Source: an uncultured Ohtaekwangia sp.
GTDB taxonomy: Bacteria > Bacteroidota > Bacteroidia > Cytophagales > Cyclobacteriaceae
Length of the DNA stretch: 64,000 bases
Direction: 5' to 3'
NCBI GenBank assembly: GCA_964524935.1
Contig: CAZGFJ010000004.1
Coordinates: 95,463 to 159,462, forward strand
Numbering within the stretch: the stretch's first letter is position 1; the number at the start of each line of letters is the position of its first letter. Positions 1 to 64,000 of this stretch are shown one piece after another. The translations under genes were made by a program, and so were the position numbers. The notes below the pieces were generated by a model that did no database searches, was not told where the DNA came from, and worked only from the letters and a program-made list of their open reading frames with translations.

Positions 1-1
1 C

Positions 2-124
2 GAAGGGGAATTGGAGATCGGCCAGGTGTCGGCCGCGATCCGGGACATTCAACCCGCGGCCGACATTGTGCACGCAATCTGGACGGAGTACCTGGAAACC
101 AAAAAACGCATCACCGACTCATGA
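2..124 (+). CDS. 3' end of an unidentified gene that starts upstream of the window
   Basis: Open frame from the window edge (…EGELEIGQVSAAIRDIQPAADIVHAIWTEYLETKKRITDS*). Its TGA overlaps the next ATG (ATGA). GC-rich, backbone-like codon usage. Confidence 0.3.
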   Translation, partial: EGELEIGQVSAAIRDIQPAADIVHAIWTEYLETKKRITDS

Positions 125-510
125 ATGTACGGCAGATCAAAGAAACCTGCATTTACATGCGCGATTTAGAGCTGGCACGCAGCTTCTACCACGACCGGCT
201 GGGGTTGCCGGTGATCAGCCACGTCAAGGACAAACATATCTTTTTCCGGGTGGGCACGTCTGTCTTGCTGTGTTTTAACCCGGATGACTCGCGGCTGAAG
301 ACGAGCCCTCCGGGTCATTTCAGCGAGGGCAAATATCATTTCGCCTTTGAAATTCCGGCCCGCGAATACGAAGACCACAAACGCCACCTGAGCGAGCGCG
401 GCATCAACATCATGGATGAAGTTACGTGGGCCAATGGCTTGAAATCTTTCTACTTCGAAGACCCCGCGGGCAATGTGCTGGAGTTGGTACCGGAGGGTGT
501 GTGGGAGTAA
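121..510 (+). CDS. VOC (glyoxalase/bleomycin-resistance/dioxygenase) superfamily protein
   Basis: 129 aa. The beta-alpha-beta-beta-beta pattern and 'HFAFEI…FYFEDPAGNVLEL' are typical of VOC family proteins. Confidence 0.8.
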   Translation: MNVRQIKETCIYMRDLELARSFYHDRLGLPVISHVKDKHIFFRVGTSVLLCFNPDDSRLKTSPPGHFSEGKYHFAFEIPAREYEDHKRHLSERGINIMDEVTWANGLKSFYFEDPAGNVLELVPEGVWE

Positions 511-669
511 GGCTATGTTTTTTGTAGTGGTGCACCCCAAAAATCCACCTCGATCAGCTTCTTGGATTTTTCAAGTCGGCATGCTATTTTCGAAATAGGT
601 GCAGTTGTAGGTGGCTAGTGTTGGTGGCTTTGGGTCTGGGCAGTTTAGAAATCCAAACAGAAAATTGAG

Positions 670-1863
670 ATGAATAAACAAGATTTTAAATTCAATGGTG
701 ACTGGGAGTACGAAATTGACTTGCCAATGCTTTCTGGTTTTCAACAAAGGAAGGATCCTTATAATTCAGTTTCCGGTAACGCACCCAATAAAGGTATGTT
801 TAGACTAGAATTCGAAGACGACTTGACAGAAAATCCAGACCCTTATCCTGAGCAGTTAAATACCTTAAACTTTATTTTCGATAATCAAGATAAAATAGCG
901 AAATCAATTATTGACAGGACATTAGCAGAGCTAAATCAAATCAAAATTAGTTATGGCTTAGAGCGGGAAGAACACTATCAAAACCTAAATGAGCAAAAAA
1001 TCCAATCCTTAATTGGTTTCAGTTCACTGTATATTTACGTCATTTCAAAAGATGGTTTTTCATATTTTGATTTTTTAGGCGGCTGTAGTTGGGACGAAGA
1101 ACATGGACTAAGTATACTTTTTCATAAAGACAGGGTTATTTCATTTAGTGGAATTGACGGCAATTCCATCTTTGAAGCAAAAAGAGATGGTGGCTCATTC
1201 GGTAACAATCGGGATAACATCGTTCCTGAAAAGGAAAAGCCGATAAAATTCTTTCCTCATCCCAAGCACAACAAACTAAAACCTTCACATAAAACAGCAA
1301 ATGAGGCGTACGAACTAACTTTAATTTCGCAAGGACATAATGAAGATTTTATCAAAGGTGTTGAGAATGGAGAAATTGAGATAAATGGAAAGTGTAAAGG
1401 TGATGGGAAAACCTATCTAGAGGCAGCTTGCTGGCATAACAACAACTTTTTGGTTGGATATCTTTTGAGTAAAAAAGCAAACCTAAGATATGCACTACAT
1501 CAATGTATTGGACATAGCAATAATCCGGAAGCCTTGAAACTGTTACTTGGTAATGGAGCTGATATCAATGCCCAATATGAGAATGGCAATACTGTTCTAT
1601 TTGAAGTCGTAACAAACTTGGAGAGTTTTTATAGATCAACAAATTATTACAAACGAATAAAAAGACCTGATTTAATCACTAGAGATATTCTTGAAAGATT
1701 CGAAGCTGATAGAGTGAAAGTCAAAGAACTGATTAAACTTGGTGCTGATCCATTTATTAAGAACACCTATGGGCATAGTTGTTTTGACATAATGAGGAAT
1801 GAAGACGAAGGATCAAAAAACGAGTTAAATAGGTTTCTAGAACAATGCCTGAATGAGAGGTAA
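670..1863 (+). CDS. ankyrin-repeat protein with an N-terminal immunity-protein-like domain
   Basis: 397-aa ORF in an AT-rich island. The C-terminal half has ankyrin-type repeats (LLGNGADINAQYENGNTVLFEVV; LIKLGADPFIKNTYGHSCFDIM). The N-terminal domain has a 'GGCSWDEEHGLSILF' motif. Confidence 0.7.
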   Translation: MNKQDFKFNGDWEYEIDLPMLSGFQQRKDPYNSVSGNAPNKGMFRLEFEDDLTENPDPYPEQLNTLNFIFDNQDKIAKSIIDRTLAELNQIKISYGLEREEHYQNLNEQKIQSLIGFSSLYIYVISKDGFSYFDFLGGCSWDEEHGLSILFHKDRVISFSGIDGNSIFEAKRDGGSFGNNRDNIVPEKEKPIKFFPHPKHNKLKPSHKTANEAYELTLISQGHNEDFIKGVENGEIEINGKCKGDGKTYLEAACWHNNNFLVGYLLSKKANLRYALHQCIGHSNNPEALKLLLGNGADINAQYENGNTVLFEVVTNLESFYRSTNYYKRIKRPDLITRDILERFEADRVKVKELIKLGADPFIKNTYGHSCFDIMRNEDEGSKNELNRFLEQCLNER

Positions 1864-1870
1864 AACTGTT

Positions 1871-1998
1871 ACTAACTCTGCATATACATCGTTGTATATA
1901 ACGTGCTGATTTACTAACTTATATTTCGAATACGGTTTGTGCACGGGGTAGTGACTGGTGCCATACTGTGGCAACCTTGCACATACAAAGCGTTAACG
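1871..1998 (+). repeat. attC-like imperfect inverted repeat (island 1)
   Basis: Begins 8 nt after the stop codon with TTACTAAC and ends with GTTAACG (1992-1998). Internal pairing is cgttgtat/atacaa and tgtgcacgg/ccttgcaca. Its 3' half (gtagt..GTGCCATACTG..gcaca..aaagYGTT) is homologous to 14950-14990. Confidence 0.35.
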
Positions 1999-2048
1999 CT
2001 TACGCCACCGCAAACGAAAAAGTGTTTGAAAAGCCTTACCTTTGGACT

Positions 2049-2300
2049 ATGAACTGGCAGGATTACATAGTATCGGACAACGAGGTTTTACTAGGCAAAC
2101 CGACTGTTAAAGGGACAAGGATTTCCGTTGAGCATATTGTAGGACTTTTAGCACAGGGCTGGACGGAAAATGAAATCCTTGAAAATTTTCCACGACTGAC
2201 AAAACAGTCACTTCAAGCTGTATTTGCATATCTCCAAGACTGTATGCATGACGGTCTTTTATTTACCCCGATAAGAAAGACAGCCGGATTGACTTCATGA
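2049..2300 (+). CDS. DUF433 domain protein (putative antitoxin)
   Basis: 'LLGKPTVKGTRISVEHIVGLLAQGWTENEILENFPRLTKQSLQAVFAY' is the DUF433 signature. ATG 2049 is preferred over the upstream GTG 1968, which would run through the attC-like site. Overlaps the next gene by 4 nt. Confidence 0.75.
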   Translation: MNWQDYIVSDNEVLLGKPTVKGTRISVEHIVGLLAQGWTENEILENFPRLTKQSLQAVFAYLQDCMHDGLLFTPIRKTAGLTS

Positions 2301-2650
2301 AATTGTTAGCCAACGAAAATTTCCCACTGAAGAGTATTTTGTATTTGAGAAGCAAAGGTTTTGACATTCGTTCTATCGGGACAGACAATCCAAGCATTCA
2401 AGACAATATTGTGATGAATATTGCAATTGATGAGGCACGAACTATTTTGACTTTTGACAGAGACTATGGTGAATTGATTTTCAAACACAACTACAGGCCA
2501 AAAAAGGGAGTAATTTATCTGAGACTTGACGAATACACGGCAGACGAGCCAGGTAGAATAATTGAAGACTTAATCCATAAGAAAGAATTCAACTTTGATA
2601 ACGCGCTCACGGTAGTAGATATAAAAGGCGTAAGGCAAAGAAAATACTGA
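2297..2650 (+). CDS. DUF5615 (PIN-like / Mut7-C-like) putative toxin
   Basis: 117 aa. 'MKLLANENFP…ILTFDRDYGELIF' is typical of DUF5615 partners of DUF433. ATGA overlap with the upstream gene. Confidence 0.75.
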   Translation: MKLLANENFPLKSILYLRSKGFDIRSIGTDNPSIQDNIVMNIAIDEARTILTFDRDYGELIFKHNYRPKKGVIYLRLDEYTADEPGRIIEDLIHKKEFNFDNALTVVDIKGVRQRKY

Positions 2651-2738
2651 TGTTACGGTCACAACTCTCAATTGCGTAACCTACCTTGTCAGTTGTACTT
2701 GGCGAAGTGAGGTGATGCAGCCTAACGCTTGCCTCACA

Positions 2739-3038
2739 CTACTGCATCTGCCATTTCCACTGCCGAACGGGCTCGGGAGGGCTGGCAACCACTTGCTGCT
2801 GGCGCCACGCCTGGTAGTCTTTGAATTGCACACAATCATTGAGCAACTCGTTGTCCTGAAGGATACGGATGATCTTGTCGCGCTCAAAGGTTTTCCAAAA
2901 AAGTTCTTGCTCGCCCTTGGCCATGGCCGATATGCGTACGTATTCGATCCCCTTGTATACCTCTGGCTGCGGCTTCATATCTTTGTTGCTTTGTTTACTT
3001 TTATGCGAGGCCTCGTGGGCTTTGTAACCTCGTTTCAC
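2739..3038 (-). CDS. hypothetical protein
   Basis: 99-aa ORF with a protein-like composition (…EVYKGIEYVRISAMAKGEQELFWKTFERDKIIRILQDNELL…). Start is uncertain; an internal ATG would give MKPQPEV. Confidence 0.5.
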   Translation of the reverse strand: MKRGYKAHEASHKSKQSNKDMKPQPEVYKGIEYVRISAMAKGEQELFWKTFERDKIIRILQDNELLNDCVQFKDYQAWRQQQVVASPPEPVRQWKWQMQ

Positions 3039-3056
3039 CTTTTATTTGTGCACACC

Positions 3057-3953
3057 ATGGCAAAAACTGTGCTGCTTTTGGGAATCGCGCTTTGGCTAGG
3101 GGCCGGCTGCCAACCCTCCCATCCTCAACAACCTACGAGCCGCATGCTCCAACCGGATTTCAAAGACTATTGGTACTCGGGCCTGGCCGAAATCAGCAGC
3201 TATGACCTGGATCAATCGCGCTATGGCGAGCCGCGAAACGGCTCGGCCGTGCTCATTTTTGTGACGGAAGATTTTTCCAAAACAAAGCACGTGAAGCTGG
3301 ATGACCCCTCCCAAGCGGGGGCCGATAAAGAAAGTGTGCTCAAACTGAATTTTACTAAAAATTTCGTCACCGGCATTTATCCCTATTCGTTGATGTTGTC
3401 CTCGTTCATGCCCTTGACATCCGGGGGGCATGCTTTTAAACTCTCCATGACCGGCCAGGAATGGTGCGGCCAGGTGTACACGCAGGTGAACCAGCAGCCA
3501 AAGGGTTTTCGCGTCTTGTCGCGATCCTATTTTGAAAAAGAAGGAGACGAAGAAGAGGTACTGCCCTTGGTTTGGCTGGAAGATGAGGTATGGTCACTGC
3601 TGCGCATCGATCCGGCAAAACTACCCGTGGGTAACGTTGACATGGTCCCCGGCCTGTTCTTTTCGCGACTACTTCATGAACCCCTTCGTCCGGTGGCGGT
3701 GAGCGCGAAACTGGAGACACACGGGCAGGAATCGACCTACACCATCACCATGCCGTCTTTTGAACGCTCGCTCGCCATTTCCTTCCAGTCCACGTTTCCC
3801 TACGCCATCACGGGCTGGGAAGAGGCGTTTCAGGAGCGCGGCCAACGCGTGAGCACTACCGCCCGCTTGAAAAAAACGATTCGCACCGACTACTGGGCAA
3901 AAAACAGCAACGCGTTTCTGCCGCTGCGCGATTCGCTCGCCCTGCCACGCTAA
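3057..3953 (+). CDS. lipoprotein of unknown function
   Basis: ATG 3057 gives MAKTVLLLGIALWLGAGC, a lipobox signal peptide. The longer track ORF (2712..) overlaps the minus-strand gene and is not protein-like. Confidence 0.7.
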   Translation: MAKTVLLLGIALWLGAGCQPSHPQQPTSRMLQPDFKDYWYSGLAEISSYDLDQSRYGEPRNGSAVLIFVTEDFSKTKHVKLDDPSQAGADKESVLKLNFTKNFVTGIYPYSLMLSSFMPLTSGGHAFKLSMTGQEWCGQVYTQVNQQPKGFRVLSRSYFEKEGDEEEVLPLVWLEDEVWSLLRIDPAKLPVGNVDMVPGLFFSRLLHEPLRPVAVSAKLETHGQESTYTITMPSFERSLAISFQSTFPYAITGWEEAFQERGQRVSTTARLKKTIRTDYWAKNSNAFLPLRDSLALPR

Positions 3954-3963
3954 CGTTTCTGCC

Positions 3964-5121
3964 ATGCCTCTTGCCAACCAACGAACGAAGTTCACCCTGG
4001 CGCGCGATCACACGTTTCTGAACTGCGCCTATATGTCGCCCTTGCTCAAAAGCGTGGAGCAGGCCGGCATGGAAGGCATCCGGTTCAAACGCAATCCCGG
4101 TTACATGAAAGCCAGCGATTTCTTTGACGGCACGGAGAAGGTGCGCGCTGCTTTTGCCAGACTGATCCATGCGCCCGCGCAGCAGATCGCCATGATCCCT
4201 TCCGTTTCCTATGGCATGGCCGTGGTGATGAAAAATCTGTCCATCCGAAATGATCAGCACATCATCGTAGCCGATGGTCAGTTCCCCAGCAACGTGTACC
4301 CGTGGCTACGGGTGCAGGCCGATACGGGTGCCCGCGTACGGATCATCGATCCGCCCCCCACACGTGAGCACCGGGGCCGGCAGTGGAACGCACGCATCCT
4401 GGAATCCATCAACCACCAAACGCGGCTGGTTGCCTTGGGCAATATTCATTGGGCCGATGGCACGTTGTTTGACTTACAAGCGATCCGCCAGCGCACGCGC
4501 GAAGTGGCCGCCTGGTTAGTGATCGATGGCACGCAGTCGGTGGGCGCTTTGCCCTTTGATGTGCGTGCGGTGCAGCCCGAAGCGTTGGTGTGTGCGGGGT
4601 ACAAGTGGCTGCTGGGCCCCTACGCCATGGGCATGGCCTACTATGCCCCCGAGCTGAACGGAGGCATCCCGGTGGAGGAGAACTGGATCAGCCGGGTGAA
4701 CAGCGAGGACTTTACCGGATTGGTGAATTACCAACCCGAATACCAGCCCGGTGCCTTGCGCTATGACGTGGGCGAGCGGAGTAATTTTGTTTTGACCCCG
4801 ATGATGCTCGCGGCATTAAAACAAGTGCTGGCATGGAAGCCCTCCGCTATTCAACGGTATTGCCAACACATCACGCAGCAGGAAGTAATGCGTTTGCGCC
4901 AGCATGGCTTTTGGGTGGAAGAAGAGGCGTGGCGCGCCCATCACTTGTTTGGCATTCGCCTGCCGGCAGACATTCCGCTGGAAAAGGCCCGGAAAAAACT
5001 CGCGCGCGCAAAGATTTCGGTCTCGTTTCGGGGCGATGCCATCCGGGTATCGCCACACCTGTACAATACAACGCGAGATATTAAAACCTTAAGTGACGCC
5101 TTACTGGAACTAATCCCATAG
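3964..5121 (+). CDS. aminotransferase class V-fold PLP-dependent enzyme
   Basis: 385 aa. 'VIDGTQSVGALPFDV…LVCAGYKWLLGPYAMG' is a class V (cysteine desulfurase / isopenicillin-N-epimerase-like) PLP-lysine region. Confidence 0.8.
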   Translation: MPLANQRTKFTLARDHTFLNCAYMSPLLKSVEQAGMEGIRFKRNPGYMKASDFFDGTEKVRAAFARLIHAPAQQIAMIPSVSYGMAVVMKNLSIRNDQHIIVADGQFPSNVYPWLRVQADTGARVRIIDPPPTREHRGRQWNARILESINHQTRLVALGNIHWADGTLFDLQAIRQRTREVAAWLVIDGTQSVGALPFDVRAVQPEALVCAGYKWLLGPYAMGMAYYAPELNGGIPVEENWISRVNSEDFTGLVNYQPEYQPGALRYDVGERSNFVLTPMMLAALKQVLAWKPSAIQRYCQHITQQEVMRLRQHGFWVEEEAWRAHHLFGIRLPADIPLEKARKKLARAKISVSFRGDAIRVSPHLYNTTRDIKTLSDALLELIP

Positions 5122-5125
5122 AATC

Positions 5126-5773
5126 ATGAAGATGTTGGTGTTTCTTTTTATCGCCCTGGCGTGGAGTTTCGGCCGCGTCTTCGCCCAGCCCTACACGCTG
5201 GTGTTTCTGCACAAAAAAGCCCAGCCGCAGGAGCTGCCCAAAGAAAAAATTGATGAACTGATGCGTGGCCACATGGCCAACATGGATCGACTCGCCAGCG
5301 AAGGGAAACTGAAAGCAGCCGGCCCCTTTGACGGTGGAGGCGGTATTTTTATCTTCAATTCGGGCTCGGTCGATGACGTGCGCGCCTGGGTAGCCACTGA
5401 CCCGGGGGTGCAGGCCAACCGTTGGGATCTTGAGATCGTGCCCTACCAACCGCAGCTAGGCAATGTGTGCGTGGCTCCCGAGCCTTATCAAATGGTGTCT
5501 TATTCCTTCATCCGCTTCCAAGCCAACGTCTCCAAAGAAAATGTACAGCAGGCCGAAGCCTGGATGAATGCCCACCGCCAATACATAAAATCAAGGCTGC
5601 AAAATCAGCTCATCACCCATGTGTATCTGGGTGATGAAAATGACACGCTCGTTCTCACTTTGGGCGACTGGACTGCGGCCCAATGGACGGGGGATGAAGC
5701 CGTGAACCAGGGGCTTTTGGTGCCCGTGTTCAAAAAGTTATGGATTGCCAAAGGCAGTTTCTGCGAAAACTAG
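5126..5773 (+). CDS. secreted tandem YciI-like domain protein
   Basis: Signal peptide MKMLVFLFIALAWSFGRVFAQ, followed by a YciI-like 'GHMANMDRLASEGKLKAAGPF…VRAWVATDPGV' region. Confidence 0.7.
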   Translation: MKMLVFLFIALAWSFGRVFAQPYTLVFLHKKAQPQELPKEKIDELMRGHMANMDRLASEGKLKAAGPFDGGGGIFIFNSGSVDDVRAWVATDPGVQANRWDLEIVPYQPQLGNVCVAPEPYQMVSYSFIRFQANVSKENVQQAEAWMNAHRQYIKSRLQNQLITHVYLGDENDTLVLTLGDWTAAQWTGDEAVNQGLLVPVFKKLWIAKGSFCEN

Positions 5774-5932
5774 CGCGTGCCGAAGTTACTGCCGGAACCC
5801 GTGGCAAATCAATTTCGGGCTTGCATAACCTCAGCTGCTGATGGAGGGCAGCTCATATCTTTTTTTCTTTCGTTGTAATTATCACCCCCTGCCAGCGACC
5901 TATGGGGTGCGTGTAGGCGATACCAGACCAGC

Positions 5933-6418
5933 ATGAGCGCAGTGCCAGACCAGAAATTTACCGAGCTGATCGATCAGTCGCGGGGCATCATTTACAAAGT
6001 CATCCGGTTGTATGTGCGCAACCCCGAAGACGAGAAGGATCTTTTTCAGGAGATCCTGTTCCAGGCGTGGAAGTCGTACCCCCGCTTTGATGGCCGCTCT
6101 AAGTTTTCCACCTGGCTGTACCGCGTGGGACTAAACACCGTGCTCACGTTTCAACGAAGGCCCGACCTGGTGCGTGCCACGGATAACCTGGAGCCCGTGG
6201 GGGGCAGCGATCACTCGCACGAGCGAAACGAAAGCGTGGATGCCCTCTACCAGGCCATCCGCGAACTCAACGATATCGATCGGATGATCGTCACGCTGCA
6301 CCTGGACGGCTACGAGAACGAGGAGATCAGCGAGATCGCTGGTATTACCAAAAACCACGTGGCCGTAAAACTGCACCGTATTAAAGAAACACTGACCCGA
6401 AAACTGAAAGACCGATAA
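5933..6418 (+). CDS. ECF-type RNA polymerase sigma factor
   Basis: Region 2 'DLFQEILFQAWKSYPRFDGRSKFSTWLYRVGLN' and region 4 'NEEISEIAGITKNHVAVKLHRIKETL'. Confidence 0.85.
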   Translation: MSAVPDQKFTELIDQSRGIIYKVIRLYVRNPEDEKDLFQEILFQAWKSYPRFDGRSKFSTWLYRVGLNTVLTFQRRPDLVRATDNLEPVGGSDHSHERNESVDALYQAIRELNDIDRMIVTLHLDGYENEEISEIAGITKNHVAVKLHRIKETLTRKLKDR

Positions 6419-6422
6419 TATC

Positions 6423-7025
6423 ATGGACTTGCAACAGGCTTGGAATAAACTGCGCGATGAGCGGCTGAGCAAACCGACTGCGGAGGCGCTGAACATCGGC
6501 AAAAAGTCAAAACACCCGATTCAGAAGCTGAAGAATGCCTACCTGACCACCACCGTATTTGCCGTGGTATTCCTGTTCGTTTTCGTAGCGCTGTTTTTCA
6601 TGTTTTCCGAAGGTCTGATCCGTGCCTTTCTTTTGTTGATGATTGTTTCATACATCGCTGGGGTGGTTGTAAACTACCGCATGTACCGAAGGCTGGAGCC
6701 GGTGATCCCACCCGATCAGGACCTGAAATCCGTCCTGATCAATACCCATGCGCTGATCACCAAAAACATCCGGAAGCAAGAGTATGCGGCCTTGTTTGTT
6801 TACCCTTTTGCCGGAGCCACCGGCTTTTTCATGGGGGGTGCCACCGCCAGTGGCGACATCATGGGGATGCTGGCTAAAAAAGACGTGATCATCGCGCTGA
6901 TCGTTATGGTGATCGTATTGACACCCGCGTGCTTTTACCTGTCGCGCTGGATGTACCGCGTGTCGTATGGCAAATGCCTGAACGAATTGCAAGAGCGCAT
7001 CAACGCCCTGGACGATCCGGCCTGA
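6423..7025 (+). CDS. multi-pass membrane protein co-transcribed with the ECF sigma factor (possible anti-sigma or partner)
   Basis: Starts 4 nt after the sigma-factor stop. Has several hydrophobic helices. No recognisable zinc-finger anti-sigma motif. Confidence 0.6.
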   Translation: MDLQQAWNKLRDERLSKPTAEALNIGKKSKHPIQKLKNAYLTTTVFAVVFLFVFVALFFMFSEGLIRAFLLLMIVSYIAGVVVNYRMYRRLEPVIPPDQDLKSVLINTHALITKNIRKQEYAALFVYPFAGATGFFMGGATASGDIMGMLAKKDVIIALIVMVIVLTPACFYLSRWMYRVSYGKCLNELQERINALDDPA

Positions 7026-7101
7026 ATCTCGCCCCGGCCCCGTAGGGGCAACGTATCGGCAACCGAAACAATACCACCGCGCGGTTTTGTAGTTTTGGCC
7101 C

Positions 7102-7638
7102 ATGAAAAAAATGGCATTGGACGACCTTGGGCGTTTGTCGGTCGATCAATTCAAATCGGCAGAAAAAGTACCCCTCTGCCTGGTGCTCGACAACGTGCGC
7201 AGCCTCCACAACGTAGGCTCCGCCTTCCGCACAGCCGATGCCTTCCGCGTGCAAAAAATTTTCCTCACGGGCATCACGGGTACACCGCCCCACCGCGAAA
7301 TAGAAAAAACGGCCCTGGGCGCCACCGCCTCCGTAGACTGGCACTATGCCCCCGACACGGCTGCCCTGCTTCACGAACTAAAAACACAGGGGTGGACCAT
7401 CGTGGCGGTGGAGCAAACCACCGAAAGCATACCGCTGCAAAAATTTACCCCAGACGCCCACACCAAGCTCTGCCTCGTCTTCGGCAATGAAGTAAACGGA
7501 GTGAGCGAGGCCGCCATCGCCCTGGCCGACCATGCAGTGGAGATACCGCAGGCCGGCACCAAACACTCGCTCAATATTTCCGTGTGCCTGGGCATTGTGG
7601 TATGGGAAGTGTTTAAAAAACAGTCCCTTTCCGGATAG
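7102..7638 (+). CDS. TrmH/SpoU family RNA 2'-O-methyltransferase
   Basis: 'LDNVRSLHNVGSAFRTADAF', 'LVFGNEVNGVS' and 'IPQAGTKHSLNISV' are SpoU motifs 1-3. Confidence 0.85.
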   Translation: MKKMALDDLGRLSVDQFKSAEKVPLCLVLDNVRSLHNVGSAFRTADAFRVQKIFLTGITGTPPHREIEKTALGATASVDWHYAPDTAALLHELKTQGWTIVAVEQTTESIPLQKFTPDAHTKLCLVFGNEVNGVSEAAIALADHAVEIPQAGTKHSLNISVCLGIVVWEVFKKQSLSG

Positions 7639-7650
7639 GGAATCGTATCT

Positions 7651-8841
7651 TTGGGCGATTTCCTCCATGCCTTGAACACCGATCGCTATACCCAACGCGG
7701 GGTTTCCGCCAGCAAAGAAGATGTACACCGGGCCATCGAAAAATTGGACAAAGGATTGTACCCAAAGGCCTTCTGTAAAATCGTGCCCGACTTCCTGGCT
7801 GACGACCCCCACTATTGCACGGTGATGCATGCCGATGGTGCCGGCACGAAATCATCACTGGCCTACTTGTATTGGAAAGAAACGGGCGATCTGTCGGTGT
7901 GGAAGGGCATCGCGCAAGACGCCATCATCATGAACATCGATGACCTGTTGTGCGTGGGCGCTACGGGGCCCATCTTGCTGTCATCGACCATCGGGCGAAA
8001 CAAGCAGGTGATCTCTGGAGACGTGATCGCCACCATCATCGAAGGAACGGAAGACGTTTTGGCGATGCTGCGGAAACACGGCATGGAAATACACAGCACC
8101 GGTGGCGAAACGGCAGACGTAGGTGACCTGGTGCGCACGATCATTGTCGACAGCACGGTGACGGCACGCATGAAGCGCAGCGAAGTCATTGACAATGCCA
8201 ACATCCAGGCAGGCGATGTCATCGTGGGGCTGGCCTCGTTTGGTCAAGCCTCGTACGAACAAGACTACAACGGAGGCATGGGAAGTAATGGGCTCACGTC
8301 CGCACGACACGATGTGTTTCATCACTCCTACACCGCAAAATACCCCGAGACATTTGATCCGGCCGTGGACGAAAAGTTGGTGTACACAGGCCCACATAGG
8401 GTGACTGATCACCTTGCAGATGTGCCTGTAAATGTGGGCAAGTTGGTGCTGTCGCCCACGCGAACGTATGCCCCGGTGGTGATGGAGATTTTGCGAACCC
8501 ACCGCGCGGCCATTCACGGCATGGTGCATTGCAGCGGTGGCGCCCAAACAAAAGTCCTCCACTTTATCGACAAACTGCATGTCATCAAAGACAACCTGTT
8601 TGAAACCCCTCCGCTGTTCCGGTTGATTCAGCAATGCTCGGGTACCGATTGGAAAGAGATGTATAAAGTCTTCAACATGGGGCACCGGCTGGAGATCTAC
8701 ACGGATGCCACTACGGCCCGTCATATCATCGCCATCGCCTCCCAATTTCACATCGAGGCAAAAGTGATTGGTCACGTGCAAAGTGCCCCCGCGAAGCAAG
8801 TGACGCTGAAAACTCCCTCGGGCGAACACCGGTACTTTTAG
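7651..8841 (+). CDS. AIR synthase-related (PurM-like) protein
   Basis: 396 aa. 'RGVSASKEDVHRAI…HADGAGTKSSLAY…DDLLCVGA' is the PurM/AIR-synthase fold. The start is TTG 7651 or TTG 7672 (uncertain). Confidence 0.8.
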   Translation: MGDFLHALNTDRYTQRGVSASKEDVHRAIEKLDKGLYPKAFCKIVPDFLADDPHYCTVMHADGAGTKSSLAYLYWKETGDLSVWKGIAQDAIIMNIDDLLCVGATGPILLSSTIGRNKQVISGDVIATIIEGTEDVLAMLRKHGMEIHSTGGETADVGDLVRTIIVDSTVTARMKRSEVIDNANIQAGDVIVGLASFGQASYEQDYNGGMGSNGLTSARHDVFHHSYTAKYPETFDPAVDEKLVYTGPHRVTDHLADVPVNVGKLVLSPTRTYAPVVMEILRTHRAAIHGMVHCSGGAQTKVLHFIDKLHVIKDNLFETPPLFRLIQQCSGTDWKEMYKVFNMGHRLEIYTDATTARHIIAIASQFHIEAKVIGHVQSAPAKQVTLKTPSGEHRYF

Positions 8842-8948
8842 GACGCTGACCGCAAGGGCAGGCGCTTTCGCAACGGCTTGCCATTGATGTAATTTTTATC
8901 GCGGGCGCAGCGTGTTTGTCTACTTTCGTGATCAAATCCCCTTTTGGC

Positions 8949-11771
8949 ATGAAAATGTATTTGACGGTTGCCGCCCTGGCAGTCATCTCCTCGGCAGTGG
9001 CACAAAAAAAAGCTGCTCCATCAATCGCGAAAAAACCCCTCACCCACGCGGTGTATGACGGTTGGAAAGAAATCCCGTACAAGCAGCTCACGCCCAATGG
9101 CGAAGTGGCGGCCGTCACGATCAATCCGCAGGAGGGTGATGGTAAAATTGTTTTCTACCATTTGAAAACGAATGCCCAGGATTCCATAAAACGGGCGGCC
9201 GAGATAGCCCTGACCCACGACAGCCGTCACGCCATTTTTAAGATCAAGCCCCCGCTAAAAGTCGTCAAAGACCTGCGCAGGCAGAAAAAGAAAAAAGAAG
9301 ACCTGCCCAAAGACTCGCTTGGTATTTACGCCATTGGCACGCGCAAAACGGAAAAGATACCCAACGTAAAGTCGTACAAAGTGGCGGAGAAGTCCGGTCA
9401 ATGGCTGGCCTATCAACTGGAACCCAAAAAAGAGGCCGCCAAACCCAAGGACGATAAGGCCAACCCCGGGGAAACAAAAAAGCCAGCCAAAAAAGTAAAA
9501 CCCAACAATGACGACAATGGCTACACCCTCGTGTTGCGAAATCTCACCAATCGTCAGGAACAGGTGTTTGGCTATGTGCGCGATTATGTGCTGGCCAAAG
9601 AAGGGCAAGGAGTGTTGTTCTCTACCGCGGGCAACGACAGCACGCTAAAGCCGGGCGTGTATTGGTACGATGGGGCCACGCTGCAAACGCTCTACGAAGG
9701 GAAAAGCAAATTCAAATACAAGGGCCTGTCCGTTTACGAAAAGGGAACAAAAGCCGCCTTTCTGGTGGATAGGGATACCACCAAAGCCCTTGTTCGTCAC
9801 TTCAAACTTTTTTTGTGGAATGCGGGGACTGCGCCAGCCAGTGAGCTGCCGGTGGAAGAGCAGTTGGGCATTCCCATCAACTGGGTCGTGAGCGAACACT
9901 ACACTCCCAACTTTTCCAAAGACGGCAACAAACTCTTTTTTGGTGCGGCCCCCAAGCCCGTGGTGGCCGATACCACGTTACTACCCGAAGAGATCGTGAA
10001 TGTAGAAGTGTGGACGGGCGATGACGACTACATCTATCCTCAACAAAACCGGCAACTGGATAACGAAAAGAAACGCTCCTACCTGATGGCGGTGGACTTG
10101 AACCAAGCAGGGAAAACCGTGTGGCAAGCGGGCAGCCCCGAAACGCCCAACATCGTGTGGGGCGATGAGGGCAACGCTTCGGTGGCATTGGCCGAAACCG
10201 ATGTGAACTACCGGAAGATGATCACCTGGGATACGCAGAACTTCTCGGACGTATATCTGTACGACTTTGCCCGGGGCTTGAAAAAGAAAATCGCCACAAA
10301 GCTCAAAGGGAACGTCTCACTTTCGCCCAAAGCCAACTTTGTTTACTGGTACAGCCTTGCCGACACGGCCTGGTTCAGCTACTCCATCGCACAGGACAAA
10401 ATCGTTTCGCTTACTGCGTCTCTTCCCGTGGCTTTCGCAGACGAAGAAGACGACCACCCCGACTACCCGGGCCCGTACGGCAGTGCCGGATGGACAAAGA
10501 ATGATGAAGCGATTATCGTCTACGATCGCTACGACCTGTGGAAACTGAACCCTCACGGTACCCAGCCCGCGGTGAACCTGACAAAAATTGGACGCACCGA
10601 AAGAATCCGCTTCCGCTACCTACGGCTGGATGCCGAAGAGCGTTTTATCAATCCTGACAAGGAACTTTTGCTCAGCGCCTTTCACGAAACCACCAAACAG
10701 GCGGGCTACTACAAACTCAATTTGAAAGACGGCAAGCTGACGAAGTTGCTGATGAGCGACCACCGCTATTCGTTTACGGCCAAGGCCAAACAAGCCAATC
10801 AGCTTTTGTTCACCCGCGAAAGCTTCCGCGAATACCCGGACGTATGGACCACCGACCTCTCGTTTGTGGCACCCAGGAAACTTACCGAGGCCAACCCCCA
10901 GATGAAAAACTACCTCTGGGGAAGTGTAGAGCGCGTGCGGTGGACATCTTTAGACAACATCCCGCTGGAAGGATTGCTGTACAAGCCGGAAGGCTTTGAC
11001 CCCAAAAAGAAGTATCCGATGATGGTGTATTTCTACGAAAAGTATGCGGATGATGTACACCAACACCATGCCCCCGCCCCCATCCGTTCGTTTATCAACT
11101 TTTCGCTGTATGCCAGCAACGGGTATGTGGTGTTTGTGCCGGATATCGTTTATAAAATCGGCTTCCCGGGCGAAAGTGCGCACAACTGCATCTTGCCCGG
11201 GGTCACCTCGCTGATCGAAAAGGGGTTTGTGGACGAAAAGCGCATCGGCATACAAGGGCATAGCTGGGGCGGCTACCAGACTGCCTATTTGGTTACGCGC
11301 ACCAACCTGTTTGCCGCGGCCGAAGCGGGCGCACCCGTAGTAAACATGATCAGCGCCTATGGGGGCGTGCGGTGGGAGAGCGGCCTGAGCCGGATGTTTC
11401 AATACGAAAAGAGCCAGAGCCGGCTGGGCGGCACGCTGTGGGAAAAGCCCCTGCTGTACATTGAAAACTCCCCCATCTTTTTTGCCGACAAAGTGCAGAC
11501 CCCGTTGCTCATGATGCACAACGATGCCGATGGGGCGGTGCCGTGGTACCAGGGCATCGAGTACTACATGGCCCTGCGCAGGCTGAACAAGCCTGTGTGG
11601 ATGCTAAACTACAATGGCCAGGGCCACGGGCTTACGCAGCGGCAAGACCGCACCGACTTTGCCATACGGATGATGCAGTTTTTCGACCATTACCTCAAGG
11701 GCGCCCCCCTGCCGGCCTGGATGAAAGAGGGCGTGCCCGCCATTGAAAAGGGGATCACCAAGGGGTATTAA
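8949..11771 (+). CDS. S9 family (prolyl oligopeptidase / acylaminoacyl-peptidase-like) serine peptidase
   Basis: ATG 8949 gives the signal peptide MKMYLTVAALAVISSAVAQ. C-terminal catalytic domain with 'IGIQGHSWGGYQTAY' (GxSxGG), 'HNDADGAV' and 'GQGHGL'. Confidence 0.85.
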   Translation: MKMYLTVAALAVISSAVAQKKAAPSIAKKPLTHAVYDGWKEIPYKQLTPNGEVAAVTINPQEGDGKIVFYHLKTNAQDSIKRAAEIALTHDSRHAIFKIKPPLKVVKDLRRQKKKKEDLPKDSLGIYAIGTRKTEKIPNVKSYKVAEKSGQWLAYQLEPKKEAAKPKDDKANPGETKKPAKKVKPNNDDNGYTLVLRNLTNRQEQVFGYVRDYVLAKEGQGVLFSTAGNDSTLKPGVYWYDGATLQTLYEGKSKFKYKGLSVYEKGTKAAFLVDRDTTKALVRHFKLFLWNAGTAPASELPVEEQLGIPINWVVSEHYTPNFSKDGNKLFFGAAPKPVVADTTLLPEEIVNVEVWTGDDDYIYPQQNRQLDNEKKRSYLMAVDLNQAGKTVWQAGSPETPNIVWGDEGNASVALAETDVNYRKMITWDTQNFSDVYLYDFARGLKKKIATKLKGNVSLSPKANFVYWYSLADTAWFSYSIAQDKIVSLTASLPVAFADEEDDHPDYPGPYGSAGWTKNDEAIIVYDRYDLWKLNPHGTQPAVNLTKIGRTERIRFRYLRLDAEERFINPDKELLLSAFHETTKQAGYYKLNLKDGKLTKLLMSDHRYSFTAKAKQANQLLFTRESFREYPDVWTTDLSFVAPRKLTEANPQMKNYLWGSVERVRWTSLDNIPLEGLLYKPEGFDPKKKYPMMVYFYEKYADDVHQHHAPAPIRSFINFSLYASNGYVVFVPDIVYKIGFPGESAHNCILPGVTSLIEKGFVDEKRIGIQGHSWGGYQTAYLVTRTNLFAAAEAGAPVVNMISAYGGVRWESGLSRMFQYEKSQSRLGGTLWEKPLLYIENSPIFFADKVQTPLLMMHNDADGAVPWYQGIEYYMALRRLNKPVWMLNYNGQGHGLTQRQDRTDFAIRMMQFFDHYLKGAPLPAWMKEGVPAIEKGITKGY

Positions 11772-11914
11772 GCCGCGTAACAAGCAAGCAAATTCCACAT
11801 AAGGCCGTGGCCCTGCCGGTTCCACGGCATTCTTACCTGGATAGCCGTTGTGCGGATATCTGCGTACATTCGCTGGATATACGAACGTAGTTCGTATATA
11901 TGGGAGTTAGCGGC
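11772..11914 (+). repeat. possible leftmost attC-like / junction site of the cassette array
   Basis: GCCGCGTAAC lies directly after the peptidase stop codon, and GTTAGCGGC lies at 11906-11914 (complementary apart from 1 extra base). Internal hairpins are gccgtgg…ccacggc and the palindrome at 11877-11899. Confidence 0.3.
11877..11899. repeat. perfect palindrome ATATACGAAC-GTA-GTTCGTATAT
   Basis: 10-bp arms and a 3-nt centre, read directly. Lies 6 nt upstream of GTTAGCGGC at the GC-rich/AT-rich boundary. Confidence 0.6.
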
Positions 11915-11931
11915 AACCGCGCAGGACAACA

Positions 11932-12450
11932 ATGACAACAATGATAAAACGACATTTGACAATATTGACATTGTTAATTTGTACATCTGTAACGGGACAA
12001 ACAATAGTTGGGGTCTGGACTGCAACTTCTGTAAGACTTGACGGTTCAGCAGACTCAAGACAGCTCCAAACAAAGGAAGATAAAGTTCGATTTACCTTTG
12101 ACAAAGACGGTTCCTATGTAAAGTCCTTTTATGTACCAAAAGACATGGATTCCAGACCTTTATATGCCGACTTTGAAATTAGGGATGGCCGCATCGAAAA
12201 AAGAGAATTTCTTGACAAAAACGGTTATAAACAGAAAATGATTGTTGTTTCAGAGAAAGTTGAAAAGGGAGAATATCATATTAACGTAACAAACGACACT
12301 ATCACATTTAAGTCAGTTCAATCACATGTTAAGAGCGGACTTAGTCTTGAGACATCAAGTATGTTAATCATTGAGACCGTTGACAATAGACCAATTTATA
12401 TTACTCTGCTGCCTGACAAGAAGAAAATAGGAAAGCGCGGCAGCCGCTAA
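11932..12450 (+). CDS. hypothetical secreted protein (cassette ORF)
   Basis: AT-rich ORF with the signal peptide (M)IKRHLTILTLLICTSVTGQ. Its TAA stop lies inside the attC-like core GCCGCTAAC. Confidence 0.6.
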   Translation: MTTMIKRHLTILTLLICTSVTGQTIVGVWTATSVRLDGSADSRQLQTKEDKVRFTFDKDGSYVKSFYVPKDMDSRPLYADFEIRDGRIEKREFLDKNGYKQKMIVVSEKVEKGEYHINVTNDTITFKSVQSHVKSGLSLETSSMLIIETVDNRPIYITLLPDKKKIGKRGSR

Positions 12451-12575
12451 CACCGGGTTTGTTTAATGGCGGGCGACACAGTCGCCCGTAGTGTCAGCAA
12501 GTTTATTTATATTCGTGTAGGCGGACAAATCCTCCGGATTTATCCGCCACTAAACAAACCCAAAACGTTGGCGGC
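12443..12575 (+). repeat. attC-like recombination site (133 bp)
   Basis: The 5' arm gccgcTaac-acc-gggtttgtttaAtggcgg pairs with the 3' arm ccgccActaaacaaaccc-aaaac-gttGgcggc. R boxes match 8/9 and L boxes 17/18, with unpaired spacers and extra inner hairpins. Confidence 0.6.
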
Positions 12576-12622
12576 AATGCTTCAGGACGGTTTGGACACA
12601 CTTGACATAAACAACTATAGAT

Positions 12623-13273
12623 ATGGCAAAAGAACTTCCTCCTTACGTAAACTCGACCGGACTACTTCAGGAACTCTTTAAAAAGATTCAAGAAGCCCCA
12701 CCACCAAGTAGGTTTAGCGGTGACTTTTTATTTACCAATTTGAAGTTTAAGAAATCTGGGAGTACGATTCCGTTTATTCCTTTTTTAAAACGGATTGGTT
12801 TCTTATCCACGGACGGTTCACCGACAGAGATATATAAAAAATTTAGAAACCCGGACACGAAGGTTTCCGGACAAGCAATGGCCCAAGCATTTAGGGTGGC
12901 TTATGCGGACTTATACAGTAGGAACGAATATTGGCATTCTAAATCCACTGAGGACTTAAAGAATTTTCTTGTTGAAGTTTTAGAAGTAGAAAAGAGTAAT
13001 CCCACTTTGACAGTCTTAATTAGAACTATCGAGACTTTAAAGAAGCTAGCAAATTTTGAAGCCTCGGTGGACACAGAGGAAGAAGAGGAAGAAGAACCTG
13101 AAACTGAAAAACAAAATAATTCGAATAACAGCGACCAAGCCAAACCAAAACATTCTGACTTGGCTGGAATTAATTTGTCTTATACAATTAATCTTAATTT
13201 ACCCGAAACTTCAGACGGCAAAGTATTCGATGCTATATTCAAGAGTTTAAAAGAAAATCTCCTTAAGAAATGA
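12623..13273 (+). CDS. DUF5343-like protein (N-terminal domain, acidic linker, short C-terminal tail)
   Basis: 216 aa. 'PPYVNSTGLLQELFKKIQEAPPPSRFSGDFL…IPFLKRIGFLSTDGSPTEIYKKFRN' is recognised as DUF5343-like. Followed by an EEEEEEEPETEKQNNSNNSD linker and an 'INLSYTINLNLPETSDGKVFDAIFKSLKENL' tail. Confidence 0.65.
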   Translation: MAKELPPYVNSTGLLQELFKKIQEAPPPSRFSGDFLFTNLKFKKSGSTIPFIPFLKRIGFLSTDGSPTEIYKKFRNPDTKVSGQAMAQAFRVAYADLYSRNEYWHSKSTEDLKNFLVEVLEVEKSNPTLTVLIRTIETLKKLANFEASVDTEEEEEEEPETEKQNNSNNSDQAKPKHSDLAGINLSYTINLNLPETSDGKVFDAIFKSLKENLLKK

Positions 13274-13854
13274 ATTTTTCAAATAACGAAAATGTCGTCA
13301 AGCTTTTTGGTATAACAAACCAATTTGCTGAGTTCGATTTGGACAGGGTTGAGAAACAATATCAAATTGACTTGGGACGTAAAAAAAATAAAGTCGAGAA
13401 GGATAATATTTATTACCCTCAGTTTGAATTGGAAGTTCGAAAGGAGGCCAAAAATATGGCCAAACACTATGAGATATTTTATTGCCTCGAGAAATCCATA
13501 CGCGATTTAATCTCTACGACTTTAGAAGCGACTGGCGAAGATTGGTGGGACAATAAAGCACCACAAGTTGTTAAAGATGAAGTTAGGAAAAGAATTCAGA
13601 GAGAAAGGGATTCTGGTGTAACCGTTCGGTCAGACGAGCCAATTGACTTTACGACATTTGGAGAACTAGGAGAGATAATTAAATCCAATTGGACAATTTT
13701 TCAAACAATATTCAATAGCATTAAAGCAGTTGAGAATGTTATGAATCAATTGAATACTCTTAGAGGACCAATTGCTCACTGCTCAAAATTAGCAGAGGAC
13801 GAAGAATTAAGATTGCAGATAACAGTTCGCGCTTGGTTTAGACTCATGGAATAA
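13270..13854 (+). CDS. Swt1-like HEPN domain protein (putative RNase, Rx4H motif)
   Basis: 194 aa with an ATGA overlap to the upstream ORF. 'FYCLEKSIRDLISTTLEATGEDWWD' plus the C-terminal 'LNTLRGPIAHCSKL' (R165…H170, nt 13762-13779) form a HEPN Rx4H motif. Confidence 0.7.
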   Translation: MNFSNNENVVKLFGITNQFAEFDLDRVEKQYQIDLGRKKNKVEKDNIYYPQFELEVRKEAKNMAKHYEIFYCLEKSIRDLISTTLEATGEDWWDNKAPQVVKDEVRKRIQRERDSGVTVRSDEPIDFTTFGELGEIIKSNWTIFQTIFNSIKAVENVMNQLNTLRGPIAHCSKLAEDEELRLQITVRAWFRLME

Positions 13855-13872
13855 GACCGGTGAAGAAGCACA

Positions 13873-14067
13873 GCCGCCAACAAAATGTTTATGCAATGCG
13901 GGCGTTCGGTGTTAAATTAAAGTTTATGTTTCATAATGTAGTTCGGTAACGGGGGACAGTTTGGAGCAGGTCGGGCTTAACACCTGCCTGCCGGCAAAGG
14001 CAGGTTCCGCTGCGCTTCATTTTTAAGCCCTCCTATTCCCCGCACTGCATAAACACAGACGTTAACG
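13873..14067 (+). repeat. attC-like recombination site (long, about 195 bp)
   Basis: The 5' core GCCGCCAAC is the exact complement of the previous site's GTTGGCGGC. L boxes tgtttatgcaAtgcggg / ccccgcActgcataaaca match 16/17. The 3' core is GTTAACG. The interior folds into a long imperfect stem (gggcttaa/ttaagccc, acctgcct/aggcaggt). Confidence 0.55.
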
Positions 14068-14140
14068 TTTATGCCTGCGGACTCCCAAAATAATTTGGAG
14101 TATATCTAAAAAGTATATACCTTTGGACAACGGTAATAGT

Positions 14141-14371
14141 ATGAAAAATCTATCATTAAAGCTGGAAGACGATATTTTTCAGGAGACTGAAAGAATCGTG
14201 ACAAAGGTTAAAAAAAGCCGCAATAGATATATAAACGAGGCTATTGAATTCTATAACAGACTTCATAAGCGGAGACTTCTTTCAAAGCAGTTGAGTAAGG
14301 AATCAAAAATGGTTTCCAAAGACTCATTGGAAATATTGGCAGAGTTTGAAAAACTGCACGATGAGGATTAA
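14141..14371 (+). CDS. ribbon-helix-helix (CopG-like) antitoxin
   Basis: 'MKNLSLKLEDDIFQETERIV…RNRYINEAIEFY' is an RHH N-terminus. Overlaps the mazF-like start. Confidence 0.75.
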   Translation: MKNLSLKLEDDIFQETERIVTKVKKSRNRYINEAIEFYNRLHKRRLLSKQLSKESKMVSKDSLEILAEFEKLHDED

Positions 14372-14705
14372 GCAATTTGAGATTTGGATTGCTGACTTAA
14401 ATCCAAGAATCGGAACAGAGACAGGAAAAATAAGACCTGTTATTGTTATTCAGACTGACTTACTAAATAAGGAACACCCATCGACTATTGTTTGCCCAAT
14501 AACGACAAACGTAAAACCTAACTCGGAGATATTGAGAGTTCATCTTAAAAAACGAAAATTTGGACTCAAGGAGGACTGTGACATAATGATTGATCAAATC
14601 AGAGCAATTGACAACAAACGACTTGTTAAAAAAGTCGGAGTTGTTGATAGCGACACAGCTGAAAAGATTGGAGAGAACTTAAAAATAGTTTTGGGCCTGG
14701 ACTAA
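14361..14705 (+). CDS. mazF: type II toxin, MazF/PemK family endoribonuclease
   Basis: 'FEIWIADLNPRIGTETGKIRPVIVIQTD…STIVCPITT…IMIDQIRAIDNKRL' is the canonical MazF/PemK signature. Confidence 0.85.
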   Translation: MRIKQFEIWIADLNPRIGTETGKIRPVIVIQTDLLNKEHPSTIVCPITTNVKPNSEILRVHLKKRKFGLKEDCDIMIDQIRAIDNKRLVKKVGVVDSDTAEKIGENLKIVLGLD

Positions 14706-14712
14706 TCGGCAC

Positions 14713-14990
14713 AAACGCCAACAGCGGTAGCTGTTGCACAACTATTGGTTTGAAAAAAAACGGAAAATTGGCGCCTGATTGCGCATACCTCTGTTGATAA
14801 CTCAGCGAGTGGAAGGATCTTCTGATTTTTTCGTCAATTCCAAACATAAAGGGTCACCCCAAACCAGCTTGCGGCTTGCTAATGCGCTTTTAGGATTCGC
14901 ATATAAGGGACTTATACCCCTCGGACAATCAAACTAAATTCCCGACTGGAAAGTAGTTGTGCCATACTGGGCACGCACAAAGTGTTTATC
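14713..14990 (+). repeat. degenerate or long attC-like site
   Basis: The 5' core AAACGCCAAC matches the complement of the previous GTTAACGTTT at 8/10. gcacaactat (14735-14744) pairs with gtagttgtgc (14954-14963) at 9/10. The 3' half is homologous to the island-1 site and ends in GTTTATC. The length is atypical. Confidence 0.3.
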
Positions 14991-15219
14991 CCAGCTGCGG
15001 GGGAAGTGCAAGTATGAAGTTTAGTTTTTATATTTCGTTTCGGCACGTGGGACAAGACGCGGCTTCGAAATCCGCAGCCGTCATAAATACGGGTCATTAT
15101 GCACAATGCCGAGGGACAGCGCAGTGGCAACCCGCATGGCCACGTGCATTGGCACATTTGCTTGCCGCTCAAATCCACCGTGAACCCAAAGCTACGGCAA
15201 GAGCCAAGTCTTTCCCGCT

Positions 15220-15987
15220 TCAAAACAAGCTTTTAAACGACTGCTCATTCTGAATAGTAATCATCATTTCTTCCACCGTTTTAACTACATGCTGATGAAC
15301 AAAATTACCGCTGCTAATACGCTTCACGCCTAATTTTTGCAGTTCTCCAAACGCGGGTAACTGCGGCATGCACATCACATTGATGGGCAATTTAGTAGAG
15401 ATCACTACCGCTTTGATGTCTTCCGGGTTAACAACGCAGGGCACAAAAATGCCATGTACTCCGGTGGTCTGATATTCTTGTATTCGTTGAATCGTTTCGG
15501 ATAGTGCATTCGGTAAGCCTTGTATAAATCCATCGGTTCGCACATTGATGAATAGCTTGATGTTCTTTCTTTGCAAGTGGCCAGCGATTTCTTCCAATGC
15601 CTTTCGGAAACTATCCAGTTCTTGAAGTGCACGCGGGTTTCCCGGCAACGAGTCTTCAATGTTGATGCCTACCACACCCACATCATGCAATCGCTCAATA
15701 TTCTGGCAAATGCCTTCAACGGTTCGACTAAATCCGCCTTCAATATCCACAGACAGTGGCAGATGGGTTACTTGATTAACACGTTTCGCAAGTTGAATCA
15801 GCAACTCAAATGGAAGCTGCTCACCATCCTCATACCCAAACGAATTAGCTACAGCCGCGCTGGAAGTAGCAATGGCCCTGTAACCGGCTCTCTCTACCAA
15901 CTGGGCACTTTTCACATCCCAAATATTCCCGATTAACAAGGGTTGTGATTGTTGATGCAGATTAAGGAAGTCTTCAAATGATTTCAT
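15220..15987 (-). CDS. isocitrate lyase / PEP mutase family protein
   Basis: 255 aa. 'LLIGNIWDVKSAQLVERAGYRAIATSSAAVA…LPLSVDIEGGF…GVVGINIEDS' matches the ICL/PEPM family. Confidence 0.8.
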   Translation of the reverse strand: MKSFEDFLNLHQQSQPLLIGNIWDVKSAQLVERAGYRAIATSSAAVANSFGYEDGEQLPFELLIQLAKRVNQVTHLPLSVDIEGGFSRTVEGICQNIERLHDVGVVGINIEDSLPGNPRALQELDSFRKALEEIAGHLQRKNIKLFINVRTDGFIQGLPNALSETIQRIQEYQTTGVHGIFVPCVVNPEDIKAVVISTKLPINVMCMPQLPAFGELQKLGVKRISSGNFVHQHVVKTVEEMMITIQNEQSFKSLF

Positions 15988-16120
15988 GGTTTTTATCTGT
16001 TACATCAGTTTCTTAATAAAGACACCCAGGCTTCGGTAGTTAATTTCAAAATCTCTTTTCCCAGACGAAATCTCAGCTAACACACCGGCTTGCCAACGGT
16101 TGCGTAAGTTAACCCCAAAC

Positions 16121-16615
16121 TTAAAAGCGTTCAAGCGTAAAGTCATTTTGCGACCCATACATCGTGACGTTTACTTCATTCTGAAGTAGTAAGCGAATCC
16201 CTTTCGAAATTGCCGGTTGCCAAGCCACAAAAACGAAGTGGTCGTGAAAGTTGTTCCTACTGATTTCTTTTGTGAGGTAGATATAAATAAACCAATCGCG
16301 GCTACCACAAATGTACTGAAACCCCAATGCGCTGTAAAGCCGCTGCGAGGTATAAACACTATTTGATGTTATACCTATACCGCTTTTAAAAGCGTACGCA
16401 ACGCTATTGAACGAATATAAAGCGGTGGTTTTATCATAAAAACCCGAAGCGAGGTTTCGCGAAAGCACCGGCCAACGCTTGAGTGAGTCCAGCGAAGTGC
16501 TGTGTATCACATCAATGCCTGTTCGCGCTGAACCTGCATTGACCTCGTATGTGGTTTGAGCAACGCAACATAAGCTCATAAAAAGAAAAAATACTGTGTT
16601 CCCAGAGTGTGACAT
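16121..16615 (-). CDS. putative outer-membrane beta-barrel-like protein (possibly frameshifted)
   Basis: ATG 16615 gives the signal peptide MSHSGNTVFFLFMSLCCVAQ and an alternating-hydrophobic beta-strand pattern. A 45-codon continuation exists in another frame down to about 16004. Confidence 0.45.
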   Translation of the reverse strand: MSHSGNTVFFLFMSLCCVAQTTYEVNAGSARTGIDVIHSTSLDSLKRWPVLSRNLASGFYDKTTALYSFNSVAYAFKSGIGITSNSVYTSQRLYSALGFQYICGSRDWFIYIYLTKEISRNNFHDHFVFVAWQPAISKGIRLLLQNEVNVTMYGSQNDFTLERF

Positions 16616-16701
16616 GACTATTTTCAGGCAAATAAAAAGCAATATCTTTGATGCCAGAAATACCATCTTTGACCACTTTTGATAACTATTGAGTATCAAT
16701 T

Positions 16702-17562
16702 ATGGAACTACGACATTTGCGCTACTTCAAACTCTTGGCTGAAGAACTTCATTTTCGGAAAGCCTCCGATAAACTTCATATCGCGCAACCTGCTTTGAGC
16801 CGACAGGTGAAAGAACTGGAGAAAGAACTCGGAGTAACGCTATTTGAACGAAACAGACGAAAGGTTGCACTATCGCCAATGGGCAAGCATCTGTACAACA
16901 AAACAATTGTCATCTTTAGATTAGTTGAGGAGACAAGGAAAGAGCTGAAGGAATTGGAGACGATGGAAGTGGGGAAATTGCGTGTTGGCTACGTTGCCTC
17001 GGCTTTGTACTCGGCTCTGCCCAGGTTCCTGGCTAGTCTGAAAAAAAATAAACCACGTCTGCAAGTATCTATTTGTGAAATGTCAACATCTGACCAAATT
17101 GAAAGTCTTCGAAATGGTTCGCTGGAGGTGGGCTTCGTACGCGGCCCTGTCAACAGCAAAGACCTCACGCAGACAATTGTTTACAAAGAAGACTTTGCCT
17201 TATTCCTTCCGGCCAATCATCCATTAGCGAAGAAGCGCCTTACCGACTTGCGCGTTTTACGAGATGAACCGTTTGTTTTCTTCCCTCGCCATTACAATCC
17301 GAGCTACTTCGATAAAACCATAAGTCTTTGCGAGCATGCAGGATTTTCGCCAAACATTCAGTATGAAGGCTTGGGCAGTAACACTCTGTTGCAAATGGTT
17401 GGCAGTGGACTCGGTGTTACGATTCTTCCTCACAGCCTGAAAAGTTCAATTAGCAAGGAAGTGAAATCATTTCCGCTGACATGGATTAGAGAAAAAGCTG
17501 AACTGGTAATGGTTACACAAGCAACCTTTGCTGAAAATAAAATATTTGACTTCAACGTATAG
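16702..17562 (+). CDS. LysR family transcriptional regulator
   Basis: 'MELRHLRYFKLLAEELHFRKASDKLHIAQPALSRQVKELEKELGVTLFER' is a LysR HTH. Divergent from the 16121-16615 and 15220-15987 genes. Confidence 0.85.
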   Translation: MELRHLRYFKLLAEELHFRKASDKLHIAQPALSRQVKELEKELGVTLFERNRRKVALSPMGKHLYNKTIVIFRLVEETRKELKELETMEVGKLRVGYVASALYSALPRFLASLKKNKPRLQVSICEMSTSDQIESLRNGSLEVGFVRGPVNSKDLTQTIVYKEDFALFLPANHPLAKKRLTDLRVLRDEPFVFFPRHYNPSYFDKTISLCEHAGFSPNIQYEGLGSNTLLQMVGSGLGVTILPHSLKSSISKEVKSFPLTWIREKAELVMVTQATFAENKIFDFNV

Positions 17563-17828
17563 TTGGTTTCATGTGACCGCACACACATTGGCAGGCCTCA
17601 CATCCGACCCGCATCCAAAGCCAACCAAAGAATGTGCTCAGTATAGTGTAGATAGAGAAAGTTGTCAGTGAACAATGCCACACCACAAGACTGACTAAAA
17701 AAGAGTTGTATAAATTAACGGGTGACAGGAATGCAGGCCACAAATGACGTGTGGACTTGGGCCCCACAGCTACCATCAGCATGTTTCTGCAATGATGCCG
17801 TGAAGAGTTGGTATAACGTTTTATCTTC

Positions 17829-17898
17829 GTTCCACGTTTTGTTTCGTAGGACAGGACGCGGCCTCGGAATGGCACTGCAGAAACACAAACGTCAGCGG
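17829..17898 (+). repeat. weak attC-like site
   Basis: acgttttgtttc (17834-45) pairs with gaaacacaaacgt (17880-92) with one bulged base. The 3' core is GTCAGCGG (17891-98), whose exact complement CCGCTGAC occurs at 20235-42. The 5' core is poor. Confidence 0.3.
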
Positions 17899-17942
17899 TA
17901 ATACCACAAGCGACTTTCCAACTATCAACAGTCAGACAGAAA

Positions 17943-18662
17943 ATGAACGACACCGACACAAAACGACTTTCACGACTAATTGCAATTTTAACACAACTGC
18001 AAACAAAACGACTTTTGACGGCTCCGGATTTAGCGAACAAGTTTTCGGTTAGCACCCGAACCATTTACCGAGACATCAAAGCATTGGAACAAGCAGGCGT
18101 CCCCATTCTGACAGAAGACGGAAAAGGTTATACTTTAATGGATGGTTACAGAATGCCGCCAGTAATGTTTTCCGAAAGTGAGGCTAATGCTTTGATTACA
18201 GCCGAAAAATTGATTTTAAAAAACAAAGACGCATCTCTTGTAAAGGACTACACCGAAGCCATCACTAAAATCAAATCTGTATTACGAAGCCACACAAAAG
18301 ACAAGGCCAATTTGCTTTCTAATCGCATTAGATCAGGACAAAACACCGGCAGTACTCGTACAAGCAACAATTTATCGACCCTTCAATTAGCTTTGACAAA
18401 TTTTAAGGTTGTCAAAATAAAATATTATTCGCCAGAAAATAACCAAGCCACAGAAAGAACCGTAGAACCATTTGCCATTTACACTTCACAGGAAAATTGG
18501 TTGCTCATTGCGCTTTGCAGATTGAGAAATGACTACAGGGCATTTCGTTTAGATAGAATTGAAAGCTTGTTGGTGCAAAACCACACATTTGAACCTCATA
18601 AAATGACATTTGAGGAGTATTTTGACATTTGCAGAAAAAAATGTACACCACCCTTGACATAG
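17943..18662 (+). CDS. YafY-type HTH + WYL domain transcriptional regulator
   Basis: 'RLSRLIAILTQLQTKRLLTAPDLANKFSVSTRTIYRDIKALEQAGVPI' is the HTH and 'ERTVEPFAIY…WLLIALCRLRNDYRAFRLDRI' is the WYL domain. Confidence 0.8.
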   Translation: MNDTDTKRLSRLIAILTQLQTKRLLTAPDLANKFSVSTRTIYRDIKALEQAGVPILTEDGKGYTLMDGYRMPPVMFSESEANALITAEKLILKNKDASLVKDYTEAITKIKSVLRSHTKDKANLLSNRIRSGQNTGSTRTSNNLSTLQLALTNFKVVKIKYYSPENNQATERTVEPFAIYTSQENWLLIALCRLRNDYRAFRLDRIESLLVQNHTFEPHKMTFEEYFDICRKKCTPPLT

Positions 18663-18713
18663 GGCTGTCACAAGAGCATTCCAGTTTTGCAACCTAATCA
18701 ACATTAACTGATA

Positions 18714-19274
18714 ATGAACAACAACTTTCACAACTTAATTCTTCTTGCATTAATACTACCCTCATTCACAGCTCAATCTCAAATACAAAAAAATACATAT
18801 AAGACATTGAACACTCAAACTATTCAAAAATTCCACGTGATCGGAATTTCAACAAGAACAACGAATGAAAATGGACAATCTGTCAAAGACATCGAAGCAT
18901 TGTGGGGTACGTTTTGGGGCGAAGAAATTCAAAAACAAATTCCCAATAAAGTGAGTGATGAAATTTATGCAGTTTATACAAATTATGAAGCCGATTTCAC
19001 AAAGTCTTACACCACGATTTTAGGGTTACCAGTACGTTCGTTAGAAAATATTCCTAAGGGATTTGTTGGCATAACAATTGAAACTTCCACGTACCAAAAA
19101 TTTGTCTCCAAGGGTAAAATGCCAGACGCTGTTTTCAATACTTGGTTAGAAATATGGGGAAATAACGAACTAAACTTAAAACGAGCCTACAAAGCAGACT
19201 TTACTATTCACGGACAAAAGTATTATGATGGAGACAAAGCAGAAGTAGAAACTTTTATATCCGTAAAAGAATAA
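18714..19274 (+). CDS. GyrI-like small-molecule-binding domain protein with a signal peptide
   Basis: 'FHVIGISTRTTNENGQSVKDIEALWGTFW…YAVYTNYE…FNTWLEIW' follows the GyrI-like / AraC-effector-binding pattern. Confidence 0.7.
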   Translation: MNNNFHNLILLALILPSFTAQSQIQKNTYKTLNTQTIQKFHVIGISTRTTNENGQSVKDIEALWGTFWGEEIQKQIPNKVSDEIYAVYTNYEADFTKSYTTILGLPVRSLENIPKGFVGITIETSTYQKFVSKGKMPDAVFNTWLEIWGNNELNLKRAYKADFTIHGQKYYDGDKAEVETFISVKE

Positions 19275-19293
19275 ATTGATTGAAAAGCACATA

Positions 19294-19354
19294 CGCCTAA
19301 CAGTTTTGCAAAACCAGCCTGCCGCAGGCTCGCCAAGCCGAAAACCGTTAGCGG
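19294..19354 (+). repeat. attC-like recombination site (61 bp, canonical size)
   Basis: cGCCTAACagttttgc …agcctg-ccg-caggct… cgaaaaccGTTAGCGg. It has RYYYAAC/GTTRRRY cores, paired L boxes and a central hairpin, and starts 20 nt after the stop codon. Confidence 0.65.
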
Positions 19355-19415
19355 TCATTGTAAAACCATCCTACAACATCGAAAGACGATAGACAGAAAC
19401 AAAAACAATTTGAAA

Positions 19416-20225
19416 ATGAAAGTATTTATAATTGACGCATTTACAAACGAGGCATTTAAAGGCAATCCAGCAGGTGTTTGTTTATTGGAAAATGAAATTA
19501 GCGTTGAGACAATGCAAGCGATTGCCACTGAAATCAACCTGTCTGAAACTGCATTTTTAAAACAGAATAATAACTCCGATACCGACTATTCAGTTAGGTA
19601 TTTCACGCCAACTGTTGAAATAGATTTTTGCGGACACGCCACATTGGCATCTGCAAAACTAATTCTGCATCATTTGCAAAAGTCATCTGTGAATTTTACC
19701 ACTTTCCGTAATTTGAAGTTAAGTGCTACAAGCCAAGGTGAAGATATCAAAATGAAATTTCCAATTTATGAAACTATAAACTTTACGCCTACGAAAGAAC
19801 TATATGAAGTATTTGATATTAAAAGCCCCGTTGCAACAAAATTTGCAAAGGACTTAGAAATGTTAGTTGTTGAAGTTCAGGATAAAGAAACATTGTTAAA
19901 CATAAAGCCAGATTTTGTAAAAGCAATTCAAACTTCTGATAAAATAAAAGAATTAGTCGTTACTGCAAAGTCGAAAGACAAAGAATATGACTTTTATTCA
20001 CGTTGCTTTTGTCCTTGGATAGGAATAAACGAAGACCCGGTGACAGGTGCATCACATTCTGTTTTAGCTAAATATTGGAGTGAAATTTTAGGAAAGTCCG
20101 AAATGATTGCTTTTCAATCCTCGAAACGTGGTGGATTTATGAAATTGCAAATTCTTAGTGATACCGAACTTGTAGTTACAAGTAATGCTAAAATTATATT
20201 TGAAGGAAAAATGAATATCGAATAA
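19416..20225 (+). CDS. PhzF family isomerase
   Basis: 'MKVFIIDAFTNEAFKGNPAGVCLL…INLSETAFL…RYFTPTVEIDFCGHATLA…DPVTGASHSVLAKYW' matches PhzF. Confidence 0.85.
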   Translation: MKVFIIDAFTNEAFKGNPAGVCLLENEISVETMQAIATEINLSETAFLKQNNNSDTDYSVRYFTPTVEIDFCGHATLASAKLILHHLQKSSVNFTTFRNLKLSATSQGEDIKMKFPIYETINFTPTKELYEVFDIKSPVATKFAKDLEMLVVEVQDKETLLNIKPDFVKAIQTSDKIKELVVTAKSKDKEYDFYSRCFCPWIGINEDPVTGASHSVLAKYWSEILGKSEMIAFQSSKRGGFMKLQILSDTELVVTSNAKIIFEGKMNIE

Positions 20226-20307
20226 GCCAACGAACCGCTGACATGGTATTGCCAAAAGAGGTTCCTACAGTGCAACCTCGCTAACGAATTAAATTTTCCT
20301 GTTCGCA
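20225..20307 (+). repeat. possible attC-like site (poorly paired)
   Basis: AGCCAAC lies directly after the stop codon, and …CCGCTGAC matches the complement of the upstream GTTAGCGGTC at 8/10. There is a central hairpin gaggtt/aacctc and a GTTCGCA at 20301-07. The L boxes do not pair convincingly. Confidence 0.25.
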
Positions 20308-20435
20308 AAAGGCGATGATGTTTTGCTTCAGGCAGTTCAAGCCAAACAAAAATTAGTACATTGAAATTGGATAAACAGCAAAAGAAAGTGAGATTTATGA
20401 CAATTTGTTAGAATTAATTTGCCAACTGGTAATGT

Positions 20436-20987
20436 ATGGTCCAGAAAATGACACAACGAGCCAATTTTGCTCTTCAATTCCTCAGAGGCCTCTTGACAAT
20501 TTTGATACTCTTCTCACTAAATGTCGCATTTTGTCAAGCAACTTCCCGAAAGCTACCAGAACCATCACAAGATCAAATCAAAAAAAAGTCATCAGAAAAA
20601 GGATTAGCCTATCTGGAAGGAAATTTTAAGAAAGAGGGAATTCGAGTAAATCTAAAAGAATCAATCGATTGCGTGGATGCAAACAAAAGCAACAACTGTG
20701 TCTGTGCGTGGCAGCAACATTTTGAAGGCGGAATTGAATATAGCTACAATGAATGTCGTGGTTCTGTAATCGAAACGACCATCACCTTCACGGATTATGA
20801 CTCGAAAGAGATTACTAAATTTGTAGACATTTTATTCAAGGCAGGCAGCAACGTCTGGAATCGTGAGAAAACCGAGTATAAACTAAAAACTGACTACGTA
20901 CCTAAAGAGGGAGACCTTACCTGCAACTATCAAATCAAACAACAAAATGGCAAAGTTGTACTAATCTGCATTTGCGCATGGTGGTGA
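20436..20987 (+). CDS. hypothetical secreted Cys-containing protein
   Basis: AT-rich ORF with a signal-like N-terminus (…LLTILILFSLNVAFCQA). No recognisable domain. Confidence 0.55.
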   Translation: MVQKMTQRANFALQFLRGLLTILILFSLNVAFCQATSRKLPEPSQDQIKKKSSEKGLAYLEGNFKKEGIRVNLKESIDCVDANKSNNCVCAWQQHFEGGIEYSYNECRGSVIETTITFTDYDSKEITKFVDILFKAGSNVWNREKTEYKLKTDYVPKEGDLTCNYQIKQQNGKVVLICICAWW

Positions 20988-21189
20988 CGTACTTGAGTTT
21001 CTTTAGCAATCAATCATTACTGAGCGACAAGAATTCCTGAACGCGTAGAGAGTCGGCAGCTGTAAATCAGTATGCGTGTTGAAAGCTAGATACCTGGAGA
21101 CACGATGATCAGAAATTCAGCGTTTCAAGGTTTAAAGTCTATCTTCGTCCAACGTTTGGTGTCAGACTAACCAAACACTTCCATCCCGC

Positions 21190-23608
21190 CTACTCATTCT
21201 TCAAATGCTGTACAGGGTTGACGAACATCGCCCGCAGTGTCTGCGAGGCGATGGTCACTCCGCCAAAGGCCAGCAGCACAGCCATGCTCGTGAGCACGAT
21301 GGACACGCTGAAAGAAGCGCGATAGGCAATCAGTTGCAACCACAGGTTATTGACGAAATACGCCAGCGGCACACCCAGCGCCACCGACATCGCCAACAAC
21401 CCGACAAACCCCTTCGACAGGAGCACAACGAGCGAGCCGTTGGACGAGCCCAGCACTTTGCGGATGGAAATTTCTTTGATGCGGGTTTCGGTGGTATATG
21501 TGGCCATGCCCAACAGCCCCAAACACGAAATGAATATCGCCAAAAAAGAGATGACTGCCAGCACCCGGGCAATGTCGCCAAAAATGATCTCATAAAACTG
21601 CTTCACTTCCGAATCCACCGGTTCAACGTCCGCCTTCAGGCCCGGATTCACCGCGGCCCACGCACCCTCGATTACGCGCGCCACTTCTGCATAGGTGCCG
21701 GTATAGGAAACTTGCAACAGGTTAAACTGGGCGCTGTCGTACACCAGCGCCATGGGCGAAATGGGCTGCGTCAGGTCGCGGTGGTTGTAGTCGGCCACCA
21801 CGCCCAAAATGGTTCGCTCGCTGGAGTCGCGTTCGATCAGCAGCGTCTGCCCCACGGCCTCCTGAGCGGATGCAAACCGAAAGTGGGTGACAGCCGTTTG
21901 GTTGATGACGACATAGTTTTGGGTGACGGCCGTTGCGCGGTCGGAGAAAAAACGCCCGGCCACCAGGGGCACGCCCATGTTCGTGAGGTAGTCTTCGTCA
22001 ACCAAAAAGTATCCCATGTTGCTCCACTCCGGATCGTCCAGTGCCCGCTTATACCCTTCGCCATACGAAGTGCCGGAGGCCGGCAGATGCGAAGCGGCCG
22101 CCACGTGTAACACATTCGCGTGCTTGAGCAGTTCTGTTTTCAGTACATCGGCCGGGGTGTCGTTCAACCGTATGGCTACGTTGTGCGTCATGTTGAATCC
22201 GTGGTCCTGCCGCAGAAAGATGTTGATCTGCCGGTGGAGCACCAATACCGAAAGGATGAAAAACAACGACAGTGTAAACTGCGACACCAGAAGCGCCTTG
22301 CGCAAGCCCAGGCGCGAGAACAGTTTTACGTTGTTCAGATTCTTCAACACCTTGATGGGCTGAAATCCCGACAGCACGGCTGCGGGAAACAAGCCTGCCA
22401 GCAGGCCCACGAGCACGGCAAAGGTGACAAACACCGCCAGCACGGTGGTGTTCATGGCCAGATCCCACCGGAAGATGCGCGCAAAGTTCAATTGCAAAAT
22501 CATCGGCTTCACCAACAGCAAAAGCACCATCGCAAAAAGCAGGGCCACAAATGCCAGCAACACCGATTCGCTCAAAAACTGACTTACCAGTTGCCAGCGT
22601 GCCGCACCTGTCACTTTGCGGATGCCGATCTCCCGCGCCCGCGTGAGCGAGCGGGCAATGGACAGGTTGGTAAAGTTGAAACACGAGGTGAGCAAGATAA
22701 CCAATGCCAGGCCACCCAGGAAGTACACAAAAAACCACGGCAGTACAGGGCCGATGGGGTTGTTGGTGAGCGGCCCGGGGGTGATCTCCATCAACGGTTG
22801 CAATCCAAACTTCATTTTATGTACCCCGGGGTTGTCAATGCTTGCGATGTGCCGCTCGAAAATCTGGTCGAGGTGGCGTTGGAGTTGATCGCGGGTTTGT
22901 TCAGGTTGGGTCAACACATAGGTCCACCCGTTCCAGTAGTTGGTCCATTGGCTGAGCACATCTTTGTTCGGTAAGCTGTTTACCGTGCTCATGCTGGCCA
23001 AGGCTTCAAACACCAGGTGCGACTTGTGATCGGTTTCTTTGACGATACCCGTCACCGTGTACGTGCCCAGGTCGCCCACTTTGATGGTTTGTCCAAGTGC
23101 ATTTCCGTTGGCAAAGTTTGTGTGCGGCCTGATGGGTGAGTACAACCGTGAAGGGTTGGATCAAGGCCGTGGCGGCATCGCCCGCCTCCAACTCATAGCC
23201 GAACACTTCCAGGACTTCCGGGTCGGCAAAAAAACCGGCCAGCGGAATGTTTACGTTTTGGTTTTCGAATTCCAGCCAGCCATTACCAAAACCGCGCATC
23301 AACCTCACCACGCGCTGCTGGCCGGTATAGGCTTCGAGCAATTCCTGGCGCAGGGTCAGGGGCGAGGTAGCGCTCGTTTGCCCAGTTGTCATTTGCCCGG
23401 TGCCATCCACATCGTGTGTGGTGATGCGATAAATACGGTGGCGGAGCGGATTGTGGCGATCGTAGGTGAGTTGGTCGGCCACCAGCATGATGATGCCCAT
23501 GCAAATGGACATCGCTACAGACAAGCCCAGGATGTTGATCGCTGAGAAAAATCGGTGGCGGAATAAGCTGCGATAAGCAGTTCGGAGGTAGTTTTTAAGC
23601 AACGTCAT
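21190..23608 (-). pseudogene. FtsX/MacB-type ABC transporter permease (about 800 aa) interrupted by a frameshift
   Basis: The N-terminal ORF (MTLLKNYLRTAYRSLFRHRFFSAINILGLSVAMS…TVVLTHQAAHKL) continues in another frame as FANGNALGQTIKVGDLGTYTVTG…. The shift falls at aaactttgcc, about 23113-23122. Two FtsX 4-TM modules are present. Confidence 0.75.
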
Positions 23609-23784
23609 GAACGGTGAAGTTTCGGTTTTGTGGACAAGCCTGCCGGGTGAGCAAAAAACAAGCCCGTGTGCTAATCGTGGGTTTGGACGCCAATAACCGA
23701 CAACAGGTTTCAGGGAGTGTTGAAAAATGAACACCACGTACACACCAGGCGAACAATGCGGGCAAGCCCGGTTGAAAATGATTT

Positions 23785-23814
23785 TTGCAAATTCTGGGCG
23801 TCTGGCTACCTTTG
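23785..23814 (+). promoter_or_regulatory. Bacteroidota-type promoter (TTG-N19-TACCTTTG) for tRNA-His
   Basis: TTG at 23785-87 and TAnnTTTG at 23807-14, 19-nt spacing, 12 nt upstream of the tRNA. Confidence 0.45.
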
Positions 23815-23825
23815 CCGTCCCAAAC

Positions 23826-23900
23826 GGTGAATGTAGCTCAGTTGGTTAGAGCACCAGATTGTGATTCTGGGGGTCGCGGGTTCAAGTCCCGTCTTTCACC
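23826..23900 (+). tRNA. tRNA-His: tRNA-His (anticodon GTG), with encoded G-1
   Basis: Cloverleaf read by eye: G-1, acceptor gtgaatg/ctttcac, D arm gctc…gagc, anticodon arm ccaga-ttGTGat-tctgg, T arm gcggg-ttcaagt-cccgt. No encoded CCA. Confidence 0.9.
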
Positions 23901-23908
23901 CTAAAAAA

Positions 23909-23933
23909 ACCCTGCCTGGCGCGGGGTTTTTTG
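23909..23933 (+). terminator. rho-independent terminator after tRNA-His
   Basis: Stem accctgc/gcggggt (one G·U pair), 5-nt loop, followed by TTTTTT. Confidence 0.55.
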
Positions 23934-24012
23934 TTTAAAGGGCCAATCTTCACAAAGCTCTTTAGTCATCGGCAAAAAAAGCGTACCTAGTCTGCGATTA
24001 ACCTCTACCTGT

Positions 24013-24864
24013 ATGGATCAGCAAATCATCAACCTGTTTGACGAATATACCCACGCTCCGCTTTCGCGCGATGAGTTCATCAAACGCTTGGCGAAGCTTA
24101 CCGGCAGTACGGCAGCCGCCCTGGCGCTGTTACCGCTGCTCGAAGTAAATTATGCCCACGCGGCCACCGTTCAGGACGACCGACTTTTGACCGAGCGCAT
24201 TTCCTACCCGGGAGACGGGTGCACGATGAATGCTTATGTTGCGCGGCCCAAGGAGAATAAAAAATACGGTGCCGTGATCGTCATTCATGAAAACCGCGGC
24301 CTGAACCCCCACATTGAAGACGTTACCAGACGCGCGGCTTTGGAAGGCTTTTTGGCCATCGCGCCCGATGCTCTTTCCGTAAAAGGCGGAACGCCCTCAG
24401 ATGCCGACACTGCGCGCGGCATGTTTCAGCAACTGGATGCCGCACAGAACCTGGCAAATTTTGTGAAGGCGCTTGACTACCTCAGTGCGCGGGCAGACTA
24501 CAAAGGCAAAGCCGGATGCATCGGGTTTTGCTGGGGCGGTGGCATGGCCAATGACCTGGCGGTGAATGCGCCTTCGCTCAAGGCAGCCATTGCGTTTTAT
24601 GGACGGCAGCCCAAAACGGAAGATGTAGCCAAGATCAAGGCCAGAGTTCAGTTGCATTATGCCGAAATGGACGAGCGCATCAACGCGGGCATAGGGGCCT
24701 ACGAAGAGGCGCTGAAGGCCGCCAAGGTCAGCTATCAGTTGTTTCACTATGCGGGGGCGCAGCATGCCTTTCACAACGATACGGCACCCACGCGCTACAA
24801 CGAAGCAGCAGCCAAACTGGCGTGGAGCCGCAGTATGGAGTTATTCCGGAAGGAGTTGAGCTAG
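24013..24864 (+). CDS. dienelactone hydrolase family protein
   Basis: 283 aa. 'AVIVIHENRGLNPHIEDVTRRAALEGFLAIAPD…GCIGFCWGG…HAFHND' matches the dienelactone hydrolase (DLH) family. Confidence 0.85.
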   Translation: MDQQIINLFDEYTHAPLSRDEFIKRLAKLTGSTAAALALLPLLEVNYAHAATVQDDRLLTERISYPGDGCTMNAYVARPKENKKYGAVIVIHENRGLNPHIEDVTRRAALEGFLAIAPDALSVKGGTPSDADTARGMFQQLDAAQNLANFVKALDYLSARADYKGKAGCIGFCWGGGMANDLAVNAPSLKAAIAFYGRQPKTEDVAKIKARVQLHYAEMDERINAGIGAYEEALKAAKVSYQLFHYAGAQHAFHNDTAPTRYNEAAAKLAWSRSMELFRKELS

Positions 24865-25355
24865 CGAGAGGCGGCCGGCCACTCGATCGCTGCCAGCAGA
24901 AACAGCACCCCTGCCTCCAGCACAAAGTAGGTCGCTCCCCAAGCGGTGGTGGTAGCGCGGAAATGGTAAACGACAATCAGAGCCGTCAAGCCGTACGTAA
25001 CATTGGCCACCGCTATCCACCGAAGCCGTGATTGCCACGCGGGGCGAAAATGATAATGCCAAAACGAGAACAAGGCCATGCTTACCGCTACAACGCTCAT
25101 CGCTTGCAGCAACCATCGCGGCAAACCGATCGCCTCTGCGAAAGGCACCAATATCCCACCGGTTACCAGTGCGGTGACGAGGGCACCCAGGCCATCGCAT
25201 AGAAAAAGCAGTCGGGGGGTTAGTTTGATGGAATAGCTGTTCGTGGCATCAAGGTACAACGCCAGTTGCAAATGCCCGTGGCTTGCTCGTACCTTTCCGC
25301 AATGAAAGTCGTACGTGCCACGCCCGAGCAAATCGCACAAGCGCGCAAAGCCCAT
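24861..25355 (-). CDS. small integral membrane protein
   Basis: Four hydrophobic helices. The true start is probably internal (e.g. TTG 25271), because the 5' end would overlap the plus-strand gene at 25302. Confidence 0.5.
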   Translation of the reverse strand: MGFARLCDLLGRGTYDFHCGKVRASHGHLQLALYLDATNSYSIKLTPRLLFLCDGLGALVTALVTGGILVPFAEAIGLPRWLLQAMSVVAVSMALFSFWHYHFRPAWQSRLRWIAVANVTYGLTALIVVYHFRATTTAWGATYFVLEAGVLFLLAAIEWPAASR

Positions 25356-25478
25356 TTCGAGTCGCTTTCAGGAGAACAACGCCTGCAGATTCTACGCACG
25401 TGGATGCAACGGCTGGAGAAACCGGGGTACGTCTACGAATTCAAGGGATTGAAAGTCAGAAGGAAATCAGCCCCATGA
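25302..25478 (+). CDS. small protein (58 aa), putative partner or antitoxin of the downstream nucleotidyltransferase
   Basis: MKVVRATPEQIAQARKAHFESLSGEQRLQILRTWMQRLEKPG…. Its TGA overlaps the next ATG (ATGA at 25475-78). Confidence 0.45.
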   Translation: MKVVRATPEQIAQARKAHFESLSGEQRLQILRTWMQRLEKPGYVYEFKGLKVRRKSAP

Positions 25479-25960
25479 GTTTATTTGGTCCGTTTCATCA
25501 CAAGTTGGTGGTAACCTTGCTAAAACAGAAGGTGGAATTCATCGTGATTGGTGGTTTTGCGGCTATTTATTATGGCGTAAGCCGAGGCACTGGCGACTTA
25601 GATTTGCTTATTGAACCCTCCGCTCAAAACGGTACTCGACTCATAAACGCCTTACGGGAAATCCAGTTGGACACCGGAGACCTGAAACCAGAAGAATTTG
25701 AAGAGCCCCTGTTTTTGGCGTTTGGGTTTGAACCCAATGCGGTTGATGTACTTACGTTTACCCCAGCTATCGACTATCCACAAGCTCGCGAAACCTCTAG
25801 GTTTGTCATCCTGGAAGGATATCAAATTCCCATCCTGAGTATTGATTTATTGATTCAGAATAAAAAGAATCTCAATAGGTCAGGCGCCAAGGCATTACTG
25901 GATGAGTATGACGTGCAGGAGCTCATGCGAATACGAAACCAAATGAGGACAGACGACTAG
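25475..25960 (+). CDS. minimal nucleotidyltransferase-fold protein
   Basis: 161 aa. 'VIGGFAAIYYGVSRGTGDLDLLIEP' fits the GGxA…RxTxDxD motif of Pol-beta-type / AbiEii-like NTases. Confidence 0.6.
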   Translation: MSLFGPFHHKLVVTLLKQKVEFIVIGGFAAIYYGVSRGTGDLDLLIEPSAQNGTRLINALREIQLDTGDLKPEEFEEPLFLAFGFEPNAVDVLTFTPAIDYPQARETSRFVILEGYQIPILSIDLLIQNKKNLNRSGAKALLDEYDVQELMRIRNQMRTDD

Positions 25961-26087
25961 CGATGGGTCAAGGGGATAAGCATGGACACTCGGCAGTGGT
26001 TTCTCATGGAAGCGGGTGTATTGTTGTCAGCGATTTTGATCGCCATCGCTACTTGCCAAGGCGGGGGCAATCCCGTATTTTTCCGGT

Positions 26088-26336
26088 ATGATTTCGTGGG
26101 ATGACTTGAAGGGCAGGCCGCTGCAACAAAAAATATCGATGCTGTATCAGCACGGCACCTTTGTGATGTCCATCCGCTACTATCGCTACAAAATCAATTT
26201 ATACCTCTTGGGCTCTACATACGTGGAGGTGTTTGTCAACCACAAATACGCCAGCATCGACAAGATCAGCCCGCTGGACGATCGGCACAGCCGCATGAAG
26301 TTCTATTCGGATCAGATCAAGTTGCCGATGTGGTAA
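26088..26336 (+). CDS. hypothetical protein
   Basis: 82-aa ORF with backbone-like GC and a protein-like sequence (…LYQHGTFVMSIRYYRYKINLYLLGSTYVEVFVNHKY…). Confidence 0.45.
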   Translation: MISWDDLKGRPLQQKISMLYQHGTFVMSIRYYRYKINLYLLGSTYVEVFVNHKYASIDKISPLDDRHSRMKFYSDQIKLPMW

Positions 26337-26414
26337 TTCTTACAATCCTAAAAACGATGTGACATTTACGAGTTCACGAGAGTTGGATCTGGTTTAACCG
26401 CAGAAATTGTTAGA

Positions 26415-26732
26415 TTGATAGTTAATGCTCATCATAGTTCAAATAATAATTTTTTGAACGTAATGTGGGGCGCAATGTGTGTCACATTCGGAAGCTTGAC
26501 GCCAAGCTCAGCTATAGCGTCACAGAATTTTAATTCAGCTTGGAATCTCACTATGGATGAAGCCCAAGATTGGTTGAGTTCTCACGATGAAGTTGTTACC
26601 GAGGTTGAGCTTGCGTCTTTCATTTTACAAGAACTTAGAACAAATTTACAGATTTTTAGCAACGGATATGTACGCCTTTCCACAGGACCATGCCAGGGGG
26701 GCATTGCGTCAACAACCGCAAGATACTGTTGA
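26415..26732 (+). CDS. hypothetical ORF, possibly the 5' part of a frameshifted gene
   Basis: AT-rich. Overlaps 26587..27354 in another frame. A G6 run at 26694-26699 lies in the overlap. Confidence 0.3.
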   Translation: MIVNAHHSSNNNFLNVMWGAMCVTFGSLTPSSAIASQNFNSAWNLTMDEAQDWLSSHDEVVTEVELASFILQELRTNLQIFSNGYVRLSTGPCQGGIASTTARYC

Positions 26733-27354
26733 TATCTATATTATGGAAAGACTATATGGACTCAAAGAGACGGCCAAGTCCATCTATAAAACGCCCGAAA
26801 GATTGGATTATGTAAAAACAATAGTTTCAGATAAAATCAAGTCTTTACAAGGCGAAGAAAATCCTCAAAATGAAAAGCTGAGAAAGTGGGGGGAGGTAAT
26901 CGATGCGCTTAAAAGAAAAAGCGTTAACGTTGATGACATTAGCTATAATCAGTTCCCCAACCTGCAGGCCAATGTTACTGAGGTCTTAGAGGCAAATCAC
27001 GTTCTAATCAAAAAAGGGTTTGTGGTCACGCTCTCTCTACTCGACTACTACTATACTTACTTTGCATTCATTGATGTCCGAATACCTATTGAATCCGGTC
27101 TATTGCCCGTGGGTCAACTTGCTTTTCTGCAGACCCCAAAACTGAAGTCCTTACTTCCCTCTTTTTCATTGGATTTTCCGAAAATTGTAGAAAAATACTT
27201 CACAGAGTATCGATATATAGATCACTACACATTGCTCACCCATAATGCCAACCTTGGGATACCTTTCAATTACCAAGGTAACGATTCTTTCACGACTTAT
27301 CCCCTCTATTTCTACCTTTTTGATAATCAGCCCGTAGGCACAACGTTTCGTTAG
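26587..27354 (+). CDS. hypothetical protein (AT-rich islet)
   Basis: 255-aa ORF with no recognisable domain. The start is uncertain (MYAF… or MERLYG… are possible). Confidence 0.5.
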
Positions 27355-27357
27355 ATT

Positions 27358-28821
27358 CTACCCCAAACTCAACGCGCCCTTCTCTTTTGACTCCAATAGC
27401 GATACGCCCATCAGGTACTCATCCACCGCTCGGGCCGCTTCGCGGCCCTCGCTGATCGCCCACACCACCAGGCTCTGCCCCCTGCGCATATCGCCCGCAG
27501 CAAACACGCCCTCCACCGAGGTATGATATTGCGCGCATTTCACGTTGCCGCGCTCGTCAATCCCCACATTCAGTTGCTCCAACAGGCCTTCCCACTGCGG
27601 GTGCATAAAGCCCATTGCCAGCAAGGCCAGTTGACAGGGAATCATTCTCTCCGTGCCCGCTACTTCTGTAAATGCCGGAGACTTACCCGGTTGTTGCCTG
27701 ACCTCCACTTCGCATATCTTCAAAGCGGTCAGGTTGCCCTGCGCATCGCCTACAAATTCTTTTGTCACAATGGACCATTGCCGCTCACATCCTTCTTCGT
27801 GCGAAGTAGAGGTGCGCAAAATCATCGGCCAACTCGGCCAGGGCATCTGCTCGGTTCGGTTCTTCGGGGGCTTGGATAGAATTTCGATTTGCGTGACCGA
27901 CTTGGCCCCGTGGCGGTTGGCAGTGCCCACGCAGTCGGAGCCCGTGTCGCCACCACCAATCACCACCACCTCTTTGCCGGTGGCCCAAAGCTCTTCGCCT
28001 TTAACCTTGCGGCCGCCTACACGGCTGTTTTGTTGAGTTAAAAAGTCCATCGCGAAGTACACACCCTTCAGGCTGCGGCCCGGAATGGGTAAATCGCGCG
28101 GTACGGTGCTCCCTCCGCACAGCAACAGCGCATCAAACTCCTCGCGCAGTTGCACGACCGACACATTTTGCCCCACGTTGGCATGGGTATGAAATACGAT
28201 GCCTTCGTCCTTCATGACCGCGAGCCGCCTGTCTAACACTTGTTTGTCCAGCTTGAAATCAGGAATACCATAGCGCAGCAACCCGCCAATTTCGTCTGCG
28301 CGTTCAAACACGGTGACGCTGTGCCCGGCCTGGTTGAGTTGGGCAGCAGCCGCGAGGCCCGCGGGTCCCGATCCGATGACGGCTACTTTTTTGCCGGTGC
28401 GTTGCGCGGGTACTCTGGGTGTCACCCACCCTTCAGTAAAGGCTCGCTCAATAATTGACTTCTCGATGTACTCGATGGCTACCGCTGGTTTGTTGATTCC
28501 CAGCACACACGAGGCTTCGCACGGGGCGGGGCAAATACGCCCGGTGAACTCCGGAAAATTATTGGTAGCAATCAGCAGCTCGTACGCCAGCTTCCAGTTG
28601 CCTTGGTACACGGCATCGTTGAATTCGGGGATGATATTGCCCAGGGGGCAGCCGTGATGGCAAAAGGGTATGCCACAATCCATGCAGCGGCCGGCTTGCG
28701 TTTGGGTGAGCGAGAAGTCTACCCGTGGATCTACCTCGTTGTAGTCGCGGATGCGCTCGTGCGGGTCTCGCTTGGGGGGCAGTTCTCGCGGGTCGTTCAA
28801 AAATCCGGTTGGGTTTGCCAT
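27358..28821 (-). CDS. gltD: glutamate synthase (NADPH) small subunit
   Basis: 487 aa. N-terminal Fe-S Cys cluster '[17 protein letters not shown]…[11 protein letters not shown]' and FAD/NAD sites '[14 protein letters not shown]' and '[13 protein letters not shown]'. Confidence 0.95.
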
Positions 28822-28867
28822 GTTCGTTTTATGCTTCTGGTGACTGGCGGCTGGTTATTGGCATGCA

Positions 28868-31800
28868 TCATGCAAATTGCCGCGCTGCTTTCTGTTTTTC
28901 AATCGCTGCTTTGTAATCAATAGGCATCACCTTGATAAAATTTTTGAGCGTGGTGCTCCAGTAGCTGATGATGTGCGAGGCCACTTCGCTGCCCGTCAGT
29001 TGCTGGTGCTTTAATATCTGTTCCCGCACATAGCGTTCATCGTCTGGTTCCAGGGTATCCAACAATACCATTTCCATGTTGCAGTTCTTCACGAAGTGCT
29101 TGTTCACATCCCACACATAGGCAATCCCTCCGCTCATGCCTGCGGCAAAGTTGCGCCCGGTATCGCCCAACACAATCACGCGGCCGCCCGTCATGTATTC
29201 GCATCCGTGGTCGCCCACGCCTTCTACTACCACTTCCGCCCCGGAGTTGCGCACCGCAAAGCGCTCGCCCGCCATGCCGCGCACATATGCTTGGCCCGAG
29301 GTAGCCCCAAAAAAGGCCACGTTGCCGATGATACTGTTCTTGGCCGGATTGAACGAACTGGTGCGGGGCGGGTAAATGACCAACTGCCCACCCGACAGTC
29401 CCTTGCCCACGTAGTCGTTCGCATCGCCTTCCAACTCAAAGCCAATGCCGCGCGCCAGAAAAGCTCCAAAACTCTGGCCGGCCGTGCCGGTAAACTTCAC
29501 GCGGATCGTGCCTTCGGGCAGTCCTTCGCCCTTATATCTCTTCGAGACTTCGTTGGCGAGCATCGCGCCCACGGCACGATCCTGATTGCTTATGACAACG
29601 GACGTCTCTACAGATTCTCCCCGTTCCAGCGCGGCCGCAGCTTCACGAATCAACGCCCGATCCAAAACTGATTCGATACCGTGGTCTTGTTCCTCTTGTT
29701 TGAATTGGGCCGTGTCCAAACTGATGGGCTCTTTAAACAAGATGGCGGCAAGATTCAGGTTCTGATATTTCCAGTGATCGTCCAACTCGCGCACCGTCAG
29801 GTAGTCGCTTTGGCCGATCATTTCATTCACGGTGCGGAAGCCCAGTTCTGCCATGATCTCGCGAAGTTCTTGCGCCAGAAAGGTGAACAGGTTTACCACA
29901 TGCTCGGGCTTGCCCGTAAATAGCGCTCGCAATTCTTTGTTTTGCGTAGCCACGCCCACCGGGCAGGTGTTGAGGTGGCACTTGCGCATCATAATGCAGC
30001 CCGTAGTGACCAAGGCCGCAGTGGCCACCCCCCATTCTTCAGCCCCGAGCAACGCGGCTATGGCCAAATCGCGACCCGTCCGTATCTGTCCATCCGTTTG
30101 CAACACCACACGGCCGCGCAACTTGTTGCGCACCAAGGTCTGATGTGCCTCCGCCAACCCCAACTCCCACGGCAAGCCCGCGTGACGTATCGAACTCAGC
30201 GGTGACGCACCCGTACCGCCATCATGTCCCGAAATCAAAATCACATCGGCATGTGCCTTAGCCACACCGGATGCAATAGTACCCACGCCCGCTTCTGACA
30301 CCAGCTTCACGCTGATGCGCGCTGCGCGATTGGCATTTTTTAAATCAAAGATCAACTGGGCCAAGTCTTCGATTGAGTAAATGTCATGATGGGGTGGTGG
30401 CGAGATCAACCCCACACCCGGAGTGGAGTGGCGCACACGGCCGATCCATTCATCCACTTTGTGGCCCGGCAACTGCCCTCCTTCGCCCGGCTTGGCTCCC
30501 TGCGCCATTTTGATCTGCAACTCTTGCGCATTGGTGAGGTAATAGCTCGTAACGCCAAAGCGGCCGCTGGCTACTTGTTTGATGGCGGAATTCTCCCAAT
30601 CGCCATTGGGCTTGCGTTCAAAGCGCATCTCGTCCTCACCCCCTTCGCCCGAGTTGCTTTTGGCCCCGATGCGGTTCATGGCAATGGCCAAGGTGCTGTG
30701 GGCTTCATACGAAATCGATCCAAACGACATAGCGCCCGTGGCAAAGCGCTTGAAGATATTTTCCACGGGCTCTACTTCTTCCAGCGAAATGTTTTTGCGT
30801 TTCTTAAACTTGAGCAAACTCCGCAGCGTGATGGCTTTTTCGCTTTGGTCGTCCATCAGCTTGGCGTATTTCTTGTACAGGCCGTAGTCGTTGGTTTTGG
30901 TGCTGTGTTGCAGTAAATGGATGGTTTGCGGATTGAAGAGGTGCGCCTCTCCGCGCTGCTTCCATTGGTAAACCCCGCCCACCTCCAGGCGTGGTTGCAT
31001 ATTGGCCGACACCGGAAAAGCCAATTGGTGTTTGACTAAGGCTTCACGGGCGATGTCGTCCAGGGTGAGGCCGCCAATGCGCGACACCGTGCCGGTAAAG
31101 TAGGTGTCAACTACATCCTGACTGATGCCCAACGCCTCAAATATCTGAGCCCCGTGGTACGATTGCAGCGTGCTGATGCCCATCTTGCTCATGATCTTGA
31201 GAAACTCGCCACACACCGCTTTTTTATAGTGATAGATGGCCTGCTCTTCCGTAAGGTTTTCGGGCAGCAGGTTTTTCTTTTTCATGTCGTGTATGGTCTG
31301 GTACACGAGGTAGGGGTTAACGGCCGAGGCACCATAGCCTACCAGGGTGGCATAGTGGTGAGTCTCCCACACATCGCCTGCCTCTACAAGCAAACCCACT
31401 TTTCCGCGCAGTCCTTTGCGAATGAGGTCATGGTGCACGGCTGCCACTGCCAGCAGCGAAGGAATCTGCGCATGGCCGCTGTCAAAACTTCTGTCCGACA
31501 AAATGATGATCGTAAAGCCATCTTCAATCGCATCGGTCACATACTGGCACACGCGCGTCAACCCTTTTTCGAGTGAACCGGGTTTCCCGTCTGCACGGAA
31601 GTACGTGTAGATGGTTTTGGTTTGCAGATGGCGGTGATCGATGTATCGGATTTTCTCCAACTCATTGTTGGAGAGCACAGGGGTGGGCAACTCAAGCGTG
31701 ATGCAATGCTGTGGTGACTCCTCCAGCAGATTAAGCGACCCGCCCACATGCGTGAGCAGCGACATGATGGTGCGCTCGCGAATGGGGTCGATGGGTGGAT

Positions 31801-33385
31801 TGGTGACCTGGGCAAAAAGCTGTTTGAAGTAACTTGAAAGATGTTGCGCTTGTTGGGATAACACCGCGAGTGGGATGTCGCTGCCCATCGAGCCCAACGC
31901 CTCCTTGCCCGTGGTACACATCTGCGCGAGGATGGTGCGGATGTCTTCGCTGGTGTAGCCAAACGACACTTGCCGTTTCAAAAAGGTGACAGGATCGTAT
32001 TTATGAAAACTTCCGCCCGGCTCGGGCAAATCCTGCAGACGCACTTTGTTTTCGCGCACCCATTGTCCATAGGGCTGCTGGTTACAGATGGTCTTCTTCA
32101 GCTCGTCATCACTGATGATGCGCCCCTGTTCCAAATCCACCACAAACATTTTGCCCGGCTGTAGTCGCCCTTTGGTAATCACCTTGGCAGGATCGACATC
32201 CAACACTCCCACTTCGGAGGCCATAATCACCAGGTCATCGTCTGTGACCACAAAGCGCGAGGGGCGAAGGCCGTTGCGGTCCAGTGTGGCCCCGACTATT
32301 TTGCCATCGGTAAACGTAATGGACGCAGGGCCATCCCACGGTTCCATCAGGTTGGCGTGGTATTCGTAAAAGGCGCGTTTCTCTTCGCTCATGTGCTCGT
32401 TGCCGTCCCACGCTTCGGGTATCAGCATCATCATCACATGTGGCAGCGAGCGGCCTGCATGCACGAGCAACTCAATGGCGTTGTCGAGGTTGGATGAATC
32501 CGACTGCACGGGATTGCAGATAGGCAGGATCATATCCAACTCTTCGCGTGTGAAATGTTTCGAGGAAAAAAAAGCTTCTTTTGATTTGAGCCAGTTGATG
32601 TTGCCGCGCACGGTGTTGATTTCTCCGTTGTGTGCAATAAAGCGAAACGGTTGTGCCAGCCTCCACGAGGGAAACGTGTTGGTGGAAAAGCGCGAGTGGA
32701 TGACCGCCAGGGCAGACACCACTTCTTCGTTTTCAAGGTCGGCAAAGTAAGGTCGCAACTGGCCCGAGGTAACCATGCCCTTGTAGGCAATGGTTTTGTA
32801 CGAGAGCGATGAAAAATAAAACTGTTGAGCTACGCCCTTTACCGACTCGGTGATGATGCGCGTACTGTATTTTCGAAGGATAAAGAGTTTGCGTTCAAAA
32901 TCATCGGGGCTGACGATGCCATCCGGTCGCTTGATAAAGACTTGCTCCATCACGGGCTCCGCCAGCAAGGCCGTCTCGCCCAGTTGACCGTTGTGCGTGG
33001 GCAAGGCGCGATAGCCCAGCAACGTCATCTTCATTTTTTTGATCTGCCGGTTGAGCACGGTGCGGCACTCTTCACGCACCTTCGCATCGCGCGGGAAAAA
33101 GACCAGGCCCACACCATAGCTGCCAAATGTGGGAAGTTTGAATCCCAACTTATGACATTCACTGCTAAAAAATTCGTGTGGAACTTGGATAAGGATGCCC
33201 GCGCCATCGCCCGTGTTGGGTTCGCAACCGCAGGCCCCGCGGTGCTCCATGCGCTCGAGCATGGTAAGTGCATCGGTGACGATCTGGTGTGACTTACGCC
33301 CTTTGATGTTGGCAATAAATCCTACGCCACAACTGTCTTTTTCAAAGGCGGGATGATAAAGTCCTGACGGTACGAGTTCGTTCAC
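28868..33385 (-). CDS. gltB: glutamate synthase large subunit
   Basis: 1505 aa. Amidotransferase N-terminus 'KDSCGVGFIANIKG', an FMN domain and a C-terminal GXGXG domain. Confidence 0.95.
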   Translation of the reverse strand: MNELVPSGLYHPAFEKDSCGVGFIANIKGRKSHQIVTDALTMLERMEHRGACGCEPNTGDGAGILIQVPHEFFSSECHKLGFKLPTFGSYGVGLVFFPRDAKVREECRTVLNRQIKKMKMTLLGYRALPTHNGQLGETALLAEPVMEQVFIKRPDGIVSPDDFERKLFILRKYSTRIITESVKGVAQQFYFSSLSYKTIAYKGMVTSGQLRPYFADLENEEVVSALAVIHSRFSTNTFPSWRLAQPFRFIAHNGEINTVRGNINWLKSKEAFFSSKHFTREELDMILPICNPVQSDSSNLDNAIELLVHAGRSLPHVMMMLIPEAWDGNEHMSEEKRAFYEYHANLMEPWDGPASITFTDGKIVGATLDRNGLRPSRFVVTDDDLVIMASEVGVLDVDPAKVITKGRLQPGKMFVVDLEQGRIISDDELKKTICNQQPYGQWVRENKVRLQDLPEPGGSFHKYDPVTFLKRQVSFGYTSEDIRTILAQMCTTGKEALGSMGSDIPLAVLSQQAQHLSSYFKQLFAQVTNPPIDPIRERTIMSLLTHVGGSLNLLEESPQHCITLELPTPVLSNNELEKIRYIDHRHLQTKTIYTYFRADGKPGSLEKGLTRVCQYVTDAIEDGFTIIILSDRSFDSGHAQIPSLLAVAAVHHDLIRKGLRGKVGLLVEAGDVWETHHYATLVGYGASAVNPYLVYQTIHDMKKKNLLPENLTEEQAIYHYKKAVCGEFLKIMSKMGISTLQSYHGAQIFEALGISQDVVDTYFTGTVSRIGGLTLDDIAREALVKHQLAFPVSANMQPRLEVGGVYQWKQRGEAHLFNPQTIHLLQHSTKTNDYGLYKKYAKLMDDQSEKAITLRSLLKFKKRKNISLEEVEPVENIFKRFATGAMSFGSISYEAHSTLAIAMNRIGAKSNSGEGGEDEMRFERKPNGDWENSAIKQVASGRFGVTSYYLTNAQELQIKMAQGAKPGEGGQLPGHKVDEWIGRVRHSTPGVGLISPPPHHDIYSIEDLAQLIFDLKNANRAARISVKLVSEAGVGTIASGVAKAHADVILISGHDGGTGASPLSSIRHAGLPWELGLAEAHQTLVRNKLRGRVVLQTDGQIRTGRDLAIAALLGAEEWGVATAALVTTGCIMMRKCHLNTCPVGVATQNKELRALFTGKPEHVVNLFTFLAQELREIMAELGFRTVNEMIGQSDYLTVRELDDHWKYQNLNLAAILFKEPISLDTAQFKQEEQDHGIESVLDRALIREAAAALERGESVETSVVISNQDRAVGAMLANEVSKRYKGEGLPEGTIRVKFTGTAGQSFGAFLARGIGFELEGDANDYVGKGLSGGQLVIYPPRTSSFNPAKNSIIGNVAFFGATSGQAYVRGMAGERFAVRNSGAEVVVEGVGDHGCEYMTGGRVIVLGDTGRNFAAGMSGGIAYVWDVNKHFVKNCNMEMVLLDTLEPDDERYVREQILKHQQLTGSEVASHIISYWSTTLKNFIKVMPIDYKAAIEKQKAARQFA

Positions 33386-33517
33386 GGCTGGGAGTAAAAA
33401 AGTGAACGAGAAATGTACGGGGCAGATGCGGGAAATGCTACGCCAAGCGGATAGAATGTGATGAGATTTTCAAAATCAACCTAACGATTGGTAGTGAAAA
33501 CGGTTGAAATGACGGAT

Positions 33518-34043
33518 CTAAAAGATAAGTTGGATTTGGAGAACTTCCGACTCGATGATGCCCGGTTCGCTGGGGAGTTGATAAAATTTGTTCTCGGTGA
33601 GACGAAAGTACCAGGTGCCTTTCGTCAGAGGGTCAACTACCCAATACTCTTTTACGCCAAATCGCTCGTACAAATCTCTTTTTTTATCAAGATCGTACTC
33701 TTTGCTGGCAGGCGACCAGCACATCGGGCACGCCATGGATGTGCCCTTCAGGATTTATGATATGGGCTGAGCTTTTGAGCACGACCACGATATCCGGTTG
33801 AACCGCGTTGCTGTGCTCATCCAGGTATACATCGAGGGGCGCTAAAAAAACCTCTCCCATCGCAGTGTCTTCAATTTGTTCGCTCAGTCTTCGAAAAATT
33901 TTTTGCGCTATTTTCTGATGTCTGGTTGCGGGCGAAGGCGACCTATAAACAACATTATCGATGAGCTCGGCAAGAGTGCCCTCAGGAAGCGATTGGAAAG
34001 CCTCCATTCCCATAAGATCAGTATGAGCAACACTGCGTTTCAC
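33518..34043 (-). pseudogene. Uma2 (DUF820) family endonuclease, frameshifted
   Basis: Frame 1 reads …LPEGTLAELIDNVVY…HQKIAQKIFRRL…GVPDVLVACQQRVRS*. Frame 2 continues SPASKEYDLDKKRDLYERFGVKEYWVVDP…. The break is at about 33700-33725, where the expected '…VLVE.LSP…' segment is missing. Confidence 0.7.
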
Positions 34044-34088
34044 AAATCAAAAATAGCAGTTTTTCCGGTAAGGCCACGCAGTGACATG

Positions 34089-34257
34089 GATGGGTACATC
34101 TCAAATTGACGCGATTAACCTCACCCCATGCAAGCAGAGTAGTTTTTCGGTGCGTATTGTTCCCCTCTCCAATGGAGAGGGGGGTAGAGACTATCACTTT
34201 TGCAAGTGTTGGGCCGGGGTGAGGTACCGGAGCTGCGTCAATTTGAGATGCACCCCA
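34089..34257. repeat. MITE-like nested inverted repeat (169 bp)
   Basis: Terminal arms atgggtAcatctcaaattgacgc (34089-34112) and gcgtcaatttgagatgCaccccat (34235-34258) include a 16-nt perfect match. Inner arms are cctcacccc/ggggtgagg. The central hairpin is cccctctcc-aat-ggagagggg (34162-34182). Confidence 0.6.
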
Positions 34258-34279
34258 TATATCTCCCGCCTCACTGTCT

Positions 34280-34657
34280 TCACTTAGCGCTCCCAAAAGA
34301 CCTCGCCATACTGGCCAGCACGGGGTGTATAACCTCGTTGGTGAGTGCCCGGTTATACAACACTTTGCCACCCGATGGGTTTACAATTTTTTCCATCCGA
34401 TCAGCCAGCGTTTCAAACTCCTCGATCAACAACGTAAATCCTTCACCACGGTAATCTTGAAAAAATGGATGATCTACCAGACGATATACGTTTTGCAGCA
34501 CCGTGTCTGCCAGCTTATCGCGCTCAAGGCCCAGTTGAAAAACCTTGTCTTGAAAAACATCATAGCCTATAAACACGAACGCAGGGCCTTCTTGGGTTCT
34601 TAGCTGCACTGTAAAAAAGGCGATGTATTGAAATGGCCGGGTGGGCTTTATCCCCAT
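34280..34657 (-). CDS. hypothetical protein downstream of guaB
   Basis: 125-aa GC-rich ORF that starts 10 nt after the guaB stop. No recognisable motif. Confidence 0.5.
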   Translation of the reverse strand: MGIKPTRPFQYIAFFTVQLRTQEGPAFVFIGYDVFQDKVFQLGLERDKLADTVLQNVYRLVDHPFFQDYRGEGFTLLIEEFETLADRMEKIVNPSGGKVLYNRALTNEVIHPVLASMARSFGSAK

Positions 34658-34667
34658 AGCGACATGC

Positions 34668-36140
34668 TTACTTCCTACTATAATTCGGTGCCTCGCGCGT
34701 GATCGTCACATCGTGTGGGTGGCTTTCCGTTACGCCTGCCGAGGTAATTTTCACAAAGCGGGCGGTTTTTAGTTTAGTGATATTCTTCGCTCCGCAGTAG
34801 CCCATCCCTGCACGAAGGCCACCGACCAGTTGGTACAACACCTCCGCTACCGACCCTTTGAACGGCACCCGACCGGAAATCCCTTCGGGCACCAGTTTCT
34901 TGATGTCATCCTCCACGTCTTGAAAGTACCGGTCTTTCGAGCCGTCATCCATCGCTTCCAGCGAGCCCATGCCGCGGTAGGATTTGAACTTGCGCCCTTC
35001 GTAGATGATCACTTCTCCCGGGGCTTCTTCCGTGCCGGCCAGCAGCGAGCCGATCATGATGCTGTCCGCCCCGGCAGCCACGGCCTTCACGATATCACCG
35101 GAAAAACGGATGCCCCCATCGGCAATCACTTTCACGTTGCTGCCTTTCAATGCTTGCGCGGCCTCGTACACCGCACTCAATTGCGGCAAGCCCACACCGG
35201 CCACCACGCGCGTGGTGCAGATGCTTCCGGGCCCTACGCCTACCTTCACCGTGTCGGCACCGGCTTTGGCCAGCGCTTTGGCGGCTTCGCCCGTGGCAAT
35301 GTTGCCCACGATCAAGTCCAGTTCAGGATATTTTTTCTTTACGCGCTTCGCAGCGTTGATCACCCCTTTGCTATGGCCGTGGGCCGTGTCGATGCTGATC
35401 ACATCCACACCTGCTTGTTTCAACGCCTCGATGCGTTCCAGGATATCAGGCGTAACACCCACGGCTGCGCCTGCCCGCAGGCGGCCAAATTTGTCCTGGC
35501 AGGCATTGGGTTTATTTTTTTTCTTTTGGATGTCGCGGTAGGTAATCAGGCCGATGAGTTTTCCTTTCTTGTTGACGATCGGCAGTTTTTCAATTTTGTA
35601 TTTCTGCAAGATGCCTTCGGCCTTTTCGAGCGTGATGCCTTCCGGGGCTGTCACCAGGTTGTCACGTGTCATGATGGTTTCCACGGCCACGTTCATATCT
35701 TTTTGAAAACGCAGGTCGCGGTTCGTGATGATGCCCAACAGTTTTCCGTTGCCATCCACCACGGGGATGCCGCCTATGCGGTATTCGCGCATGATTTGCT
35801 CGGCATCGCGCACGGTGCCGTGGATGCTGAGTGTTACGGGATCCAGAATCAGCCCACTTTGAGACCGCTTCACTTTGCGCACCTGTGCGGCTTGGGCCTC
35901 GATGGACATGTTTTTGTGGATGAAGCCGAGACCACCCTCTAATGCCATACCGATGGCCAGGTCTGCCTCGGTTACCGTGTCCATAGCCGCAGAAATGAGC
36001 GGAATATTCAGTTTGATATTCTCGGTCAGGTACGTGGTTGTATCCGTCTCGCGGGGAAGTACTTCGCTGTAGGCCGGAACGAGGAGCACATCATCATAGG
36101 TGAGTGCTTCAAAGAGAAACTTCGAGGAATTGAGCGGCAT
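34668..36140 (-). CDS. guaB: IMP dehydrogenase
   Basis: '[15 protein letters not shown]', tandem CBS domains, the catalytic '[11 protein letters not shown]' loop and '[12 protein letters not shown]'. ATG 36140 is preferred over the longer track ORF. Confidence 0.95.
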
Positions 36141-36212
36141 GGCAAATAAGGAGTTAGGAACCGTTATTTGCCGGGCAAAAGTAAGGCCTTTTCGCGAAAG
36201 CACGAAATGAAA

Positions 36213-36242
36213 TTGACGATTGCCTCTGATTGCCTATCTTTG
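36213..36242 (+). promoter_or_regulatory. Bacteroidota-type promoter (TTG-N19-TATCTTTG) upstream of the rlpA-like gene
   Basis: TTG at 36213-15 and TAnnTTTG at 36235-42, about 20 nt upstream of ATG 36263. Confidence 0.4.
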
Positions 36243-36262
36243 ACATCATCATTTTTTAACCT

Positions 36263-36937
36263 ATGAAACATCTGTTTTTTGCCTCGATGGCGATGTTTTT
36301 TGGCGCCACGTTGTCAGCCCAAACCCAAACGGGGAAAGCCTCCTTCTACGCGGACAAGTTTGAAGGCAGCCCCACGGCTTCCGGAGAAAAGTATCGTCAT
36401 AACAAACTCACGGCCGCACACAAAACGCTGCCTTTCGGCACGAAGGTGCGCGTGACCAACTTGAGCAATAGCCAAACGGTGGACGTGGTGGTAAATGACC
36501 GCGGCCCCTACGTGGACGGTCGTGTGATCGATCTGTCCAAATCGGCAGCCGAAAAACTGGGCTTCGTAAACCAAGGCCTTACCGATGTGAAAATTGAGGT
36601 CATCGATGCAGGCGATGGCACCGCTAAAAGCGAGATCAAACCCATCGACAACGTAGTGGTGGAGGAAAAAGAGTTTTACGATTTTGAGGTGGCGCGGCTC
36701 AACCCCAAAGGATTTGGCGTTCAAATAGGCACCTACCAGGAACTGGTCAACCTGATGCGCCTGTCCGATAACCTGAAGACCTCATATAAGAAGAAAGTGA
36801 TCGTGCAAGTGAAAGTGGTAAACGGTATCAAGTATTACAGCCTCATCCTGGGGCCGTTTCCCACGCGCGCCAGAGCCGATGCGTTTTTGCCCGAGGTAAA
36901 CAAAAAATTCCCAGGCTCCTTTGTCGCCACGCTGTAG
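36263..36937 (+). CDS. rlpA: septal ring lytic transglycosylase RlpA family protein with a C-terminal SPOR domain
   Basis: DPBB domain 'ASFYADKFEGSPTASGEKY…AAHKTLPFGTKVRVTN…VVVNDRGPY', then a SPOR-like 'FGVQIGTYQ…YSLILGPFPTRARADAF'. Confidence 0.85.
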   Translation: MKHLFFASMAMFFGATLSAQTQTGKASFYADKFEGSPTASGEKYRHNKLTAAHKTLPFGTKVRVTNLSNSQTVDVVVNDRGPYVDGRVIDLSKSAAEKLGFVNQGLTDVKIEVIDAGDGTAKSEIKPIDNVVVEEKEFYDFEVARLNPKGFGVQIGTYQELVNLMRLSDNLKTSYKKKVIVQVKVVNGIKYYSLILGPFPTRARADAFLPEVNKKFPGSFVATL

Positions 36938-37006
36938 CCTCCCCAGGGCGCAATCTACCTTGCCCATAGATATGGAACCGATGCGATTGAAGTAGTTTCG
37001 CGGTTG

Positions 37007-37798
37007 ATGTCTGTTCTGTTTTTGGCCGGTTATGTGTGCGCCCTTTTTGTAGGCGTGGTGCTGGGGCTGTTGGGCGGTGGCGGCTCTATTCTCTCTATCC
37101 CCATTTTGGTCTATCTGTTTGGACTAGATCCGGTCATCGCTTCGGCTTACTCGCTCTTTATTGTAGGAGTCACCAGTTTGGTGGGTGCGGTCCCCAAGTA
37201 TCGCGAACACCTGGTCAACGTAAAAACCGCTGTTCTCTTTGGCATCCCTTCGATCGTAGCCATCTTCAGCACGCGTAAGTGGATCATCTCGGCTCTGCCA
37301 GACGTATTCTTTGCCGAACCCTTCATGCTGACCAAGCGGCTGGTCTTATTAGGTTTGTTTGCCGTGTTAATGGTGTTGGCCGCAGTAGCCATGATCCGCA
37401 AACGCAAAGAAGATACCGAGCCCCACCGCTATCGCACATTTTTGGTCATGGTGGAAGGGCTGTTGATTGGCCTGTTGACCGGCTTGGTAGGAGCCGGTGG
37501 CGGGTTCTTAATCATCCCCGCGCTGGTATTGCTCACGGGCCTTCCGTTCAAGACGGCCGTGGGCACTTCGCTATTCATCATCGCCATCAACTCGCTGCTC
37601 GGCTTTGCGGGCGATGTATTGAACTATGCGATTGACTGGCCCTTTCTTCTGAGCGTGACGGCCGTAGCCGTGGCGGGCATTTTCGTGGGCTCATCCCTTA
37701 GCGGCCGCTTTCGCGGCACCAGCCTGCGCAAGGCTTTTGGGTGGCTCACCTTCATTATGGGGATATTTATCCTGCTGCGCGAAACCGTCTTTTCCTAG
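37007..37798 (+). CDS. TauE/SafE family sulfite/anion exporter
   Basis: About 8 TM helices with duplicated 'GLLGGGGSILSIPILV' and 'GLVGAGGGFLIIPAL' motifs. Confidence 0.8.
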   Translation: MSVLFLAGYVCALFVGVVLGLLGGGGSILSIPILVYLFGLDPVIASAYSLFIVGVTSLVGAVPKYREHLVNVKTAVLFGIPSIVAIFSTRKWIISALPDVFFAEPFMLTKRLVLLGLFAVLMVLAAVAMIRKRKEDTEPHRYRTFLVMVEGLLIGLLTGLVGAGGGFLIIPALVLLTGLPFKTAVGTSLFIIAINSLLGFAGDVLNYAIDWPFLLSVTAVAVAGIFVGSSLSGRFRGTSLRKAFGWLTFIMGIFILLRETVFS

Positions 37799-37876
37799 CC
37801 ATTTGGGCCTGTAGGCCGCAAACCAAAAGATTTGTTGGAACTACACGCAACAAACTATAGCTCCTTTACGATTAAG

Positions 37877-37891
37877 GATAGTATTACTATC
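37877..37891. promoter_or_regulatory. palindrome GATAGTA-T-TACTATC, candidate TetR operator
   Basis: 7-bp perfect arms, 25 nt upstream of the TetR ATG (37916). Confidence 0.4.
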
Positions 37892-37915
37892 AAATTGGCC
37901 TAGACTACTAACAAA

Positions 37916-38593
37916 ATGGCGACCCTAACTTTCAGGCTAAACCAAAACCTATACCTGCGCGATCCGCAGCATACGGATTTGGGCCAAAAAATCATCCGCA
38001 AAAGCGTGGACATGATCGACAAGCTGGGTTTTGAACAATTCACGTTCAAAAAACTGGCCGATGAAATTGAATCTACCTAGGCATCGGTCTACCGGTATTT
38101 CGAAAACAAGCATCGGTTGCTGCTCTACCTGATATCGTGGTATTGGAGTTGGCTGGATTATCGGATCGATCTGTTTACAAGTACCTCTCCCGATGCTGAA
38201 GCCAAACTACGCGCCTGCCTGCGGGTATTGTGCGAAGAAAAAAAGTATGACCCCACATTTGAGTTTATCAACGAGGAGGCATTGCACCGCATTGTGGTGG
38301 CCGAGTTGGACAAAACCTATCTGACCAAATCGGTGGACCACGACAATCAGGAGGGTCTTTTTGTCGGGTTCAAATCGTTGTGTAAAAAAATTGCGGGATG
38401 GGTAGCCCAGGTGAACCCCTCTTATCCCTACCCCAATGCGTTGATCAGCATGATTTTATTGTCGGCCAAGCAGCAAGTTTTTTTTGCCGAGCACTTGCCT
38501 TCGCTTACCAATTTGCCGCGCTCGTCCGATCAACACCAAAAACTAAACCTATTTTTGGAAGACGTATTGTTCCGCACCATTCAAAAACACTGA
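37916..38593 (+). pseudogene. TetR/AcrR family regulator with an in-frame TAG inside the HTH
   Basis: MATLTF…FTFKKLADEIEST*ASVYRYFENKHRLLLYL…. The TAG at 38078-80 replaces the conserved residue of the TetR HTH (usually E or K). The rest of the frame is open to 38593. Confidence 0.7.
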
Positions 38594-38599
38594 CGCTCC

Positions 38600-40765
38600 A
38601 TGCTCTCCAATCAACATATACTTCAGTCGCTGCGCGAGTTGGCCGTATTGCTCAAACACGAGTACAATGTGGACGACCTGCGGCATTTGGAAATCAACCG
38701 ACATTACGAAAACAATGAACTCAATGAGTTCAAGCGCGACCTGGTAGAGGCGGGCAACAAAGTTCGTTTGCTGCTGTTGGAAAATAAATTGAGGAAAGAG
38801 GATTTTATCCAGTTCTTCAACGAGCAGCAGGCTACGGTGTTGCTCATCCATGAAACGCGCTCAGAATTTTTCCCCACCATCTTACACTACGACAAAAAAG
38901 CCAAGGCGCAGGCGTTTGATATCAAAGGCGATCACATCATCACGCACAACGAATCCATCCATGACGTGCTCGATGATTTCACCGATGAGCATGGCGAGAT
39001 TACGTTTTATGCCATTTTTGCCTATGCGAGCCCGTTGAGCATCCCCGAAGAAGGACATTCAGCCGGCCCTGTGCGCAGGCTGTTTCGCCTGCTCAACACC
39101 GAGCGCAAAGAAATTTTCTACATCCTCTTCTATGCCATCATCGTGGGGTTGGTGGGGTTAGTGCTGCCGCTCGGCATTCAAAATACGGTACAGTTAATCT
39201 CCGGGGGTGTCGTCTTCAGCTCCATTTACCTGCTGATCGGGGTGGTCATCCTGGGCGTGTTGCTCACGGGAGCCTTGCAAATAGTACAAATCAGCCTGGT
39301 GGAATTCTTACAGCGAAGGATATTTACCAAAGCCTCGCTTGAGTTTGCCTTCCGCATCCCGCGCCTCAAACTGGAGTCCATCACCAAAAGCTATGCGCCC
39401 GAACTCATCAACCGGTTTTTTGATGTGATCAACATCCAAAAAGGATTACCGAAGCTGTTGATCGACCTGTCCTCCAGCGTGGTGCAGATCTTCTTCGGTT
39501 TATTGCTCATCTCACTCTACCACCCCTTCTTTGTTTTCTTTGGATTGGTATTGCTTGGTACACTGGTTCTCATTTTCTATTTCACCGGCAGGCGGGGGAT
39601 GGAATCTTCCATCATGGAATCGAAGTACAAGTATAAGGTTGTGCAGTGGCTGGAGGAACTGGGCCGCGCGTTGCAGTCGTTTAAAATTGCGGGCAGCACC
39701 GATTTGCCCATCCGCAAAACCGACTACAACGTAAACAACTACCTGAAACATCGCAAAGTACACTTCTCCACCCTCATCACACAGTACTCCTTTATCATTG
39801 TGTTCAAGGCGGCCATCACGGGCGGGTTGCTGATCATGGGCACTACGTTGGTCATCAATCGCGAAATCACGCTCGGCCAGTTTGTTGCCTCTGAAATTGT
39901 GATCATTTTGATTCTGAATGCGGTGGAGAAGATCATCATGTACATGGATGTGGTGTATGATCTGCTCACAGCTGTAGACAAAGTAGGAACGGTGACTGAT
40001 CTTCCCATCGAAAAAGTGGGCGGCCTGGATTTCCCAAAAGTGCATGCGCAGGGATTTAGCGTGCGAACCAAAGCGCTTAAGTACCGCTATGCCGGGGCGG
40101 AGAAGGACTCCCTGCGTGGCGTTGACCTGGAAATCCACCCAGGAGAAACGGTCTGCTTGGCCGGGCCCGGCAGCTCGGGCAAAACGACCCTCACCAATAT
40201 CCTCACCGGGCTGTACACCAACTACGATGGGGTGGTCACGGTGAACAACCTTTCGCTGCGCGATCTGGACCTTACGCACATGCGCGACCAGGTAGCCAAA
40301 AACATTTCGCCCGAAGATCTTTTTGACGGAACCATCCTGGAAAACATCACGTTGGGCAAACCCACGGTAAACATCAACCATGCCGTGGAAGCCCTAGAGA
40401 TGGTGGGGTTAAGCGATACTATCAACGGCCTGAAAGAAGGGCTGAATACTCCCGTGGTCAGCGGTGGCAAGGGGTTATCCAACTCGATGGCGCAGCGCCT
40501 TATTTTGGCGCGCTGCCTGGCCAAAAGGCCAAAACTCATTGTGCTAAATGACTACTTCAACACGCTTTCAAAAGTAGATAAGATGGAATTGATTTCGGTG
40601 TTGATCAAACCCAACCATCCCTGGACGATGATCGTAGTATCCAACGACCCCGTGGTGATGGGCGCGTGCGACCGTGTGGTAGTGATGCAAGAGGGGGTCA
40701 TCACCGATCAGGGCACCTTCCAGGCACTGATGCAACAGGGCCGCTTGAACGACTTTATCCTATAA
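38600..40765 (+). CDS. ABC exporter (C39-like N-terminal domain + 6-TM + degenerate NBD)
   Basis: 721 aa. Walker A 'GPGSSGKTT' is intact, but the signature is 'LSNSMAQR', Walker B is 'LIVLNDY', there is no Q-loop Gln, and the H-loop position reads 'VSND'. The N-terminal roughly 150 aa lack a catalytic Cys. Confidence 0.8.
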   Translation: MLSNQHILQSLRELAVLLKHEYNVDDLRHLEINRHYENNELNEFKRDLVEAGNKVRLLLLENKLRKEDFIQFFNEQQATVLLIHETRSEFFPTILHYDKKAKAQAFDIKGDHIITHNESIHDVLDDFTDEHGEITFYAIFAYASPLSIPEEGHSAGPVRRLFRLLNTERKEIFYILFYAIIVGLVGLVLPLGIQNTVQLISGGVVFSSIYLLIGVVILGVLLTGALQIVQISLVEFLQRRIFTKASLEFAFRIPRLKLESITKSYAPELINRFFDVINIQKGLPKLLIDLSSSVVQIFFGLLLISLYHPFFVFFGLVLLGTLVLIFYFTGRRGMESSIMESKYKYKVVQWLEELGRALQSFKIAGSTDLPIRKTDYNVNNYLKHRKVHFSTLITQYSFIIVFKAAITGGLLIMGTTLVINREITLGQFVASEIVIILILNAVEKIIMYMDVVYDLLTAVDKVGTVTDLPIEKVGGLDFPKVHAQGFSVRTKALKYRYAGAEKDSLRGVDLEIHPGETVCLAGPGSSGKTTLTNILTGLYTNYDGVVTVNNLSLRDLDLTHMRDQVAKNISPEDLFDGTILENITLGKPTVNINHAVEALEMVGLSDTINGLKEGLNTPVVSGGKGLSNSMAQRLILARCLAKRPKLIVLNDYFNTLSKVDKMELISVLIKPNHPWTMIVVSNDPVVMGACDRVVVMQEGVITDQGTFQALMQQGRLNDFIL

Positions 40766-40778
40766 CCTGAAACGCGAT

Positions 40779-42083
40779 ATGTTACGACTTTCAAAAAAAT
40801 CAGTGGGCAAGTTGATGCCGCAGGAAAAGATGTACTCCCTGCGTTCGTTGGATGCGCCCCGGGCAGGCAAGCTGCTGGCGCGATGGATTATGGGAATCGC
40901 ACTGATCTTCTTTGTCATCCTCTTCTTCCCCTGGCAGCAGAACATCCGGGGCAAGGGAAAGGTAACGGCTCTCTCACCCAGCAACCGACCCCAAACGGTC
41001 GAAACGGTCATTGCGGGGCGGATACAAGAATGGAGGATACGCGAGGGGCAGCATGTCGAAAAAGGCGATACCATCGCGGTGATCAGCGAGGTGAAAGAGA
41101 AATTCTTTGACCCAAAGCTGCTGCAGCGCTTGCGCGAACAGATCCGCGCCAAGGAAGGAAGTTTGTCGTCCAAAGAGCTAAAGTCTGAATCGCTGCGAAG
41201 ACAAATCAACGCACTGCAAGCAGGCTTGCGCACCAAAACCGACCAGGCCAAGGCAAAATTGGAGGCCGAGCGTGTGCGTTTTATCAACTTGAAAAGTCAG
41301 TTTGAGCGAAACAAAACACTGTTCGAAGCGGGTAACATTCCACTGACCAAATACCAGGATATCGAATACAAATACCAGGCGGCTGAGGCCGACTTCATCA
41401 ATGCCGAAATCGAGATTGCCCAGGTGCAGGCCGACTACCTTGATAAGATCAACAAGGCCGAATCGGACTTGAACAACACATTGGCCGAGCTTTTTGACAC
41501 GCAGGCCGATTTGGCCAAGCTGCGCAACGAGTACGCCAACATGGAAATACGCAGCAACCAGTATTTTATCCTTGCTCCTCAAAGCGGCTACGTGGTGAAA
41601 GCGACCCAGGCAGGGATTGGCGAAACCATCACCGAAGGAGGGGCAGTCTGCACGATCATGCCCGAGTCCAACGATGTGGCCGTGGAAATGTACGTGCGTG
41701 CCATGGATGTGCCTTTGATCAGCAAAGGACGGGTGGTACGCATCGAGTTTGATGGGTTTCCGGCCCTGCAATTTAGCGGCTGGCCCAGTGTATCGGTTGG
41801 TACGTTTGGCGGTCGGGTGGAAGTGATCGACCTGGTGAACACGCGCCCGGGCGAATTCCGCATCTTGGTCACTCCTGACCCCAACGATGAAAAATGGCCC
41901 CCTCAGTTGCGCGTAGGGTCAGGCACCCAGGGCTGGATCATGTTGGATGATGTACCGGTATGGTACGAAATATGGCGGCAGTTGAACGGATTCCCTCCGA
42001 GCCTGTACGAAGAAGTATCACCCGAACAAATGGGCAAAGAGAAAACGGAAAAAGAGCCCAAGAAAAAAGAAGAAAGTGAGTAG
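40779..42083 (+). CDS. HlyD family membrane-fusion (periplasmic adaptor) protein
   Basis: N-terminal TM helix, a long coiled-coil region and beta-barrel motifs ('YFILAPQSGYV', 'VRIEFDGFP'). Confidence 0.85.
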   Translation: MLRLSKKSVGKLMPQEKMYSLRSLDAPRAGKLLARWIMGIALIFFVILFFPWQQNIRGKGKVTALSPSNRPQTVETVIAGRIQEWRIREGQHVEKGDTIAVISEVKEKFFDPKLLQRLREQIRAKEGSLSSKELKSESLRRQINALQAGLRTKTDQAKAKLEAERVRFINLKSQFERNKTLFEAGNIPLTKYQDIEYKYQAAEADFINAEIEIAQVQADYLDKINKAESDLNNTLAELFDTQADLAKLRNEYANMEIRSNQYFILAPQSGYVVKATQAGIGETITEGGAVCTIMPESNDVAVEMYVRAMDVPLISKGRVVRIEFDGFPALQFSGWPSVSVGTFGGRVEVIDLVNTRPGEFRILVTPDPNDEKWPPQLRVGSGTQGWIMLDDVPVWYEIWRQLNGFPPSLYEEVSPEQMGKEKTEKEPKKKEESE

Positions 42084-42087
42084 CCTT

Positions 42088-43545
42088 ATGAAAAAAACGT
42101 GGCTTGTCCTCGGCTTTTGCTTCGGGTGCGGGTGGGCAAACGCCCAAACTGCGTTTGACTCGTTGTTCATTTTGCCCGATTCGGTAAAGGCGTTCAGCCT
42201 GGAGAATTTCTATGCTGCTATTCTGGAGTTTCACCCCATTGTGCGGCAGACCAACTTGTTGCCCGAAACCGCGCGACAGGAGATTCGCATGGCGCGCGGG
42301 GCCTTCGACCCTAAAATCGAGACGCGCCTCGAAAACAAGGATTTTGATGGCAAGAACTACTACAACAAATTATACGGAGCCTTCAGTGTTCCCACGTGGT
42401 TTCCGGTTGATCCCAAAATCGGCTTCGAACGAAACACCGGTTCCTTTTTGAGCGATGAGTCGGAGTTGCCTGATGCCGACAACAACCGCCAGCTTTTTGC
42501 CGGAGTGTCGTTGCCCCTGGGCCGGGGTCTGTTTACTGACGAGCGAAGGGCTGCCCTTCAACAAGCGAAACTCTTCGCCCAAATGGCTGAAGCCGAGCAA
42601 ATCAAACTGATCAACAAAATACTGCTCGAAGCCGCCAAAGAATACTGGCAATGGTACTACGCCTATTACAACTATCGCCTCCTGAATCGCAATGCGGCCA
42701 TCGCGCGCGAAATATTCAGGCTGGTAAAGCTGGATGCCGACCTGGGCGAAGCCTCTGTGATAGATACCGTGCAGGCTAAGATCACCATGCAGGAGCGACT
42801 GGTGCAGCAACAGGAAGCGTTTATTCAGTTTTTGAATACCGGCATTCGGATCTCTAATTACCTGTGGGATACGCAGGGTAATCCGCTGGATCTGCAACCT
42901 AACGTAGCCCCCGTGTTGGTCTCCGATGATGGCGTATTGCTGGGAGTACAAACCCTGGAAAACCTGACGGAAATGGCCCGACAGAACCACCCCGAACTGC
43001 GCAAGCTGTCCGTAAAGCTTGATCAATTGGAGGTCGATAGACGCCTGGCGGTGGAATTTCTGAAGCCGCGCCTGGATTTGAATTATAACTTCCTCAATCA
43101 GCCGTTCAGTCCGCAAGGCGATGCGCAGCCGTTCCGCATAGGAGAAAATTATAAGTTCGGGTTGGATTTCTCCATTCCGATCTTTTTACGAAAAGAACGT
43201 GCCAAGCTGACCCAGACGAAGATCAAGATACTCAGTACCACCTATGAGCGTAACCAGGCTGAGCGCGACATTGTCAACCAGATCAATGCTACCTTCAATG
43301 AGATTGTCAACACCAACCAGATCATTACACAGCAGACCGACATGGCCAATAACTACGACCGCATCTTACGGGCGGAGTTGGTCAATCTGGAAAATGGCGA
43401 AAGTGATCTGTTCAAAATCAATATCCAGCAGGAAAAACTGATTCAGTCCCAATCAAAGTTACTCAAACTACAAGCCGAGTATGAAAAAATGAAGGCTACG
43501 ATTTACTGGGCGGCCGGGGTGCGCAACCTCAACTTCCTGCGGTAG
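42088..43545 (+). CDS. TolC family outer-membrane channel
   Basis: Signal peptide MKKTWLVLGFCFGCGWANAQ. Two-repeat alpha/beta TolC-like architecture. Confidence 0.8.
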   Translation: MKKTWLVLGFCFGCGWANAQTAFDSLFILPDSVKAFSLENFYAAILEFHPIVRQTNLLPETARQEIRMARGAFDPKIETRLENKDFDGKNYYNKLYGAFSVPTWFPVDPKIGFERNTGSFLSDESELPDADNNRQLFAGVSLPLGRGLFTDERRAALQQAKLFAQMAEAEQIKLINKILLEAAKEYWQWYYAYYNYRLLNRNAAIAREIFRLVKLDADLGEASVIDTVQAKITMQERLVQQQEAFIQFLNTGIRISNYLWDTQGNPLDLQPNVAPVLVSDDGVLLGVQTLENLTEMARQNHPELRKLSVKLDQLEVDRRLAVEFLKPRLDLNYNFLNQPFSPQGDAQPFRIGENYKFGLDFSIPIFLRKERAKLTQTKIKILSTTYERNQAERDIVNQINATFNEIVNTNQIITQQTDMANNYDRILRAELVNLENGESDLFKINIQQEKLIQSQSKLLKLQAEYEKMKATIYWAAGVRNLNFLR

Positions 43546-43549
43546 GCAA

Positions 43550-44995
43550 CTACAGTGGATTGAGAATTGATTCGACCACTTCCTCCACTACGCGCTCGGC
43601 CGAAGCCAATGCCCCGTTGATCGTTCCGGCATTGCCGGTGATGTCTGTAGCCTCGCCCGCAAAAAAAACTTTTCCCTGAACGGGTGTGGCCAGGGCGGCA
43701 CGGCTCTCCAAACTGCCATTGACCAGGGGATAGGAAACACCCCCTTTGATGTAGCGGTCCTGCGTCCAATTAAAGATGTATGAGATGATTTGTGGGGGCG
43801 GATCGATGGTTCGTCTTACAAACTCCGTGGCTTGTCCATTGTAGATTTCGTCCAACTCTGCCAATAGCAGCGGTGTAACATTGGCGATACCCAGCGCGAT
43901 GATCTGCTCTGCCTTCGCCCCGGTGACGGTGGCAGTCAGCGTTTGATACAGTTCACTGCGGGTCACACCTGCATTGAAATACTGCGGCACCAGATTGCCA
44001 CCCTGGATCATTCCCGTATTTTCTCCCCAAAAATTCTTTTTGAATTCCAGGATAATCCGCACACACGCATCCATGCCCAACTGAGAAAACGCACCCGTAT
44101 TGACACCGGGCAGCGCGGGCGTAAAGGCAATGTCGCCTGCTTTGAGCACCGCCAATGGCACAGTAACAATCACTTTGTCCACTTCGATTTGGTTACCGCT
44201 GCCCTCCGTCAGTACAATTCGCGCGCCTGCATAGTTGATGGAAACAATGGGCGTGTTGAACTTGGCCTGTCTGGCGATGGATGCGAACCGAGATACCAAC
44301 ACATCCTGCATCGGATTTTTGGTGATCAGGATCGCTTTCTGATCATGTGTAATCGCTCTCAGATTTTCGGCCAGGCCTTTGGCACCGATGCGCGATGCCG
44401 TAGAGCCAAAACGGTTGGCCGCCTGCGCATTGAGTAAGTTGGCAGCCCGCGGGGCAACCCCCGCAGCCGCTTGCACCGACACAGCCGGGCCGGTGTAATC
44501 GGCCAGGCCCGCCACAAAGTTTCGAACGGCCACAAAGTCGGCATCGCCTGCCCAATCTTCGGCTGTCTTAATCTGATTATCCAACCGGAACAAGTCTGTG
44601 GCTGCGGCATCGAGGTCCGCTTCGGCCACGTTCAGGTTGCGAACGATTTGGTTCCAGGTACTATCGCTGCCATAGATGATTTCAGCGCCCACCTCCACGG
44701 GAAAGTCGGCAATGGAGGTGATGGGCAACCCTTGTTCATCGCGCTGATTGCGCAGCGAACGTATGCGGCCACCCAACTGCCCCGAAGCTTCAAACAACAA
44801 CACCTTGACGCCCTTGGCCGAAAGGATGTCAGCCGCATAGAGACCTGCCGCGCCTGCGCCAATGACGGCCACCGTACCATCGTACTGAATTTCCGGCCCG
44901 GGGTCATCCTTCGCGCACGACAGCATCATGGAGGGCAGCACCATGCCGGCCGTCAAGCCAAAACCGAGTTGTTTAAGCAGTTCTCTTCGATTCAT
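43550..44995 (-). CDS. flavin-dependent amine oxidase family protein (Tat-type signal)
   Basis: 'MNRRELLKQLGF…', the FAD dinucleotide motif 'VAVIGAGAAGLYAA…LLFEASGQLGGR' and the C-terminal 'FFAGEAT'. Confidence 0.8.
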   Translation of the reverse strand: MNRRELLKQLGFGLTAGMVLPSMMLSCAKDDPGPEIQYDGTVAVIGAGAAGLYAADILSAKGVKVLLFEASGQLGGRIRSLRNQRDEQGLPITSIADFPVEVGAEIIYGSDSTWNQIVRNLNVAEADLDAAATDLFRLDNQIKTAEDWAGDADFVAVRNFVAGLADYTGPAVSVQAAAGVAPRAANLLNAQAANRFGSTASRIGAKGLAENLRAITHDQKAILITKNPMQDVLVSRFASIARQAKFNTPIVSINYAGARIVLTEGSGNQIEVDKVIVTVPLAVLKAGDIAFTPALPGVNTGAFSQLGMDACVRIILEFKKNFWGENTGMIQGGNLVPQYFNAGVTRSELYQTLTATVTGAKAEQIIALGIANVTPLLLAELDEIYNGQATEFVRRTIDPPPQIISYIFNWTQDRYIKGGVSYPLVNGSLESRAALATPVQGKVFFAGEATDITGNAGTINGALASAERVVEEVVESILNPL

Positions 44996-45128
44996 ATCCC
45001 CGAAAGATAAATGATCCTATGGATTTACGGAAAGATGAAAGGGTAACCAGTCCGGTCAGCCGCGTGGCATTTCAATACATTGATGTATTTTGTGGCAAAA
45101 TGGCTTCATGATATCCAGCGTTTCCCGC

Positions 45129-45665
45129 ATGGCTTCCCTTAAAAAGGTGTGCATCACCGGACCGGAGTGTACGGGCAAATCAGACCTGGCCGCGTTTTTG
45201 GCCACCCACTATCAAACCGCCTGGGTAGCCGAGTATGCTCGAGCCTATCTCGATAAACTCCACCACCCGTATCAGCAGGCCGACCTTACCAAAATTGCGC
45301 ACGGCCAACTGCGGTTGGAAGAAGAGTGGGCCCAGGAGGCCAATCGTATTCTCATTTGTGACACCAACTTGCTTACGATCAAAATCTGGAGCGACTACAA
45401 ATACGGAGTCTGTGATGATGATATCATTCAGTCGCTCCAAAGCCGTGTCTATGATCTGTACTTGCTTTGTTTTATTGATGTGCCCTGGGAAAACGATCCG
45501 CAGCGCGAACATCCCGATAAGCGTCAGCATTTTTGGGACGTGTACCGCCAAGAGGTAATCAAAACAGGCGTCCCTTTCGTAGAGATCAGCGGCTCCCGGG
45601 AGACGCGCAGGAAAAGAGCCATTGATGCCATCGACCATCTGTTGAATAGTTCATTCACCTCCTGA
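45129..45665 (+). CDS. NadR-type ribosylnicotinamide-kinase-like P-loop ATPase
   Basis: 'KKVCITGPECTGKSDLAAFLA…WVAEYAR' P-loop. The size (178 aa) fits. Confidence 0.65.
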   Translation: MASLKKVCITGPECTGKSDLAAFLATHYQTAWVAEYARAYLDKLHHPYQQADLTKIAHGQLRLEEEWAQEANRILICDTNLLTIKIWSDYKYGVCDDDIIQSLQSRVYDLYLLCFIDVPWENDPQREHPDKRQHFWDVYRQEVIKTGVPFVEISGSRETRRKRAIDAIDHLLNSSFTS

Positions 45666-45696
45666 CCTATATTTTTTTGCCCTTTCCATCTCCATC

Positions 45697-46923
45697 ATGA
45701 ATGATGCCTATGCGGCTTTGCGGCTGCCCGAATTCCGGTTGTTTTTGAGTGCGCGTGTCTGTGTTACCGTGGCCATCCAAATACAGGCCGTGGTGGTGGG
45801 CTGGCAGGTCTACGAAATCACCCGAGATGAATTAGCCCTGGGGCTAATTGGCTTGGCCGAGGCTATTCCGTACATCATCGTGTCATTGTATGCCGGCCAT
45901 GTGGCCGATGTGGTGGAACGCAAAAAAATCATGGTGGCCACCCTTGCGTTGTTGGCGGTGTGTTCCATCGCCCTTTTCTCGTTCACACTCGTGCCCGGTT
46001 TTTTTCTTTCCTGGCGAGCCATGCCTATCTATGCTGTAATCTTTCTGAGCGGCATCGCCCGTGGGTTTTTATCGCCTGCATTGTTTGCCCTGATGCCCCA
46101 GTTGGTACCGGCCGACAAGTTTAAAAATGCCATCACGTGGAACAGTACATTTTGGGAAGCATCCGCCATATTGGGGCCGGCCCTGGGCGGATTGCTGTAC
46201 ACGTTGTTTGATGTGACGGTTGCCTATGCCGTAGACATGACACTACTACTGACCGGTGTGGTGTTAGCGCTGCTGATCAGGAGTCGCCCGCTGCCTCCGG
46301 CTACTGAAGAAACGGGGATGTTTGAAAAGATACAGGCGGGACTAAATTTTGTCTTTGGCAGCAAGCTGATTTTAAGCGCTATTAGTTTGGACTTATTTGC
46401 GGTACTCTTTGGCGGAGCGGTGGCCTTGCTGCCTGTTTTTGCCGAAGAGATTTTACGTGTGGGCCCCTGGGGCCTGGGGCTGTTGCGGTGCGCCCCCTCG
46501 GTCGGGGCGGTGGTGATGGCTTTCTACATCGCACACCATCCTATCAAACGTCATATGGGGAAAATACTGCTGTGGGCCGTGGCCGGTTTCGGGCTAAGCA
46601 TGATCGCCTTTGCCTTGTCACAGGACTTCTACCTCTCGCTTGCGTTGCTGATGATAAGCGGGGGCTTTGATTGCGTGAGTGTGATTGTCCGAAGCACATT
46701 GCTGCAAACCCTTACGCCCGAAAATATGAAAGGGCGCGTATCGGCCGTCAATAACATCTTTATCGGCTCGTCCAACGAGATCGGTATGTTTGAGTCGGGC
46801 GTGGCCGCGAAATTATTAGGCGTGGTACCTTCCGTTATTTTTGGCGGTTGTATGACCCTGGGTGTGGTGGGTGCTACTGCCTGGCTGTCGAAGTCGCTTC
46901 GGAAACTCCAGAATTTGGGATAA
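45697..46923 (+). CDS. MFS transporter
   Basis: 408 aa, about 12 TM helices. 'GHVADVVERKKIM' is an MFS loop 2-3 motif. Confidence 0.8.
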   Translation: MNDAYAALRLPEFRLFLSARVCVTVAIQIQAVVVGWQVYEITRDELALGLIGLAEAIPYIIVSLYAGHVADVVERKKIMVATLALLAVCSIALFSFTLVPGFFLSWRAMPIYAVIFLSGIARGFLSPALFALMPQLVPADKFKNAITWNSTFWEASAILGPALGGLLYTLFDVTVAYAVDMTLLLTGVVLALLIRSRPLPPATEETGMFEKIQAGLNFVFGSKLILSAISLDLFAVLFGGAVALLPVFAEEILRVGPWGLGLLRCAPSVGAVVMAFYIAHHPIKRHMGKILLWAVAGFGLSMIAFALSQDFYLSLALLMISGGFDCVSVIVRSTLLQTLTPENMKGRVSAVNNIFIGSSNEIGMFESGVAAKLLGVVPSVIFGGCMTLGVVGATAWLSKSLRKLQNLG

Positions 46924-46931
46924 CCAATTTC

Positions 46932-47135
46932 TTACGAATTCAGCCATTGTTTCACGGACGTATGGCGCAGGCTTTTCAACAGGAGCAGCGCCATCCCGGC
47001 CATTTTTGCGATCATCCCCGCCAGCAAAAAACCATTAGCGCCCGTAGCGTGCATAATTTTAAGTGACGCCCCCACGGCCACCAGCGTCATACCTATCAGG
47101 ATAAGCCAAATCCCATGTTTGTTTTTGATGCGCAC
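46932..47135 (-). CDS. small two-TM membrane protein
   Basis: 67 aa: MRIKNKHGIWLILIGMTLVAVGASLKIMHATGANGFLLAGMIAKMAGMALLLL…. Confidence 0.45.
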   Translation of the reverse strand: MRIKNKHGIWLILIGMTLVAVGASLKIMHATGANGFLLAGMIAKMAGMALLLLKSLRHTSVKQWLNS

Positions 47136-47208
47136 GTATGTTGATTGATACCGTAAAAATAAAAAAACCTCATTCCTGACGCCATCCGACTATTTTCGGC
47201 CAAACTCA

Positions 47209-49617
47209 ATGCCCATGTCTTGGAAATTCTGGATGCTCTCGGTAGTTGTCTTCATCCCATGGAAGGCGTCCGCGCAAATCGCAGTCGCGGGTCTTAGTCA
47301 ACCGGTAGAAGTCATTCGTGACCGGTACGGAATCAACCACATCTACGCACAGAACGAACACGATCTGTTTTTTGCGCAGGGGTATTGTGCTGCGCGCGAT
47401 CGGCTTTTCCAGTTCGAAATGTGGAGACGGCAGGCCAGCGGTACAGTAGCCGAGATACTCGGCCCTAAAGAACTGCAGCGCGATATCGGAACGCGCTTGT
47501 TCCGCTTTCGGGGCGATCTGAAACAAGAGTTGAATCACTATCATCCGCGTGGCGAACAAATCATAAACGCATTTACCGATGGCATCAACGCCTATGTAAG
47601 CGAGGCGCGCCTCAACAAAAACAACCTACCGCTGGAATTCAAATTGCTGGGCATCGAACCCGGGCTGTGGACACCCGAGGTGGTGATCTCTCGCCATCAG
47701 GGTTTGTTGGGCAATATTGGTGAAGAATTACAAACCGCACGGCAGGTGGCCACGCTGGGCACTGAAAAAGTAAAAGAGCTGGATGTGTTTGAACCGGGCG
47801 ACCCTGACCTGACCATCGACCCCGCCATAGACCCCGCGCGCTTGTTCGACCCCGTTATCGAAGTGTACGATGCCTTTCGCAAACCGCTCGTATTTACACC
47901 GGCCGACCTGGTGGCTTCGGCCAATGGCAACCAACAAGAATTCGAGCGTTTGGCTGCGGCCGATGCAAAAGCCCTCGAAGAAGTTACCAGCGAGGCGCGC
48001 CAGGTAATCGGCAGCAACAACTGGATGGTGAGTGGCGATCTTTCCCAAAGCGGGTTCCCCCTGCTTGCCAATGATCCACACCGGGCCATTGCTGCTCCTT
48101 CGCTGCGCTACATGGTGCACCTCAACGCACCGGGTTGGAATGTGGTAGGTGGTGGCGAGCCTACCATTCCGGGTGTATCCATCGGGCATAACGATCATGG
48201 CGCATGGGGCTTAACCATTTTTTCGATAGACAGCGAAGATCTTTATGTGTACCGAATCAATCCGGCCAATGCCAACCAATACTGGTACCAAAACCATTGG
48301 GAAAACTTTGTGATGATAGCGGACACCATCCGCGTGAAGGGTGTGCCTGACGTCATCGTTGCCCACAAATACACGCGCCACGGACCTGTCACTTACGTGG
48401 ATGAAGCCCATCACCTCGCCTATGCCATGCGTTGCGGTTGGATGGAAGTGGGTGGCGCGCCCTACCTGGCAAGTTTACGCATCGACCAGGCTACCAACTG
48501 GGAGGAGTTTCGCGAGGCATGTGCCTTTAGTCACATTCCGGGCGAGAATATGATTTGGGCCGACCGTGCGGGCAATATTGGTTGGCAGGTGGTGGGCATT
48601 GCGCCCATTCGCAAGAACTGGAGCGGCCTGGTGCCCGTACCGGGCGATGGGCGCTACGAGTGGTCGGGCTATCTGCCTATTGGCGAGTTGCCGCACGTAT
48701 ACAATCCATCGAAAGGATTTTGGTCTACCGCCAACGAAAACCTGGTGCCGCAGCGCTATACGCATCGCAACGCGGTAGGCTGGGGTTGGGCCGACAGCTA
48801 CCGGGCCGACCGCATCAATGAGGTGCTGGGCTCGGGGCGCAAACATTCGTTGGCCGACATGATGCGCCTGCAGTTCGACTATATGTCGATTCCGGCACGA
48901 ACGCTCGTGCCACTGCTGAAGGAGTTGAAGAGCACCAACCCGCAGGTGGAAACAGCCAGGCAACTGCTGCTTGGCTGGAACGGAGAGCTCGACAAAACCT
49001 CCGTGGCAGCGGGCATCTACATGGCTTGGGAAAGAGCCATCAGCGAAAGCGCTCTTCCGCTCTTTGTTCCTGAAAAAGGAAAGGCATTGTACCGATATAT
49101 TCCCATCAGTAGAATCGTAGAGTGGCTGATTACGCTGCGGCCGGAGTTTGGCAAAAATCCGCAGGAAAGCCGCGATGCCTTTTTGATGAAATCGCTGGAG
49201 CAAGCCGTGGCGCAACTCACCAAAAAATTAGGTCTCGATGTAAAGCGGTGGCAGTACGGGCAACCTGCCTACCACCATGTATTAATTAAGCATCCGCTGA
49301 GCAATGCCGTGGACGCTACTACAAGAAAAAAGCTGGAAGCGGGGCCGTTGCCGCGCGGTGGAAATGGTTCTACGCCCGGCATGACGGGTAACAGCGACAA
49401 CCAAACGCACGGTGCTACCTTCCGCATGGTGGTAGACACCAAAGATTGGAACTTGTCGATGTTTACCAATGCACCCGGGCAAAGCGGCAACCCCGATAGT
49501 CCTTTCTACAAAAATCTGTTCGAGACCTGGGCTACCGATCGACACTTTCCGGTTTACTTCACGCGCGAACGCATCGAACAAGTGGCAGCCGAGAAGCTGG
49601 TATTGAAACCCCGGTAA
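47209..49617 (+). CDS. penicillin acylase family Ntn-hydrolase (possible acyl-homoserine-lactone acylase)
   Basis: 802 aa with a signal peptide. 'VIRDRYGINHIYA…DLFFAQGYCAARDRLFQFE' and the autoprocessing site 'GSNNWMVSG'. Confidence 0.85.
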   Translation: MPMSWKFWMLSVVVFIPWKASAQIAVAGLSQPVEVIRDRYGINHIYAQNEHDLFFAQGYCAARDRLFQFEMWRRQASGTVAEILGPKELQRDIGTRLFRFRGDLKQELNHYHPRGEQIINAFTDGINAYVSEARLNKNNLPLEFKLLGIEPGLWTPEVVISRHQGLLGNIGEELQTARQVATLGTEKVKELDVFEPGDPDLTIDPAIDPARLFDPVIEVYDAFRKPLVFTPADLVASANGNQQEFERLAAADAKALEEVTSEARQVIGSNNWMVSGDLSQSGFPLLANDPHRAIAAPSLRYMVHLNAPGWNVVGGGEPTIPGVSIGHNDHGAWGLTIFSIDSEDLYVYRINPANANQYWYQNHWENFVMIADTIRVKGVPDVIVAHKYTRHGPVTYVDEAHHLAYAMRCGWMEVGGAPYLASLRIDQATNWEEFREACAFSHIPGENMIWADRAGNIGWQVVGIAPIRKNWSGLVPVPGDGRYEWSGYLPIGELPHVYNPSKGFWSTANENLVPQRYTHRNAVGWGWADSYRADRINEVLGSGRKHSLADMMRLQFDYMSIPARTLVPLLKELKSTNPQVETARQLLLGWNGELDKTSVAAGIYMAWERAISESALPLFVPEKGKALYRYIPISRIVEWLITLRPEFGKNPQESRDAFLMKSLEQAVAQLTKKLGLDVKRWQYGQPAYHHVLIKHPLSNAVDATTRKKLEAGPLPRGGNGSTPGMTGNSDNQTHGATFRMVVDTKDWNLSMFTNAPGQSGNPDSPFYKNLFETWATDRHFPVYFTRERIEQVAAEKLVLKPR

Positions 49618-49659
49618 TGACGCGGGGTGCACCAATCCTACTCAGACACCCCGCTGTCA
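49618..49659. terminator. hairpin between convergent genes (bidirectional terminator candidate)
   Basis: tgacgcggggtg …17 nt… caccccgc(t)gtca, a 12-bp stem with one bulge. Confidence 0.4.
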
Positions 49660-49669
49660 TTAAAGGGAA

Positions 49670-49954
49670 TCAGGCCTTCCTGTTTTTAGCCGGTTTCTTG
49701 CCTGACGCCATTGCCTTTTGCCTGCTCACTTCGCGCAGCTTTTTTGCCAACAGCCTGCGGTCGCGTTTGTTGTTCACATCAAGACGTCTTCCTTCCATCA
49801 CCTCCATGTACACCAGCTTGTTTTGTTCATCATAAAATCTGATCTGCGTACGCAGTTCGTGAGGATTTGTTTCAATCACCCAGTAATCCTGTGCAGCCAC
49901 GGAAGAGCAGTAGCCGATGCTCAACAGGGCGAGTACAATCCATTTTGCTTTCAT
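49670..49954 (-). CDS. small secreted protein with a basic C-terminus
   Basis: MKAKWIVLALLSIGYCSSVAAQ signal peptide, then a roughly 70-aa mature region ending in a Lys/Arg-rich tail. Confidence 0.5.
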   Translation of the reverse strand: MKAKWIVLALLSIGYCSSVAAQDYWVIETNPHELRTQIRFYDEQNKLVYMEVMEGRRLDVNNKRDRRLLAKKLREVSRQKAMASGKKPAKNRKA

Positions 49955-50139
49955 AATTAACAATGTTGATTTACGGACGTCAACGCATCCTAACCCGGAT
50001 GTTTTCAGGGTTTCGGCAGACTGCTGGAGAAAGACGACTAAGGTTGTGGTTTTAATGTCTCGAATAATTTTGTCGACATTTCTATGGTTTTAGTCGATTG
50101 GGCGCAACCCAAACCCCTCTCAATCAGTACAATCTTCTG

Positions 50140-51291
50140 ATGCAATCGCGCTGGGAGCACTTTGTTTTTTCGAATAGCTGGAGTTGGCGGTTGGCCCGCC
50201 ACTGTTCCTTCTGGCTGGCCTGGCTCTTTTTTCATGGCATCATTTACGGCAGTTATTGGCGGGGTGGTGGCGAGTATACCATGCACCGCAGTTTTGGCGA
50301 GGCCATGTTTCGTGCGTTCTATGTCTCGTTTACCGAAGCGCTCATCTTCATGCCGGTGCATATGTTTCTCGGTTATGCCATTATCTATTTTTTGATTCCG
50401 CGCTACTTATTCACCAAGCGATACTTCAAGATGGTACTGGGCTTCATGGCCTTGCTCATTGTTACTGCGCTGCTATCGCACCTCACGGCCATCACAGCCA
50501 TCACCGCGTTTCGCCAATCTGTTGGCATGGCGGGCACTACCAACTCACTTCTGTTTGGCCTGATGGCCGGCCTGCGCGGATCGAACACCGTGGCTGGCTT
50601 CGCAGTTACCATCAAATTAATTAAATACTGGTACCTGAAAAACGAAGACAACCAGCGGCTGGCGCAAGAAAAACTACAGGCCGAGTTGCAGGCTTTACGC
50701 GGCCAACTGCAACCGCACTTCTTGTTCAACACCTTGAATAGCCTGTATTCGCTCACACTTCACCAATCGCCTCAGGCCCCACACATGGTAGAGCGACTTT
50801 CTGAATTGCTGCGTTACATACTAACCGAATGCAACAAGCCGCTGGTGCCGCTGCAAGCAGAATTGTCGCTGCTGAAGAGTTACATCGAATTGGAGAAAAT
50901 TCGCTTTGGCGACCGGTTGAACATCGCCATCGATCAGCGCGGTGATGTGGAAGGCTATGCCATTGCTCCGTTAATGCTGCTACCCTTTTTGGAAAACTGT
51001 TTTAAACATGGCGTGCGCAACCAATTGGAACCGGTGTGGATCACCGTGCACCAGGAGGTACGGCAAGGCAAACTTTTTTTTAAGCTGGTAAATGGAAAAC
51101 AAATTGGCAACGTCAGCTCCGAAACGTCAACAGGCATTGGGTTGAGCAACCTGCGCAAACGGCTCGAACTACTTTATCCGGGCAAGCACCAACTGCGAAT
51201 TACCGATGCAGAAGATACCTTCATTGTAAGTCTGATGGTGCCCTTGGAACAGCTCGTTAACGAAGACAAGTACATACGAAAGGCGGTATGA
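50140..51291 (+). CDS. LytS/YehU-type sensor histidine kinase
   Basis: N-terminal TM helices, 'LQPHFLFNTLNSLYSL' (His_kinase H-box) and a C-terminal HATPase ('GIGLSNLRKRLELLY'). Confidence 0.85.
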   Translation: MQSRWEHFVFSNSWSWRLARHCSFWLAWLFFHGIIYGSYWRGGGEYTMHRSFGEAMFRAFYVSFTEALIFMPVHMFLGYAIIYFLIPRYLFTKRYFKMVLGFMALLIVTALLSHLTAITAITAFRQSVGMAGTTNSLLFGLMAGLRGSNTVAGFAVTIKLIKYWYLKNEDNQRLAQEKLQAELQALRGQLQPHFLFNTLNSLYSLTLHQSPQAPHMVERLSELLRYILTECNKPLVPLQAELSLLKSYIELEKIRFGDRLNIAIDQRGDVEGYAIAPLMLLPFLENCFKHGVRNQLEPVWITVHQEVRQGKLFFKLVNGKQIGNVSSETSTGIGLSNLRKRLELLYPGKHQLRITDAEDTFIVSLMVPLEQLVNEDKYIRKAV

Positions 51292-51986
51292 GGTGGCGCT
51301 GTTTAGTGATTGATGACGAGCCGCAGGCCCGGGCCATTTTGAAGACCCACATTGCCAACACCCCTTCGTTGGAGTTGGTAGGCGAACATGCGCACGCCCT
51401 TTCGGCTTTCGAATATTTGCAACACCACGTAGTAGACTTGCTTTTTCTCGACATTGAGATGCCGAAGTTATCGGGCATCGAGTTGATCAAGACGTTGAAT
51501 GCCCATCCGAAGGTAATATTCACTACCGCGCACAAAGACTATGCTTGGGATGGTTTTGAAGTGGGTGCTGTAGACTTTTTGCTCAAACCGATTTCGTTCG
51601 AGCGGTTTTTAAGGGCCGTTCAGAAAATGATGCAGGTGAGTGCCCCTCTGCCTGCGCCAACAGAAGTTGCCAACGATCGGTTTTTGTTTTTCCGTGCCGA
51701 ACGAAAAATGGTGAAGGTTCCGGTTGATGACATTTTATATATCGAAAGTCTGAAGGACTACGTCAAGATTGTGTTAACCACCCGCCAGATCATCACCAAA
51801 CAAACCATCTCAACCGTGGAGGAGATGCTGCCTCTTCACGAATTCGTACGCGTGCATCGCTCGTTCATCGTCAACCGAAAAAAGCTCGATTCATTTCATT
51901 CGCACGCGGTGTTTATCGGCAAAGAGGAAATTCCCATTGGCCCTTTGTTTCGGCTGGAAGTAGCCAGGCGTCTGGTTCAACCCTAG
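51288..51986 (+). CDS. LytTR family response regulator
   Basis: Receiver domain 'CLVIDDEPQAR…DLLFLDIEMPKLSG' and LytTR domain 'ILYIESLKDYVKIV…VRVHRSFIVN'. 4-nt overlap with the kinase gene. Confidence 0.9.
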   Translation: MRWRCLVIDDEPQARAILKTHIANTPSLELVGEHAHALSAFEYLQHHVVDLLFLDIEMPKLSGIELIKTLNAHPKVIFTTAHKDYAWDGFEVGAVDFLLKPISFERFLRAVQKMMQVSAPLPAPTEVANDRFLFFRAERKMVKVPVDDILYIESLKDYVKIVLTTRQIITKQTISTVEEMLPLHEFVRVHRSFIVNRKKLDSFHSHAVFIGKEEIPIGPLFRLEVARRLVQP

Positions 51987-52005
51987 CGGGGAGCGAGCCT
52001 GATGG

Positions 52006-52593
52006 TTAGCCGTTGAACCAGTTTGGAAAGTTCCACACCATCCAGCCATACAATGCGAACCGGATGACGCGGCTAATGCAAATCAGCAAAAACGTTTTGA
52101 AGTCCATGTGGGCGGATCCGGCCAGCATACAAGTAGCTGAAAACGGTACCGGGGTGACAGCCCCTACAAACACCAAATAGGCGCCATACTTTTTCAACTG
52201 CTTCTCGTATTGTTTCAGATACTTTTCGCGCACCCGGGTTTGGTAAAAGGTGGTCTTGGAGAAGGTACGGCCTATGTAATATCCTAAGATACCCGCCCCA
52301 TACGAAATCACCGTCAGAATGGAGAGATTGATCGCAAAGCCGGCCACATCAATATCGTCCAGTACCCAAATCATCATAAACAGCTCGGGAGGCAAAATGC
52401 CAAAGACGATTTCGGACAACGTGTAGATGCCGTACAAGATGCCCGGATTGGCCCGGATATCATTGATATGACTTTTGAAATTCTCCTGAATGTAGCCTTC
52501 CAGCAGGATAAATGCCGTGATGATGACGGCAAACCAAATCAGGCCGCGCACCAGATTCTTGATCAAAAAACTTGACCGTGTCTCTTCTTCCAT
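52006..52593 (-). CDS. DedA/YqaA-like (VTT domain) membrane protein
   Basis: 195 aa, 4-5 TM helices. 'YGAYLVFVGAVTPVPFSATCMLAG'. Confidence 0.6.
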   Translation of the reverse strand: MEEETRSSFLIKNLVRGLIWFAVIITAFILLEGYIQENFKSHINDIRANPGILYGIYTLSEIVFGILPPELFMMIWVLDDIDVAGFAINLSILTVISYGAGILGYYIGRTFSKTTFYQTRVREKYLKQYEKQLKKYGAYLVFVGAVTPVPFSATCMLAGSAHMDFKTFLLICISRVIRFALYGWMVWNFPNWFNG

Positions 52594-52599
52594 AAAAAA

Positions 52600-53769
52600 T
52601 CAATGCAAAATGGGCATTCGGGTAAAGGGCCGCGATTCGTCAAAAAGCTTGCGATACGTGGCGTGTTTTTTAACTACCCGCGCGTTGATTTGTTCGGCCA
52701 CGCGAATCATTTTCGGATTGAAGTCACCAATCCAGTTCATCTCGTACTCGGTATATTGGAATCCGCGGTCGTGGGCCAGTTTGCGAAAGCTCTCGATGAT
52801 GGCGCCATCCACACCCTTTCCCTGGTGTTCGGGCACAATGCCGAACAAAATGCCAAACGCCTTACGATTTGTTTTACGCCACGTATGCCAGACAAAGGTG
52901 AGCTTGCCCAACCAGTTCATCTGCCCGTTTACATGTTTAAAGACCTGGTTCACTTCGGGCAACGACAGAAAAAACGCTACCGGCTCCCCATCGTAATAGG
53001 CAAACCAGAGAAGTTTTTCATCCATGATGGGCTTCATCTGCTTGACCAAATGTTTTGCTTGCGCCAGGGTTAGTTCGGGTATTTCGCCACGCTTGGCCCA
53101 GGCTCGGTTGTACACCGTTTGAATTCGCTCGGGCAACACATCCCACTGCCTGCGGGGCAAATAGGAAAAGGTATAGCGCGGATTCTTTGCCACAATATCA
53201 GCTTTTTCATACAAGCGGTCGTCCAACGGCCCCGCAATGGGGCGGCCAAAGGTGAATTGATAGAAGTATACCTGAAATCCGTACGCCTCAAAAAATCTTT
53301 GATAGTACGGAAAGTTATAGTTGCATTGGTAGTTGGGTTCGCGATCAAAGCCCTCGAGGAGCAGGCCCCACCAGCGATCGCGGTTACCAAAATTTATCGG
53401 ACCATCCATGGCCTCGATACCCTGTTGTTGCAGCCAGTCTTTGCTGGCGTCAAACAGCCGAAAGGCCACGGACTGATCATCAATACAATCAAAAAACCCC
53501 AGGCCCCCGGTGGGCTGCTCGTTGCCTTTGTTCACTGTTTTGTCATTGACAAACGCGGCTACCCGGCCTACCGTTTGGCCCTGGTCGTTCACGGCAATCC
53601 AACGTATGCATTTGCCATGCTGAAACGTTTTGTTCTTTTGCGGGTCAAACACCGCCTCAATGTCAGCATCCAACGGGCGTATCCACCGGGGTTCGTGCCG
53701 GTAAAGCGCCCGGGGCAGTTCCAAAAAGGCGCGTTTGTCGGCAGCCGAAACAACTTCGCGTAGGGTCAT
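52600..53769 (-). CDS. GNAT-fold N-acetyltransferase-like protein
   Basis: 389 aa. The C-terminal 'AFGILFGIVPEHQGKGVDGAIIESF' resembles an acetyl-CoA-binding Q/RxxGxG/A motif. Confidence 0.6.
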   Translation of the reverse strand: MTLREVVSAADKRAFLELPRALYRHEPRWIRPLDADIEAVFDPQKNKTFQHGKCIRWIAVNDQGQTVGRVAAFVNDKTVNKGNEQPTGGLGFFDCIDDQSVAFRLFDASKDWLQQQGIEAMDGPINFGNRDRWWGLLLEGFDREPNYQCNYNFPYYQRFFEAYGFQVYFYQFTFGRPIAGPLDDRLYEKADIVAKNPRYTFSYLPRRQWDVLPERIQTVYNRAWAKRGEIPELTLAQAKHLVKQMKPIMDEKLLWFAYYDGEPVAFFLSLPEVNQVFKHVNGQMNWLGKLTFVWHTWRKTNRKAFGILFGIVPEHQGKGVDGAIIESFRKLAHDRGFQYTEYEMNWIGDFNPKMIRVAEQINARVVKKHATYRKLFDESRPFTRMPILH

Positions 53770-53790
53770 AGGCGATAAAAATAGCAGAAG

Positions 53791-55629
53791 TTATTGGGAT
53801 TGTACGCGGTTTGGAAGGGTAACTTTAAAGGTCGTTCCCTGATTCACCACGCTGGTCACTTCGATGGTGCCACCCAATTTATCGATGGCATTTTTTACAA
53901 TGTATAAACCAATGCCGCTTCCATCTGATTGTGCGCTGGCCCGATAGAACATCTCAAAGATACGGGTAAGGGCGGCCGGCTCAATGCCAATGCCATTGTC
54001 GGAAAAGCGGATAACGGCCTGTTGGGGATCAATGCGGATGTGGATGCGGATGAATGAATCGTCAATATCCAGCCTCCGGTATTTGATGGCGTTTGAAATC
54101 AGGTTTCGCATCACTTCGCCCAGCCGCCACGGATCGTTGAAAAACGGGTGCGGGTCTATTTGTATCTCGGTGCGAATGCCCTTGGCTCCGCTGAGGTAAT
54201 CCAAATCCACAAAGATCTGATGGATCATGGCGCGGAAGTCGATGGGGGCTACCGTTACCTCCAGTTTAAGATTTTTGGAGTGGATGAGGATGTCGCTGAT
54301 AAAATGGTCCAGTTGTTCGGCCTTCTGCCCGATCAGTTTGAGGTATGCTGCAGGGTTATCCGTGTTGCCGGGCATCTCGGCCAACTTGATCAACCCTCGA
54401 ATGGACGAGAGCGGGGCCCGCAAATCATGCGATACTTTATACACAAAATTGTCCAATTCGGTGTTTCGGATCTTCAGCTCCTCCTCCACTTTTTTCCGTT
54501 CGGTGATGTCCACATACAATCCAAAAATACCGATCGACTCATTTTCCATTTGCACGGGCACGCCATAGATGATGACGTTCACGCTGCTGCGATCCTTTCG
54601 AAGACGAAACGTTTCAAAGCGCACCACGTGTTTGCTTGAAATCAGCGTGTTCAGGTCATTGCCCTCGTTGGTCAAATGCTCGGGCACGATAAACTCATTC
54701 AGGCTGCGGTTCATCAACTCTTCACGGCTATATCCAAACAGGTTCTCAAATGCCTCATTCACCTTAGCCACATTGCCGCGGTTGTCCAGCAGCGTAATGG
54801 CAATGGGCGAAGCGGTGAAGAGTTGCGTAAAAAGAATCTCCTGCAGCCGAATCTCCCGCTGAGCTCTTTTTTCGTCCGAGATGTTTCGGATGATGCTTTG
54901 CGTGGCCGGCTCGCCCCGGTAGATAATAGGAATGGATGAAATCAGGACCGTCACCGCTTTCCCGTCCAACCGAACGAGCTTTTGCTCAACAGGGGGCAGC
55001 GGCTCGCCCCGGTTGGCTCGTTCAGCACGCTCATGTACGGTGGTGCGATAATCCGAATGGACAAACTCCATCAAGGCCTTGCCCTCCAATTGACTCCTCT
55101 CCGTTGCGCCCAACAAGTCACACACAAAAGGATTGGCAAACAACAAAATGCCCTGGTGGTGGACCGTTACCCCCAGCGGCAGTTGATTTAATAGCGTTTC
55201 ATACCGTTGCTCGCTCTCGATGCGGGTTTGTTCACTCTGCTTTCGGTCGGTCACGTCCAACATCAACCCGTGCCACACCTGTTTCTCCTCATCATGGGCG
55301 GACAGGTTGGCGGTTACTTGCAACCAGATCACATGGTTGCCGGCCCACACACGGCCTTCCCAGCCGAAGGTTTTCTCCTGGCGTGTGCTTTCTTCAAATG
55401 TCTTCTTAAAAGAAGGCAGATCTTCCGGCAAGATGAACGATTCCATCGGCTCGTCTCCGGCCAGCAGCTTCTCACGGCTGATGCCCAGAATGTCATCTGC
55501 CCGTGGACTTAGGTACGTAAAATCACGGCTACCATCGTGGCGAACATGGTACTCAAAGAGGACGCCCGGCATTTTGTCCAGGAGGGAAAAAGCCGGGGAG
55601 TCGCTTTTGTGAGAAGGGCTTTTTTTCAT
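53791..55629 (-). CDS. multi-PAS sensor histidine kinase
   Basis: PAS repeats, the H-box 'FVYKVSHDLRAPLSSI' and a HATPase with 'NLISNAIKY', 'DNGIGI' and 'GSGIGL'. Confidence 0.9.
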   Translation of the reverse strand: MKKSPSHKSDSPAFSLLDKMPGVLFEYHVRHDGSRDFTYLSPRADDILGISREKLLAGDEPMESFILPEDLPSFKKTFEESTRQEKTFGWEGRVWAGNHVIWLQVTANLSAHDEEKQVWHGLMLDVTDRKQSEQTRIESEQRYETLLNQLPLGVTVHHQGILLFANPFVCDLLGATERSQLEGKALMEFVHSDYRTTVHERAERANRGEPLPPVEQKLVRLDGKAVTVLISSIPIIYRGEPATQSIIRNISDEKRAQREIRLQEILFTQLFTASPIAITLLDNRGNVAKVNEAFENLFGYSREELMNRSLNEFIVPEHLTNEGNDLNTLISSKHVVRFETFRLRKDRSSVNVIIYGVPVQMENESIGIFGLYVDITERKKVEEELKIRNTELDNFVYKVSHDLRAPLSSIRGLIKLAEMPGNTDNPAAYLKLIGQKAEQLDHFISDILIHSKNLKLEVTVAPIDFRAMIHQIFVDLDYLSGAKGIRTEIQIDPHPFFNDPWRLGEVMRNLISNAIKYRRLDIDDSFIRIHIRIDPQQAVIRFSDNGIGIEPAALTRIFEMFYRASAQSDGSGIGLYIVKNAIDKLGGTIEVTSVVNQGTTFKVTLPNRVQSQ

Positions 55630-55707
55630 GCCACCGAAAATGTTAAAAATAGCCGTTTGCCCCAATATTGCGCAACGGGGCGTAAGAACGATGTATGATT
55701 AGTTGGG

Positions 55708-56424
55708 CTATCGTGCCGTGCGGTAGTTTTTCACTGAGTTCAAATCCCAGTCGATCACCAACCCTTGGCTTATTTTAACGGCCGCTTCGCGCCCGTACAG
55801 CAATTCCACCAGGTATAAGGCAGCTTCGTACGACCTGGCGCCACCCGCGGAGGTAATCATGTGCCGGTCGTGTACAAAACTCACTTCGCGGTGAACAGAG
55901 AGCGAGGGAAAGCGCTGTTCCAGGGCGTCCGTGTCAGCCGGAAACGTGGTACACGCCATGCCTTGCAAGAGGCCTGCCTGAGCCAATACAAAGGCGCCAT
56001 CGCACAGCGACAAGGTGTATAGTGCCTGACGCGAGTGCTCGCGGACAAAGGAGATCAACTCCTGGTTGTTCAGGTCGTCACCCATGCTGTTTTTAGCGCT
56101 GGGTACCACCAGTATGTCGATGGGTGCCAGCGAATCCGCAAACGAAAAATCGGGGATCAACCGTAAGCCTTCAAAAGTGGTAATCGTATCACGCGTGGGT
56201 GCAACCAATGAAACGGTAATGCCTTCTGCGGTATGAAAAACGGTGTGCTGAAACACGTCCAGCGGGGCGATGAGTTCGGTATTGTACACGCCATCCACAA
56301 CCACGAACGCGGCATGCAGTTTCCGATCCGGCAAAATGGGCGGTCCCACTTCTCCGCGGTACTGGTTTTTATCCGGGCCACATGAAATGGCCCAGGCGAC
56401 TACCAACCATGAAAAAAATTTCAT
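55708..56424 (-). CDS. DJ-1/PfpI family protein (lipoprotein signal)
   Basis: 'MKFFSWLVVAWAISCG' and the nucleophile elbow 'LYTLSLCDGAFVLAQAGLL'. Confidence 0.8.
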   Translation of the reverse strand: MKFFSWLVVAWAISCGPDKNQYRGEVGPPILPDRKLHAAFVVVDGVYNTELIAPLDVFQHTVFHTAEGITVSLVAPTRDTITTFEGLRLIPDFSFADSLAPIDILVVPSAKNSMGDDLNNQELISFVREHSRQALYTLSLCDGAFVLAQAGLLQGMACTTFPADTDALEQRFPSLSVHREVSFVHDRHMITSAGGARSYEAALYLVELLYGREAAVKISQGLVIDWDLNSVKNYRTAR

Positions 56425-56433
56425 TCGCCTGTT

Positions 56434-56838
56434 TTATGACGCAAAGGGATTTACGATAGTCAACTTCTCCTCCACCACAAGACCATTTTGCAGATCCTCT
56501 GAGTACAAGGTGATACATCCTGCTAGGAGGGCAGAAGATACAATCAAAGAGTCCAGAAAGGAAAAGGAGTATCGCTGCCGAACCTGAGAGGCTACCCCAA
56601 AAGCAGTCGCATCCAACGCGACCACAACCCCAAGATCACAGAGGAAGAGAATATTATCTTGGCACACCGCAGGTGCGAGCTTTAGCTTTTTGAGGCAGGC
56701 CAGATACGTTTCAATCAGTACCTGAGAGCTAATCACGGGAACTTGTCCTAACAGTTTTTGGGCAATGACTTGCTTCGCAGGCGTGCCCGAATCGAATGCA
56801 TACACAGATATATTGGAGTCCAGAAAAAAGCTAGTCAT
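56434..56838 (-). CDS. vapC: PIN-domain toxin (VapC-like)
   Basis: Acidic residues in the PIN pattern: 'FFLDSN', 'LIET', 'FLDSLIV' and 'YSEDLQ'. Confidence 0.8.
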   Translation of the reverse strand: MTSFFLDSNISVYAFDSGTPAKQVIAQKLLGQVPVISSQVLIETYLACLKKLKLAPAVCQDNILFLCDLGVVVALDATAFGVASQVRQRYSFSFLDSLIVSSALLAGCITLYSEDLQNGLVVEEKLTIVNPFAS

Positions 56839-57049
56839 AGAGTTCTTCTCGGGTCCAGCGTTTCAAGGCACTCCCGTCCACCGCATGCTTTTTCCAAAAT
56901 AACTGCGCATCTTGAAATGTCCGCTTGTGCGTTTTCACGCCTGTGGACAACACAATCACCTCTACCTCGGTATTCAAAAAACTCTCGGGTAAACGAATCA
57001 GCAAATCATCGGGTGTCTGCGGGTGAATAACCTCGCGGTGCAGTTTCAT
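56831..57049 (-). CDS. putative antitoxin of the PIN toxin
   Basis: 72 aa (MKLHREVIHPQTPDDLLIRLPESFLNTEVEVIVL…). Overlaps the toxin start by 8 nt. Confidence 0.6.
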   Translation of the reverse strand: MKLHREVIHPQTPDDLLIRLPESFLNTEVEVIVLSTGVKTHKRTFQDAQLFWKKHAVDGSALKRWTREELYD

Positions 57050-57144
57050 ACGTGGACTTTTGCCAATAAAGGTACTTAATATCCCCAACTATCGACACGT
57101 TCCAAAGGACTTCCGGGAGCCCGGAAGTTCAACCAACAACTGCC

Positions 57145-58020
57145 TTAAGCCGACTTCAATGCCTCGGCACCGGCTACGATCTCCAGAATTTCTTTGGTGA
57201 TGGCGGCTTGGCGCGTGCGGTTGTAGGTCAACTTCAATTCTTTCAGCAGCTCGCCCGCGTTCTCGGTGGCCTTATCCATGGCCGTCATGCGGGCACCATT
57301 TTCCGAGGCATTGCTGTCCAGCACGGACTTATACAACTGTACGCGCAGCGATTTGGGGATGAGCCCCGTCAAAATCTCTTCCTGGTTGGGTTGATAGAGG
57401 TAATCGACATTAGCCTTTACCTCTTGCTGCTTTGGCACCACAGGCAAAAACGGTTCTACACGCAGGATTTGCGTAGCCACGTTCTTGAATTCATTATACA
57501 CAATCTCGATTTTGTCGTACTCGCCTGCCTTGAACTTGTCCATCAGGAAATCGGCAATAGCCGCGGTACGCTCGAACGACAGGGTGCCAAACAAATTCCA
57601 GTACTCATTGATCATTGGATTGTTGCGCTTGCCAAAAAACTCAAACGCTTTCTTTCCGATGGGCAAAAGGGTCACGTTCCCCTTGCGCTGCTGCTCGGCA
57701 AATTTCTCCACCAACAACCGGGTAGTAGCTTTGAAAATGTTGCTGTTAAACGACCCGCACAGGCCGCGATCGGAACTCACCACCACGATCAATACCTTCT
57801 TCTCCTCCCCCGTGCGGCTATACCAGGTTTGCCCATCCATCTCTGCCCCCGACAAGTTAGCCAGCAGATCGGAGAGCTTCTGTGAAAACGGCCGCATTTG
57901 CATGATCCTGTCTTGCGACTTACGCAGCTTGGCAGCCGCCACCATTTTCATGGCTTTGGTGATCTGCTGCGTGGACATCACCGAGGTGATGCGGCTTTTG
58001 ACTTCTTTTAAACTGGGCAT
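57145..58020 (-). CDS. atpG: F0F1 ATP synthase subunit gamma
   Basis: 'MPSLKEVKSRITSVMSTQQITKAMKMVAAAKLRK…' and the C-terminal 'RQAAITKEILEIVAGAEAL'. Confidence 0.95.
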   Translation of the reverse strand: MPSLKEVKSRITSVMSTQQITKAMKMVAAAKLRKSQDRIMQMRPFSQKLSDLLANLSGAEMDGQTWYSRTGEEKKVLIVVVSSDRGLCGSFNSNIFKATTRLLVEKFAEQQRKGNVTLLPIGKKAFEFFGKRNNPMINEYWNLFGTLSFERTAAIADFLMDKFKAGEYDKIEIVYNEFKNVATQILRVEPFLPVVPKQQEVKANVDYLYQPNQEEILTGLIPKSLRVQLYKSVLDSNASENGARMTAMDKATENAGELLKELKLTYNRTRQAAITKEILEIVAGAEALKSA

Positions 58021-58136
58021 ACGCTAATTTGACAATTAATTGATTTGAGGATTTATCGATGAGGTCATCCCTGGCATCACTGACCAAGCCATGACACAAT
58101 CTTCAGAACGACAAATCGGTCCACCTTCAAATCGAT

Positions 58137-59711
58137 TTAATACCTGGAAGCTAATTCCGTGGCTACTTTTTTTACGGTTGCCACATCGGCATCTTCAAAC
58201 TTACCTGCGCGGAAGTTATCAAGCACGGCCTGGTATTGTGCGCGCAATAGTCCGAGGAATTCCTTCTCAAATTCCTTGACCTTATTCACCGGCACACTGT
58301 CGATGTACCCTTTGGTTGACGCCAGAATGACGGCCACCTGCTCTTCCACGGGCACGGGTGCGTACTGCGGCTGCTTCAATACTTCCAGGTTTCTGCGGCC
58401 ACGCTCAATGGTGAGTTTGGTAGCGGCATCTAAGTCCGATCCAAACTTGGAGAAGGCCTCCAGTTCGCGGAATTGCGCCTGATCCAACTTAAGCGTACCG
58501 GCCACCTTTTTCATGGATTTGATCTGAGCAGCACCCCCCACCCGCGATACCGAGATACCTACGTTAATGGCCGGGCGGATACCCGAGTTGAACAAGTTGG
58601 TCTCCAAAAATATCTGACCATCAGTGATGGAGATTACATTGGTAGGGATGTAAGCCGACACATCATTGGCTTGTGTCTCAATGATGGGAAGGGCTGTGAG
58701 TGAACCACCGCCTTTTACCAAGTGCTTGATGGAAGGCGGAAGGTCGTTCATGGTACGCGCAATGGCGTCATTGTTAATCACCTTAGCGGCCCGCTCCAAT
58801 AAGCGCGAGTGGAGATAGAATACATCACCTGGATATGCTTCGCGGCCGGGCGGTCTGCGCAGCAGCAGCGACACCTCGCGGTAGGCTACGGCCTGCTTCG
58901 ACAAGTCGTCATAAATCACCAGGGCCGGGCGGCCGGTATCGCGGAAAAACTCGCCAATGGCCGCTCCCGTAAACGGAGCAAAGAATTGCATGGGGGCGGG
59001 ATCAGAAGCAGAGGCCGAAACGATGACCGTATACGGCATCGCACCGGCTTTCTCAAGCGTTGCCGCCACCGATGCAACCGTAGATGCCTTCTGCCCGATG
59101 GCCACATAAATGCAATACACGGGCTGGCCTTTCTCGTAGAATTCCTTTTGGTTGATGATGGTATCAATCGCCACGGCCGTTTTTCCGGTTTGACGGTCAC
59201 CAATAATCAACTCGCGCTGTCCGCGACCGATGGGAATCATGGCGTCAATGGCCTTGATACCGGTTTGCAGCGGCTCGTTCACCGGCTGGCGGAAGATAAC
59301 ACCGGGGGCTTTGCGCTCCAGCGGCATTTCATACAATTCGCCACTCAGCGGCCCTTTGCCATCGATGGGGGCTGCCAGCGTGTTCACCACGCGGCCCAGC
59401 ACGCCATCGCCCACTTTTACCGAGGCAATCTGCCCGGTGCGCTTTACGGTGGCGCCTTCTTTGATGTCTTTGGCATCGCCCAACAACACCGCGCCTACGT
59501 TGTCTTCTTCCAGGTTCAATACCAGGGCGCGCAAGCCGTTTTCGAACTGGATGAGTTCACCGGCTTGTGCTTGCGTGAGGCCGTAAATGCGGGCCACCCC
59601 ATCGCCAATGGTGAGCACGGTGCCCACTTCTTCCAATTCGGCCTTGGTGCGCGACTGCGACAACTGCTCGCGCAGGATTGCGGATATTTCTTCGGGTCTG
59701 ATCTCTGCCAT
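58137..59711 (-). CDS. atpA: F0F1 ATP synthase subunit alpha
   Basis: '[15 protein letters not shown]' P-loop. 524 aa. Confidence 0.95.
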
Positions 59712-59767
59712 AAGCGTTAATTCAAAATTTCTGATTCAAAATGGTGGGTAGCCCAAGGGGCGACTAT

Positions 59768-60328
59768 CTAAAATGCTTTTACGTACGGGTTTTCTTTAAA
59801 TTTCAATTTCAAAGCCTTCAACTGACTGGCAATGGACGAGTCGATCTGCTTGTCGTTCACTTGAAGCAAAAATCCACCAATCAATTCGCTGTCTACTTTC
59901 TCTTTCAACTCCACTTGCTTTTTGGTGCTGATTCTTTTCACCAGGGCTTCTACCTCGGCACGCAGGGTGGCATCCAACGGTACGGCCGTAGTGATAGTGG
60001 CTTTGCCAATGCCTTTGTGCTCGTTATAGGCATTATGAAATTCGTGGGCAATGGCGGGCAAAATCGACTCGCGGTTTTTGCGTGTAAGGATGTCGATGAT
60101 GGCCATGGTGAGGGGGTGCACCTTACTTTTAAATACCCGTTCGAGGATATCGCGCTTGACATCATGTTTGATCACAGGGCTGCGCAACATGACCAGGAAC
60201 TCGCGATGGTTGTCGCACGTTTTGTCGATCAACAGCATGTCGTTGTGCACGGCATCCAGTGCATTTTGGCTCTCGGCCAACCCCAACAGGGATTTCACAT
60301 AGCGCCAGGCAACGCGGGTATCGGCCAT
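59768..60328 (-). CDS. atpH: F0F1 ATP synthase subunit delta
   Basis: OSCP/delta-like protein of 186 aa. ATG 60328 is chosen because it directly follows the atpF stop. Confidence 0.85.
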   Translation of the reverse strand: MADTRVAWRYVKSLLGLAESQNALDAVHNDMLLIDKTCDNHREFLVMLRSPVIKHDVKRDILERVFKSKVHPLTMAIIDILTRKNRESILPAIAHEFHNAYNEHKGIGKATITTAVPLDATLRAEVEALVKRISTKKQVELKEKVDSELIGGFLLQVNDKQIDSSIASQLKALKLKFKENPYVKAF

Positions 60329-60329
60329 G

Positions 60330-60824
60330 TTAGTTGAGCTTGGTTTCTTTGATGAATGTATCAACTAACGCCTTTTGCGCTTTGTCGTCCGCCAGGTTTT
60401 TGCGCACCAGCTTTTCGGCAATCTCTAAGGAGAAGATGGCCACCTGTTCTTTCACATCGCGGATGGCCGCGGCCTTTTCAGTGTTGATTACCGCCTTGGC
60501 ATCTTCAATCATTTTGTCGGCCGTGCGTTTGGCTTCGGTTTGGGCCTGGTCTTGCAGGCGGCTGGCCGCTTCGCGGGCTGCGCGCAAAATTTTGTCGCGC
60601 TCTTCACGGGCTTCTTTCAAAAGCTTTTCATTATCGGCCTTCAACGAAGCCATCTCAATCTTTGCCTTCTCGGCCGAATCCAATGCGCTTTGGATAGACT
60701 GCTCGCGTTCCTTCAACGAAGCCACGATGGGTTTCCAGGCTAATCGCGAAAGCAGTAAAACCAGCAGCAAAAAAATGATGGCTTGCCAAATAATAAGGCC
60801 AGTGCCGGGGGTAAGAAGCTCCAT
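60330..60824 (-). CDS. atpF: F0F1 ATP synthase subunit b
   Basis: One N-terminal TM helix followed by a long charged coiled coil. Confidence 0.9.
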   Translation of the reverse strand: MELLTPGTGLIIWQAIIFLLLVLLLSRLAWKPIVASLKEREQSIQSALDSAEKAKIEMASLKADNEKLLKEAREERDKILRAAREAASRLQDQAQTEAKRTADKMIEDAKAVINTEKAAAIRDVKEQVAIFSLEIAEKLVRKNLADDKAQKALVDTFIKETKLN

Positions 60825-60872
60825 ACTATGTTAGTTCATTTTTCTCGATTACCGTAAGCATACACGCAAATG

Positions 60873-60893
60873 GCCCCGGCCAAGTGCCGGGGC
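60873..60893 (-). other. GC hairpin between atpE and atpF
   Basis: gccccggc-caagt-gccggggc, an 8-bp perfect stem. Confidence 0.5.
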
Positions 60894-60910
60894 GCATTCA
60901 GGTTTGGTTT

Positions 60911-62244
<1,334 letters not shown>

Positions 62245-62349
62245 CACGGAAAGGCAGGGGTCTTTTAAATCGAGTGCAAAAGTACCGATTCTTGGTTCCC
62301 AAAAAAATGTTTTGGGAAAAAAAGCCCCCTCCAACGATGGACAAACGGT

Positions 62350-63072
62350 TCAGCGCGTGCCCTTGCGCCAATGCCAGGCCCTGCCCAGGTTCAGTTGGAA
62401 AAACCAGTAGTTGAACCGATCCATTGGCGCACTGCTAACCCCGGTAAACCGAGATTCCCATGGATGCGAACCGTCTGGTGAAATTCGATAGCCGATCTTC
62501 AACGATTCAAAGATTGAGTTGGGCGTGTCTGGGCGCGCCAGATCGACACCCACCCCGACCACAATGCCCGCGGAGAAATGGCTTAGCTGAGCGGTGTTTC
62601 CAGGGTTGGCCAACAGGCCGGCAACAGAAGCCGGGGCGGTGGGCTTCGACAGATAGACCGAGGCATCGGTGCCCGATAGCCCCACATAGGGATAGACGGC
62701 AAACCACGACTTTCGGTACACATAAAATCCGGTGTAGAGGTTAGTGGTCAATGCAAGGCGCGTCAGTTGCGAGCCGGTGTCTTCGCGCTGCCGGGTTTGG
62801 TACGATGCCATCAGGTCTACGCCCAGGATAAATCGATTCCATCGGTATTGCCCGCCCAAGCCCCAGTTTACGTTGCCCCTGGGAATTCGCGGATAGCCAT
62901 TTTGGAGTAGCGTGCCGTTGAGGGCACTGGAGGCCCCGGTGGCAAAGGTCGGGACGATGGCGTACAGCGCGAAGGTGCGGTTGTGGGGCGCGGCAGGTTC
63001 CGGGTCAGTTTGCGCGGACAATTCACTAGCCCCCCATCCAATCGACAGGCAGAGTAAAAAGCAAAATTTCAT
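62350..63072 (-). CDS. putative outer-membrane beta-barrel protein inside the atp gene cluster
   Basis: Signal peptide MKFCFLLCLSIGWGASELSAQ, alternating beta-strand pattern, aromatic-rich C-terminus. Confidence 0.6.
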   Translation of the reverse strand: MKFCFLLCLSIGWGASELSAQTDPEPAAPHNRTFALYAIVPTFATGASSALNGTLLQNGYPRIPRGNVNWGLGGQYRWNRFILGVDLMASYQTRQREDTGSQLTRLALTTNLYTGFYVYRKSWFAVYPYVGLSGTDASVYLSKPTAPASVAGLLANPGNTAQLSHFSAGIVVGVGVDLARPDTPNSIFESLKIGYRISPDGSHPWESRFTGVSSAPMDRFNYWFFQLNLGRAWHWRKGTR

Positions 63073-63172
63073 GACGTGTCTGTGATCGATAATAAGCCGT
63101 TGCCTAAAATACTCACGCTTACCGCGCATGACCGATGGAAGCCGTGTGCATTCAGAAGAGGGACAAGCAGGG

Positions 63173-63451
63173 TTATGATTTGCTTTTCCGCAGCAACACC
63201 CACACCTCCACGGCAGTGGCCAGCGCATAGGCCACCAAAAACACCACGGCATACATCACCGCTTTTTCGGGATTGCGCACCAGCACCACCACCAACAGCC
63301 CCAGCGAGAGCATCAGTTTGAGCGCAATGGCACCCAGGTAGGCATGGACAAACAAGTCCGGCCGGTTTTTGCGCACCCGCAGCAGCAGGCGCACCATCAG
63401 CCCGGTAAGGAGGGCCAGCGGCAACACGATCAAAAGCCCGTCACCCGTCAT
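63173..63451 (-). CDS. small membrane protein (ATP synthase protein I-like position)
   Basis: MTGDGLLIVLPLALLTGLMV…. Three TM helices. ATGA overlap with the upstream AtpZ-like gene. Confidence 0.55.
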   Translation of the reverse strand: MTGDGLLIVLPLALLTGLMVRLLLRVRKNRPDLFVHAYLGAIALKLMLSLGLLVVVLVRNPEKAVMYAVVFLVAYALATAVEVWVLLRKSKS

Positions 63452-63669
63452 CGCATCAACTGGCGGTAAAGCTGATACATCGAGCCACCCAATCCCGCAA
63501 AGGTTAACACAAGTAAAAAAAGGGGAAATTTGAATTCCAATCGCACATCTAGCCAGTGGCCAAGCCAGGCGCACAGGCCGATGGTCACCAGCAATTGCAG
63601 GCCAAGCCCACTGTATTTGAGATACTGATTAGACGGCTTTGGCTCCTTCGGCCCGGTAGGTGCTGCCAT
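63448..63669 (-). CDS. AtpZ/AtpI family protein
   Basis: 'YLKYSGLGLQLLVTIGLCAWLGHWLD…' is typical of AtpZ. Confidence 0.7.
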   Translation of the reverse strand: MAAPTGPKEPKPSNQYLKYSGLGLQLLVTIGLCAWLGHWLDVRLEFKFPLFLLVLTFAGLGGSMYQLYRQLMR

Positions 63670-64000
63670 TTTCGCCCAGCTTTATGTCCTTCACGGCCGC
63701 GCCCATTTTACACGTACCGTTGAAGACGGCCCCCGGCTCCACGACCAACTTGCCCGTCAAAATATCTCCGTTAATCACGGCTGTGGACTTGAGCACCAGC
63801 AGTTCGCTGATTTCCAGGCGCCCGCGCACCTGCCCTTCGATGTCGGCATTTTGGGCTATGATGTTGCCTTCAATGTGAGAACTGTTGCCCAGCGCAATTT
63901 TGGATTTGGACTTGATGTTGCCGATGATTTTGCCCTCGATGCGGATGTTGCCGTACGTTTCGATGTTGCCTTCCAGCACGGTGCCTTTGCCAATGACGTT
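63629..64000 (-). CDS. bactofilin (polymer-forming cytoskeletal protein), 5' end outside the window
   Basis: Repetitive beta-helix pattern 'IEGKIIGNIKSKSKIALGNSSHIEGNIIAQNADIEGQVRGRLE…'. The frame is open to the window edge. Confidence 0.8.
   Translation of the reverse strand, partial: NVIGKGTVLEGNIETYGNIRIEGKIIGNIKSKSKIALGNSSHIEGNIIAQNADIEGQVRGRLEISELLVLKSTAVINGDILTGKLVVEPGAVFNGTCKMGAAVKDIKLGENGSTYRAEGAKAV

Follow-up and report, generated by a model that had tools for sequence, protein, structure and literature searches.

A probable integron-type gene-cassette array, partly decayed, in a Cytophagales chromosome

Organization of the Locus

The stretch of DNA analyzed here, referred to as the window, covers 64 kb of a Cytophagales (Bacteroidota) chromosome. 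Between a core S9 peptidase gene on one side and a MacB-like permease gene and tRNA-His on the other, co-oriented cassettes with attC-type sites were found from 11.8 to 21.2 kb (Table 1). The cargo is typical of integrons, with Cass2, MazF, HEPN, and a PhzF-like protein; a toxin cassette, as announced in the initial annotation, was present in the form of MazF/PemK, along with a HEPN cassette. The lipocalin-like ORF of cassette 1 matched Pfam Lipocalin_4 slightly under the cutoff, and its TAA stop codon (12448-12450) does lie inside the R'' box, as had been proposed.

Table 1. Features of the array in window coordinates, from left to right.
Feature	Position	Strand	Content
attI-like entry region (A0)	11772-11906	+	directly 3' of S9 peptidase stop codon; ends at GGGAG|TT, G at 11906
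Cassette 1	11907-12567	+	lipocalin-like ORF 11932-12450; type-A attC 12443-12575
attC of cassette 1	12443-12575	+	R'' 12443-12451; L'' 12455-12472; L' 12544-12561; R' 12567-12575
Cassette 2	12568-14061	+	DUF5343 (12623-13273) and HEPN_Swt1 (13270-13854), Pfam; then long type-A attC
attC of cassette 2	13873-14069	+	L arms 13886-13902 / 14039-14055
Cassette 3	14062-15096	+	small ORF 14123-14371; MazF/PemK toxin 14346-14705 (PemK_toxin E 5e-29)
Split attC of cassette 3	14715-15096	+	R'' 14715-14723; MITE-like insertion 14727-14975; L''...L' 14977-15090; R' mutated to ATTATGCAC (ATT) at 15096
Atypical segment	15097-17562	mixed	PEP_mutase 15220-15987 (-); unknown ORF 16121-16699 (-); LysR 16702-17562 (+); Pfam
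Conserved segment without ORF	17563-17902	+	complete type-A attC 17767-17902
attC 17767-17902	17767-17902	+	R'' GCTACCATC 17769-17777; L'' 17782-17794; L' 17873-17885; R' GTCAGCGGT 17891-17899
Regulator/Cass2 cassette	17892-19347	+	HTH+WYL regulator 17943-18662 (Pfam WYL/HTH_11); Cass2 18714-19274 (PF14526, integron-associated effector-binding protein, E 7e-22); short heterologous attC 19292-19355
PhzF cassette	19348-20435	+	PhzF-like isomerase 19410-20225 (PhzC-PhzF E 1e-61)
Last ORF and array end	20436-21189	+	ORF 20436-20987, no family match

The entry region contains GATATACGAACGT at 11876-11888 and a palindrome with 10-bp arms at 11878-11900. This stretch had been listed as a weak site at 11772-11914; however, it was not matched by the attC profile described below and does not belong to this attC family, but is an attI-like leader conserved in the nearest relative, locus L001. 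In agreement, GATATACGAACGT matches in 12 of 13 positions the attI core GATATACCAACGT, which lies 3' of a recombinase stop codon in loci L170 and L203. The segment of 15.0-17.8 kb had been regarded as atypical for a cassette, and this suspicion was reasonable, as it has minus-strand genes and a GC content of 0.44, versus 0.34-0.40 in the cassettes; yet its first part (15097-15210) is a recognizable, conserved cassette leader, which includes a hairpin element (about 15148-15207) whose arms covary over 14 copies. The start of this leader, TTATGCACAATGCCG, is common to cassette starts in loci L120 and L182. At the other end, a truncated type-A attC remnant (about 21129-21170) abuts the stop of the MacB-like gene (21190) and aligns with the internal attC motif TCTTCGTyCAACGTTTGGT.

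The attC Sites and Their Chain Signature

Sites were sought with an HMM built from 362 metagenomic copies alone, with no window sequence in the profile. Four matches were obtained, at 13871-14071 (E 1e-29), 17767-17902 (2e-29), 14977-15090 (3e-19), and 12441-12578 (1e-12), all on the plus strand and just 3' of ORF ends, and no further match was found anywhere in the 64 kb. The best E value in 20 shuffled windows was 0.36. The inverted repeats first described at 12443-12575 and 13873-14067 were reproduced, with L arms matching in 17/18 and 16/17 positions, respectively, and the bottom strand of the former folds into an R stem, an internal loop, and an L stem (z = -6.4). The 61-bp hairpin reported at 19294-19354 was also recovered, but its fold is weaker (z = -2.1), and it remains outside the type-A family, being unmatched by the HMM.

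The weaker proposals stood only in part. At 14713-14990, the 5' core of an attC is present, but what follows is a MITE-like insertion, with the rest of the site beyond it; 17829-17898 covers only the 3' half of a site that is complete but has mutated cores. At 20225-20307, an R'' box, ACCGCTGAC, was found at 20234-20242 that agrees with the preceding R', GTTAGCGGT, at 6/6 of its outer positions; the 3' part of this site is degenerate, and a search for its L stem and R' gave nothing convincing.

The junctions were then assessed over 213 pairs of consecutive sites, taken from 120 metagenome contigs and related loci. In 192 of these pairs, the hexamer that follows GTT in one site was a perfect complement of the hexamer preceding AAC in the following one (mean over all pairs 5.8/6), whereas R' and R'' of the same site paired at 2.84/6, the level of random pairing. 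The earlier observation that a 5' core agrees better with the preceding 3' core than with that of its own site is thus general across the site family, and this chain signature is decisive for array identity. Successive R' and R'' boxes in the window scored 9/9, 9/9, 7/9, and 8/9. The first two pairs, GTTAGCGGC (11906) with GCCGCTAAC (12443) and GTTGGCGGC (12567) with GCCGCCAAC (13873), join cassette 1 at both of its ends, and the third, GTTAACGTT (14061) with AACGCCAAC (14715), gives the 7/9 score; all three pairs bear out the initial annotation.

Among 363 unique sites, 16 pairs of the L stem were 81-100% Watson-Crick, with many compensatory pair types (e.g., CG 119 / GC 106 / AT 76), and this covariation indicates a structure under selection. 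At one position, the top strand invariably shows an A.C mismatch (97%), which corresponds to G.T on the bottom strand. The stem has this mismatch in place of the extrahelical bulges known from classical attC sites; the loop contains conserved sequence (GGACA, TTC), and the R cores CGCYAAC / GTTRGCG fit RYYYAAC / GTTRRRY only partially. Conservation between sites extends to AAACAC.AACG on the left side of G|TT.

Complete Elements and Their Linked Recombinase

In complete elements of related genomes, the array starts directly after a co-oriented Xer-like recombinase of about 370 aa. From attI, the chain could be followed through 11 cassettes in locus L205, with 9/9 at all junctions except the first, through four in L170, and through two in L207 (Chryseosolibacter indicus), where the contig ends. 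The sequence TTATAKCCARACG|TT was found directly after the recombinase stop codon in 8 loci, and the insertion site lies about 25-45 nt past this stop, with gene and cassettes co-oriented, in L170, L203, L205, and L207. Loci L205 and L206 have an identical recombinase and differ solely by one 468-bp cassette, at ...CCAGACG|TT.

The linked enzyme scored 199 bits against TIGR02249 (integron integrase), under the curated cutoff of 265, and lacks the IntI additional domain; therefore, the standard IntI definition is unmet and the complete elements are not IntI-type integrons. The spacing from GKGxKDR to HxLRH is 58 aa, versus 100 in IntI1, and 24 aa are found where VchIntIA has 67. It is closest to XerA (5hxy, 4a8e; 33-34% identity), and its predicted fold is likewise nearest to archaeal XerA; it has the full catalytic set and no I2 helix, and about 62 aa at its N-terminus form an extra alpha/beta domain. 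Hence, in related complete elements, array sites of this type adjoin a Xer-like recombinase without the domain considered diagnostic of integron integrases.

No such gene was detected in the window. The Phage_integrase domain was absent from 50 window ORFs of at least 150 aa, and tBLASTn of the 64 kb gave no match with either IntI1 or the array-linked recombinase. Since there is no recombinase in cis, the array is of the CALIN type, and the HMM sites and chain signature likewise support this earlier assignment. Mobilization in trans is unproven, as the recombinase search was limited to the 64-kb window and did not include the rest of the genome.

Every cassette is a promoterless-looking unit that reads TTNNNNNN...ORF(s)...NNNNNNAAC-4nt-L''...loop...L'-5nt-G. 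In the circular cassette, the two ends pair as a 9-bp R stem plus an L stem of about 17 bp, and exchange occurs at the G|TT step of the 3' core, so that the six bases after GTT are always those of the next cassette. By analogy with classical integrons, we infer that the folded bottom strand may be the substrate. We likewise infer that an enzyme of the Xer-like family of about 370 aa acts in trans; in complete relatives, its gene lies directly upstream of, and co-oriented with, arrays of the same attC family. Single-strand and double-strand recombination are both compatible with these data. Nevertheless, we consider it unlikely that duplex cores (...AACG|TT) are recombined as in pdif-like, Xer-type module exchange, with the long palindromes being accessory. 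Such duplex exchange would not need the strong covariation of L'' and L' across about 80 nt, or the R''/R' complementarity kept in each cassette; the strand-asymmetric mismatch makes no sense unless a single strand is folded or a cruciform is formed, and the sites are co-oriented, whereas pdif modules alternate in inverted orientation. This outweighs, in our opinion, the closeness of the enzyme to XerA without the I2 helix or additional domain that IntI uses on single-stranded attC, the AAACAC.AACG stretch, which could be an overlap region, and a duplex palindrome, CCAACGTTGG, in the attI of L170.

Cassette Turnover and Decay

The nearest relative, L001, has an S9 peptidase 90% and a MacB protein 98% identical to those of the window, and shares the flanks, the entry region, the G|TT entry junction, and the terminal remnant. 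The entry region is 83-85% identical to L001 12856-13013, and this identity stops at G|TT, past which each sequence bears the complement of the R'' of its own first cassette. Segments 17576-17726 and 21129-21195 are 79% and 90% identical to L001 22001-22151 and 22358-22425, respectively. None of the 12 cassette proteins of the window was found in the L001 array, and in a more distant relative, L002, the locus is empty, with S9, 80 bp, and tRNA-His, and no array.

The initial annotation considered that the array reading would be refuted by a lack of sites under an attC covariance model, by repeats at non-cassette locations, or by a conserved block with no cassette-level variation. With our site profile in place of the covariance model, the reading survived: the repeats were found nowhere else in the 64 kb, and a scan of about 1.6 Mb in 80 related genome loci gave only the homologous arrays of L001 and a single instance in L006, with none at non-array positions; cassette-level variation is evident. 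Host REP/BIME-type or terminator-type repeats within an ordinary, horizontally acquired gene cluster can hardly be maintained: GC-rich imperfect palindromes right after stop codons do resemble terminators and REPs, but that explanation is already contradicted by this distribution, the perfect chain signature, the single-cassette polymorphisms exactly at G|TT, and the physical linkage of the sites to a dedicated recombinase. Also contradicted, and very improbable, is a tRNA-His-targeted genomic island or prophage remnant with a phage-type integrase. Despite an AT-rich island near tRNA-His (23827-23901) and a locus that varies among relatives, the island is 5' of this gene with the GC-normal MacB gene in between, no tRNA-derived direct repeat exists (the longest match is 10-11 nt), and neither integrase nor phage genes are present.

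Thus, an integron-type gene-cassette array at 11,772-21,189 is the best explanation, with a probability of about 0.85. The site architecture, the L-stem covariation, the G|TT chain, and the presence, in a close relative, of other cassettes behind an identical entry junction were directly observed. Partial decay is inferred, as intact cores were found in the first two cassettes only: three sites are core-mutated, one is interrupted by a MITE, and the final one is truncated. The right third is decayed, and the right half is degenerate, with mutated cores, a PhzF-cassette site without a definable 3' end, and minus-strand genes at 15.1-17.6 kb.

It is possible, albeit not our favored view, that site-specific recombination built the array in the past and that this is now an unmobilizable fossil, with decayed sites and no cognate recombinase, none being encoded in the 64 kb. 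The MITE-bearing and truncated sites would agree with this, as would the mutated R' at 15096 (ATT) and 17891 (GTC), the mutated R'' at 17775 (ATC) and 20240 (AAC to GAC), and the drop of chain matches to 7/9 and below in the right half. Nonetheless, cores and stems are perfect in the first two cassettes, and the differing first cassettes of the window and L001, beside flanking proteins 90-98% identical, argue for turnover since a recent divergence. For classical integrons, moreover, it is established that an integrase encoded at another place in the genome can act in trans on CALINs (Cury et al. 2016, PMC4889954).

Comparison with Known Systems

The array resembles CALINs, as defined by IntegronFinder, and sedentary chromosomal integrons (Cury et al. 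2016, PMC4889954; Neron et al. 2022, PMC9024848) in its short co-oriented ORFs with an imperfect palindrome (AAC...GTT core) behind each of them, in the G|TT crossover seen from next-cassette complementarity, in an attC family homogeneous within the lineage, as Vibrio VCRs are, and in toxin-antitoxin and Cass2-type cargo without a cis integrase. It differs in the mismatched, bulge-free stem and conserved loop of its sites, in the lack of the IntI additional domain in the linked recombinase, and in its Cytophagales host; in complete RefSeq genomes of Bacteroidetes, only In0 elements and one complete integron (Salinibacter) were reported (PMC9024848). Inverted-integrase ('reverse') integrons of Treponema and related groups, and archaeal integrons (PMC4889954; PMC9668308), also have a co-oriented recombinase with attI immediately downstream, but their integrases keep the IntI-specific domain. 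Relative to Xer systems (XerA/XerC/XerD), the linked enzyme shares the XerA affinity in sequence and predicted fold, and the folded attC resembles a pair of binding arms around a spacer, as in dif; however, the enzyme has an extra N-terminal domain and adjoins cassette arrays, not acting at the replication terminus, and the sites are co-oriented, covarying hairpins of about 130 nt, in contrast to the 28-bp duplex of dif/pdif.

Mobile elements were also found within the sites. The MITE-like insertion in cassette 3, of 250 bp, is the same inverted-repeat element that lies 4 nt past AAC in L001 (three copies) and in L100, where the copy is 1.7 kb long and carries a DDE transposase gene (DUF772 + DDE_Tnp_1_6). 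The targeting of a fixed point in attC is shared with IS1111-attC elements and group IIC-attC introns (PMC3001079), which use an IS110/IS1111 DEDD enzyme or an intron reverse transcriptase in place of the DDE transposase. An IS and the MITEs derived from it, the window copy at 14727-14975 among them, thus enter attC at a single position, 4 nt after the AAC core.

Setting of the Cassette Island and Its Sites

The window is Cytophagales chromosomal DNA, which also carries genes for ATP synthase, GOGAT and IMPDH. The best relatives of the S9 peptidase at the left of the island were found in Cyclobacteriaceae and Ohtaekwangia MAGs, with 90% identity in the nearest relative's locus (L001) and 83% in that of a more distant relative (L002). 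Across 11.9-21.0 kb, the GC content fell from 0.52-0.57 to 0.34-0.47, and the cargo of this stretch included a lipocalin-like protein, DUF5343 and HEPN proteins, MazF, WYL and Cass2 ('integron-associated effector binding protein') proteins, and PhzF. The initial annotation had described an integron-like array without an integrase, and this held for the 64 kb: the Phage_integrase domain was absent from all 50 ORFs of at least 150 aa, and no tyrosine recombinase was detected by tBLASTn with either IntI1, a query that does pick up the recombinase of the metagenome contig L170, or the L170 recombinase itself. The rest of the genome lay outside the scope of the analysis. A CALIN was defined by two or more attC sites no further than 4 kb apart and by the lack of an integron integrase in the vicinity, a definition that the window fits with four sites of the main family (type A) plus one short heterologous site within 11.8-19.4 kb.

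Coordinates of the features discussed (in the window, unless another locus is named)
Feature	Coordinates	Strand	Remarks
DUF6985/ankyrin gene	670-1863		Upstream AT-rich variable locus
DUF433 + DUF5615 pair	1968-2650		Upstream AT-rich variable locus
S9 peptidase, 951 aa	8916-11771		Left flank of island
Entry region	11772-11906		Contains GATATACGAACGT
attC site	12443-12575		L arms 12455-12472 / 12544-12561, pairing 17/18
attC site	13873-14069		L arms 13886-13902 / 14039-14055, pairing 16/17
MazF cassette, R''	14715-14723
Inserted element	14727-14975		MITE-like
MazF-cassette attC, remaining part	14977-15090		R' mutated to ATTATGCAC
Segment with cassette-start leader	15.1-17.6 kb		Leader TTATGCACAATGCCG... 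with covarying hairpin, as in L120 and L182 (related loci or contigs)
PEP mutase + unknown gene	within 15.1-17.6 kb	minus
LysR gene	within 15.1-17.6 kb	plus
attC site	17767-17902		Cores mutated (ATC, GTC)
attC site	19292-19355		61-bp hairpin site
PhzF cassette, R''	20234-20242		ACCGCTGAC
MacB-like permease	21190-23743	minus	Right flank of island
tRNA-His	23827-23901		Beyond the permease; sole Rfam match in window
attI of the family, as written			TTATAGCCAGACG|TT
Duplicated cassette of locus L205	15998-16766 and 17714-18482		R' GTTAGCGGT / R'' ACCGCTAAC; short 88-bp attC

The three sites regarded as best supported (12443-12575, 13873-14069 and 19292-19355) stood as described, arm pairing included, and the ORF at 11932-12450 does have its stop codon within an R'' box. 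The attC architecture, i.e., R''-spacer-L''...L'-spacer-R' in a foldable hairpin, was present, and in the folded bottom strands of the window sites, an internal loop separated the R stem from a long L stem. The weaker candidates had to be redrawn. The first of them, at 11772-11906, is not a member of the attC family; it is an entry region, whose motif agreed at 12/13 positions with the one that precedes G|TT beside the recombinases of loci L170 and L203. The single site placed at 14713-14990 was right only for the R'' of the MazF cassette, and what follows, 4 nt on, is a 250-bp inserted element with inverted repeats. The site at 17829-17898 is real but represents only half of the complete one, and of that at 20225-20307 the R'' of the PhzF cassette was recovered, the rest being degenerate and its 3' end not definable. 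After the ORF at 20436-20987, no site could be defined, the end of the last cassette being degenerate, and the array finished on the right with a truncated attC adjoining MacB. The 14.99-17.83 kb stretch, which had been singled out as atypical, indeed has minus-strand genes and a GC content of 0.44 within 15.1-17.6 kb; this segment is a rearranged or invaded cassette, and nothing further is claimed for it.

The first 100 nt of the entry region were also considered as a remnant of the 3' end of a recombinase gene (ATTCCAcATAAGG compared with ATTCCAATAAGGG), and this is not claimed because the resemblance was weak. The MacB/FtsX-type permease is made up of two overlapping ORFs, 21190-23145 (651 aa) and 23006-23743 (245 aa), of which the second contains the N-terminal MacB_PCD, suggesting a frameshift or a sequencing error. 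Another AT-rich variable locus was observed 9 kb upstream of the island, after a glyoxalase-like gene (window 510-2700), with GTTAACGC at 1992 opposite GCGTAAC at 2677-2683. In its L001 counterpart (582-3300), the genes are different and positions 847-985 form a type-A attC; no match to the profile was found in the window 510-2700 locus, and a second cassette cluster here is likely but not shown.

A Homologous attC Family with a Selected Stem

The window sites at 12440-12580, 13870-14074 and 17762-17902 and the L001 site at 14007-14147 aligned end to end, loop included, and thus belong to one homologous family. For the degenerate pattern TGTTTNYGYAATG N70-100 CACYGCRNAARCNCNNNCG, drawn from these four aligned sites, there were matches in at least 120 metagenome contigs, and the profile search of these contigs recovered at least 346 site copies in co-oriented arrays, with a spacing of 0.5-1.3 kb and no more than 13 copies per contig. 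The searches were based on nhmmer profiles and base-pair counts, and the profile was rebuilt from 362 metagenomic copies only, because circularity was to be avoided. This profile matched the window at 13871-14071 (E 1e-29), 17767-17902 (2e-29), 14977-15090 (3e-19) and 12441-12578 (1e-12), with no further match in the 64 kb; in 20 shuffled windows, the best E was 0.36. Rfam contains no family for attC. A loose scan (AAC...GTT with a 9-bp stem) gave 18 matches in the window versus 2-11 in shuffles and was too noisy, with stems of 16-17 bp alone standing out.

The cores were well conserved (AAC in 311/330 sites and GTT in 338/345), with spacers of 4 and 5 nt. The L stem has 17 bp, and 16 of its pairs were 81-100% Watson-Crick over 363 unique sites, with abundant compensatory types; the stem is under structural selection. 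An invariant mismatch, A.C in the top strand and G.T in the bottom strand, was present in 97% of 327 sites. No extrahelical (bulged) base was found in the L stem, and the asymmetric 4/5-nt spacer is kept. By inference, the strand-asymmetric mismatch appears to take over the role of the bulged bases.

Near-invariant sequence was also observed in the loop and flanks, at profile positions 2-5, 85-89, 98-100 and 139-141 (e.g., window 13871-14073), where CAGC precedes R'', the loop holds GGACA and TTC, and ATG follows R'. Classical attC sites, in contrast, have no such near-invariant loop and flank sequence. These bases may be binding sites for the extra N-terminal domain of the linked recombinase or for a host factor.

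Cassette Boundaries at G|TT and Turnover between Relatives

For the chain test, profile coordinates were used to extract two 9-nt cores from each site: R'', with AAC at its end, and R', with GTT at its start. In sites from at least 120 metagenome contigs and the related loci, the 6 nt after GTT of one site perfectly complemented the 6 nt before AAC of the following site in 192 of 213 pairs (mean 5.8/6); R' and R'' of the same site agreed at 2.84/6, the random-pair value. Such a pattern is the product of circular cassettes and an array recombining at G|TT, and would not arise from dispersed repeats or terminators. In the window, cassettes 1 and 2 chained at 9/9 each (11906/12443 and 12567/13873), as had been reported, and the third match (14061/14715) reached only 7/9 rather than 8/10. 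The cassette boundary expected of a CALIN, at G|TT, is therefore present. A blind scan of the island for complements of GTT+6 and 6+AAC found 19 perfect pairs versus a shuffle mean of 6.5, and was informative at known ORF ends only. The chain and the distribution of copies contradict the possibility that the sites are REP-type repeats (REP/BIME) scattered over the genome: no copies were found outside the island in the window, and among 80 related loci, copies occurred only in the L001 arrays, plus one in locus L006.

Cassette-level variation among relatives was looked for and seen. In L002, the island is absent, and the S9 stop is followed by 80 bp and tRNA-His; an island targeted to the tRNA gene is contradicted by the present analysis. 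L001 has an AT-rich island of equal length at the same position, and none of the 12 island proteins of the window matched it; the L001 cassette products were DUF6438, a Por-tail protein, a C5 methylase and a UvrD-PD-(D/E)XK nuclease. The ends of both islands were alike, with 83-85% identity on the left (window 11772-11917 and L001 12856-13013) and 90% on the right (window 21129-21195 and L001 22358-22425). On the left, the identity broke off at GGGAG|TT and was followed by the complement of each genome's own first-cassette R'' (TTAGCGGC / GCCGCTAAC in the window, TTGGCGGC / GCCGCCAAC in L001), indicating that cassettes were exchanged there since the two genomes, with flanking proteins 90-98% identical, diverged. 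The recombinase-bearing loci L205 and L206 have identical recombinases; what distinguishes the two is one 468-bp cassette located exactly at G|TT.

The HEPN cassette protein was found only in short contigs identical to the window and was hence uninformative on shuffling. Contigs of two Logan assemblies, L081 (ERR3494955; 100% identical to window 12540-14034) and L082 (ERR3494948; 99.9% to 12503-13906), begin and finish inside attC sites. Their identity indicates that the same strain is present in both public runs, with short-read assemblies breaking at repeats. L205 carries the same 769-bp cassette twice in one 11-cassette array; cassette duplication is also known in sedentary integrons.

The Linked Recombinase Lacks the Additional Domain of IntI

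In L170, a tyrosine recombinase lies directly upstream of four co-oriented cassettes. Its stop codon is followed by a small hairpin and then by GATATACCAACG|TTGGCACC, and the chain was 9/9 through every cassette. The recombinase family includes 5,561 database proteins at E < 1e-40, of about 372 aa and annotated as XerD or 'site-specific integrase', from Cyclobacteriaceae, Bacteroidia and the isolate Chryseosolibacter indicus. Homologues led to seven more loci, and TTATAKCCARACG|TT was found just after the recombinase stop in all (8 loci in total). The bases after G|TT complemented the first-cassette R'' at 9/9 in L170 and in C. indicus (L207) and at 8/9 in L205, a 4.66-Mb contig in which the chain could be walked from attI through 11 cassettes; in C. 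indicus, it ran through 2 cassettes to the contig end. Three contigs stopped within 1 kb of the recombinase gene, as would result from assembly breaks in repeated sites. An attI, i.e., an insertion site beside the integrase gene with entry at G|TT, is thus present in this family, and it is precisely here that L205 and L206 differ by their one cassette. The window keeps an attI-like entry junction without the integrase gene. In two different MAGs (L208 and L210), the recombinase gene was observed downstream of recQ, in a syntenic chromosomal position, which suggests, for part of the family, a sedentary platform passed on by vertical inheritance.

The recombinase has all the catalytic residues, and its best structural neighbours were XerA and VchIntIA, about equally. 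It scored 213 bits with XerA_Arch (cutoff 220) and 199 bits, in two stretches, with TIGR02249 (cutoff 265). It has 24 residues where VchIntIA (2a3v) has 67, the distance from GKGxKDR to HxLRH was 58 aa in 97 of 98 members versus 100 in IntI1, and the AlphaFold model (pLDDT 80) contained no extra helix at the position of the additional domain. The definition of integron integrases has rested on this domain (Messier & Roy 2001; Cury et al. 2016), and the enzyme linked to type-A attC sites falls outside that definition. Cury et al. considered recombinases near attC sites without it as not IntI (PMC4889954), and Escudero et al. explained single-strand recombination by the gain of the I2 helix (2016 and 2020; PMC4792948, PMC7790495). 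Either the association described here conflicts with the additional-domain rule or it represents a parallel system. In the array-linked recombinases, represented by that of L205 (P0043, encoded at 10001-11110), residues 1-62 were confidently predicted to form an N-terminal alpha/beta domain (pLDDT about 90). XerA, XerD and IntI lack this 62-aa domain, and none of the PDB matches accounts for it.

Reading of the Array

The site family, its stem covariation, the G|TT junctions, the cassette turnover at the window locus and the physical link between family and recombinase are established by the data. In a tentative reading, to which we give a probability of about 0.45, the window array would belong to an integron lineage that is widespread in Cytophagales/Bacteroidota and has two classical features replaced. 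In place of the first feature, there would be a Xer-like integrase with an extra N-terminal domain and without the I2/additional domain; in place of the second, the recombinogenic strand would be marked by the invariant G.T/A.C mismatch and not by extrahelical bases. It is inferred that recombination acts on the folded bottom strand, that strand choice depends on the G.T mismatch and that the linked recombinase catalyses the reaction; duplex Xer-type exchange is the rival to this inference. We also infer that the recombinase could act in trans on the window array, with excision and integration of cassettes. Here, the rival is a fossil array; that of the window is probably only partly competent, with two cassettes intact and the others decayed. 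The integron lineage proposed would represent either cassette recombination solved independently or integron evolution preserved at a stage before I2.

Integrons were reported to be nearly absent from Bacteroidota in complete genomes (PMC9024848), and the phylum is under-represented for them (PMC9024848, PMC8618304). Here, an integron-type cassette array is present in the chromosome of a Cytophagales from soil or water, with contents that have turned over between close relatives, and the complete elements of the family are tied to a recombinase without the defining domain. The integrase without the additional domain, the mismatch instead of bulges and the conserved loop motifs are what appears new in this attC family; no description of the family or of such a Bacteroidota integrase was found in the literature, with incomplete coverage that leaves novelty unproven. 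Should the proposed reading be true, all elements of this type would be called CALINs by tools that depend on the IntI C-terminal profile. If the enzyme does recombine these sites, the rule that no additional domain means no integron under-counts integrons, many Bacteroidota CALINs are really complete integrons, and the role of the I2 helix becomes testable against a natural I2-less system with a cultured host, C. indicus.

An Apparently attC-Targeting IS and a Cassette Leader

In attC sites, the point at which an IS with the terminal repeats GT(A/G)GCTGTTGCACAAC...GTTGTGCAACAAGCAC inserts is 4 nt past the AAC core. The same inverted-repeat element occupied the same attC position in three L001 copies (14912-15030, 16880 and 22210-22326) and in locus L100, where an intact 1.7-kb copy (about 1070-2764) encodes a DDE transposase (DUF772 + DDE_Tnp_1_6). 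The window and L001 copies span 120-250 bp, and the shared position, together with the L100 copy, indicates that the window copy is a MITE-like derivative of this IS, which appears to differ in transposase class from IS1111-attC. The DDE transposase ruled out an IS1111-attC-like element; an IS110/IS1111-type origin of the L001 remnant at 16.9-17.6 kb was also rejected, Pfam being blank there, and a group IIC-attC intron was discarded with no intron domains in Rfam.

A conserved leader of about 110 nt was observed at some cassette starts (window 15097-15210, L001 17800-17896 and 12 metagenome copies, e.g., L092 1100-1215). It has no Rfam match and contains a hairpin, TTGGCAC-stem...N25...CCAAAGC-stem-AGAGCCAA, lying 20-30 nt before the cassette ORF. 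The hairpin arms of the window copy are no longer complementary; across the copies, the arms covary (CCATAGC/GCTATGG, TTGCTTGC/GCAAGCAA and CCATTGC/GCAATGG).

Follow-up and report, generated by a model that had tools for sequence, protein, structure and literature searches.

A DUF5343–HEPN gene pair carried as an integron cassette in Bacteroidota, an instance of the candidate module PDC-M34

Described systems and the identity of the pair

RnlA–RnlB and LsoA–LsoB are type II toxin–antitoxin pairs with an HEPN toxin and anti-T4 activity. The locus described here is a two-gene cassette of an uncultured Ohtaekwangia sp. (Bacteroidota), located in a 64,000-nucleotide stretch of contig CAZGFJ010000004.1 that was analysed as a whole and is called the window below. 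It resembles these pairs in consisting of two genes and in encoding an HEPN RNase that would presumably be bound directly by a small partner and set free upon infection. However, the partner (ORF1) is unrelated to RnlB, as judged by the lack of a profile match, the partner gene comes first, and the HEPN domain of the second protein (ORF2) is of the Abi2/Swt1 branch and is preceded by a 53-residue N-terminal extension. The type VII toxin–antitoxin pair HepT–MntA has the same arrangement, with the partner gene upstream of a small HEPN gene bearing an Rx4-6H motif. In contrast to MntA, ORF1 has no nucleotidyltransferase domain: Pfam gave DUF5343 alone, and searches for NCBIfam and nucleotidyltransferase matches found none. 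Neutralization by AMPylation is therefore excluded.

AbiD and AbiF (Abi_2) are grouped with Swt1-like HEPN proteins in the Abi2/Swt1 class and have a role in phage exclusion (PMC3710099). These are single proteins, whereas ORF2 has an obligatory DUF5343 partner and gave no Abi_2 match in Pfam or PADLOC. By analogy, the eukaryotic Las1–Grc3 complex, in which a short conserved C-terminal motif of the partner acts on the HEPN domain (PMC10942766), may serve as a model for the C-terminal tail of ORF1. The Grc3 motif is, however, an activating one, Grc3 is a kinase, the function is rRNA processing, and there is no sequence relationship.

PDC-M34 is one of 145 PADLOC-DB v2 candidates, which were predicted because their genes lie within known defence systems, and was picked up as a cassette within BREX, DISARM or type I RM systems (Payne et al., bioRxiv 10.1101/2024.01.29.577857). 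When the region was checked with PADLOC, as an earlier note on this DNA had proposed, both ORFs matched PDC-M34 component models, in the gene order of the catalogue entry, FAM_01148>>FAM_01657 (A then B). The composition is the same, the genes are adjacent and on the same strand, and the matches run nearly end to end. ORF1 matches PDLC04589 (PDC-M34A) with an E-value of 8.5e-48 (residues 6–213 on profile positions 5–207 of 208), and ORF2 matches PDLC04592 (PDC-M34B) with an E-value of 2.2e-35 (residues 13–191 on profile positions 9–188 of 192). The cassette pair is an instance of this bioinformatic candidate and not a new kind of system; it differs in its setting, an integron cassette here as against the interior of other defence systems in the original discovery. 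The earlier note had proposed an uncharacterized candidate module. Since the pair is already catalogued, it is uncharacterized yet not unrecognized. The note's statement that no experimental function has been assigned to the pairing agrees with our literature search, which found no experimental study of PDC-M34 or of its two families, the supplementary data of DefensePredictor being outside its reach. The pair lies outside the coverage of NetFlax.

Integron cassettes are known to carry toxin–antitoxin and phage-defence systems; their storage of phage-defence systems is a recent finding, made mainly in Vibrio and in mobile integrons. Like such cassettes, that of the pair has a G|TT core and an attC of its own as boundaries, lies in an array and carries a cargo of the toxin–antitoxin or defence type. 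Unlike them, it belongs to a Bacteroidota-type array, and the ORFs tested on both sides of the cassette, a part of all ORFs of the window, contained no integrase domain.

The cassette and its array

The cassette, its two ORFs with their parts and the two flanking attC sites are all on the forward strand (+). The gene cassette (12568..14061, 1494 nt) begins with the TT of the upstream core site and ends with the G of R' in its own attC. The upstream attC (12441..12577) is the 3' end of a preceding lipocalin-like cassette, and the cassette's own attC (13871..14071) is near-identical to an attC of another locus, L002. Between the two sites, 12623–13273 and 13270–13854 are the sole supported genes; the remaining ORFs are short and nested within ORF1 or ORF2 in other frames, with no homologs backing them. 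The earlier description of two AT-rich genes standing alone between well-formed attC sites proved accurate; the GC content of the cassette is 0.38–0.40 versus 0.52–0.57 in the backbone.

The view of the cassette as self-contained was also upheld. The sequence GTTGGCGGC at its 5' end (12567–12575) is the exact reverse complement of GCCGCCAAC in its own attC (13873–13881), which is the pattern expected of a cassette cut at G|TT. Locus L001 carries the same cassette with 85% nucleotide identity and unrelated flanks, the DNA homology being confined to 12565–13883, and L002 has its attC in common with the cassette up to position 14063. The same cassette occurs in different arrays, and the pair also adjoins attC sites at L002, L004, L005 and L023.

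In the upstream attC, the R'' core lies within GCCGCTAAC (12443–12451) and R' is GTTGGCG (12567–12573), with the cassette boundary between G12567 and T12568. The cassette's own attC has CGCCAAC as R'' (13875–13881), GTTAACG as R' (14061–14067) and a long, variable central region. Both contain inverted repeats with 94% complementary arms, of 18 nt in the upstream site (I13) and 17 nt in the cassette's own (I24). A covariance model was built from a Bacteroidota site family that is common to three other Bacteroidota contigs and shows compensatory changes in 20 of 23 predicted pairs, invariant AAC/GTT cores and unpaired columns within the L stem. It scored the upstream site at 105.3 bits (E 1.9e-21) and the cassette's own at 122.8 bits (E 2.8e-25), both being members of the training set; two other attC sites of the window, outside the training set, were recovered with E-values of 6.9e-16 and 9.4e-12. 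Two of the four attC sites of the array are decayed; these needed the covariance model, a generic hairpin scan having detected only the two sites that flank the cassette. The sole match in an Rfam scan of the window was a tRNA.

The array has the appearance of an attC cluster without an integrase, and the setting is a decaying integron cassette array with toxin–antitoxin pairs. The downstream pair, taken for MazEF in the earlier note, consists of a PemK/MazF toxin (E 5.2e-29) and, encoded before it, a CopG-like ribbon-helix-helix protein, the latter by a weak match. A second toxin–antitoxin-like pair is found at 1968–2650. The defence-island context that had been proposed is weak: locally the array is decaying, and among 118 immediate neighbours of the pair at 74 other loci PADLOC matches to defence genes are only sporadic. 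Nor does any Pfam family recur among these 118 flanking ORFs, the largest having two members.

No sigma-70-type site was detected upstream of ORF1 in the cassette leader, the total count for the region not exceeding that of shuffled sequence, and inspection of the leader by eye revealed no Bacteroidetes −33/−7 promoter pattern. No promoter or operator was recognized inside the cassette.

The two proteins and their conserved pairing

ORF1 (12623..13273, 216 aa) matches Pfam DUF5343 with an E-value of 3.4e-39 over residues 7–148 and has 1370 homologs at E ≤ 1e-3. The earlier note had described a DUF5343-like domain, an acidic, Asn-containing linker and a conserved-looking tail, and the alignment bears out this division. 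The N-terminal domain (12623..13057, aa 1–145) is predicted by AlphaFold2 to be folded, with pLDDT above 90 throughout; it is helical with one short beta hairpin (helices 12–24, 33–39 and 51–58, the hairpin at about 61–67, then five more helices). It is basic (median pI 9.46), with a mean pairwise identity of 46.5% among 59 homologs. The linker (13058..13168, aa 146–182) is unconserved (mean pairwise identity 7.9%, length 27–48 aa) and acidic/Asn-rich, with a negative net charge in 57 of the 59 homologs; it is predicted to be disordered, pLDDT being below 50 at residues 152–188. The best conserved part of ORF1 is its C-terminal tail (13169..13270, aa 183–216, INLSYTINLNLPETSDGKVFDAIFKSLKENLLKK), with a mean pairwise identity of 72.7% across phyla. 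Residues Y187, T188, I189, N190, L191, N192, L193, P194 and E195 are invariant in 56 sequences, and AlphaFold2 predicts a helix at 199–215. We propose this tail as the contact with ORF2. Loci with a broken ORF1 N-terminal domain keep the tail together with an intact ORF2.

A Foldseek search of the PDB with the ORF1 model gave no significant match. Type II antitoxins have a DNA-binding domain that autoregulates the operon; in this respect, the ORF1 domain is basic and starts with a helix–helix–helix–hairpin, but it has no significant fold match, and no promoter or operator was identified in the cassette leader. A fusion to a kinase (P0323) and one to a transmembrane segment (P0370) suggested that DUF5343 might be a swappable sensor. 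Both are singletons, however, and consequently carry no weight as evidence; when the 120 nearest relatives of the DUF5343 part of P0323 were examined, not one carried a kinase.

ORF2 (13270..13854, 194 aa; 2418 homologs) consists of an N-terminal helix (aa 6–31), a loop with YYPQF and an HEPN domain (aa 54–193). It matches Pfam HEPN_Swt1 (PF18731) over residues 69–192 with an E-value of 1.7e-11 and a score of 44.8 bits (gathering cut-off 27.5). The match spans 112 of 115 profile positions, and a second HEPN family is matched more weakly, in register. The Rx4H motif R165-G-P-I-A-H170 (13762..13779; R165 at 13762–13764, H170 at 13777–13779) lies within LNTLRGPIAHC. Neither residue varies among 61 sequences, and each is at least 95% conserved among 59 pairs from many phyla; E74, R78, E112, N162, D177 and E178 are also conserved. 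The motifs and the Swt1-like HEPN assignment given in the earlier note are thus recovered, and on sequence grounds ORF2 is an HEPN-family protein with a complete Rx4H motif.

In HEPN domains, the Rx4-6H motif sits where helix-3 ends; helices 2 and 3 are separated by an insert, and helix-2 contains an acidic residue (PMC3710099). The AlphaFold2 model of ORF2 (pLDDT 84.8), used here for its secondary structure only, has predicted helices at 54–86 and 99–114, then an insert, followed by helices at 151–170, ending at H170, and at 176–193; E104 and E112 fall in the helix 99–114. This predicted topology matches the four-helix layout described in PMC3710099. No solved or viral structure gave a significant Foldseek match to the whole-protein model (best E 0.89 in PDB and 0.26 in BFVD, rmsd about 20 Å); the long N-terminal helix probably impairs alignment of the fold as a whole. 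A profile search of PDB sequences found nothing. A distant HEPN_Swt1 homolog that lacks the equivalent of ORF2 residues 1–53 also lacks a DUF5343 partner.

The stop codon of ORF1 and the start codon of ORF2 share the ATGA at 13270..13273, a translational coupling that is read directly in the sequence and was already pointed out in the earlier note, as was the extent of the two ORFs. The prediction that the genes would be neighbours elsewhere also held. We collected 80 loci from at least 14 phyla, among them loci of Citrobacter youngae (L070), Pseudomonas (L038) and Stenotrophomonas (L011), and ORF1 is directly upstream of ORF2 on the same strand in all 77 that could be judged; at the other three, the sequence starts inside or just before ORF2. 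Wherever the start of ORF2 could be assigned, the two genes overlap by 1–17 nt or are separated by at most 6 nt, with the exception of L041, a natural in-frame ORF1–ORF2 fusion. The pairwise divergences of the two proteins are correlated (Mantel r 0.72, reached by 0 of 999 permutations). The two genes form a compact bicistronic operon that has been conserved as one unit. From this coupled operon both proteins are always produced together, and the pair is passed on as a whole, by inheritance as well as by transfer. Two apparent domain swaps with tail-only partners (L050 and L061) turned out to be copies damaged by frameshifts or deletions, in part from nanopore assemblies, and are therefore not swaps.

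A candidate RNase module and its alternatives

The cassette may encode a two-protein RNase module of the toxin–antitoxin-like or abortive-infection type, in which ORF1 holds and controls the HEPN protein via its tail; we give this reading an even chance of being correct. The roles assigned in the earlier note, a toxic RNase effector for ORF2 and a sensor or neutralizer for ORF1, are likewise inferences. For the nature of ORF2, it draws on the HEPN_Swt1 match, the invariant R165 and H170, the HEPN-like predicted topology and the near full-length matches to PDC-M34A and B. For the two proteins acting together, it draws on the strict pairing, the coupling, the fusion in L041, the correlated divergence and the lack of any recurrent neighbour family. 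The retention of the tail where the N-terminal domain is broken and the partner-less distant homolog without residues 1–53 point in the same direction, as does the integron cassette setting beside a MazF cassette. The architecture of ORF1 also argues for this reading: type II antitoxins such as ParD2 (PMC8251345) are likewise built from a folded domain followed by a disordered linker and a short conserved tail.

ORF1 would bind ORF2 via the invariant C-terminal strand-plus-helix tail, docking probably on the N-terminal extension of ORF2 or in the HEPN dimer cleft, and the flexible acidic linker would join this tail to a basic folded domain that may bind a ligand, nucleic acid or other. The ORF1–ORF2 complex would keep the RNase silent while the cell is at rest. 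Loss or displacement of ORF1, or its binding of a ligand, for instance on phage infection or cassette loss, would free or switch on the HEPN dimer, which would cut cellular or phage RNA and thereby stop growth. The outcome would be abortive-infection defence, with stabilization of the cassette array as a by-product.

Several observations count against this module. The charges run opposite to those of many toxin–antitoxin pairs, the median pI being 5.1 for the acidic ORF2 and 9.5 for the basic ORF1 domain. The family is nearly absent from plasmids (one distant match in 72,556 records, with a different partner), and the family was not found in 50,697 phage records or in complete E. coli genomes. 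Defence genes are sporadic among the neighbours, no structure match is significant, and no promoter was recognized in the cassette. At one locus (L071), an IS-like insertion splits ORF1 and leaves ORF2 intact, so that ORF2 may not be lethal without full-length ORF1.

It is conceivable, if on balance doubtful, that DUF5343–HEPN pairs form a distinct and widespread defence family, with a control logic not described before and composed of a basic sensor for nucleic acid or some other ligand, an acidic, disordered and possibly RNA-mimicking linker and an invariant 34-residue peptide that plugs or primes the HEPN centre. On binding a phage-derived ligand, the sensor would switch the RNase by either withdrawing the peptide or driving it in. 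The unusually strong conservation over at least 14 phyla would, on these terms, reflect a tightly co-adapted peptide–enzyme interface.

The alternative that survives best, although we think it unlikely, is an obligate two-subunit RNase in which ORF1 is an activator and RNA-binding adaptor, its tail inserting into the HEPN centre, and ORF2 alone is inert. The charge pattern fits an activator or an RNA-binding adaptor equally well, as a basic ORF1 domain would bring substrate to an acidic ORF2. That no other element of ORF1 is as constrained as the tail also suits an activator, and the C-terminal loop of Grc3 binds the HEPN active centre of Las1 and activates cleavage (PMC10942766). The ORF1–ORF2 fusion points the same way, as do the top ORF1 structure matches, to the winged-helix/ratchet RNA-contacting region of DEAH helicases, but with E-values of 0.4–3 these matches are weak and not significant. 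L071 tolerates an intact ORF2 alongside a disrupted ORF1, as an activator would allow; this may, however, simply reflect polar loss of ORF2 expression. The small-partner-first order, the coupling, the patchy distribution over phyla and the cassette setting are traits of toxin–antitoxin and defence systems, and no housekeeping context recurs.

A plain addiction module, a toxin–antitoxin pair that only prevents loss of the cassette array and plays no part against phages, seems distinctly improbable. The integrase-less array, the adjoining MazF pair and the second toxin–antitoxin-like pair at 1968–2650 would suit it, and across the 74 other loci defence genes are not consistently near. PDC-M34 was nevertheless discovered embedded within BREX, DISARM or type I RM systems (10.1101/2024.01.29.577857), the pair is almost missing from plasmids, the classic home of addiction modules, and more than 70 of the 80 loci lie outside cassette arrays. 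A housekeeping role, with a non-toxic RNA-binding or RNA-processing HEPN factor and ORF1 as its cofactor, is very improbable: some HEPN proteins do serve core functions, as Las1 does, or bind without being active, as eukaryotic Swt1 does (PMC3710099), and the sequence conservation is unusually high, but the catalytic R and H are invariant and the pair is rare (230 matches in 185,579 species-representative genomes), scattered over at least 14 phyla, of foreign GC content here, cassette-mobile and without a conserved neighbourhood.

The new findings are modest, namely the carriage of the pair by an integron cassette in Bacteroidota and a defined anatomy for it. The practical value is likewise modest, the system being of a familiar kind. 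Three handles are now available for experiments on the RNase module, namely the invariant ORF1 tail, the N-terminal extension of ORF2, which co-occurs with the DUF5343 partner, and the R165/H170 dyad. The storage of defence-type cargo in cassettes is extended to a family of Bacteroidota cassettes that has an attC type of its own. Should the module work as proposed, it would be a validated addition to the repertoire of HEPN RNases in defence and toxin–antitoxin systems, and the catalogue entry PDC-M34 would become a mechanism.

Two genes of a catalogued candidate family

The interval carries two overlapping genes on the + strand, ORF1 (12623-13273, 216 amino acids) and ORF2 (13270-13854, 194 amino acids), which share an ATGA as the earlier note had described; the remaining ORFs are short, nested in these two in other frames and unsupported. 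The GC content of the region is 0.38-0.40 versus 0.52-0.57 in the backbone. The family assignments proposed in that note were borne out by profile searches: Pfam DUF5343 matches residues 7-148 of ORF1 (E 3.4e-39), and ORF2 aligns to positions 2-113 of the 115 in the HEPN_Swt1 profile, scoring 44.8 bits (cut-off 27.5; E 1.7e-11). A second HEPN family matches ORF2 weakly and in register, and neither protein has an NCBIfam match. The Rx4H motif lies where it had been placed, with R165 and H170 in LNTLRGPIAHC; its invariance and both family assignments are shown. In the public NCBI entry for the source contig (240,520 bp), ORF1 seems to be annotated as a 131-aa product from M86. This start looks under-called, because the 216-aa form is kept in all homologs and is also called on other contigs.

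PADLOC, suggested earlier as a check, identified the pair as both components of the phage defence candidate PDC-M34, PDC-M34A matching ORF1 (E 8.5e-48) and PDC-M34B matching ORF2 (E 2.2e-35), each almost end to end. PDC systems were collected as gene cassettes lying within BREX, DISARM and type I RM loci; Payne et al. kept 145 'phage defence candidates', none tested, and PDC-M34 is their CAS_00130 (FAM_01148>>FAM_01657, table count 97; bioRxiv 10.1101/2024.01.29.577857). The module had been called uncharacterised, and our full-text literature search indeed found no paper on PDC-M34, DUF5343, PF17278, PF18731 or 'Swt1-like HEPN', but the pairing itself was already catalogued. Bacterial Swt1-like HEPN proteins have been grouped with Abi2/AbiD/AbiF and described as catalytically active and associated with R-M systems (Anantharaman et al., PMC3710099). 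The locus has every testable feature of PDC-M34, of the HEPN_Swt1 sequence family and of an integron cassette. It falls outside HEPN-MNT, in which the partner is a nucleotidyltransferase, because ORF1 lacks such a domain. As a toxin-antitoxin pair or a defence system it stands as a candidate.

ORF1 is predicted to consist of a folded domain (aa 1-145; pLDDT > 90; median pI 9.5), a disordered linker (aa 146-182; pLDDT < 50 for residues 152-188) and a C-terminal tail (aa 183-216) with a predicted helix at 199-215. Among 59 homologs, mean pairwise identity is 46.5% in the domain, 7.9% in the linker and 72.7% in the tail, where YTINLNLPE is invariant; the linker is 27-48 aa long, with a negative net charge in 57 of the 59. 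Single DUF5343 homologs are joined to a Ser/Thr kinase domain (P0323, 457 aa), a fusion that does not recur among its 120 closest relatives, or to a region with a coiled coil and two transmembrane helices (P0370, 371 aa).

ORF2 is acidic (median pI 5.1) and is predicted to start with an N-terminal helix (6-31), followed by a loop in which YYPQF is conserved and then by the HEPN domain (54-193). In the model, an insert separates the second and third core helices, helix 99-114 bears conserved acidic residues, and Rx4H ends helix 151-170, which one last helix follows; this predicted layout matches the published HEPN description. Foldseek gave no significant match for either model; rmsd values near 20 A suggest that the structures fail to superpose as a whole because of the extended N-terminal helix, so the lack of a match is not taken as evidence against the fold. 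A distant HEPN_Swt1 homolog from a cyanobacterial plasmid shares the HEPN part alone with ORF2 (hhalign probability 98.5%); its N-terminus differs and its upstream gene is not DUF5343. Since this homolog lacks both, the DUF5343 partner and residues 1-53 of ORF2 go together.

Pairing and distribution

Searches at E<=1e-3 recovered 2418 homologs of ORF2 and 1370 of ORF1. Among species-representative genomes, 230 matches were found; the best 80 loci (51-93% identity to ORF2) span at least 14 phyla, including Bacteroidota, Acidobacteriota, Proteobacteria, Actinomycetota, Nitrospirota, Verrucomicrobiota, Chloroflexota, Cyanobacteria, Spirochaetota and Patescibacteria. Conservation of the two genes as neighbours, which the earlier note had asked about, is strict: in 77 of the 80 loci the gene directly upstream of ORF2 is an ORF1 homolog in the same orientation, and ORF2 is at a contig edge in the other three. 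Wherever the ORF2 start could be assigned, the genes overlap by 1-17 nt or are at most 6 nt apart. The pairwise divergences of the two proteins correlate (r 0.72, reached by 0 of 999 permutations), pointing to a shared history. The pairing is obligatory, and the genes are coupled.

No recurrent neighbour family was found among 118 flanking ORFs of 74 loci (two members each at most); housekeeping genes such as RecA, DnaB and ribonucleotide reductase occur among these ORFs, and defence genes are only scattered. The pair family is almost absent from plasmids and absent from phage records and complete E. coli genomes.

The integron cassette and its array

The claim that the pair forms a self-contained cassette between two attC-like sites proved correct. 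The flanking inverted repeats (+ strand; arms 12455-12472/12544-12561 and 13886-13902/14039-14055, each 94% complementary) belong to one attC family, which was also recovered from L001, L002 and L005, three further Bacteroidota contigs. In the consensus fold of nine sites, AAC pairs invariantly with GTT, a spacer is left unpaired, and a long stem with unpaired bases shows changes on both sides in 20 of 23 pairs; this is the textbook attC arrangement. Trained on these nine, a covariance model located four + strand sites in the window. Those at 12441-12577 and 13871-14071, both training-set members, retain intact AAC/GTT cores; those at 14971-15106 and 17767-17901, outside the training set, have cores that read as decayed, with GTT lost and changed to GTC, respectively.

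At the 5' end of the cassette, GTTGGCGGC (12567-12575) matches exactly the reverse complement of GCCGCCAAC (13873-13881), a stretch of the cassette's own attC; the preceding cassette shows the same relation between GTTAGCGGC (11906-11914) and GCCGCTAAC (12443-12451). The closest relative, L001, is similar (85% nucleotide identity) only over 12565-13883, between unrelated flanks, so that the similarity begins at the recombination point; the attC is common to L002 as far as 14063. The cassette is genuine and has moved as such. No promoter was recognised in its 55-nt leader.

A MazEF cassette had been reported immediately downstream. The next cassette (14062-15106) does encode a PemK/MazF toxin (14346-14705); the overlapping partner gene (14123-14371) is CopG/ribbon-helix-helix-like, with weak matches only; this cassette is probably fixed in place, because its attC is degenerate. 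No integrase turned up in the ORFs tested to the left and right of the pair's cassette, and the low-GC island at 11.8-21 kb therefore resembles a cassette cluster that has partly decayed and has no integrase.

The island (11800-21000) has a GC content of 0.35-0.46 versus 0.52-0.57, and also holds a Cass2 'integron-associated' gene (18714-19274), a WYL-HTH regulator, PhzF-like and LysR genes and, on the opposite strand, a PEP-mutase-like gene. Directly after the S9 peptidase stop codon, the stretch GCCGCGTAAC...GTTAGCGGC (11772-11914), undetected by the covariance model, could be the array's first site, attC-like or attI-like but divergent. A tRNA gene (23827-23900), the sole Rfam match in the window, lies about 3 kb past the right end of the island. 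A second low-GC patch (1-3000) contains a DUF6985 and ankyrin-repeat ORF (670-1863) and toxin-antitoxin-like DUF433/DUF5615 genes (1968-2300 and 2297-2650, 4-nt overlap). Two Logan metagenome contigs (L081, 1495 bp; L082, 1405 bp), 100% identical to the window, carry the pair alone and break off within the flanking attC sites, which would be expected if repeated attC sequences interrupt assembly.

Only 6 or 7 loci out of the 80 have an attC of this type beside the pair, each on a Bacteroidota-like contig. One 5.8-kb Bacteroidetes contig (L023:2-5745) holds the pair twice, the first copy being directly followed by an attC, as duplicate cargo within one array. The locus belongs to a candidate family already catalogued, here in integron-cassette form, in line with recent accounts of integron cassettes that carry defence systems.

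A possible mode of action

We give about an even chance to a toxin-antitoxin-like, abortive-infection RNase module in which the ORF1 tail holds the HEPN protein silent until triggered. ORF1 would bind ORF2 through its invariant tail and keep a HEPN dimer silent at rest; a trigger would remove or re-position ORF1, releasing RNA cleavage and then growth arrest, with a putative phage phenotype. Physical partnership is favoured by an in-frame ORF1-ORF2 fusion into one 401-aa protein in an Acidobacteria metagenome-assembled genome (L041:1885-3090), a single case in which assembly error is possible.

The main rival, that ORF1 activates ORF2 and provides RNA binding, we regard as unlikely. It is suggested by the inverted charge pattern, ORF2 being acidic and the ORF1 domain basic, and has a precedent in Grc3, whose C-terminal loop activates the Las1 HEPN centre (PMC10942766). 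It is also favoured by L071:4083-6594, in which an insertion of ~1.4 kb, IS-like and containing two overlapping minus-strand ORFs, splits ORF1 and leaves its tail-coding part beside an intact ORF2. A pure addiction role of the pair is less probable still, and a housekeeping role highly improbable.

Two-gene HEPN modules are already familiar, as is, from the catalogue, the DUF5343-HEPN pairing. The strict pairing, unusual conservation and invariant ORF1 tail make this family a clean experimental target.
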